Of a stretch of DNA of 32,000 bases, positions 1 to 32,000 are shown piece after piece. Below the pieces are notes generated by a model that ran no database searches, had not been told where the DNA came from, and was given only the letters and a program-made list of their open reading frames with translations. Both the position numbers and the translations under genes were made by a program. Where the stretch lies: contig JAZNBV010000035.1 of the NCBI GenBank assembly GCA_045587205.1, positions 3,372 to 35,371 on the forward strand, given 5' to 3'. Each line of letters opens with the position of its first letter. Positions within the stretch are counted from its first letter, which is position 1. This DNA is from Victivallaceae bacterium (GTDB taxonomy: Bacteria > Verrucomicrobiota > Lentisphaeria > Victivallales > Victivallaceae).

Positions 1-244
1 TTTTCAGCACACCTGACATACCGAAATGCATCAGTAAAGCAAGATCATCTTCCAGTTCCACGATCAGATAGCGCCCTCTGCGGCGGACATCCAGCACTTT
101 TTTGCCGGTCAGACGCGGATCTTTGAGCGAATCAAGCGGTTCACGCAAGCGTGAAGCAAAAACCTCCACGCCGCGTATGATTTTTCCGGCAAGATACTCT
201 TTAAGCGCTCTGCCGATGGTTTCAACTTCCGGCAACTCGGGCAT
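1..244 (-). CDS. mutM: Formamidopyrimidine-DNA glycosylase (Fpg/MutM), N-terminal 81 codons only; the 3' end lies beyond the window start
   Basis: Absent from the ORF track because it is truncated. Reverse complement of 244..1 reads MPELPEVETIGRALKEYLAGKIIRGVEVFASRLREPLDSLKDPRLTGKKVLDVRRRGRYLIVELEDDLALLMHFGMSGVLK. The PELPEVET N-terminus and the HFGMSG motif are Fpg/Nei family signatures. ATG at 244-242 lies 2 nt after the stop (247-249) of the upstream gene. Confidence 0.85.
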   Translation of the reverse strand, partial: MPELPEVETIGRALKEYLAGKIIRGVEVFASRLREPLDSLKDPRLTGKKVLDVRRRGRYLIVELEDDLALLMHFGMSGVLK

Positions 245-246
245 TT

Positions 247-1602
247 TTACTCCGATCTGCCCGCCATCTTGCGCAAGGCGCCCAGCATAAGTTCAGAACC
301 TTTTACGCTGTACGGGTTGGAACGCGCCTGCGGTTCATATCCGCCTCTGCCATAGTTCCAACTGTTGGGGATATAACCGCCGGCCAGCTGCGGATTACCC
401 GACGGACCGTGACCGGCAACTATCGTGCGGTAATCGCAGAATATCTTTTTTCTGATTTCAAGACCGATCTCCACAAAGGGTTCGCCCGGCACGCCGATGA
501 TCGCCGCGCCGCCGACAAAGATACCCGGCAGCGGGAATGTGGTGTTTTTGGGCTGATCGCGCATCAATATCACCTGCTTGGCAAAGTATTTGAGCACTTT
601 GGGCAGTTTGCGCGCCAGGTCTTCGCTGGTGAGGTTGTCTGAATCGGTGACATCCGGTTCATCTTTGTATTTCTCAATAGTGGCAAGCGCTTCGGCATAT
701 TCCCCGTCGGTAACTTCGTGCGCCGGCACATACACTTCTGCAAATCTGGTCTCAAGCGGCATATCGTATGCTTTTTTAAGAGTGGGTATAGCCGCCATAA
801 TCGTAGATGCTATGCCCGTACCGATGCGTTCAGCTTCTGCGTAGCAAGTCTGATCCATATCAGTAGATACATCAAAATGATTGATATTGCCGGCCGTACC
901 GATAATGGGAGCAAACATAAAATCTTTATCCATCTGCGACTCGATGATCCGGCGGGCAAATCCCGGCCAGTCTGCAGAAACACTGCAGCCGCCAATGGTG
1001 TCGCTGTGGTTGACGATATTGGCGATCAGCAGCGCAAGTTTACCGTTGCGCTTGACCCCAAGCATCGGGATTTCCGGATCGACCGTACCTTCCGGACGGA
1101 GAATATCGGAATTGAGTTTGCCGGGGTTGGTAACCACCCCGCCTGACTTCATCCAGTAGCGGCGGTTGAAGATAAAGCGGTCATCCCAGGCGGCGCCCTG
1201 CACCAGTTCTGCTTCCTGCAGATTGTTCAGCGCCGCCCGCAGCGCCTGCGACACACCTTCGGCAACCTGTTCGGCACACTCATCGGCTCCCGGCAGATGA
1301 GCAAAGCGGATCTCCGGGCCTGTATGGGTATGTGTGGAGTTGAAAATCAGATTTTCTTTGCTGAAACAACCCAGATCTGCAATCTTGGGCATAACGCGGT
1401 CAACCAGCATCTGCGAACTGCTGATAAGGTCCATATTTACTATACCGGCGATTTTATTCCCCTGCTTGAAAACGATCGCACGCGCTTCCAGCCGGTCAAG
1501 GACTTTATCCCAGATCCGGATATTGAAATAACCTGCCAGCGAAACCGGCACCTGCGGGGTTATATCGCAACGGCCCCAGCCGCAAAAAAGTTTTTCATTC
1601 AT
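247..1602 (-). CDS. Neutral/alkaline ceramidase-like hydrolase (N-terminal ceramidase domain family), substrate unknown; paralog 1
   Basis: 451-aa ORF with a true ATG at 1602-1600. The motif NSTHTHTGPE resembles the Zn-binding THTHSGP motif of neutral ceramidases, and GGYEP occurs near the C-terminus. Its ATG overlaps the stop of the upstream membrane-protein gene (ATGA at 1602-1599). Confidence 0.6.
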   Translation of the reverse strand: MNEKLFCGWGRCDITPQVPVSLAGYFNIRIWDKVLDRLEARAIVFKQGNKIAGIVNMDLISSSQMLVDRVMPKIADLGCFSKENLIFNSTHTHTGPEIRFAHLPGADECAEQVAEGVSQALRAALNNLQEAELVQGAAWDDRFIFNRRYWMKSGGVVTNPGKLNSDILRPEGTVDPEIPMLGVKRNGKLALLIANIVNHSDTIGGCSVSADWPGFARRIIESQMDKDFMFAPIIGTAGNINHFDVSTDMDQTCYAEAERIGTGIASTIMAAIPTLKKAYDMPLETRFAEVYVPAHEVTDGEYAEALATIEKYKDEPDVTDSDNLTSEDLARKLPKVLKYFAKQVILMRDQPKNTTFPLPGIFVGGAAIIGVPGEPFVEIGLEIRKKIFCDYRTIVAGHGPSGNPQLAGGYIPNSWNYGRGGYEPQARSNPYSVKGSELMLGALRKMAGRSE

Positions 1603-3383
1603 TTTTTCTTCATCCTCTGTTCAAAAAGTATTTTTTTATAAGGAAATAATTTTTCCGACTTCTCAAGATATTCCCGCGCTCTGGCTTCATCGCCGCGCTT
1701 GAGATAAATCTCCGACATACGCTTGTGTGCCGAATGTGAACGCGGGGTCATTTCCAGAACCTTCCGGAAAAACTCTTCTGCTTTCACCAGATCGCCGCGG
1801 AAAAATTTTTCGTTGCCCCAGCAAATATATACACTGTGCGAATACGGTGCAGCCGCCAGTGCTGCCTGCGCCAGACGGTCAACAACAAAACTGCTCTGTA
1901 TATTCTTATTTTTCATTACGTCCTGCCCGGCAGCTTCCTGCAGTCTGAAATAGCGCTGATCAGCTATGCTCCAATGCGTTCCGCCGGTCACTGAACACAG
2001 TGCCAATACACTTAAAACTGCACAAAAGAGATATTTCTGACTCTTCTTATCGCCCGAACCCATCGCAGAATCCCCTGCTGAATATCCGGCAATGCACAAC
2101 GCTGCCAGTTGATAATAAATCATCAGTGCCGGCACCTGCCAATCCATATCCATAAGTATGTGCAGAGAAAAAGCACTGATGCCGAAAAAGAATAAACAGC
2201 TTTCCACTGCGGGCTTTTTCTGCATATATCTATAAGCAATAAAAAGCGTGTACAATATAATAAATCCGATCAGCAGCAATCCGCCGATCCCGGTTTGCGC
2301 TGCAAATGCGGCAAGCATATTGTGCGGATCTTTGGCAAGTTCTTCACTGCCGAAACTTTTGTTCTGCGCGTGATGAAAAACAAAATCCCCCCAGCCGTCA
2401 CCGGTAAACGGGTGGGCAATAAACATTTCCCAGCTGCTTTTCAAATATCCCACGCGCTCTTCCATTGAACCGAAACCGCGCCCGGCATAATGTATGTACA
2501 CTGCCCCCAGAATAATGACCAGCAAAGCTACCGTGGAAAGCGCGATTTTCACTTTTACATTACGGATTATGCCCCACCCAGTCAACGCTCCGGCAAGTAT
2601 CACCGCCAGAAAAGCACCACGACCGCGCGCCGCCAGAAAAATAAATCCGCACAAAATCAACGCCAGAGTAAAAAATATTTTCTGCGAAACTTTTACCGGT
2701 TCAAAATTTTCCGCCCATTTTACCGGACGCACCACCGCCATAGCTCCCCACAGCGCCAGCAACCCGGCAAGCGCACTGGCAAAAGTAAAAGTGGAGTGTA
2801 CCCGTACATCGTAGGCACGCGCTTTTATTCCTTCCGGAATGGTTACGTTGTAGATTTTTTCCTGCATTTCAATAAAATCGCGCATATCATCAAAGCCGAA
2901 AAAGTACTGATGAACCCCGATTACAGCGGTAAAAAGCACACTGGCAACTGCCGTATTCACCACCTTGTCAAGCATATCGCGCCGGTTTGCCATCTGGATA
3001 ACTGCCGCAGCAAAAAATGAACTCAACCCCAGAGTGTACTCTAATTCGATAACTGCATTTTCGTAACTGTCACAATCGATAAAGCCGATCATTGTTACCA
3101 ATGGCAAAAGCAGCCATAACAGCAGAAGTATGCTTTCGGCACTCCATTTTTTCAGCGATTCCGGAATCCCATAAGCAATCAGCGATACAATCAGCAAAAC
3201 TCCCGCGATCACCGGAAAAAGCGCCGGCGGCCACGCCGTAACCACCCACGCCATAGCCGAATCCGGGAAACCCTGCGGCGCACCCGGCAGAAGCATAACG
3301 CCCATTTTCAATGGTGCAATAAACACAGTCAGCAGAAAAAGCACTCCGGCAAGCGGCTGTAATTTTTTTGGGAATCCGTTCAT
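1599..3383 (-). CDS. O-antigen ligase (Wzy_C)-like polytopic membrane protein with C-terminal TPR repeats
   Basis: Many hydrophobic helices. HNMLAAFAAQTGIGGLLLIGF matches the O-antigen-ligase family motif (HN..L....E/Q.G..G). The C-terminus (GNEKFFRGDLVKAEEFFRKVLEMTP...YLKRGDEARAREYLEKS) is TPR-like. I prefer ATG 3383 (MNGFPKK, 10 nt after the pdxB stop) to ATG 3446, which would overlap pdxB by 53 nt. Confidence 0.65.
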   Translation of the reverse strand: MNGFPKKLQPLAGVLFLLTVFIAPLKMGVMLLPGAPQGFPDSAMAWVVTAWPPALFPVIAGVLLIVSLIAYGIPESLKKWSAESILLLLWLLLPLVTMIGFIDCDSYENAVIELEYTLGLSSFFAAAVIQMANRRDMLDKVVNTAVASVLFTAVIGVHQYFFGFDDMRDFIEMQEKIYNVTIPEGIKARAYDVRVHSTFTFASALAGLLALWGAMAVVRPVKWAENFEPVKVSQKIFFTLALILCGFIFLAARGRGAFLAVILAGALTGWGIIRNVKVKIALSTVALLVIILGAVYIHYAGRGFGSMEERVGYLKSSWEMFIAHPFTGDGWGDFVFHHAQNKSFGSEELAKDPHNMLAAFAAQTGIGGLLLIGFIILYTLFIAYRYMQKKPAVESCLFFFGISAFSLHILMDMDWQVPALMIYYQLAALCIAGYSAGDSAMGSGDKKSQKYLFCAVLSVLALCSVTGGTHWSIADQRYFRLQEAAGQDVMKNKNIQSSFVVDRLAQAALAAAPYSHSVYICWGNEKFFRGDLVKAEEFFRKVLEMTPRSHSAHKRMSEIYLKRGDEARAREYLEKSEKLFPYKKILFEQRMKKK

Positions 3384-3393
3384 AAAACTTTTG

Positions 3394-4524
3394 TTACTTG
3401 AGTTTAAATCCGAGCTTTGACAATATATTCCCGGTCTGTTCGTCATAATTACTTACGGTAAACGCGGGAAATTCGCGGCGCAGCGGATAGCTGCCGCGCA
3501 ATTTTTCAAAATCCGCCGGAAAATCTTTCAAGCGCCGGCTGTCATCGGCTATGTTGTAGGACTCCGCTGTCACCGCCAGGAGTTTTTCTTCCAGAGTGCC
3601 CTCTGCAGGTACACTCAAAAGCGTATTTTCCGGCAGCGGCACATTATCCGGGTAATAATTTTTCAACTCCTGCGGCAAATCAAAAAATTCCGCCAGAGCG
3701 CGCACGCTCATACTTGTACCGTTGGCCTTGCCGTCAGTGGAATATCCGGCAATATGCGCAGTGGCAAAGTCAAGCAGTTTGAGCAATTCCAAATCTATCT
3801 CCGGCTCATTTTCCCATACATCCAGCGCCGCCCCGGCAAGCAAACCGTTTTCCAGAGCCTTACGCAAAGCAGCATTATCGACCACCTCGCCGCGCGAAGC
3901 ATTGACTAAATACTGATTTTTACACATTCTGCTGATAAATCCGGCATCAACCAGATGATAAGTCGGGTCACTGCCGTTGTACTCCAGCGGCACGTGAATG
4001 GTGATTATATCAGCGGATTTGATTATTTCATCAAGTTCAACAAATTTTCCACTGCCTTCAGCTCTGGCACGCGGCGGGTCATTGAGCAGAACTTTCATAC
4101 CCAGTGCTTCAGCAGCTGCGGCAACCTTTTTGCCGACGTGCCCTACGCCGACCACACCCAGAACTTTTCCTGCCAGCGCAAATTTGTCTTTTACTGCCCA
4201 ATTCAGCAGCAGACTGGTTATGTACTGCGCCACACTCGAAGAGTTGCAGCCGGGGGCATTGGTCCAGCAGATATTGTTTGCCCGGGCGTAATCAGTATCG
4301 ATGTGATCAAAACCGATCGTTGCCGTGGCAATAAACTTTACGCGTGAACCATCCAGCAATTCCCTGCGGCATTTGGTACGGGTACGCGTTATAAGTGCAT
4401 CGGCATCGCGCACTGTATCTGCGGAAGTTTTCGCCCCGGGACAATACTCCACAGCAATATCGCTGCAACGCTCCAGAACACCTTTCAGAAAGGGTATTTT
4501 ATCATCGGCAACTATTTTAAGCAT
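3394..4524 (-). CDS. pdxB: 4-phosphoerythronate dehydrogenase (pyridoxal phosphate biosynthesis)
   Basis: Reads like E. coli PdxB across most of its length: MLKIVADDKIPF..., ATIGFDHID, GVVGVGHVGKK, NASRGEVVDN, HIAGYS, and the C-terminal dimerisation region with FEKLRGSYPLRREF. The track start at 4536 is TTG; the ATG at 4524 gives the canonical N-terminus. Confidence 0.9.
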   Translation of the reverse strand: MLKIVADDKIPFLKGVLERCSDIAVEYCPGAKTSADTVRDADALITRTRTKCRRELLDGSRVKFIATATIGFDHIDTDYARANNICWTNAPGCNSSSVAQYITSLLLNWAVKDKFALAGKVLGVVGVGHVGKKVAAAAEALGMKVLLNDPPRARAEGSGKFVELDEIIKSADIITIHVPLEYNGSDPTYHLVDAGFISRMCKNQYLVNASRGEVVDNAALRKALENGLLAGAALDVWENEPEIDLELLKLLDFATAHIAGYSTDGKANGTSMSVRALAEFFDLPQELKNYYPDNVPLPENTLLSVPAEGTLEEKLLAVTAESYNIADDSRRLKDFPADFEKLRGSYPLRREFPAFTVSNYDEQTGNILSKLGFKLK

Positions 4525-4542
4525 AGATGCACCCAATAAATT

Positions 4543-4827
4543 TTACTTCATAAGTTTAAGAGCATCGCGTCCGCTCATACCGACAGTCACTCCCAGCTTG
4601 GCGGCGGCTTCAGAAACTTCGCAGACTGCAGCCTTGAGCATATCGTCATAATTTGCCACGCCGCGCACCACTGCCAGAGCATCGTTGAGCTTGTTGGCAG
4701 TAGCAACACTCAAGTAACCGCAGCCGAGCAAACCGTTTGCTCCGGTGATAACCAGCAAAGTGGCGTTGGGGGTCTTGATGGATGCGCCGTTGAATACGGC
4801 ACCGTCGATTTCAACAGTATTATTCAT
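4543..4827 (-). CDS. DUF1805 (YunC-like) domain protein
   Basis: 94 aa. The pattern IKTPNATLLVITGANGLLGCGYLSV...ALAVVRGV...ML.A.V.EVSEAA..LGV..GMSG..AL is typical of DUF1805. The track start at 4839 is TTG; the ATG at 4827 (MNNTVEID) is preferred. Confidence 0.7.
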   Translation of the reverse strand: MNNTVEIDGAVFNGASIKTPNATLLVITGANGLLGCGYLSVATANKLNDALAVVRGVANYDDMLKAAVCEVSEAAAKLGVTVGMSGRDALKLMK

Positions 4828-4855
4828 TTTTTTCTGCAATTCGGGGTTAAAAAAT

Positions 4856-4890
4856 TTGCATTGCTACAGCAATGAGTTAATTTATATAAC
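4856..4890 (+). promoter_or_regulatory. Candidate sigma70-type promoter for nifU-like/hslO overlapping a 7+7 palindrome
   Basis: TTGCTA (4861-4866), an 18-nt spacer, then TATAAC (4885-4890), about 47 nt upstream of ATG 4937. The perfect inverted repeat CATTGCT-AC-AGCAATG (4859-4874) overlaps the -35. The hexamer matches are only moderate. Confidence 0.3.
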
Positions 4891-4936
4891 AACTGAAATA
4901 CTATACACCCTTATTAAGCAAAAAGGCAAATGAAAA

Positions 4937-5167
4937 ATGGAAAATTTAACTGATAAAATCACCGAACGGCTCAACCAGATGCGTCAATACCTCCAGGCTG
5001 ACGGCGGCGATCTGGAAATCGTTTCAATCCAGGGCAAACTTGTCCAGCTTAAATTGCGCGGTGCCTGCGGCAGCTGCCCGCACGCAACTATGACCATCAA
5101 AAATGGTCTGGAACGCGTTCTGCGCGAAGAAATCGATCCGGAAATCGTCATCGAACGCGTTCTGTAA
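4937..5167 (+). CDS. NifU-like (Nfu-type) Fe-S cluster scaffold/carrier domain protein
   Basis: 76 aa. GGDLEIVSI.G..V.LKLRGACGSCPHATMTIKNGLERVLREEI is the NifU C-terminal domain with its CxxC motif. Confidence 0.85.
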   Translation: MENLTDKITERLNQMRQYLQADGGDLEIVSIQGKLVQLKLRGACGSCPHATMTIKNGLERVLREEIDPEIVIERVL

Positions 5168-5276
5168 CGCAACAATACTGCCGCTTCGGCGGTCTTGAAT
5201 AATAAACGCTGTGTGGAGAAAAATTCCCCGTGCGGCGTTTTGCAGTTTATCAGGGATTTTTAATACGGAGCAATAT

Positions 5277-6191
5277 ATGGAACAGGATTGTCTTATCCGC
5301 GGGTTACACTCTGACCTTAATTTGCGTGCAGTCTGGGCGGAAACCACCAGTCTGGTCAACGCCGGGATCACTATTCACGATACAGATCCGGCAGCGGCGG
5401 GCGCGTTTGCTTCGGCATTGAGCGCCGCGGCCCTGTCGGCAGCTATGCTTGATGAAGGCGAACGCTTTTCCATCCGCTATGAATATCCCGGCAGTTTGCG
5501 CGGTATGATCATTGAATCCGCTGCCGACGGTTCAGTGCGCGGTGTTCCTTTTGCTCCTCACCCGCTGGACGGCGGCAAAAATGAGATCGGCGAACTCTAC
5601 GGCGACAATGACGGTATGATCTATGTCACCAGTTCTTCAGCTGACGGCAAACTGCTGAATTCCGGTCAAACCCGCGCCCCGCTGGCGGATCCGGCAAACG
5701 ATCTGGCATTTTTCTTTTGCGTAAGCAATCAGCTGGAAACAGAAATCCGCACCTGGGTGGAATTCCAGAGCGATCCGCAGCAGCCGGTGGTACGGATGTC
5801 AGCATTTATGCTTCAGGCAATGCCGGGGTGCGATCTGGAACTGTTCAGCCAGCTGCGCAACGCTATACACAGCGCCGCGGCAAATGAACTGCGCAAAAAG
5901 ATTGATCTGGTGAACGAACCGGAAAAGAGTATGAAAGATTTTCTTGCTGCGCTGGCACACAATGCCAATGTGGAAGATTTCAACCCGGATAAATGTATTT
6001 TCACATTCGGCGTAAAACCGCGCTGGCAGTGCCGCTGCAGCGAAGAAACTATGCGCCGTGCTATGACAGTTCTGGGCAAAGATGATCTGGAAAAACTTTT
6101 TGACGAACGCCCCGAACCGGCTATCCAATGCAATTTCTGCCGCCGCAGTTACAAATTCAAACGCGACAATTTTTTTCCTAAAATAGATTAA
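5277..6191 (+). CDS. hslO: Redox-regulated chaperone Hsp33
   Basis: The C-terminal zinc switch is CRCS...(about 30 aa)...CNFCRRSY (CXC...CXXC). The N-terminal region is Hsp33-like (LIRGL...LRAVWAETTSLVNAGITIHDTDPAAAGAFASALSAAALSAAML). I prefer ATG 5277 (MEQDCLIRG) to the track start 5211, giving 304 aa. Confidence 0.85.
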   Translation: MEQDCLIRGLHSDLNLRAVWAETTSLVNAGITIHDTDPAAAGAFASALSAAALSAAMLDEGERFSIRYEYPGSLRGMIIESAADGSVRGVPFAPHPLDGGKNEIGELYGDNDGMIYVTSSSADGKLLNSGQTRAPLADPANDLAFFFCVSNQLETEIRTWVEFQSDPQQPVVRMSAFMLQAMPGCDLELFSQLRNAIHSAAANELRKKIDLVNEPEKSMKDFLAALAHNANVEDFNPDKCIFTFGVKPRWQCRCSEETMRRAMTVLGKDDLEKLFDERPEPAIQCNFCRRSYKFKRDNFFPKID

Positions 6192-6206
6192 TTGAGATTC
6201 CGCTGC

Positions 6207-6235
6207 TTGACAAGTCAGGGCTTTTACATTATATT
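6207..6235 (+). promoter_or_regulatory. Near-consensus sigma70-type promoter for the ceramidase-like/DUF2339/DUF3999 operon
   Basis: TTGACA (6207-6212), an exact 17-nt spacer (6213-6229), then TATATT (6230-6235). It lies 44 nt upstream of ATG 6279, with GAAAGG as a likely SD at 6265-6270. Confidence 0.6.
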
Positions 6236-6278
6236 ACCTGTAATAACTTCTGGGTAAATAATGTGAAAGGAATTTGTT

Positions 6279-7586
6279 ATGTTCAGAATGGGTTGCGCCA
6301 AAGCCGATACCACCCCCGGATTTCCTGTCTATCAACGCGGCTATGCCAGCAGAAATAAGCTCGCCGTTAAAATCGAAGATCCCATCGAAGCCGGAGTTAT
6401 AGTGCTGGAACAGGATGGGAAAAAAATTCTGCTCCTTACCGTTGACCATATCGGCATAGAGTATCAGTACTGCCGGAAGATCGCCCAAGCCATAGCTCCG
6501 GTTGCCGGTATTGCCGAAGAAGATATTTTCATTAACTGTTCGCACACTCATTTTGCCCCCGGATTCAAGGCTTATACAGTCTATTTTCCTGACGGTGAAC
6601 TGAAACCCGGCAGATACGCAGAAGATACTGCATACTTTAACTTCTGGCTTGATAAAGTGCTGGCGGCAGTTAAGCACGCGGTGTCTGATCTGGAAGAGGT
6701 AACTTTGCTGCAGGCAGATATTCCGGTAACGAGTGTATCGTTCAACCGCCGCACGGTCCGGAAATCTGATGGCGGAGTGGATACCAATTACACCTATCCG
6801 CTGCAGGCGGATAAATACAATTTTTCGCCCGTTGACCCGACGTTGAATGTCTGGAAGTTTATGCGCGGAAATACGCCTAAAGCGGTTCTGGCGCGTTTCA
6901 GCTGTCACCCGGTGACGGGCGGATACGATCTTTATGCTGTTTCCGCAGATTATCCCGGTTATTTCAAACGTGCGGTGCAGGAAAAACTCCACTGTCCGGG
7001 ATTCTTTATGCAGGGCGCCGTTGGCGACTCGGTGCCGATGCTGCGCAACGGCAAATCGCGTCAGGATATAGGCGAAATTCTGGCGTCCAGCATCCGCCTT
7101 GCCGAACGGACATTCCGCGAAACAAGCAACTTTACGTTGAAAAGTGCCACCGTTATGCTCCCGCTTACCGCACCGGCAGCGGAAGGTAAAAGCAATGCTG
7201 ATCTGGAAAAGCTCTGGGCGGAAGCGATGGAAGAAAATGTAAAACGACAGGATTATTCCGATGATATATATATGCGGAATATGCTCTGCGAAACAATTCT
7301 TGCCTATGGCAATGAAAAACGCGAAATGCCCATAAAACTCATCCGCCTGGGCGATATAACGCTGGTCGGTCTGCCGTTTGAAGTGTTGACCATTGTAGGC
7401 AAAAAAATCCAGGAAAAATTCCCCGATGCTGTGATTTGCAGCTGTACCAACGGATACGGATGCTATCTGCCGCTGGCGGAAGATTTCCCCAAAGGCGGTT
7501 ACGAACCTTTGCGCGGTACTGTCTGGGCTCCGGAAACCGGCGACGAAGTGGTAAAACTGACAGTAAAGGCGCTGGCTGAAATGTAA
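6279..7586 (+). CDS. Neutral/alkaline ceramidase-like hydrolase, substrate unknown; paralog 2
   Basis: 435 aa. It shares with the 247..1602 product the layout G.a.DiTP..PV...GY, the motif CSHTHFAPG (versus STHTHTGPE) and a C-terminal KGGYEP. The two look distantly related by eye (low identity). Confidence 0.6.
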   Translation: MFRMGCAKADTTPGFPVYQRGYASRNKLAVKIEDPIEAGVIVLEQDGKKILLLTVDHIGIEYQYCRKIAQAIAPVAGIAEEDIFINCSHTHFAPGFKAYTVYFPDGELKPGRYAEDTAYFNFWLDKVLAAVKHAVSDLEEVTLLQADIPVTSVSFNRRTVRKSDGGVDTNYTYPLQADKYNFSPVDPTLNVWKFMRGNTPKAVLARFSCHPVTGGYDLYAVSADYPGYFKRAVQEKLHCPGFFMQGAVGDSVPMLRNGKSRQDIGEILASSIRLAERTFRETSNFTLKSATVMLPLTAPAAEGKSNADLEKLWAEAMEENVKRQDYSDDIYMRNMLCETILAYGNEKREMPIKLIRLGDITLVGLPFEVLTIVGKKIQEKFPDAVICSCTNGYGCYLPLAEDFPKGGYEPLRGTVWAPETGDEVVKLTVKALAEM

Positions 7587-7615
7587 AAAATCAACTGTTT
7601 TCCCGGAGGGTATTT

Positions 7616-10090
7616 ATGGATGGATTGTTTTTGACCGTACTTTTTGCGGCAGTTGCCTTTGGAATTGTTTTTCCGGTAGTCTGTATGGTAAGTTTGAACA
7701 GAATCAGCCGGAAACTTTCTGATATGGAGTGCAAGATCAATCTTTTATACATAAATAAACTGAAAACGCAATCCGGGGAAACAATTGCAAATACAGAACT
7801 GCCGGAAGTTGATATTCCGGAAGAGCAGACTGTTCCTGTTCCGGCAGAAAAACCGTTGGAGCCGGAAGCAGCACTTACTCCGGAAAGTACGCCCAAAACA
7901 GCATCCGCTCCGGAGATAAAAACTGAACTCAAGCCGGAATTTGCTGCTGAAGCAGCGGCTCCTGAAGCATATAAAACTCCGGGCAGGCTCGAAAAATTTC
8001 TGGATCTTCAGAGCGAAAAACTCAATGATAAAATTGCCGGTTTTGAAGACCGTTCCGCTATCGTTCTGCACAAGATCGCCAGCTGGATAACCGTGGGCGA
8101 AGAATACCGCACCGCCGGTGTGGCGCGCGAATACGCCGTTGCCACCACCTGGCTGATCCGGCTGGGGGTAATAATTCTGCTTTGCGGAATCGGATTTTTC
8201 CTCAAATACTCAATCGACCGCAACTGGACGCCGCCGGCGGTACGGGTGATACTTATGACTGTTACCGGGCTGGCTGTGACCGTTGCCGGTTCGTGGAAAA
8301 GCCGCGGCAAATACCGCCCGCTTGCCATAGCGCTTGCCGGGGCGGGGATCGTAACGCTTTATTTGAGCATTATGACCGCGTACAAACTCTATGACCTTAT
8401 TCCGGCTCCGTTGGCATTTGCCTTTATGGTCGCGGTAACAGCGGCGGCAATGGCAAGCGCGTTGTCTGCCAATGCATTGCTGACGGCGCTGCTGGGGTGT
8501 ACCGGTGGATATCTTACGCCGGTATTTATCAACACCGGTTCGCAGAATATAACTGCACTTTTCATCTATATGACCATCTTGAGCAGCGGAACACTGTTGG
8601 CGGCGCGTTACAAAAACTGGGCGCTGCTGAATATATCAAGTTTTGTTATGTATTTGTGTATCGGTGCAGCGGCAGTAAATTATCTGCCGCAAAAGCACGC
8701 ATTGGCGGTGATCGCGCTGCTGGCGGTGAATTATCTGATTTTCACGCTCCAGCAGATATCATCTTCGTTCAAGCGTGATATGAGCATTGTTGAAGCGGTA
8801 ATGTTCTGCGGAAATATTGCATTTTTCTTTGCTGCGGCTCTGACATTGAGTTCGCGTTATTATTCTGATTGGCAGCTGCCGGCACTGGTATCACTGTTTG
8901 CGGCAGCGGCGGCATTTACCGCAATCATATATTTGACTTGCAAGATCAAGCATCCGCCGGTTGCCTTGATGATCTTTCTGCAGATACAACTCTGCTTTGC
9001 CCTGACTTTAACTGTACCGCTGCTGCTCGGCGGAGTGTGGGTGGTTGCCGCGTGGTCGGTTATGGCATATCTGCTTATGAGTTCGGCACTCAAACTCAAA
9101 AGCCGGACTCTTTTGTGTGCATCGGTGATCCTTTATCTGGTTACGGCAGTGCGCGAAATTGCTGTACCGGCGGCATTCACCGGAGAATATGCAAGTTATC
9201 TTGACCAACTGCTGGCACATCTGCTGACGGCGGGCGTTTACATTGCTTCACTGACCGCCGCCGGAATAAAACTTATGCGTTCAGTCAAAACAGAAAAATC
9301 TCCGGAAACCATACCGGTACTCGGTGGATTATCGCAGTTGTTCACCGGAGCGGCGGCAGGGATATTTTTTCTCTATTCAAGTTACGAAATTTTCTCGGCG
9401 GTCAGCTGCGGCATTTACGATTTCCGTTACGGCGTGCTGGTGCTGTACTGGAGTGTGATATTTGCATTGCTCTGCCGGATATTCCGCAAATATATGCTTT
9501 TCAAACTTACGGTTCTGCCGGTGATACTGGCGGCGCTGGCCGGAATATGGATGCTTATATGGGGCGAACCGTACACTATTGCCAACATTTACTGGAAAAG
9601 TTTTCTCTTTACTGTACTGACTGCGGGTATCTATATAAGTGCACTGCTCTTTACGGCAAAAGAACTTGTCAAAACCGCGCGAACAAACTCCCTTCCGGAA
9701 AATCAGCAGAATACCTTGAAAACTCTGGCGGTGATATTTTACACCCTTGCGGGCGTATTGTTCTGGATTTACAGCAGCAGAGAATTGTATGAATTTCTGA
9801 AAGAGTACCTCTCAAGTTTCCGCAACGGCGGCCTCTCTGTTTACTGGAGCGCGCTGGCATTTATTCTGCTGGTGTGGGGGCTTAAAAAGCAATACAAGGC
9901 TCTGCGTATGACCAGTATAGCATTGTTTGTAACAGTGGCATTCAAGATATTTTTTATCGATTTAGCCAATCTTGAGCAGCTTTGGAGGATCGTGGCATTT
10001 GCGGCAATCGGCACAGTTATGCTTGTAGGCGCAGTATTGTATATACGCTGTAAGGATATGTTTATAAAAAACAATGAGGATTCAGAATGA
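7616..10090 (+). CDS. DUF2339-like giant polytopic membrane protein
   Basis: 824 aa. It has an N-terminal TM (LFLTVLFAAVAFGIVFPVVCMV) and a Pro/Glu/Ala-rich linker (about aa 60-120). After that, hydrophobic helices are almost uninterrupted to the C-terminus, with internal repeats. Length and architecture match my recollection of the DUF2339 'predicted membrane protein' family. GGAGGG lies 5 nt upstream of the ATG. Confidence 0.6.
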   Translation: MDGLFLTVLFAAVAFGIVFPVVCMVSLNRISRKLSDMECKINLLYINKLKTQSGETIANTELPEVDIPEEQTVPVPAEKPLEPEAALTPESTPKTASAPEIKTELKPEFAAEAAAPEAYKTPGRLEKFLDLQSEKLNDKIAGFEDRSAIVLHKIASWITVGEEYRTAGVAREYAVATTWLIRLGVIILLCGIGFFLKYSIDRNWTPPAVRVILMTVTGLAVTVAGSWKSRGKYRPLAIALAGAGIVTLYLSIMTAYKLYDLIPAPLAFAFMVAVTAAAMASALSANALLTALLGCTGGYLTPVFINTGSQNITALFIYMTILSSGTLLAARYKNWALLNISSFVMYLCIGAAAVNYLPQKHALAVIALLAVNYLIFTLQQISSSFKRDMSIVEAVMFCGNIAFFFAAALTLSSRYYSDWQLPALVSLFAAAAAFTAIIYLTCKIKHPPVALMIFLQIQLCFALTLTVPLLLGGVWVVAAWSVMAYLLMSSALKLKSRTLLCASVILYLVTAVREIAVPAAFTGEYASYLDQLLAHLLTAGVYIASLTAAGIKLMRSVKTEKSPETIPVLGGLSQLFTGAAAGIFFLYSSYEIFSAVSCGIYDFRYGVLVLYWSVIFALLCRIFRKYMLFKLTVLPVILAALAGIWMLIWGEPYTIANIYWKSFLFTVLTAGIYISALLFTAKELVKTARTNSLPENQQNTLKTLAVIFYTLAGVLFWIYSSRELYEFLKEYLSSFRNGGLSVYWSALAFILLVWGLKKQYKALRMTSIALFVTVAFKIFFIDLANLEQLWRIVAFAAIGTVMLVGAVLYIRCKDMFIKNNEDSE

Positions 10091-11454
10091 AGTTTTTTAC
10101 CTGTCTTTTACTTGTATTGAGCATAAATTGCTGTTTAAGCGCTGATTCCGGACTTTCCCCTTACACCCACTGCCGGAGCGTTATGCCGCCATACGATATA
10201 GTTGCCGGAAAAAACGGTCAAACCTGTCCGGTGGTAAAAAACACTTACAACAAACTGCCGGTGATCGTACTCGATAAAGAGTTTTACAGCCGCCTGAATC
10301 CGGACAAAAACAATATTGCTGTTGCCGACGGCAAAACTTTTCTGCCCTTCGCGGTGCAGAAACTTTATAAACACTCTTCCCGACTCAATTACACTCCCCT
10401 GTCCGGCAGGATCACGGCTTTTCATATTGACCGCCAAAGCAACAGGGCGGTGATTGATTACGCTATCAGCAATCCGGATAATCTTCCGGTCGGCAGATTG
10501 GAAATCGATCCACAGAGCCGCAGAAAATTCAATAAAAAGGTTGTTTTAGAGTTTGAAAACGGCAAAACTTCGCAACAGTTTGATTTTTTCAACCACGCCG
10601 GAACGGTGGATTTTTCGCGGCACAAATTCGACTTTACGCCGTGTAAAATCAGCAAAGTGCAGATAAAAATTTCGCCCTTTGCCGAACAGCACAGCAGCAC
10701 CGATCAGTTACAGCACCGCGGGGATAATGAAAATTTTACCGAAAAAAAGATCTTTACCGAAGAATTGAGCATCAACAGCATAAAATTTTATGCCGCAGAA
10801 ACTGAAATTTATAAAAGCGAACTTCTGAAAACCGAACACGATATATCTGCTGTAAATATATCCAGCCAGCCCGGTAAAAGCATCTGGGAATTTGCTCTGC
10901 AGAAGGTTCCGGTAATTGAGTTGAGTGCAGTTTCTTCCACGCCCAACTATCACCGCCGCTATACGCTTGAATTCAGCAATACTGTTGATGGCAAAAAAGC
11001 GGCTGTAAAAACGCTCCGCGGCATACTCACGCCCGGGTTCCGGCTCAAATTTGATGAAATACGCGCAGAAAAAGCTGTTCTGACGATCGACGATCTTTCG
11101 AATCCGCCGCTTGCAGATACCGTCTTCGGCTGGGTGTCGCCGCAGGAAGCTGTCATTATTGAGCCGACCCGGCTGCCGCAAGATGTATTTTTTGTATTTT
11201 TCGGCGGCGAAGTGCAGAATCCGATGCAATTTGATTTCAAACACTATATTGATAAATTCAACTCGTGGGATTACTCTCCTCTGGAAATCAGCGCTGCAGC
11301 AGAAAATACATTAAAAAATAACCCGGAAAAAACAGCCTGGAAAAAGGTTATACAGAAAATCCTGCCCTATTTTATCGGAGCAATTATCCTGCTGCTGGCG
11401 GCATTCAGCTGCAAACTGATGCGTAAAGTCCGCCCCGACGATTACGAGTGGTAA
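10087..11454 (+). CDS. DUF3999-like secreted protein with C-terminal membrane anchor
   Basis: 455 aa. It has an N-terminal signal peptide (MKFFTCLLLVLSINCCLSA), a soluble beta-rich-looking body, and a C-terminal TM (ILPYFIGAIILLLAAFSC) followed by basic residues. The ATG overlaps the DUF2339 stop (ATGA at 10087-10090). The length fits what I recall for DUF3999 (mid-400s aa), as does adjacency to DUF2339. Confidence 0.55.
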   Translation: MKFFTCLLLVLSINCCLSADSGLSPYTHCRSVMPPYDIVAGKNGQTCPVVKNTYNKLPVIVLDKEFYSRLNPDKNNIAVADGKTFLPFAVQKLYKHSSRLNYTPLSGRITAFHIDRQSNRAVIDYAISNPDNLPVGRLEIDPQSRRKFNKKVVLEFENGKTSQQFDFFNHAGTVDFSRHKFDFTPCKISKVQIKISPFAEQHSSTDQLQHRGDNENFTEKKIFTEELSINSIKFYAAETEIYKSELLKTEHDISAVNISSQPGKSIWEFALQKVPVIELSAVSSTPNYHRRYTLEFSNTVDGKKAAVKTLRGILTPGFRLKFDEIRAEKAVLTIDDLSNPPLADTVFGWVSPQEAVIIEPTRLPQDVFFVFFGGEVQNPMQFDFKHYIDKFNSWDYSPLEISAAAENTLKNNPEKTAWKKVIQKILPYFIGAIILLLAAFSCKLMRKVRPDDYEW

Positions 11455-11535
11455 AAAAATACGCTCTGTAACCAATTCGAGGAGGGAAAAAGAGCTTTCC
11501 GGATCATAAAAATGTCACGATGCAGCCTGTAAGGC

Positions 11536-11561
11536 GGAGACGGAACTCCACATCTTTTTTT
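11536..11561 (+). terminator. Weak candidate terminator for the plus-strand operon
   Basis: GGAG-ACGGAA-CTCC (11536-11549), then ACATC and a T8 run (11554-11561). The stem is only 4 bp, so this is weak. Confidence 0.2.
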
Positions 11562-11648
11562 CCCTGCCTTTTCCCGGCGCTTCAAGTTTAGAAAATATAT
11601 AACAACATTATTTCTGTTCCGTCTGTCAACCAATGCTGGAAACAGAGC

Positions 11649-11686
11649 AAAAAATAATCCTCCGGAATCAGTTGTTCCCGGAGGAT
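11649..11686 (-). terminator. Rho-independent terminator of the 805-aa hydrolase-like gene
   Basis: A 9-bp perfect stem, ATCCTCCGG (11657-11665) with CCGGAGGAT (11678-11686), and a 12-nt loop. On the minus strand the hairpin is followed by TATTTTTT (complement of 11649-11656). It lies 19 nt after the stop at 11705. Confidence 0.7.
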
Positions 11687-11704
11687 AAAATGTAGCTGAT
11701 ACGC

Positions 11705-14122
11705 TTATTTTTCAAACCCCAACCTGCGGATATCCAGTAAAGGTTCGGTAAAAATCACAAAACGTCTGACTTCCGCCCAGTCATTGAGCATTCTTGCCAT
11801 ACCTGGCCCACCGGTATTAAAGGGGCGGATGCCGTCAGCACCATCCATCATAAAGCGGTAATAGATCGACTTCCACTGATTGTTTGAGCAATATATCTGT
11901 ACCGGGCGCTTCACCAGACCGGCTTCTTCTTCCGGAGTCGGGTCGTGACCGTCAATAGTACTTTCCACGCGGGGATAGAGTTTGACCGGGATCGGAGATT
12001 TTTTTATCATTTCCCGGAACGGAGTCAGTGAAAAAAGTTTTTCAGGACCATTACCGTAGAACCCCGGCGAAATGGCATCCACCAGACCTTCTTCCAGAAA
12101 ACGATCCACCGGAGTACCGTATTTTTTATAATTTTCGCAATCGATATGTACTTCCAGTTCAATAGCCGGATGGATCTTTTTGATTTCGGAACGTACTTCA
12201 CGGAGCCATCCGGTCATAATTTCGCCAATCATTTTCTGCCAGCGTTCATTACCGACATCGTTCCAGTTGCAGAAACCGTACAAACGGGTGTATTCATCGA
12301 TCAACGGTTTATCATATCCGAAAAAAGCCGGGTGCCGCAGAAAGTCAATCACCAGTGCATCCGGCTTGTAAGCGGCGATTTCCTTTGCCATTGCCAGATA
12401 AAAGTCGCGGACTTCCTTATAAGCGTAACTGGGCTTGGGAGTTTTTCCCCAGCGCTGTACTATACCGAATTCGGGGTGATCTATAAGGTACTGCGCGTTT
12501 TTATCGCAGTTTTTTGCCGAATAAAATGCATTGGCACGCAAAGTTACAGTATAACGGACATTATATTTACGAGTGGCTTCGCGCAGGATCTGCACTGAAT
12601 CTTTGCCGGTTGTCCGGATAAGTTTTTCCACCCGTTCTGCCGCCAACCGGTCACCTTTACGGGCAAATCTTACATTACGCTGCTTACCGAACATTGTACT
12701 GACTTTGCTCGGATAATTTGTTGCACAGGTACCGACACACCAATCATATGCTATAACATTGCCGGATGCTGTATTTTTTATCCTGTCGTGCAATATTTTT
12801 TCGGTGATCTCGCGTCTGAAAAAGTCGCTGAATCCGTCGCCGTGCGAAATTATGCTCCGACGACCGGGAAGACTCTTTTCTGCAAAGATTTTTTTCTGTT
12901 CATCATCAGCTTTTACAATAAAGACTTCACCCAGCTGAGCGCCGGCATTTTTTGCAGTAAAACTTATATTGTCACCGGTTTTGAATTCATAGATTCCCAG
13001 AAAATTTTCGCCGGTGATCCATTGATTACTGTCGTGTTTTGGCGCCCAGAGATCAAGAACCACATTATTTTTTTTCACTCCGGGGGCATTGAAAGTAAAT
13101 GCACTCTTTCCCCGGATAACAGCATAGACAGCATAACTTCCGCTGACCGGTATATTGAATTCGATCTTTGCATTGGCTTTATCTGCCGAGTAAAATGGTA
13201 CTGTTGTATTACCGATGAGGATATTTTTAATACTCCAGTTGGTATGTTTTTCCGTTTTAAGGATCTTTTTTTCCGGCAGATAAAATATCTTTATCTCTCG
13301 CGTTGCCCAGATTATACCGTCACTGCCGATGGCGGAAACTTCCAAAGTATGCACACCGTAAGGTACATCTTTTATCTGCAGCGGAATGGTACAAACGCTG
13401 CTGTTTTTCAATCCGCTTACATCTTTTTCCGCCAGAATGTTGCCATTTTTGAGTCTGACTGCAACTTTACCATTCTCGCCATTATGTCCGGCAAGCTGAA
13501 ACGTACAGTTGAACTTGCCGTCAGTACTCATCGGCACATTGAGTCCTGCAAAATTGATCTTGGCAAATACCTTGACGTGTTTGTGATCGTACAATACACG
13601 GTAGATGTAACTGTCTTGCGCCCACGGTATGTAGATACGGAAGTATCTGCCGTAAAAATCCCCCTTCAGGGTAATACGGTTGCACAGTGTAACCTTTTTG
13701 CGGTAATCAGTTTTGGTGTAAAAAAGTTGTTCGATTCCGGTTTTGACGAGCTTATATTTTTTGCCGTCCATACTTACATAAACAAAGGCTTCCCGGATTT
13801 CATCGCCTTTTACCTTATACGCGTTAAGCTGTTCGCAATCCAGCACTATACGCGAAAGCAATTCCGGATTTTTGAGCATAAAATCCATATAGCGGTTATT
13901 ATAAGGTATCGCCAGACTCGGTCCCGGCTTGAGCAAAGTAAACGGTATATCGGTAAGATCGGTATCTTTTTTGCAGCTGTTCCATCCCCAGCCGGCAATA
14001 TGAACAGAATCTTTTCCCCACGCCTGATCAAGTTTGGACACATCCGGCAGATTTTCCATTGCCAAAAGCGGCAAAGCAAAAATCAGACTTGATAAAACAC
14101 TGCATATTCTTCCGATATTCAT
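11705..14122 (-). CDS. Secreted multi-domain protein with a C-terminal glycoside-hydrolase-like TIM-barrel (GHL10/YngK-like) and N-terminal beta-sandwich (CBM/Ig-like) modules
   Basis: I prefer ATG 14122 (MNIGRICSVLSSLIFALPLLA, a signal peptide) to the track start 14179. The C-terminal half (YAYKEVRDFYLAMAKEIAAYKPDALVIDFLRHP...IELEVHID) resembles GHL10-type hydrolase-like domains. The N-terminal two thirds look like jelly-roll/Ig repeats. The family call is tentative. Confidence 0.45.
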   Translation of the reverse strand: MNIGRICSVLSSLIFALPLLAMENLPDVSKLDQAWGKDSVHIAGWGWNSCKKDTDLTDIPFTLLKPGPSLAIPYNNRYMDFMLKNPELLSRIVLDCEQLNAYKVKGDEIREAFVYVSMDGKKYKLVKTGIEQLFYTKTDYRKKVTLCNRITLKGDFYGRYFRIYIPWAQDSYIYRVLYDHKHVKVFAKINFAGLNVPMSTDGKFNCTFQLAGHNGENGKVAVRLKNGNILAEKDVSGLKNSSVCTIPLQIKDVPYGVHTLEVSAIGSDGIIWATREIKIFYLPEKKILKTEKHTNWSIKNILIGNTTVPFYSADKANAKIEFNIPVSGSYAVYAVIRGKSAFTFNAPGVKKNNVVLDLWAPKHDSNQWITGENFLGIYEFKTGDNISFTAKNAGAQLGEVFIVKADDEQKKIFAEKSLPGRRSIISHGDGFSDFFRREITEKILHDRIKNTASGNVIAYDWCVGTCATNYPSKVSTMFGKQRNVRFARKGDRLAAERVEKLIRTTGKDSVQILREATRKYNVRYTVTLRANAFYSAKNCDKNAQYLIDHPEFGIVQRWGKTPKPSYAYKEVRDFYLAMAKEIAAYKPDALVIDFLRHPAFFGYDKPLIDEYTRLYGFCNWNDVGNERWQKMIGEIMTGWLREVRSEIKKIHPAIELEVHIDCENYKKYGTPVDRFLEEGLVDAISPGFYGNGPEKLFSLTPFREMIKKSPIPVKLYPRVESTIDGHDPTPEEEAGLVKRPVQIYCSNNQWKSIYYRFMMDGADGIRPFNTGGPGMARMLNDWAEVRRFVIFTEPLLDIRRLGFEK

Positions 14123-14150
14123 CGTACAGACCCTTTTTATTATATGGTTG

Positions 14151-14220
14151 ATCATAAAACAGGTACACCGTAAAATCAATATTGCAAATAAAATATATGA
14201 TATTTTTACCTTTTTCTCAA
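14151..14220 (-). promoter_or_regulatory. Two candidate sigma70-type promoters for the 805-aa gene
   Basis: Read on the minus strand. P1 is TTGAGA (14220-14215), N17, TATATT (14197-14192). P2 is TTGATT (14179-14174), N17, TATGAT (14156-14151). Both lie downstream of the rhaB terminator and upstream of ATG 14122. Confidence 0.4.
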
Positions 14221-14240
14221 TAAAAGTCTGACATTACTGC

Positions 14241-14279
14241 AAAAAAAAATACGGCTGCAATATCTTTACTGCAGCCGTA
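14241..14279 (-). terminator. Rho-independent terminator of the rhamnose operon
   Basis: A 10-bp perfect stem, TACGGCTGCA (14250-14259) with TGCAGCCGTA (14270-14279), and a 10-nt loop. On the minus strand it is followed by a T9 run (complement of A9 at 14241-14249). It lies 20 nt after the rhaB stop. Confidence 0.8.
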
Positions 14280-14298
14280 CAGAATCTGTAAACTGATT

Positions 14299-15780
14299 TT
14301 ACAGCAGAGTTTTGAAGCGCTCCATATTATCGGCAAATATACGTTGCAGCTGCGGATCGACTTCGTAATTCACCACCGGGAAACTGTTGCGCACGATTTC
14401 GCGTGCCGCTGCCCAATCTGCCGCTGCCCCCACTGTAACCGCCTGGGCAAGAATATTACCGATCGCCGTAGCTTCGATAGGACCGGCAATCACCGGTCTG
14501 CCGATTGCTGCTGCCGCCTGACGCATCAGACGGCTGTCCTGCGTACCGCCGCCGATGATATTCAGCACCGGATACTTTTTGCCAACCGATTTTTCCAACT
14601 CATCAAGTTTACAGGCAAAGCAGAGCGCCAGCGAATCATACACCGCGCGCAATATGGCGGATTCATCCATATTTTCTGCTCCGGGCTGTCTGGTATCAAT
14701 ACAATACTGTCTGATACGCGCCGGCATATTATCCGGCGCCACAAAATCTGCAGCGCAGGGATTGATCAGAAAACCGCAGGGTTCAGCACTTTCCGCCATT
14801 GCTTCAAGCGTATCAAAACTTGCATCCATACCGCGCAATTTGAAATCACGGCGGCATTCCTGCAGCAGCCAGCAGCCCATAATATTGGTCAGATAACGGA
14901 TCTTGCCGTTCAAACCGCCCTCATTGGTAAAGGTCTGCTTGGATACATCGCAGCAAGGTTCATCAAGTTCGCACCCCAGCAGCGCCCAGGTTCCGCAGCT
15001 GACATACGCCGCATCTTTGCTGGCAGCCACCGGCACTGCGCCCACGGCACTGGCGGTATCGTGCGAACCGACTTTGATGATCGGAATTTCAGCAAGACCA
15101 CTGTTCTCTGCCAAAGCTTTATCGAGTTTGCCGCCAATCGTGCAAGGCTGAACGATCTCCGGAAAAATCTCCCGCGGCAGCTGAAGAAGGTCGATCAAAT
15201 CCCAATCCCAACTGCGAGTAACCGGATTCAGCAGATTACCGGTTGAAGCGTGGGTGTATTCGGCAGTGAAATCGCCGCCCAGAGCAAAACCAAGAGCATC
15301 AGGCATCGGCAGAAAGACTGCATCAGCAAGATCAGCAGGATTTTCCAGACGGTGTGCGGTAAGCTGATAAATTGTATTGAGCGACATAAACTGTATGCCG
15401 GTGCGTTTATACAAATCATCTTTGCTGATAAGTTTCTGCACTTCGGCTGCACCCCTGTCGCCGCGTTCATCGCGGTAATGATAGGGCAACCGCACCATTT
15501 CGCGGGTTTTATTGCTGAAAAGCACATAATCCACGCCCCAGGTATCGATCCCGATACCGGCAATATCGCTGGTGATCGCGGCGGCTTTGACAAGACCGGT
15601 TTTCAACTCATCTGCCAATGCCGGATAATCCCAATAGAGGGAATCACCGATCCGCTTGTGACCATTTTCAAAACGGTGAACTTCCTGCAGATCGAGTTTA
15701 CCATTTTCCAATTTACCGAGAATCGCCCGGCCGCTGGATGCCCCCAGGTCAAATGCGAGAAAATATTTTTTATCAGCCAT
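14299..15780 (-). CDS. rhaB: Rhamnulokinase (FGGY family)
   Basis: 493 aa. The N-terminus YFLAFDLGASSGRAILGKLENGKL.L.EVHRF.N is typical of RhaB, FGGY motifs run throughout, and the gene sits in a rhaA/aldolase context. True ATG at 15780. Confidence 0.85.
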   Translation of the reverse strand: MADKKYFLAFDLGASSGRAILGKLENGKLDLQEVHRFENGHKRIGDSLYWDYPALADELKTGLVKAAAITSDIAGIGIDTWGVDYVLFSNKTREMVRLPYHYRDERGDRGAAEVQKLISKDDLYKRTGIQFMSLNTIYQLTAHRLENPADLADAVFLPMPDALGFALGGDFTAEYTHASTGNLLNPVTRSWDWDLIDLLQLPREIFPEIVQPCTIGGKLDKALAENSGLAEIPIIKVGSHDTASAVGAVPVAASKDAAYVSCGTWALLGCELDEPCCDVSKQTFTNEGGLNGKIRYLTNIMGCWLLQECRRDFKLRGMDASFDTLEAMAESAEPCGFLINPCAADFVAPDNMPARIRQYCIDTRQPGAENMDESAILRAVYDSLALCFACKLDELEKSVGKKYPVLNIIGGGTQDSRLMRQAAAAIGRPVIAGPIEATAIGNILAQAVTVGAAADWAAAREIVRNSFPVVNYEVDPQLQRIFADNMERFKTLL

Positions 15781-15800
15781 TGCACAAATTTCCTTTTTTA

Positions 15801-16949
15801 TCAGCAGAAACTGTCCACACCCAGCAGCAGCAGCGCCAGATGCTTCTTCAATGCGGGATCTTCAAAATCATCGACCAGCAGCTGACCGGGTGCGTTCATT
15901 TCCGTACCCGCCAGAAGCGGCAGATCTTCATTAGCACATCCGAAAATAAAGCGGTCAAGTTCTTTCTGAAGAGCAGCGGTCTTTTCCGCTGTGCCGCCCG
16001 CCACATTTCGCGCCGGAATCAATGTTGCCGCCACAGTGCCGTATTCCTTATGCAGCGCCAACAGTTCATCAAGCGCGTTTTCCCCGGCAGAAAGACCGTT
16101 GAGCCACGCCAGGGTCGGCTTGGCGCCGCAAGCAGTAATGAACTCGTTCATATCCTTCAAAGTCGGGAAAGATTCCGGAGAAGGCTGCACATACCCCACC
16201 CCGCCGGACTTCATTGTCTTGGATCGGATAACGCCTTCAAGTTTGACCGGGTTATCCAGCAGCTTGGCGGCTTCCTCACAGCTTACGGCAAGTTTGCCGC
16301 TCCAGAACGCAGCCAATTCTGCCTTATCGGCAAAGACCTTTTCCGCAGCGTCGCGGTAGGCACTGCAGACGTGGCGCTCGGTAACATTGCCGAACGGAGT
16401 ATATTTTTTGGCGACTTCATCAAAGTCGATCGTTACCGGAGCAAGGTAGCCGTTGACCAATTCCACCACTTTGCGGGTGCGGTTGTTGGCATTTCTGCGC
16501 AGCATTTCGGCAAATGCTTTCTGCGACGCGGGCACTTTGCCGGATTTGAAACCGCAACCCAGATGATATGCAATCCCCGGTTCGCCGGGCGAATTGATCT
16601 CTTTATCAGCCAATTCCGGCACAAATACGCGCGTTTCCATACCGCAAGTACCGCGTACTTTCAAAAGTTTGAGTGCTTCGCGGAATTCATCCACGCCGTC
16701 AAGTACGTCAAAATCAACCAGACCGACGGCGTAAAAACCCATCTTCTTTGCCAGATAAACTATATAGCTGGGCGAATAACCGTAACCGTTGTACGAAAAG
16801 AAACTGTGGCAGTGCATATTGTGAATGGTGGACTTTTTTGCCGCCTCGATCGCACCTGATTCAAACCCTTCTTTCGCCTCAAGCAGCGCTGCTTTACGCA
16901 CGGCGGGGTCAAAATCGTTCAAACGCATTTCCAACGCTTTTATATCCAT
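15801..16949 (-). CDS. PHP-domain-like metal-dependent phosphoesterase family protein, function unknown
   Basis: 382 aa with a true ATG at 16949. HNMHCHSFFSYNGYGYSPSYIVYLAKKMGFYAVGLVDFD resembles PHP motifs I/II (D.H.HS..S.DG..sp.e.v..A...G..a.aiTDH). The gene is embedded between the aldolase/dehydrogenase gene and rhaB, with 38-nt and 20-nt gaps. Confidence 0.45.
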   Translation of the reverse strand: MDIKALEMRLNDFDPAVRKAALLEAKEGFESGAIEAAKKSTIHNMHCHSFFSYNGYGYSPSYIVYLAKKMGFYAVGLVDFDVLDGVDEFREALKLLKVRGTCGMETRVFVPELADKEINSPGEPGIAYHLGCGFKSGKVPASQKAFAEMLRRNANNRTRKVVELVNGYLAPVTIDFDEVAKKYTPFGNVTERHVCSAYRDAAEKVFADKAELAAFWSGKLAVSCEEAAKLLDNPVKLEGVIRSKTMKSGGVGYVQPSPESFPTLKDMNEFITACGAKPTLAWLNGLSAGENALDELLALHKEYGTVAATLIPARNVAGGTAEKTAALQKELDRFIFGCANEDLPLLAGTEMNAPGQLLVDDFEDPALKKHLALLLLGVDSFC

Positions 16950-16987
16950 AGATCAATCATCCCATATTAGATTTTTATTTGCAAAAA

Positions 16988-18880
16988 TTAATTCAACATC
17001 ACCTGACCGCCGGAAACCGGGATCGCCTGACCGGTTTCATACAGCTGCGCCACGGCGTAAATGATCGCCTTTGCCACGTCAACCGGCAGACAGCCGCGGT
17101 GCATCGGGATCTGTTTTTCGTAAAATTCCTTGACATCGGCAACCGTTTTGGCACCGGGAACCTTACCGGCATTGAGGTACTGGACAAACAGACCCTTTTC
17201 CGGATCGCTCCACAGTGGGCCGTCAAAGAAGTTGCCCGGGCAGACACTGTTGACCTTGATGCGGTCGGCAACCAGTTCCAAGGCAAAACTCTGCGTAAGA
17301 CCGATGGTACCGAACTTGCTGCCGGCGTAAGCGCCGTTACGGTTGGATCCAACCAGACCGGACTTGCTGTTCACCTGAACTATATCGCACCACGAACCGG
17401 TGGCAGAATTCTGCAAACTCATCACCGGAGCAATGTGTTTGACGCACAAAAAGTAACCGCTGTAATTGATATTGGTAACAAAATCCCAATCTTTTTTGCT
17501 CAAACTCTTTACTGAACCGGCTCGCAAAACCCCGGCGTTGGCAACAAACAAATCAGCGCCACCGTAATTTTTCACCACTTCCTGAACCATTGCCGCAACC
17601 GAATCTTCATCGGCAATATTCACTGCCACCCCGGAAGCTCCTGCCCCCAGTTTGGCGGCGGCGGCATTGGCGCCTTCCACATTCATATCGGCAATCACCA
17701 CATCAGCGCCTTCGGCAGCCAATACTTCCGCTATACCGTAGCCGAAGCCCTGCGCTCCGCCGGTAACGACAGCAACTTTTCCGGTCAACGCTTTGGCATT
17801 GCCGGCGGCTACTTTGCTGCGGTAGGATTCCACTTCCCAATTTTCAATAAAACCTCTCTGTGCATCATTGAGGTAATTTGCTCCGCCGAAAGCTCCTGCC
17901 AGACGTTCTACACGCGCTGCGTCGCAAGCCAGCGCCAGCGTAGTAGCCGCACCTTTACCGTTATTACCGGCAGCAAATACGGCTTTGCCGTTTACCGCCA
18001 CAACCTTGGGTTTATAACCTCTGACAGAAACAAACCCGTTGACGGCTTCTGCGGAAATTTCATCGCAGGTCAATGCATAACTTTTGGCATACACAATATG
18101 GTCGGGGGTAAGCGGTCCGGCTGCCGGAACAAAGAACCCGACACTGCGGACTGTTGCCACCGCGCCTTCCGGAGCCAGAAAACCGCGCAGCAGCGGCGCA
18201 TTACTCATAACGCACTCCGTATCGGCATCACCGGCAGCGGCTGCCGCTGTATCGATATTGTTTGCCGCATAGTAGTTTTTAAGCGTACTCATTATATTAT
18301 CGTACGCAGCGGTTACATCATTTGAGCTGTTGCCGCCGACAAATACACCGTGGTTCTGCAAAAAAATCACTGCCGGAGCCGCGCCTTTGCATTTTTTGTA
18401 ATTTTCCACCTGTTCATAAACCACTTTGGCAAGCGTAAAACCGGGATCGACATAATCGATCCACAGCGCTTCAGGAAAGAGTTCCGCGCACTTTGCCGCA
18501 CCGTTTCTGCCGCAGGTCATACCGTTGACCAACGCCGGATGCAGATGCACTACAAAAGTAAAATCCATAATTTCGTGCAGTGGAGCTTCCACCGAAGGTC
18601 TGCCGCTGCTGCCGGGAGCGACGGCGTACGCCATCAGACTCTTGACCCGTGCTTCGCGTTCAGAAGCATCAGCAAAAGAATTCCACGCAAAACATTCGCG
18701 GATGACCGCGCGATCCATCTTGACAAAATTTTCTGCCTTGATTTCCGCCAGACTCACACCGGATGGTTTTACATACAGATATTTTTCATCTTTGTATGAT
18801 GTATTACCACCGCCGGCAAGTACAAATTCAGGATTTTTTCCGTAAAAATTCGACAACTCAACAATTGTTTCCACAGACAT
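16988..18880 (-). CDS. Bifunctional rhamnulose-1-phosphate aldolase / short-chain dehydrogenase (RhaEW / YuxG-type)
   Basis: The N-terminal half is a class II aldolase/adducin-like domain (NPEFVLAGGGNTSYK...YVKPSG). The C-terminal half is an SDR domain (VAVVTGGAQGFGYGIAEVLAAEGADVVIAD, YAGSKFG as the YxxxK motif). The track start at 18901 is TTG. The ATG at 18880 (MSVETIV) has AAGAGG 7 nt upstream. Confidence 0.85.
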   Translation of the reverse strand: MSVETIVELSNFYGKNPEFVLAGGGNTSYKDEKYLYVKPSGVSLAEIKAENFVKMDRAVIRECFAWNSFADASEREARVKSLMAYAVAPGSSGRPSVEAPLHEIMDFTFVVHLHPALVNGMTCGRNGAAKCAELFPEALWIDYVDPGFTLAKVVYEQVENYKKCKGAAPAVIFLQNHGVFVGGNSSNDVTAAYDNIMSTLKNYYAANNIDTAAAAAGDADTECVMSNAPLLRGFLAPEGAVATVRSVGFFVPAAGPLTPDHIVYAKSYALTCDEISAEAVNGFVSVRGYKPKVVAVNGKAVFAAGNNGKGAATTLALACDAARVERLAGAFGGANYLNDAQRGFIENWEVESYRSKVAAGNAKALTGKVAVVTGGAQGFGYGIAEVLAAEGADVVIADMNVEGANAAAAKLGAGASGVAVNIADEDSVAAMVQEVVKNYGGADLFVANAGVLRAGSVKSLSKKDWDFVTNINYSGYFLCVKHIAPVMSLQNSATGSWCDIVQVNSKSGLVGSNRNGAYAGSKFGTIGLTQSFALELVADRIKVNSVCPGNFFDGPLWSDPEKGLFVQYLNAGKVPGAKTVADVKEFYEKQIPMHRGCLPVDVAKAIIYAVAQLYETGQAIPVSGGQVMLN

Positions 18881-18904
18881 AATTTCAGCCTCTTTTTCCA
18901 ATAT

Positions 18905-20146
18905 TCAACGCTTGCTTAAAACTGTTTTTTCGTATTCCCGGATCTGATCGAACCAACCTGAACCCGGTACTTTGCAATATTCACAATATGCTTCCCACAT
19001 TGCCCCCAGCGGCAGAGTTTTGAAATCCTCCAACAGCGCCAGACGGGCGGTATTGTCATTGGATTCTTCGGCTTCACGCAAGGCTTCCACCGGCTCCAGC
19101 GCGGCGGCAAGCAGCGCCTTCTGCATACTGCGCGCGCCGATCGTCCAGGCGCCGATACGGTTGATCGAAGCATCAAAGTAATCCAACCCGATATGCACCT
19201 TTTTATCGTAATTGTACCGCAGTATCTCCTGGGCTATGGCATAAAGTTCATCATTAAGTGTCACCACGTGGTCGCTGTCCCAGCGGACGCCGCGGCTGAC
19301 GTGCAGCAGCAATTCATCTGCAAAAAGCAGCACGCTGGAAATCTTGTCGGAAATAACTTCCGTGGGGTGGAAGTGACCGGCATCCAGACAAACCATCTTG
19401 TTGTTTTTCATACAGTAAGCCAGATAAAACTCGTGCGAACCTACTGTACAGCTTTCCGCGCCGATGCCGAAAAGTTTGCTTTCCACAGCATCGCGGTTGT
19501 AATTCTGATCGATTTTTACAGCAAAAATCTCATCCAGTGATTCCTGAAGTCTGCGGCGCGGTGCTTCCCGGTCAAAGGGCGTATCCTTGAAGCCGTCCGG
19601 CACCCAGAAATTGGTTATGCACGCTGTACCCTGCGCCTTGCCGAACTCTTCAGCAATCTTACGGCAGGCTATACCGTGTTCGATCCAGTATTTGCGTATA
19701 TCCTTATCGGCATTACTCAAAGTAAAACCGTCCGCAGCTTTGGGATGGGCAAAAAATGTGGGATTGAAATCAAGAGCAATATTGTTTTCTTTGCCCCAAT
19801 CAAGCCAATTCCGGAAATTTTCAACAGTTATATTGTTGCGTTCAACCTTACCGGTTTTATCGTATTCAGCATACAATGCGTGCACATTCAGCCGTTTGGT
19901 ACCGGGCACCAGACTCATAACTTTATCGATATCAGCACGCAATTCCTGTGGGGTACGCGCTCTTCCGGGATAATTGCCGGTAACTGCCAGACCGCCGTCA
20001 AGCGAACCGGAATTTTCAAAACCGTTCACATCGTCGCCCTGCCAGCAATGGATGGAAACCGGTATGGCAGCCGCCCGACGGAAAGCGTTTTCCACATCTA
20101 CACCCCAGGCCCGGTAAATTTTTTCAGCTTCACTGAACAATGACAT
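18905..20146 (-). CDS. rhaA: L-rhamnose isomerase
   Basis: 413 aa from ATG 20146 (MSLFSEAEKIYRAWGVDVE...PVSIHCWQGDDVNGFE), which is the typical RhaA N-terminus and length. AAGGAAA lies upstream. The track start at 20245 would run through the terminator hairpin and into the upstream gene. Confidence 0.9.
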   Translation of the reverse strand: MSLFSEAEKIYRAWGVDVENAFRRAAAIPVSIHCWQGDDVNGFENSGSLDGGLAVTGNYPGRARTPQELRADIDKVMSLVPGTKRLNVHALYAEYDKTGKVERNNITVENFRNWLDWGKENNIALDFNPTFFAHPKAADGFTLSNADKDIRKYWIEHGIACRKIAEEFGKAQGTACITNFWVPDGFKDTPFDREAPRRRLQESLDEIFAVKIDQNYNRDAVESKLFGIGAESCTVGSHEFYLAYCMKNNKMVCLDAGHFHPTEVISDKISSVLLFADELLLHVSRGVRWDSDHVVTLNDELYAIAQEILRYNYDKKVHIGLDYFDASINRIGAWTIGARSMQKALLAAALEPVEALREAEESNDNTARLALLEDFKTLPLGAMWEAYCEYCKVPGSGWFDQIREYEKTVLSKR

Positions 20147-20166
20147 AACATTTTCCTTTTTTGAGC

Positions 20167-20199
20167 AAAAAAGGAGCATCACACCAATGCTCCTTTTTT
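20167..20199 (-). terminator. Rho-independent terminator or attenuator between the ROK-like gene and rhaA
   Basis: The stem AAAAAAGGAGCAT (20167-20179) pairs with ATGCTCCTTTTTT (20187-20199) around a 7-nt loop. It has a GC core of 7 bp plus an A/T extension. On the minus strand a U-run follows, then only about 20 nt to the rhaA ATG. Confidence 0.6.
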
Positions 20200-20216
20200 T
20201 TCTTTCTGCATAAAAA

Positions 20217-21611
20217 TTAATCCAACGCCGGCAGACTGGCAGCAATCACCGCCTGACCGTGGCGCTTGAACTGTTCATCGGGAGTACGGAATTCGATCTT
20301 TTCCGCCAATTCCGGGAATTCAGCTTGAAGAACCTTGCGCGCTTCTTCAAGGATAATCTCGCCGCCTTCGCCGGAAGTCACACGACCGAGGATCAAAAGT
20401 TTATTAATGTCGTAGAAATCACTGTAATGACCGACTGCGTAACCGAAACATACACCGATCGAACGGTAGATCGCAGCGGCTTTCGGATCTTTTTCTTTCA
20501 TCATAGCCTGCACCGCTTCCAGACGTTTGGGAAACGGCATATCTTCCGGAAAATCAATCTTGGCAAGTTTGGCAAGACGCGCCACGCCCTGCTGCGAAAA
20601 ATACTGTGCTCCGCAGCCCAGATCGCCGGACCATTCATCAGTTGGCGCATCATCGCGGTAATCCACCGGAGCAAAAGCCAGTTCATTGAGCCAGTCGGTG
20701 ATGTTGCCGTTGGTATTTACATAACCGACTGCGGTACTGGTCCCCATCGACAAACCCAGTACGCCGGTGGATTCCATACTCATAGCGCCGGCAAGTGCAG
20801 TAACTTCACCATCGTTGGCTACGATCAGAGGCACATTGTATTCTTTCTGGATATCGTGGAACAAATTGACGATCTTCGCCTTGAAATCTTCTTTGGAAAG
20901 ACCGCGGAACAACGATGCAATACGCGGAGAGTTATCAACAAACACCCCCGCTGAACTGCCGCCGATGGCATCTACGCGCGGCATTTTTTCTGCGGCGCGG
21001 CGGATACTGCCGGGGATACCGGCAGCGTGATATTCCGGATCTTTCTGAAAATAGGGATCCCACACCACTTCTTCAGTATGCACAACTTTACCGTCGATCA
21101 CAGCCGCACACTTGCGGTCTGATCCGCCAAGGTCAAAACCGATACGGCAGCCGTCAAGATGTCCGCCGAGCTTTACAGAAATTTCCTGCGATTCAGGAGC
21201 TTCGCTCAACGGCACGGAAACAACTTCAAAAGTTTTGTCGTAAACGCGCTCGCCCATAAATTCAAAGTCAAATGCACGCGCACCTTTTTCGCTGTAAACA
21301 GCTTTAAGTTCGCTTGCCAATGCATCGCATCCGGCAATTATCACCTGATAGCCGCCCTTCATCCACAACAGAAACTTGACAATACGTTCAACATATTTCA
21401 AGTTGAGTGCGGCATTTTCGCCTTCGTGCTTGAAAATCGCGGTTTTGTAAGTCGATACCGCACCATTGGCACGCTTGAGCGCAATTACAATATCAAGTTT
21501 ATCTGCGCTTGCCGCCACTGCCTTGCGGTATTCGCGGTTCCACAGCGATGCAGGCACAAATGCCGGATCCAGTTCGCACTGGACTTTCGGAGTTACAACG
21601 ATCTTGCTCAT
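20217..21611 (-). CDS. ROK/ASKHA-family sugar-kinase-like protein with an N-terminal extension of about 150 aa
   Basis: 464 aa with a true ATG at 21611. RIGFDLGGSDRK is a phosphate-1 motif, IVANDGEVTALAGAM is ROK/glucokinase-like, and LGLSMGTSTAVGY is a phosphate-2/adenosine motif. I saw no ROK CxCGxxGC zinc motif and no HTH. Confidence 0.55.
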   Translation of the reverse strand: MSKIVVTPKVQCELDPAFVPASLWNREYRKAVAASADKLDIVIALKRANGAVSTYKTAIFKHEGENAALNLKYVERIVKFLLWMKGGYQVIIAGCDALASELKAVYSEKGARAFDFEFMGERVYDKTFEVVSVPLSEAPESQEISVKLGGHLDGCRIGFDLGGSDRKCAAVIDGKVVHTEEVVWDPYFQKDPEYHAAGIPGSIRRAAEKMPRVDAIGGSSAGVFVDNSPRIASLFRGLSKEDFKAKIVNLFHDIQKEYNVPLIVANDGEVTALAGAMSMESTGVLGLSMGTSTAVGYVNTNGNITDWLNELAFAPVDYRDDAPTDEWSGDLGCGAQYFSQQGVARLAKLAKIDFPEDMPFPKRLEAVQAMMKEKDPKAAAIYRSIGVCFGYAVGHYSDFYDINKLLILGRVTSGEGGEIILEEARKVLQAEFPELAEKIEFRTPDEQFKRHGQAVIAASLPALD

Positions 21612-21644
21612 AATAAATCTATCCTTTTTGATGTATTATTTATT

Positions 21645-23057
21645 TTATTCTCTGCCGTCCCAGCAGTAAGTACATATATCATTGCGGTTGATACCGATAG
21701 CTTCCAGCAAACCGGGCAGTGTCTGATAATACAGGGAATTCAAGCCCAGCTCTTTACGAACTTCTTCGACCATTGCTTTATATTCCTCTGAATCGCTGTT
21801 CAGATATTTGCTGATTATATCCATAGAAAGTTTTTCAACCTTTTCCAACCGGAGGATTGCCCTCCGTGCCGCCAGATCAAGTTCCGAACGCGAACGCGAG
21901 AAATTCAAATATTTGCAACCGAAAAGCAACGGAGGTGATGCCGAACACATATGCACCTCTTTAACCCCCAGATCCAGCAGTTGTTTAACTGTTTCGCGCA
22001 TCTGGGTACCGCGCACAATAGAGTCATCGCAGAACAATATGCGCTTACCTTTAAGCTGACTTTCCACCGGAATAAGTTTCATTTGCGCCACCAGATTGCG
22101 CATTGCCTGATTCTGCGGCATAAAACTGCGCGCCCAGGTGGGCGTATATTTGACAAATGCCCGTTTATAGGGTATCCCTGAAGCATTGGAAAAACCGATC
22201 GCGTGCGGAATACCGGAATCAGGAATACCTGAAACCAGATCCACATCCGGCTTCAGGCTGTGTGCCATAATATCGCCGTTGCGGTAACGCACTTCTTCTG
22301 TATTGACTCCTTCATAACAGCTGGAGGGGTATCCGTAGTAAACCCACAAAAATGCACAGATGCGCTTGCGTTCTCCCGGGGCGCGTTCCTGAATCACAGC
22401 ATCAGGCGTTATACGCACAATTTCTCCGGGACCGAGGTCATATTTTACATTGTACCCCAGATTGGGGAATGCGGTGGTTTCCATAGTTACGGCAAAAGCG
22501 TTTTCTTTTTCGCCAATGATCACCGGAGTTCTGCCGTAGCGGTCGCGCGCGGCATAAATGGCATTGTCTTTGAGCACCAGTATGGAAAGCGAGCCTTCTA
22601 TCGCCGCCTGGGCATACTCCAAGCCGGCTACGATCGAATTCTTCTGATTGATAAGAAATGCCGCCAATTCGGTCTGACTGATCTCGTTATCCGGGTAATC
22701 GGTAAAATGGGTGCGGTTGTCTTCAAAAGCCGCCTTGAGGATACTTGCACTGTTGGTGATCTTGCCCACGGTCACAATGGCGTAGGAACCCAACGGCCCG
22801 GTTATGCTCAATGGCTGACGCTCAAAATCGCTGATGCAGCCGATACCCACATTGCCGTCAAAATAAGCTATATCTTCATCAAAACGGCTCCGGAACTGGG
22901 CATTGGATATACTGTGGGAGCGTTTGAATATGTTCCCGGATGAGTCGATAACCGCCATTCCTCCGAATTTTGTCCCCAGATGTGAATGATAATCTGTACC
23001 ATAGAACAGATCCCCGATACAGTTGCTTTTACCGGCTACACCAAAAAAACCACCCAT
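21645..23057 (-). CDS. PurF-like amidophosphoribosyltransferase lacking the N-terminal Cys nucleophile
   Basis: 470 aa from ATG 23057 (MGGFFGVAGK...); the track start at 23066 is GTG. The PRPP-binding loop is KRILFCDDSIVRGTQMRETV, and the C-terminal CTYCWDG resembles the Fe-S-type PurF CxxC. Where canonical PurF reads CG(I/V)(F/V)G, this protein reads GGFFG. Confidence 0.7.
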   Translation of the reverse strand: MGGFFGVAGKSNCIGDLFYGTDYHSHLGTKFGGMAVIDSSGNIFKRSHSISNAQFRSRFDEDIAYFDGNVGIGCISDFERQPLSITGPLGSYAIVTVGKITNSASILKAAFEDNRTHFTDYPDNEISQTELAAFLINQKNSIVAGLEYAQAAIEGSLSILVLKDNAIYAARDRYGRTPVIIGEKENAFAVTMETTAFPNLGYNVKYDLGPGEIVRITPDAVIQERAPGERKRICAFLWVYYGYPSSCYEGVNTEEVRYRNGDIMAHSLKPDVDLVSGIPDSGIPHAIGFSNASGIPYKRAFVKYTPTWARSFMPQNQAMRNLVAQMKLIPVESQLKGKRILFCDDSIVRGTQMRETVKQLLDLGVKEVHMCSASPPLLFGCKYLNFSRSRSELDLAARRAILRLEKVEKLSMDIISKYLNSDSEEYKAMVEEVRKELGLNSLYYQTLPGLLEAIGINRNDICTYCWDGRE

Positions 23058-23134
23058 ATAAAACACCTTACTCCCGTTACCTGACGACGCCGCGGGGTTA
23101 TTGAATCACAATATCATATACTATTTATGGAGTA

Positions 23135-23162
23135 AATATATATCTTCCGGCTGTTTTTGCAA
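23135..23162 (-). promoter_or_regulatory. Candidate sigma70-type promoter for the PurF-like/ROK-like genes
   Basis: On the minus strand: TTGCAA (23162-23157), N16, TATATT (23140-23135). This predicts a leader of about 70 nt, with GGGAGTAAGG as SD before ATG 23057. Confidence 0.45.
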
Positions 23163-23196
23163 GCATTAAAATGGACTTTTTTACAGGAAAACCGCG

Positions 23197-23239
23197 AAAA
23201 AAATATCCGGCAGGAGTTTTTACCGTCCCTGCCGGATAT
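23197..23239 (-). terminator. Rho-independent terminator of the two-gene cassette
   Basis: A 12-bp perfect stem, ATATCCGGCAGG (23203-23214) with CCTGCCGGATAT (23228-23239), and a 13-nt loop. On the minus strand a T-run follows (complement of the A-run at 23197-23202). It starts 6 nt after the stop at 23245. Confidence 0.75.
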
Positions 23240-23244
23240 TTTAA

Positions 23245-23415
23245 CTACTCAATCGAACGTTCTATATGTTCCAGCCGGTGATGGAAATCATTCATCCGGC
23301 GGTCGCAATCGTGGTAATGGACCCGCGAATTTATATCGCGCCGCAACTGACGCAGTTCCCAAGCCACCCAACCGAGCACAGCGGCGCTGATCAGCTGTAT
23401 CCAGCTTTCGTTCAT
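23245..23415 (-). CDS. Small single-pass membrane protein with a His-rich tail (56 aa), unknown function
   Basis: ATG 23415 is preceded by AAGGAGG (9-nt spacer) and lies 4 nt after the upstream stop. The sequence is MNESWIQLISAAVLGWVAWELRQLRRDINSRVHYHDCDRRMNDFHHRLEHIERSIE. It has one hydrophobic helix, then a charged tail with 5 His and 1 Cys in 19 residues. The track start at 23469 is GTG and would overlap the upstream gene. Confidence 0.5.
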   Translation of the reverse strand: MNESWIQLISAAVLGWVAWELRQLRRDINSRVHYHDCDRRMNDFHHRLEHIERSIE

Positions 23416-23419
23416 CTGC

Positions 23420-23857
23420 TCAAACCTCCTTTCCTGAATGGTTTTTCCGGAAAGACTCCAGCCACGCACTGCGCCCGAATTTACGGGTCATTGCCGCAGC
23501 CATAGTTATCTTGAAAAAACCGTACAATGCAATAATATTCACCCATCGCAATCTGCCGTAACAATGTTTCCAGACGATTTTCAGATTGGCGGCAAATTCG
23601 GCATCCGCCGCCTTGCGGGTAAGTTCACTGCCGTCTGAAAATTCATACCGTACATCGTGGATCGCTGCCGGAGCCGGATAGTTCCGGAAAATCCACGTTG
23701 CAAGTTTGCGCAAATTTTCCGGCCAGCGCTCCGGACCGTAACCGTTGGCAATTCCGGCAAGTTTGCTGCACGGCATATCAGCAAATTCAGTTGGATATTT
23801 CAGATGCAGCGCGGCGGCCTCTTCTTTTATATGTTTTGCCTCGCAATTTTTATACAT
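23420..23857 (-). CDS. Hypothetical 145-aa protein with an HDxxY...AD..F motif (DUF1353-like / phospholipase-A2-like signature)
   Basis: True ATG at 23857 with AAGGGAG 5 nt upstream. GIANGYGPERWP...(21 aa)...AAIHDVRYEFSDGSELTRKAADAEFAANL resembles the G..tDgaSiP...HDy.Y....sR.eAD..f pattern I associate with DUF1353. It also loosely resembles the YxGxG/HDxxY/D triad of small PLA2 domains. A hydrophobic segment lies at the C-terminus. The family call is tentative. Confidence 0.4.
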   Translation of the reverse strand: MYKNCEAKHIKEEAAALHLKYPTEFADMPCSKLAGIANGYGPERWPENLRKLATWIFRNYPAPAAIHDVRYEFSDGSELTRKAADAEFAANLKIVWKHCYGRLRWVNIIALYGFFKITMAAAMTRKFGRSAWLESFRKNHSGKEV

Positions 23858-23858
23858 A

Positions 23859-23909
23859 AAAACTCCCTTTCTGATTGAAAAAATAACTTTTCAACAGAAA
23901 AGGAGTTTT
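23859..23909 (-). promoter_or_regulatory. Long AU-rich imperfect hairpin covering the SD of the 145-aa gene (translational control element or atypical terminator)
   Basis: About 21 bp of pairing: 23859-23866 with 23902-23909, 23868-23873 with 23895-23900, and 23875-23881 with 23888-23894. There is one C/A mismatch (23867/23901), one bulged A (23874) and a 6-nt loop. The arm nearest the ATG contains the SD (complement of 23863-23869). Confidence 0.35.
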
Positions 23910-24006
23910 GTCAACTTTATCCGCAGCCATCCCATAACATTTTACCGGGAACGATTCATTCCCGATATGGGCGGTTTATTGAAATAAACAGTTTTTCTTA
24001 AACTTA

Positions 24007-24465
24007 TCACCGCAAATCCTTGCGGAAAGTGTAATGTTTGTTTTCCGGATTCAACGGAGTCGGTGCATCCTTACAGCCGATTTCTGTAAAACCGCACTTG
24101 CGGTAGAATCCGGGCGCCTGAAAAGTGTTGGTGGTCAAAGTTATATTTTCAGCATTGCCGGCAACAGCCGTTTCAACCAGTTCATCGATAACTTTGTATC
24201 CCCAGCCCTGCCCCCGCAACGCATCATCAATGAAGAAGTAATCTACATAAATGCGGCGCGGATCATTTTCCCAATGAAAAGCTATCCCGCCGTAAAAGTT
24301 CCCTTCATCATCAATAATGACCAGTGCGGCGCTTTCCGGAAGTTCTTTTGCCTTGACATCAGCTGATCTCTCAAAACCGGTAAGATTGAGGTTATAACTG
24401 TACAACGCATCGTGAATAGCGGAAATGTGCGGATATTCTTTTGTAAAAACAATTCTGCAATTCAT
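24007..24465 (-). CDS. GNAT family N-acetyltransferase
   Basis: 152 aa with a true ATG at 24465. The acetyl-CoA motif A is LRGQGWGYKVIDELVETA. The gene starts 2 nt after the MFS gene stop. Confidence 0.8.
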   Translation of the reverse strand: MNCRIVFTKEYPHISAIHDALYSYNLNLTGFERSADVKAKELPESAALVIIDDEGNFYGGIAFHWENDPRRIYVDYFFIDDALRGQGWGYKVIDELVETAVAGNAENITLTTNTFQAPGFYRKCGFTEIGCKDAPTPLNPENKHYTFRKDLR

Positions 24466-24467
24466 TT

Positions 24468-25775
24468 TTACAACTCTCCTTTTGATTCTGAATCCTGTTT
24501 ACAAATATTTTTTCCGTATGTTTCTTTCAATTTGAATGTGCCCGCCAGAGCAACAACGGAAATTATCAGAGAGAGAATAAATATCGCTTCATAACTTGAC
24601 ACCGGATAGATCCGTGCATTCTCCGTAATCACGACTTTCCCCCTGCCGAAAAATTCCATAAGATATCCGGCAAGATTACCGACAACCGCTACGCCAAGAT
24701 ATGCCACGCAATTTATCACACTGGTACCGCTGCCGGTATATTGAGAAGGAGTATATTCGCGTACCAGCGAATTACTGATTGAAGAAAAACCCGCCGATGC
24801 AGCAATAAACAGCATAACAGCAAAAAAGTAAGCCGTTCCGGCATTTATCTGCAAACCGATCAGCCCCATCAGAGTACCAATCACAGCAACAGTAAAAGAA
24901 CCGATCATAAAGGGTTTCCGTACATTGCCCCAGCGGGTACTCAAATAACCGTTCAGAAAATTCATTCCACCGGAAACAACCACCATCAGCGAAAGACACG
25001 CGCCGGCAACTGCCGGAGCCGTTCCGCAAACATCTTCCAGCACCTTTTTGCCAACAATCGCAAGCATCAGGTAATAAACCGTATATCCCACCCCGCCGGA
25101 AATCAGCAGCCAACGGTTATCGCTGCTGGCAAGCACTATCCAGAACGGTTTCAGAGAAATACGTTCTTTCCGGATCTCCGGCAATTTTATATGCTTGCGG
25201 CAGTATATAAATCCAATATATGCCAGCAAACTCAATACTGCAACCAGTATAAGTACTTTCCGCCACGATATTACTGCAACAGCTTTGCTCAAAGGCAGCC
25301 CGCCGAAAATACTTCCGCTATATCCCAGCAGAATTATCGCTCCCAGCAGAGCGGTGAATTTTTCCGGATAAAGCCGGTCGAGTTCTTTAACTATGGCCAA
25401 ATAAATACCTCCGGCACCCAATCCGACCAGTACCCGGCTGAAAAGCAGTATCCCCAGATTTCCGCAAAGTGGCGAAATCATCGACCCGGCAACAAACAGC
25501 AGACCGCTGACGATTATCACCCGGACGCCGCCGAATTTATCAGTTGCCAACCCTGCCAACAGCTGTGTAGCAGCATAAACATACATAAAAGCGGCGCTGA
25601 TAAGCGTCACCTGACCGGCGGTGGCATTGAACGAACTCTGCAATTCATTGAAGATCGTTCCGGGAATGGCTGACCGCTGAAAATTGACAAAAAAGTAAAC
25701 AATAACCGCAGTTGCCATCAGCCAGAAATTCCACCTGGCAAGATTGCTGACCGCTTTTCCGTTTGCAATATCCAT
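24468..25775 (-). CDS. MFS transporter
   Basis: 435 aa with about 12 hydrophobic helices in a 6+6 layout and a central basic loop (RKHIKLPEIRKER). The loop motif LATDKFGGVRV is MFS-like (D-R/K-x-G-R-R/K). True ATG at 25775. Confidence 0.8.
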   Translation of the reverse strand: MDIANGKAVSNLARWNFWLMATAVIVYFFVNFQRSAIPGTIFNELQSSFNATAGQVTLISAAFMYVYAATQLLAGLATDKFGGVRVIIVSGLLFVAGSMISPLCGNLGILLFSRVLVGLGAGGIYLAIVKELDRLYPEKFTALLGAIILLGYSGSIFGGLPLSKAVAVISWRKVLILVAVLSLLAYIGFIYCRKHIKLPEIRKERISLKPFWIVLASSDNRWLLISGGVGYTVYYLMLAIVGKKVLEDVCGTAPAVAGACLSLMVVVSGGMNFLNGYLSTRWGNVRKPFMIGSFTVAVIGTLMGLIGLQINAGTAYFFAVMLFIAASAGFSSISNSLVREYTPSQYTGSGTSVINCVAYLGVAVVGNLAGYLMEFFGRGKVVITENARIYPVSSYEAIFILSLIISVVALAGTFKLKETYGKNICKQDSESKGEL

Positions 25776-25790
25776 ATTGACCTGTATCCT

Positions 25791-25831
25791 TAAAAGTTGA
25801 AATCCTCCGGAATAAATACTATACCGGAGGA
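25791..25831 (-). terminator. Candidate terminator after pyrB
   Basis: An 8-bp stem, TCCTCCGG (25803-25810) with CCGGAGGA (25824-25831), and a 13-nt loop. On the minus strand it is followed by TTTCAACTTTTA. It lies 29 nt after the pyrB stop. Confidence 0.5.
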
Positions 25832-25859
25832 ATATTTTTACCGATTGCCAGTCTGAAAC

Positions 25860-26795
25860 TTATTTTTTAAGGCAGCCAGCCACCAGGAACAATACCGCCA
25901 TACGCACCGCCAGACCGTTGGTCACCTGTTCAAGGATCACCGAACGGCTGCCATCAGCCAATTCGCTGGAAAGTTCCACGTCACGATTGATCGGGCCGGG
26001 ATGCATAATAAGCGCATCTTTCTTGAGGAAACGCGCCGTCTGACTGTTGAGTCCGAAAAACCGTGCATATTCTCCGGTGCTGGGAAAGAATCCGCTTTCC
26101 TGTCTTTCGCGCTGGATACGCAGCATATTTACCACATCCGCGTCGCAAATTGCTTCTTCCAGATTGTGACAAACCCGGACTCCCACTGATTCAAACTCTT
26201 TCGGAGTCAGAGTCGAGGGCCCGACCAGAGTAACTTCCGCCCCCAGTTTGAGCAAGCCCCAGAGATTGCTGCGCGCCACCCGGCTGTGCATAATATCGCC
26301 AACGATCGCCACTTTCAAACCTTTGATGCGTCCCTTGTGTTCGCGGATGGTGAACAAATCCAGCAGCGCCTGGGTCGGATGGCTGTGGGCACCGTCACCG
26401 GCGTTGACCACCCCTGCCCCTACGCGCTGTGCCACAAAATTTGCAGCTCCGGGCACCGGATGGCGCATCACCAGCAAATCAACATTCAGCGCTTCAATAT
26501 TGCGTACTGTATCAAGCAGAGATTCGCCTTTGGTCAAACTGCTGGTACTCGCTGTAACATTGACAATATCTGCGCTCAAACGCTGTTCGGCAAGCTCAAA
26601 GGATACCCGGGTACGGGTACTTGGTTCAAAAAAGAAATTCACCACGGTTTTGCCGCGCAGTGCAGGAACCTTCTTGACTTTGCGGTCGGAAACCTTTTTA
26701 AACTCCGCCGCAGTATCCAGAATAAACTCTATCTCCTGCGCCTCCAGGTCATAAAGGCTCAACAAATCTTTGCGCGTCCACTGAAAAGCACTCAT
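25860..26795 (-). CDS. pyrB: Aspartate carbamoyltransferase catalytic subunit
   Basis: It carries the STRTRVSFE, HPTQALLD and MHPGPINR motifs. Start is ATG 26795 (MSAFQW...) or GTG 26804; I chose the ATG. The gene follows pyrR after 19 nt (10 nt if GTG 26804 is used). Confidence 0.9.
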   Translation of the reverse strand: MSAFQWTRKDLLSLYDLEAQEIEFILDTAAEFKKVSDRKVKKVPALRGKTVVNFFFEPSTRTRVSFELAEQRLSADIVNVTASTSSLTKGESLLDTVRNIEALNVDLLVMRHPVPGAANFVAQRVGAGVVNAGDGAHSHPTQALLDLFTIREHKGRIKGLKVAIVGDIMHSRVARSNLWGLLKLGAEVTLVGPSTLTPKEFESVGVRVCHNLEEAICDADVVNMLRIQRERQESGFFPSTGEYARFFGLNSQTARFLKKDALIMHPGPINRDVELSSELADGSRSVILEQVTNGLAVRMAVLFLVAGCLKK

Positions 26796-26814
26796 AAATC
26801 CCACACTTTCTTAT

Positions 26815-27372
26815 TTATTCAGCACGGCGTTTCCACTCAACTTCGTAAACGCCGTCATTGCCATCTTCTTCATTGAATTCAACCAGTATCTTACGCCCGG
26901 CATCGCACTTTATGCTCCAACCGACATAATCAGCACGGATCGGATACTCCACTCCGCCGCGATCGACCAGCACCGCCAGACGGATCAGCGCCGGGCGACC
27001 GTAATCGGTAACAGCATCCAACGCCGCGCGGATCGTACGCCCGGTGGACAAAACATCATCGACCAGAATCAACTGCGCGCCGTCAACATCAAAAGGGATC
27101 TCCGTTTCCCGGATCAGCGGCAATGCAGTACGCTGACCGAAATCATCGCGGTACATAGATATATCCAATGTACCGAACTGCAGCTGGACCCCGGTGCGCT
27201 GACGGATAACTTCCGCTATCCGCGATGCCAAAGGTACTCCTGCTTTGTAAAGCCCCACCAGAGCCACATTCTGCAAATCCCCGGCAGAAAATTCACTGAT
27301 TATAGAGTCAGCTATCAAGCCGACTGCCTGTGCCATCTCTCCGGCATTGCGTAATAATTTGCGATTATTCAA
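26815..27372 (-). CDS. pyrR: Bifunctional pyrimidine operon regulator / uracil phosphoribosyltransferase PyrR
   Basis: The PRPP loop is QLILVDDVLSTGRTIRAALDAV, followed by LAVLVDRGGVEYPIRADYVG. I prefer TTG 27372, which has GGGGAGG 5 nt upstream and gives MNNRKLLRNAGEMAQ..., colinear with B. subtilis PyrR MNQKAVILDEQAI... The track start TTG 27411 has no SD. Confidence 0.85.
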   Translation of the reverse strand: MNNRKLLRNAGEMAQAVGLIADSIISEFSAGDLQNVALVGLYKAGVPLASRIAEVIRQRTGVQLQFGTLDISMYRDDFGQRTALPLIRETEIPFDVDGAQLILVDDVLSTGRTIRAALDAVTDYGRPALIRLAVLVDRGGVEYPIRADYVGWSIKCDAGRKILVEFNEEDGNDGVYEVEWKRRAE

Positions 27373-27478
27373 TTCGACCTCCCCGCAGACTTCAACTGCT
27401 GGTAAATTCAACTTTTTACATCCGGTTATAAAGTAACTCCAAAAATGAATTTTTCCACTCTGAAATCACATTTTCAAA
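27373..27478 (-). promoter_or_regulatory. pyrR-pyrB leader: candidate promoter and/or PyrR-binding stem-loop
   Basis: On the minus strand: TTGAAA (27477-27472), N17, AAAAAT (27454-27449). Alternatively, an imperfect hairpin spans 27441-27475 with a loop region UUUCAGAGUGGAA (CAGAGUGG at 27462-27455) resembling the PyrR-binding core UCCAGAGAGG. The two readings are mutually exclusive. Confidence 0.3.
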
Positions 27479-28879
27479 TCAATTTTTCACTTCTGCTGCA
27501 TTATCAGCCGTCTGAAGAAGATTTTCACTGCCATCTTCCGGCATATCATCACTCTGCAAGCGTCCGGGAAGTGCAAATTTTTTATTCATCTTCACGCCCA
27601 GCGCTTTGAGCTGTTCACCTTTTTTGACCACACTGTGTTTGCCGCCGGTGCCGCGCAAACGGTCAGTTGCCTTCTGATATGCTTCAAAGGTACTGTCCAG
27701 TTTTTTTCCGATGGAATCAAATTCATCATAAAACGCGTAAAGCCGTTCCATAAGTGAACTTGCCGTTTCGATTATCAACTGCTGATTGCGTTCCTGATCA
27801 AAGCGTTTCCACCCCAGATGGATCAACTGCAGCAGCGCCATCAGATTTACGGGGCTTACGATCAGCACTTTGCCGGCAAACGCTTCGTTCCACAACTTTA
27901 TATCGTGCCGCATTGCAAGTTCGTATGCGCCTTCGTTGGGCATAAACATAACCACAAAATCCACCGCCTCCTGTCTGGATTTCCTGATATACGCCGAATA
28001 ATTTTTGCGAACCAGTTCATTAACGTGGCTTTTTACACTCCTTATATGCCGCTGCAGCGCTTCATCGCGTTCGGAATTTTCTTCGCTGTTGACATAATCC
28101 ACATAAGCTGACAAACTTACTTTGCTGTCAACCACCACTACCTTGCCATCCGGGTAATTTACCAGCACATCCGGGCGCATAATGCTGTTGCTCTCTTCAT
28201 TACGCAAAGCGTTGCCTGAATCATCAGTCAATGTCACCTGCCGCTGATAATGCACATTTTCGATCAAACCGGAGGAACTCAATATCTCATCAAGAATCAT
28301 TTCGCCCCAGTTTCCCTGCAGTTTATTGTCACTGCGGAGGGCGCGCGCCAGCATACCGGCTTCTTCGCCCAACGCCTTGGAACTCTGCATAAGCATCTGG
28401 ATCTGTTCGGAGAGCCGCGCATTGGTTTCCAATGTCTGTTTGCGGGATAACTCGGCGTTGTTTTTAAATTCATCAAGTTTGGTTTTAAGTGGTGCCAGAA
28501 GGACTTCCAGCTGATTTTTACCGGATTTTTCAAAGGCTTCGCTCTTTTCCGAAAGGATTTTTTCAGCCAGCAACCTGAATTCGGCTTTCAACTGCTCGTA
28601 TTGAGCTTGAGCGGCCTCGCGCTGACTGTTTTTCTGACTGGCAAGCTGTTCATCAAAATTCTTTTTCTGACTGGCAAGCTGATTATCGAAACTCTTTTTC
28701 AGCTCATTCTGCTGACTTTGCCATAATTCTTTCTGTGCCAGAGAAGCTTCCTTTTCGCTGGCACGCGCTGCTTCACTGGCGGCCAGCAGAGTCTGCAATT
28801 TACTGCGTCCGGCAAAAAAACCTATTCCTCCGCCCAGCAACAGAGCCACCACGGCAATTATTACTGCTGCAACCAACAT
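27479..28879 (-). CDS. rmuC: DNA recombination protein RmuC
   Basis: 466 aa. It has an N-terminal TM (MLVAAVIIAVVALLLGGGIGFF) and a long coiled-coil. The RmuC core is RPDVLVNYPDGKVVVVDSKVSLSAY...FVVMFMPNEGAY...VLIVSP.NLMALL. Confidence 0.85.
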   Translation of the reverse strand: MLVAAVIIAVVALLLGGGIGFFAGRSKLQTLLAASEAARASEKEASLAQKELWQSQQNELKKSFDNQLASQKKNFDEQLASQKNSQREAAQAQYEQLKAEFRLLAEKILSEKSEAFEKSGKNQLEVLLAPLKTKLDEFKNNAELSRKQTLETNARLSEQIQMLMQSSKALGEEAGMLARALRSDNKLQGNWGEMILDEILSSSGLIENVHYQRQVTLTDDSGNALRNEESNSIMRPDVLVNYPDGKVVVVDSKVSLSAYVDYVNSEENSERDEALQRHIRSVKSHVNELVRKNYSAYIRKSRQEAVDFVVMFMPNEGAYELAMRHDIKLWNEAFAGKVLIVSPVNLMALLQLIHLGWKRFDQERNQQLIIETASSLMERLYAFYDEFDSIGKKLDSTFEAYQKATDRLRGTGGKHSVVKKGEQLKALGVKMNKKFALPGRLQSDDMPEDGSENLLQTADNAAEVKN

Positions 28880-28899
28880 TTTTCACCCGACTTTATCAA

Positions 28900-30063
28900 T
28901 TATTTCTTTGCCAGATATGCTTTGATCCAGCAATAGAGCGTATCGCCCATCTGGTAGTATCCGGCCTGCGCGGGATGTACACCGTTATTCTGGCGCAAAA
29001 CAGTTTTGGCGTTATCACTGTTGATCGGCTGGCACTCTTCGGGATAGTTGTTTTCCGTATCGATATTTATATAAACCGGTACGATATTATATTTCAACTC
29101 TTTGCTCTTTTTCAAAAGCGCACGGTTATAGAAATCCAGATTTTTCCGGTACTGCCAGCTGGTCTGACCGCAGGCGTAACTCTTGCCGAAACCATCCTGA
29201 TTGGAGCCGGGAATGTGCTGGAACACAAAAATTTCCGGCACCGGTTTGAGTTTGCGGAATTCAGCAATAAGTTTTTCCATATTGGCAATACTTTTGGCAG
29301 TGACTTCGGCAATATTTTCGTCTGTGCAAAGGAAAAAGTCATTCAACCCCAGCTGAAAACTCACGGCATCCGGAACTTTTCCGTTATTGTTGCGCTTGAA
29401 ATATTCATTAAGATCAAACACACCTTTGCCGTCTTTGCCGGCAAAAATAAACGGGCTGTTGAAACCTACCGGGCGATCCGGGTGCATACCATCCATCTTT
29501 CTGCTGCCGGAATATCCCCAGCGGGTCAGAAAAAATCCCCATCTCCAGCCGCCGTAGCCTTCGTGCTGACCGGGGTTCCCGCTTTTTGCGCGGGTGCCGA
29601 CCGTGGAAAACTCCGGATTACCGGGGCGGCTCATAAGCTGTACCATCCGGTTGGGGTAATGCCCGGCATTGGTCTGACTGGCGCCAATCATAAGCATCGA
29701 AAATTTTTTACCTGCTCCGGCATCCGGCGGCAGCACCACCAGTTTGCTTTGCGCTTCAGCAATCACGCCCGACTGACTGATAACTTTGATCGACCAGTTA
29801 TAGGTTCCGACATCTTTGGCTGTGGGGGTATAGCGCCAGCGTTTGAGATCGTTGCGGCCCTTGACGCAATCCACATCAAAAACGTAATTGGCGGGATTTA
29901 TCACCGTCACCACATTATTGAAATAGACATTCATCTCAACACCCGGAACCGCATAAATGGTTTCGGGAATAAGCAGCTTTACATCTTCCGCGGCACGGAC
30001 TGTTACGGCAAACACCGTAAGCAAAGTTAGAACATAAAGTTTGAAACAGACTGTTTTTTTCAT
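28900..30063 (-). CDS. Secreted SGNH/GDSL-family hydrolase with an N-terminal beta-sandwich domain
   Basis: Signal peptide MKKTVCFKLYVLTLLTVFAVTVRA. SGNH blocks: MLMIGASQTN (block I variant), QLGLNDFF (block III) and NGVHPAQAGYYQMGD (block V). Confidence 0.7.
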   Translation of the reverse strand: MKKTVCFKLYVLTLLTVFAVTVRAAEDVKLLIPETIYAVPGVEMNVYFNNVVTVINPANYVFDVDCVKGRNDLKRWRYTPTAKDVGTYNWSIKVISQSGVIAEAQSKLVVLPPDAGAGKKFSMLMIGASQTNAGHYPNRMVQLMSRPGNPEFSTVGTRAKSGNPGQHEGYGGWRWGFFLTRWGYSGSRKMDGMHPDRPVGFNSPFIFAGKDGKGVFDLNEYFKRNNNGKVPDAVSFQLGLNDFFLCTDENIAEVTAKSIANMEKLIAEFRKLKPVPEIFVFQHIPGSNQDGFGKSYACGQTSWQYRKNLDFYNRALLKKSKELKYNIVPVYINIDTENNYPEECQPINSDNAKTVLRQNNGVHPAQAGYYQMGDTLYCWIKAYLAKK

Positions 30064-30165
30064 AACCGGAAATCTCCCTTTGTTTTCTGTTATCTTTTAT
30101 AAGATAACACCAAAAGGATTTTTTTCCAATCTGCAGTCCAACAAAAAAGCACTCTTTTGCCGGAA

Positions 30166-30747
30166 TCAGGCAAGATCGCGGCGGACAACTATACTTCCCA
30201 GTTCGTCAAGAGTATAATTTTCAATTGTTCCGGGCTCTATGTGCAAATTGCTGCAGATATTTTTCCAGCGTTCAGCCATATCTTCAAAATACAGCCACGG
30301 CCGGAAACCGAAAGATAAATACATTTTCAATGCCGCCAGACGGTTGTCATCGGTTGCCAGACAGATGGTTTTGAATCCATTATCGGCAACAGTTTGCATT
30401 GCAGCGGCAGAAACCGCCGCACCAAGTTTTCTGCCGCGCATTTCCGGCAGTGCCATAACCCAGCCCAGACCGCCCTGCACACCGCATTCGCAATACTGCC
30501 CGCTGGCAGATGCGACCAATCGCCCGGATGCGCGTTCAAAAACACCTTTTATCCCACCGGGTAACAACCGCGGCCCGTAAATTTTCATATATTCAGCACC
30601 TTTTACTGAAAATCCGCACGCGGGGTGCAGCACAGAACCCCAAATACCTATTTCATCCTCCCGCAAACTGCGCACTTCAAACTCTTCCGGCAGCTGAATT
30701 GCCGGTATGGAACTGTTTTTTACATCAAAAAGCATCCGCAACTGCAT
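30166..30747 (-). CDS. GNAT family N-acetyltransferase
   Basis: Motif A is MRGRKLGAAVSAAAMQTV, and the C-terminal LKMYLSFGFRP is GNAT-like. The start is ambiguous: GTG 30756, ATG 30747 (chosen) or ATG 30735. Confidence 0.75.
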   Translation of the reverse strand: MQLRMLFDVKNSSIPAIQLPEEFEVRSLREDEIGIWGSVLHPACGFSVKGAEYMKIYGPRLLPGGIKGVFERASGRLVASASGQYCECGVQGGLGWVMALPEMRGRKLGAAVSAAAMQTVADNGFKTICLATDDNRLAALKMYLSFGFRPWLYFEDMAERWKNICSNLHIEPGTIENYTLDELGSIVVRRDLA

Positions 30748-30761
30748 ATAAAGCACCTCTT

Positions 30762-32000
30762 TTATTCAATAACTTTTACAAGTTCACCATCTTTCAGCGC
30801 AGATTTATTTGCCGCCACGCCCATAGCCATATAGTGCGATGCCAGATCTACATCGATTTGAGGCTTGCGGTTTTCCGCCACACTTGAGCAGAATTCGTGA
30901 ACTAAATAGGGGTGCGAGCCGCCGTGACCGCGGGGAACAAAATCAGCATTCTGTTTATCTTTGCGTTCTTCTGGAGTCATACCGTCAAGCATCACCTGCC
31001 GGAAAGCTTCTTCGACTTCAACGGGAAATTTATCAAACATTTCTCCGGGAGTCATAACCTTTTTCTCGATCGGACGGACAGCATCCTTACCGGGACCGCG
31101 GAAATTTTCCTCCCACACATCCTGCGCAAAACTCCCGGCGGTTCCGACAATACGGAATGTCTCCGTATCTTTGCGGTCGAGTGCAGACATACCGCATTCG
31201 CGGTATTCGCAAACGCGGAACGACGCGCCGTTTTCCAGCTGAAAAAGCGCCGTTACATTGGAAAAATCAGCATTGGCAAAAAATGGATCGCAAGTCTGAT
31301 TGCAAAATCCGTATGCCGAAACCTTCACCGCACGCGTATTCATCACCGCCAACGGCCCGGAAACCGAGTGTGTGGGGTAGAACATCGGGCTGGTGCGGAT
31401 ATTCCTTTCGTAATAAGGCTGCATAAGTTTATTGAACTGTTCGCCTATAAACCCGGTGGTTCTTGAGCGCATAACTTCGCGCAGAGAACAGGGTGCATCA
31501 ACATCGTGCGTGTAATCGCCTTCAGCATAGATAAAACTGCCGAATCTGCCTTCGGCTGCCATCCGGCGGCAGAACATTGTCTGCGGATGGAAATATGTAG
31601 TTTCACCGAGCATATAGTGTCTGCCGGACTTTTTCACGGCCTCGCGCAGTTTGCCGCACCATTCAAGGATCTCATCGCCATCGGGTATTTCAATGACCGG
31701 TACAGCACTGTAAACCGACTTGCCGCTTTCCAGAGCCTGAATGCATTGCGGTGCGTGAAGCCACGGCTGGGTAATAATGACCAGCGCATCAAAATCGGCT
31801 TTGCAGATATCATCCAGCGAGGTATAAATATCTTTGGTTGAAAGTTTATCCTGCATAAAGGGGTCGTTGGCAAATTTTTCAAGTTTGCTTTTTTCAAAGT
31901 CACACAATCCGATGCGGCTGACCGCCGGATGCGCTTTAAATAGTTTGGCAAATGCTGAACCGAATGATCCTAAACCGACCAGACCGATACTTATACCCAT
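30762..32000 (-). CDS. Gfo/Idh/MocA family NAD(P)-dependent oxidoreductase
   Basis: The N-terminal Rossmann motif is IGLVGLGSFGSAFAKLF...RIGLCD, and the length is typical. The ATG falls exactly at the window edge (32000-31998), so an upstream extension cannot be excluded. Confidence 0.75.
   Translation of the reverse strand: MGISIGLVGLGSFGSAFAKLFKAHPAVSRIGLCDFEKSKLEKFANDPFMQDKLSTKDIYTSLDDICKADFDALVIITQPWLHAPQCIQALESGKSVYSAVPVIEIPDGDEILEWCGKLREAVKKSGRHYMLGETTYFHPQTMFCRRMAAEGRFGSFIYAEGDYTHDVDAPCSLREVMRSRTTGFIGEQFNKLMQPYYERNIRTSPMFYPTHSVSGPLAVMNTRAVKVSAYGFCNQTCDPFFANADFSNVTALFQLENGASFRVCEYRECGMSALDRKDTETFRIVGTAGSFAQDVWEENFRGPGKDAVRPIEKKVMTPGEMFDKFPVEVEEAFRQVMLDGMTPEERKDKQNADFVPRGHGGSHPYLVHEFCSSVAENRKPQIDVDLASHYMAMGVAANKSALKDGELVKVIE

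Follow-up and report, generated by a model that had tools for sequence, protein, structure and literature searches.

Our analysis indicates that, of three co-directional genes (g1, g2 and g3) in the window analysed, a 32,000-nt stretch of DNA from a Victivallaceae bacterium, g2 and g3 are a Lentisphaerae version of the Arc3A/Arc3B pair, while g1 would be an independent gene behind which arc3AB was recently placed. We put the probability of this reading at roughly 0.7.

DUF2339 and DUF3999 proteins are the Arc3A and Arc3B of P. aeruginosa (Ting et al. 2022, eLife, PMC8926400; Nat Commun 2025, PMC12663445), where they act in defence against type VI-delivered lipase toxins and prevent lysophospholipid accumulation (PMC8926400, PMC12663445). 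LPE and MLCL accumulate in an arc3A mutant, the defence reported being Tle3-specific (PMC8926400), and protection against the lipases TseL and Tle1 has been confirmed independently (PMC12663445). Complementation of the P. aeruginosa mutant also succeeds with Arc3A homologues from other species, and the contribution of Arc3B to defence is small in pairwise assays (PMC8926400). An earlier note on this DNA had called both families uncharacterised, with no described mechanism, and had regarded the locus as the best candidate in the window for an undescribed system. The first statement is outdated, as the Arc3A/Arc3B defence, directed at phospholipase A toxins, has been characterised genetically and lipidomically (PMC8926400, PMC12663445), and g2-g3 appears to be an ordinary member of this known system.

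Layout and transcription of the locus

The three co-directional ORFs are located exactly where they had been proposed (Table 1), and the proposed near-consensus promoter upstream of g1 was also found. It has an 11/12 match to the consensus, which is that of sigma-70 and may not be valid for the host phylum, and it lies inside the 87-nt Hsp33-g1 spacer. Counted over the two strands of the whole 32-kb window, only two sites reach 11/12 or better, against 0.5 expected. A TTGACA box is present at the equivalent position 5′ of the g1 orthologues in L082, L086 and L083.

Table 1. Positions of the features of the g1-g2-g3 locus in the window.
Feature	Positions	Strand	Size	Remark
Sigma-70-like promoter candidate of g1	6207-6235	+		TTGACA-17-TATATT
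g1	6279-7586	+	435 aa	ORF, first of the three
g1-g2 spacer	7587-7615	+	29 nt	RBS GGAGGG at 7605-7610; no terminator-like site
g2	7616-10090	+	824 aa	ORF
Internal tandem repeat of g2	9041-10060	+		units of ~125 aa
g2/g3 stop/start overlap	10087-10090	+	4 nt	ATGA
g3	10087-11454	+	455 aa	ORF

The g1-g2 gap and the g2/g3 overlap were both as described before, the GGAGGG motif being 5 nt 5′ of the g2 ATG. Between 7001 and 7616, a consensus scan detected no promoter-like site scoring 9/12 or more, and no hairpin terminator, as found 3′ of g1 orthologues elsewhere, was detected in the g1-g2 gap. Co-transcription of the three genes in the source organism, which had been claimed earlier, is therefore likely from the promoter/terminator layout, and the promoter of g1 is probably the promoter of g2 and g3 too. 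Translational coupling of g2 and g3, also claimed earlier, is evident; the pair is conserved, and its genes share the ATGA overlap. An antisense ORF (6234-6992, minus strand) lies entirely beneath g1 and its promoter and is regarded as spurious.

The g2-g3 pair as Arc3A/Arc3B homologues

In the Pfam search, g2 matched PF10101 (DUF2339) with 258.9 bits (cut-off 33.6, E 1.6e-76), its residues 177-809 covering profile positions 2-656 of 659, which confirmed the DUF2339 label given to it earlier. The topology described for g2 was found as well: it has an N-terminal TM helix, a Glu/Ala/Pro-rich linker at about residues 54-119, which is of low confidence in the model, and at least 21 hydrophobic segments, where at least 20 had been claimed. 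The AF2 model is all helical (pLDDT 78.6), with ~23 helices in residues 171-815. Repeat units were identified at residues 476-599 and 608-731 and, more weakly, at 736-815; hhalign between segments of alignment A5 gave 98.9% (E 3e-17, 123 columns), and for the third unit ~88%. Foldseek of the model against the PDB found no significant match (best E 0.08), and PDB sequence-profile searches with the g2 and g3 families were both empty. Taken from its sequence, g2 is a predicted giant polytopic inner-membrane protein of the Arc3A family, a link made via Pfam family identity (PF10101) and not by alignment to PA5114. In the definition of Ting et al., a PF10101 protein counts as an Arc3A homologue and a PF13163 protein encoded next to it as an Arc3B homologue (PMC8926400).

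Like Arc3A (PA5114) of P. aeruginosa, g2 is a full-length PF10101 protein, very large, helix-dense and polytopic, and it has a coupled partner gene directly 3′. However, 35 helices are predicted in PA5114 and ~21-23 in g2, a variation in number to which the ~125-aa repeat is a possible route. The N-terminal TM helix and the linker of g2 are a further difference, and the Gac/Rsm control of the P. aeruginosa gene is inapplicable outside gamma-proteobacteria.

PF13163 (DUF3999) was not found in g3 or its seven close relatives upon hmmscan at E<=10, and Pfam/NCBIfam scans of g3 gave noise alone (Reovirus_L2_7th, E 0.086; EssA, E 0.0034 on the TM tail). Among the three families named in the earlier note, Ceramidase_alk and DUF2339 were thus recovered by Pfam while DUF3999 was not, and the label "DUF3999-like" for g3 holds at the level of profile homology only. 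At that level, the alignment of the g3 family (A1) matched that of the DUF3999 partners (A4) end to end in hhalign (99.6%, E 1.6e-24, 395 columns). A g3 profile search of 1.84 billion proteins gave 90 distant matches, of which 63 were PF13163 and one was a DUF2339 fusion; the bridging matches P0267 and P0272 were above the Pfam PF13163 cut-off. The g3-family HMM also matched 44 out of 59 ORFs located 3′ of DUF2339. These profiles identify g3 as a divergent DUF3999 homologue of the Arc3B family, again linked via the Pfam family (PF13163) and not by alignment to PA5113. That g3 is an unrelated anchored exoprotein merely sitting after DUF2339, as might be thought from the failure of g3 and its close relatives to match DUF3999 in Pfam/NCBIfam, has almost no probability left: the hhalign result and the library-wide search, which runs continuously into PF13163 proteins, refute it for practical purposes, and the length, topology and overlapping junction of g3 are identical in kind to those of DUF3999 partners.

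As described earlier, g3 has a signal-like N-terminal segment, which in the g3 family is a leader of signal-peptidase-I type, and a single C-terminal TM helix (residues 425-441), which is present in 8/8 g3-family members and 40/41 partners. The AF2 model is all-beta with a C-terminal helix (pLDDT 76.9). Foldseek against the PDB found generic jelly-roll folds alone, with TM-scores <=0.23 (birnavirus VP2, allantoicase, SGBP-B), and such matches to a model say nothing past "beta-sandwich". F5/8-type-C signatures occur in some DUF3999 proteins.

No conserved lipobox cysteine was found in the g3 family, whose leader cysteines vary, and therefore an outer-membrane lipid anchor is unlikely for g3, whereas a lipobox-based one has been proposed for PA5113. 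A lipobox-like motif is carried by 6 of the 41 partners sampled from other phyla and is missing from the other 35; judged from these leaders, an N-terminal lipoprotein signal is not a general feature of the Arc3B family. In other respects g3 is similar to Arc3B (PA5113): it has ~450 aa, follows the Arc3A gene directly with a stop/start overlap, carries an exported beta-rich ectodomain with a C-terminal TM anchor, and is homologous at profile level, but it falls under the Pfam PF13163 model threshold.

The DUF2339/DUF3999 pair is strongly syntenic. We sampled ~80 DUF2339 loci, mainly from PVC and Methylococcales. A co-directional partner right 3′ of DUF2339 was found in 66 of the 74 loci with enough downstream DNA, a count that is partly circular, as the HMM behind it was built from positionally chosen partners, but is supported independently by the library-wide profile search and by a count made without that HMM, in which 36 out of 47 ORFs 3′ of DUF2339 were PF13163. 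The frequent adjacency of the two families mentioned in the earlier note is borne out. A 4-nt or 1-nt stop/start overlap was present in 51 of 67 DUF2339-partner pairs. Gene content varies on either flank of the pair, and no recurrent third partner was found up- or downstream of 62 pairs. The translational coupling of g2 and g3 suggests joint synthesis of the two proteins and their assembly into a complex. A membrane complex of the pair, as proposed earlier, is plausible, Arc3A and Arc3B having been co-immunoprecipitated in P. aeruginosa (PMC8926400).

Possible function of the pair

By analogy with P. aeruginosa, we infer a protective function of g2-g3 in the source organism. Arc3A (g2) would form an inner-membrane core of ~20-23 densely packed helices, built partly from the ~125-residue tandem repeat, and Arc3B (g3) would be exported, its beta-sandwich domains exposed at the periplasmic face, with the one C-terminal helix as a tether. 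The complex would limit the build-up of detergent-like lysophospholipids during phospholipase A attack on the membrane. Such an attack could come from a type VI lipase effector, or perhaps from an enzyme of the host or the environment. As a likely route, the helix array of g2 may sequester lysolipids for turnover, or it may trap the phospholipase.

The pair could instead be a general membrane-homeostasis or stress device, buffering for example endogenous or dietary lysolipids or detergents, and not a dedicated anti-toxin defence. The family occurs very widely, also in lineages for which no type VI exposure is known, and Ting et al. named environmental and endogenous lysophospholipids as threats (PMC8926400). 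The genes around the pair are constitutive-looking housekeeping genes with no toxin/immunity genes nearby, and no matches to the anti-phage defence models of PADLOC were found. In P. aeruginosa, however, the arc3A defect is specific to lipase effectors, and LPE stability is unchanged without antagonism (PMC8926400, PMC12663445); we consider the homeostasis role rather unlikely. Elsewhere in the window, an MFS transporter (24468-25775) was rejected as LplT, since it gave generic MFS sub-threshold matches alone.

The ceramidase-fold gene upstream and implications

The earlier label of g1 as ceramidase-like was upheld by a match to Pfam PF04734 (48.6 bits, cut-off 32.1), which spans profile positions 1-229 of 509 and concerns the N-terminal domain of Ceramidase_alk alone. 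Residues H89, H91, R157, H210, E368, Y396 and Y408 of g1 align with H97, H99, R160, H204, E411, Y448 and Y460 of P. aeruginosa neutral ceramidase (PDB 2ZWS), the Zn ligands and catalytic residues of that enzyme. Across 121 family members these g1 residues are invariant, except for E368 (D in 5). Searching found no usable literature on short bacterial Ceramidase_alk proteins or on the 2ZWS active-site residues; for human neutral ceramidase, the residue roles are those given in PMC6952831. The N-terminal catalytic domain is thus shared with the P. aeruginosa enzyme, but that enzyme has 646 aa and g1 only 435 aa, without the C-terminal ceramidase domain. No signal peptide or TM segment was found in g1 by sequence topology analysis, and it also failed the NCBIfam equivalog NF041649, with 23.1 bits far below the cut-off of 1200. 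We consider g1 a candidate cytoplasmic Zn-amidohydrolase with the neutral-ceramidase catalytic fold. Its family is multi-paralogue in Lentisphaerae.

In 81 loci, no g1 relatives were found within ~7 kb of DUF2339. Orthologues of g1 (56-58% identity) are located in the same Hsp33 block, after the Hsp33 gene and without the pair, and hairpin terminators lie 3′ of them. In four other Lentisphaerae lineages, the pair has unrelated genes upstream. Apart from the present locus, the g1-g2-g3 trio was seen in a single relative, which is 95-99% identical. Since g1 orthologues keep Hsp33 without the pair and the pair occurs elsewhere with other upstream genes, the comparison identifies the apparent "three-gene module" as a seam of two synteny blocks, with g1 a neighbour in this species only and not a conserved component of the pair. 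The neighbourhood expected in the earlier note therefore stood for DUF2339/DUF3999 but not for a ceramidase-like third member, and the lipid or polymer substrate it had assigned to all three genes is without comparative support, the g1 linkage not being conserved.

That all three genes are one envelope module, in which the g1 hydrolase would act on a lipid or envelope polymer that the DUF2339/DUF3999 complex handles, is unlikely on these grounds. In its favour, the three genes sit close together downstream of a single strong promoter-like site, and neither a terminator nor an internal promoter-like site was detected; the catalytic site of g1 is complete; and lipid enzymes stand beside arc3 elsewhere, as with estA (P. 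aeruginosa) and, for many bacteria, aas (PMC8926400). The arc3A-arc3B-estA unit resembles the present locus in having a co-oriented gene for a lipid-type hydrolase, here g1, probably co-transcribed with the pair. However, estA, an esterase gene, lies downstream of the pair, and g1, whose product has an amidase fold, lies upstream; estA shares a transcript with arc3 yet is dispensable for Arc3 defence (PMC8926400); and g1 would be cytoplasmic while g3 faces the periplasm.

In the reading we prefer, g1 would encode a cytoplasmic zinc amidohydrolase of neutral-ceramidase fold that is independent of the pair, and arc3AB would have landed directly behind it in this species, by a recent and lineage-specific linkage. 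The pair would have lost its own promoter region, so that transcription of all three probably starts at the promoter of g1. It is also unlikely that this insertion into the g1 transcription unit was adaptive. On that view Arc3 pairs, in line with their adjacency to estA and aas in other bacteria, would repeatedly recruit lipid-turnover enzymes, and the role of g1 would be to remove an N-acyl- or lyso-lipid product brought by Arc3A to the cytoplasmic leaflet. If true, this would give the first biochemical handle on the Arc3 mechanism.

Our results correct an annotation gap: where DUF2339 and DUF3999 genes occur as a pair, they can be interpreted as Arc3A/Arc3B and hence as a membrane defence. 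They also give a warning that operon-like tight packing is not evidence for a functional module, the packing here being a recent junction of synteny blocks. One Lentisphaerae clade of Arc3B escapes detection with the present Pfam model, and therefore surveys based on PF13163 will undercount Arc3B. The ~125-residue repeat of Arc3A, together with the F5/8-type-C signatures of some DUF3999 proteins, may aid structural work on Arc3.

Gene order and transcription

The positions that the earlier note gave for the ceramidase-like, DUF2339 and DUF3999-like genes were exactly reproduced. The 29-nt gap between the first two, with GGAGGG 5 nt ahead of the ATG, and the ATGA overlap of the last two (hereafter the pair) were confirmed. 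The reported promoter-like sequence TTGACA-N17-TATATT showed an 11/12 match and lies inside the 87-nt spacer that follows the Hsp33 gene. On both strands of the whole window, just two sites scored 11/12 or higher, versus about 0.5 expected under a first-order Markov model. A TTGACA box is located at the same place upstream of the orthologues of the ceramidase-like gene (56–58% identity). The other site, TTGAAA-18-TATAAT, is within the 3′ part of a GDSL-like ORF and precedes the RmuC gene by about 200 nt.

In this organism, the 600 nt upstream of the pair contained no promoter-like site scoring 9/12 or better, and no terminator was identified between the ceramidase-like gene and the pair. Because of this, the pair is likely to be co-transcribed from the promoter of the ceramidase-like gene. 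In relatives, an intergenic region of 120–230 nt is kept upstream of the pair, and in one comparison locus (L089) it contains a 10/12 promoter-like site.

Features in the window
Feature	Position	Strand	Remarks
Ceramidase-fold paralogue	247-1602	-	451 aa, 25% identical to the ceramidase-like gene product
Wzy_C (O-antigen-ligase-like) + TPR membrane protein	1599-3446	-	4-nt overlap with the paralogue
Hsp33 gene	5211-6191		upstream of the ceramidase-like gene
Promoter-like site, TTGACA	6207-6235		
Ceramidase-like gene	6279-7586	+	ORF
DUF2339 gene (Arc3A-type)	7616-10090	+	ORF
Tandem repeat in DUF2339 protein	9041-10060		residues 476-815, unit ~125 aa, by hhalign
DUF3999-like gene (Arc3B-type)	10087-11454	+	ORF
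Convergent ORF	11705-14179	-	824 aa, weak GHL10 and F5/8-type-C hints only
Rhamnose catabolism cluster	14299-20245	-	FGGY kinase, PHP-domain protein, aldolase-SDR fusion, RhaA
RmuC gene	27479-28879		
GDSL-like ORF	28900-30063		
Promoter-like site, TTGAAA	29086-29115	-	

The ceramidase-like gene and its linkage to the pair

The ceramidase-like protein matched the N-terminal domain of Pfam Ceramidase_alk with 48.6 bits (cut-off 32.1), and scored 23 bits against the NCBIfam equivalog (cut-off 1200). Upon alignment with the neutral ceramidase of P. aeruginosa (2ZWS), its H89, H91, R157, H210, E368, Y396 and Y408 corresponded to H97, H99, R160, H204, E411, Y448 and Y460, which serve as zinc ligands and catalytic residues. 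These seven positions are invariant among 121 homologues, save E368 (D in 5). Human equivalents are His196, Arg257, Tyr579 and Tyr591 (PMC6952831). The protein, in which neither a signal peptide nor a C-terminal domain was found, is read as a predicted active cytoplasmic zinc amidohydrolase. Its family has multiple paralogues in Lentisphaerae, several per genome, in tandem in L083. The paralogue at the start of the window keeps the HTH, R, H, E, Y and Y motifs, and its pairing with the Wzy_C-TPR gene is also present in L082 and L086.

The proposal that this gene is a co-component of a three-gene module found no support in the comparison of loci. Searches by phmmer and with an HMM of 121 family members covered every ORF of 80 aa or longer in 81 DUF2339 loci, up to 7–8 kb per side where the contig allowed, and found no relative of it. 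Its orthologues lie in the same gene block as in the window: Fpg, ceramidase-like paralogue (between Fpg and Wzy_C in L086 and L087 only), Wzy_C, PdxB-like dehydrogenase, DUF1805, NifU, Hsp33 and then the orthologue, with a second paralogue between the last two in L083–L085. Instead of DUF2339, a hairpin terminator and unrelated convergent genes come after them. All three genes were together only in the window and in one 95–99%-identical relative (L082). The neighbours of 62 pairs belong to 87 Pfam families upstream (at most 5 ORFs sharing any one) and 113 downstream (at most 2). In four other Lentisphaerae lineages, the pair comes after a glutamate dehydrogenase, a hydrogenase operon, a divergent 213-aa gene or a divergent TetR gene. 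The last, a TetR-family regulator directly upstream of the DUF2339 gene of L093 (7256-7822 of that locus, minus strand), is a candidate for local control of the pair.

Since the ceramidase block and the pair occur apart and the neighbours of the pair are heterogeneous, the "module" is a seam between two synteny blocks. Judged by gene order, the ceramidase-like gene is a lineage-specific neighbour of the pair, probably co-transcribed with it. The arrangement echoes the adjacency of estA and aas to arc3 in other bacteria. But the comparative data speak against a functionally meaningful fusion of the pair with the amidase, as does the dispensability of estA in Pseudomonas (PMC8926400), and this reading is very improbable.

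In L001 and L093, two of the four other Lentisphaerae lineages, the rhamnose cluster also lies downstream of the pair. The convergent ORF between them in the window is absent there in both, and is possibly an insertion related to glycan use.

Assignment of the pair to Arc3A/Arc3B

DUF2339 and DUF3999 had been described in the earlier note as uncharacterised, but the literature names both: Ting et al. (2022, eLife) called P. aeruginosa PA5114 (DUF2339) Arc3A and PA5113 (DUF3999) Arc3B (PMC8926400). They reported arc3A as the main survival determinant of P. aeruginosa against the B. thailandensis type VI phospholipase Tle3, build-up of lysophosphatidylethanolamine and monolysocardiolipin in mutants, co-immunoprecipitation of Arc3A with Arc3B, complementation by Arc3A homologues of other species, and no dependence on Aas/LplT (PMC8926400). 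That the pathway protects from V. cholerae TseL and A. baylyi Tle1 was confirmed in 2025 in Nature Communications (PMC12663445). The Arc3 authors proposed two possible roles for the helix array: sequestration of lysolipids for turnover, or recruitment and blocking of the enzyme. The two names are swapped in several sentences of the eLife text ('Arc3 is a broadly conserved pathway') and in the Figure 3 legend; the gene table (arc3A,B = PA5114-13) and Methods (Arc3A = PF10101, Arc3B = PF13163) settle the assignment (PMC8926400).

Ting et al. defined membership by PF10101 and an adjacent PF13163 gene (PMC8926400), and the same criterion was used here, so that the connection to PA5114 and PA5113 goes by Pfam family. 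Direct Pfam scans upheld Ceramidase_alk and DUF2339 (258.9 bits, whole profile covered) but not DUF3999, for which the third protein and its seven close relatives had no match even at E≤10. The "DUF3999-like" label was nevertheless borne out by profile comparisons. From 80 DUF2339 loci (one genome per species), the ORF directly downstream was taken as the partner. An HMM of the third protein's family matched 44/59 of these ORFs at E<1e-3, and hhalign aligned the family with 41 partners, all from outside its own loci, end to end over 395 columns (99.6% probability, E 1.6e-24). The profile of the third protein's family, searched against 1.84 billion representative proteins and so without positional bias, gave 197 matches at E≤1e-3, and 63 of the 90 distant full-length ones carried PF13163. 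By these profiles, the third protein is assigned as a divergent DUF3999 protein.

In the neighbourhood survey, DUF2339 was directly followed by a DUF3999-like gene of the same orientation in 66 of the 74 loci with enough downstream DNA (63 counted, and L065, L072 and L079, where the tblastn match ended early, added by inspection). This count is partly circular, the partner HMM being built from positionally chosen sequences, and is independently supported by PF13163 in 36/47 full-length downstream ORFs and by the unbiased matches. Possible stop/start overlaps of 4 nt and 1 nt were present in 39 and 12 of 67 pairs, respectively. The other 8 loci had no partner, which fits the published observation of Arc3A without Arc3B. 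P0303, a 716-aa protein from the library-wide search, joins a C-terminal portion of DUF2339 (residues 150-263) to a DUF3999-like region behind it (330-681). This suggests an Arc3A-Arc3B fusion, although it could be a gene-call artefact. Such fusions are mentioned by Ting et al. (PMC8926400). Our analysis points to the pair as a new, divergent member of the known Arc3A/Arc3B system. Overall, the observation of the earlier note was confirmed and its interpretation upheld in part.

Predicted structure of the two proteins

As the earlier note claimed, the Arc3A-type protein has a TM helix at its N-terminus and many hydrophobic segments (at least 21); its Glu/Ala/Pro-rich stretch is of low confidence. 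In its AF2 model (pLDDT 78.6), which is helical throughout, residues 171-815 form about 23 helices. No solved relative was found by Foldseek against PDB (best E 0.08) or by sequence profile. Two of its repeat units, residues 476-599 and 608-731, matched each other at 98.9% (hhalign, E 3e-17), and a weaker third covers 736-815. Change in repeat number could explain the varying TM/helix counts among Arc3A homologues.

The hydrophobic leader and single C-terminal TM segment of the Arc3B-type protein were likewise confirmed. Its AF2 model (pLDDT 76.9) consists of beta-sandwiches and a C-terminal helix, and matched only generic jelly rolls in PDB (TM-scores ≤0.23). An outer-membrane lipid anchor has been proposed for PA5113. 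However, the leader cysteines are not conserved in the family studied here and just 6/41 partners elsewhere are lipoprotein-like, so such an anchor is not general. The best reading of the protein is an ectodomain that lies in the periplasm and is anchored in the inner membrane. An F5/8-type-C signature was present in 13 of the 90 distant full-length matches (alignment A7). The F5/8 type C (discoidin) fold binds membrane phospholipids or glycans in other proteins, and these matches hint at a possible contact of the Arc3B ectodomain.
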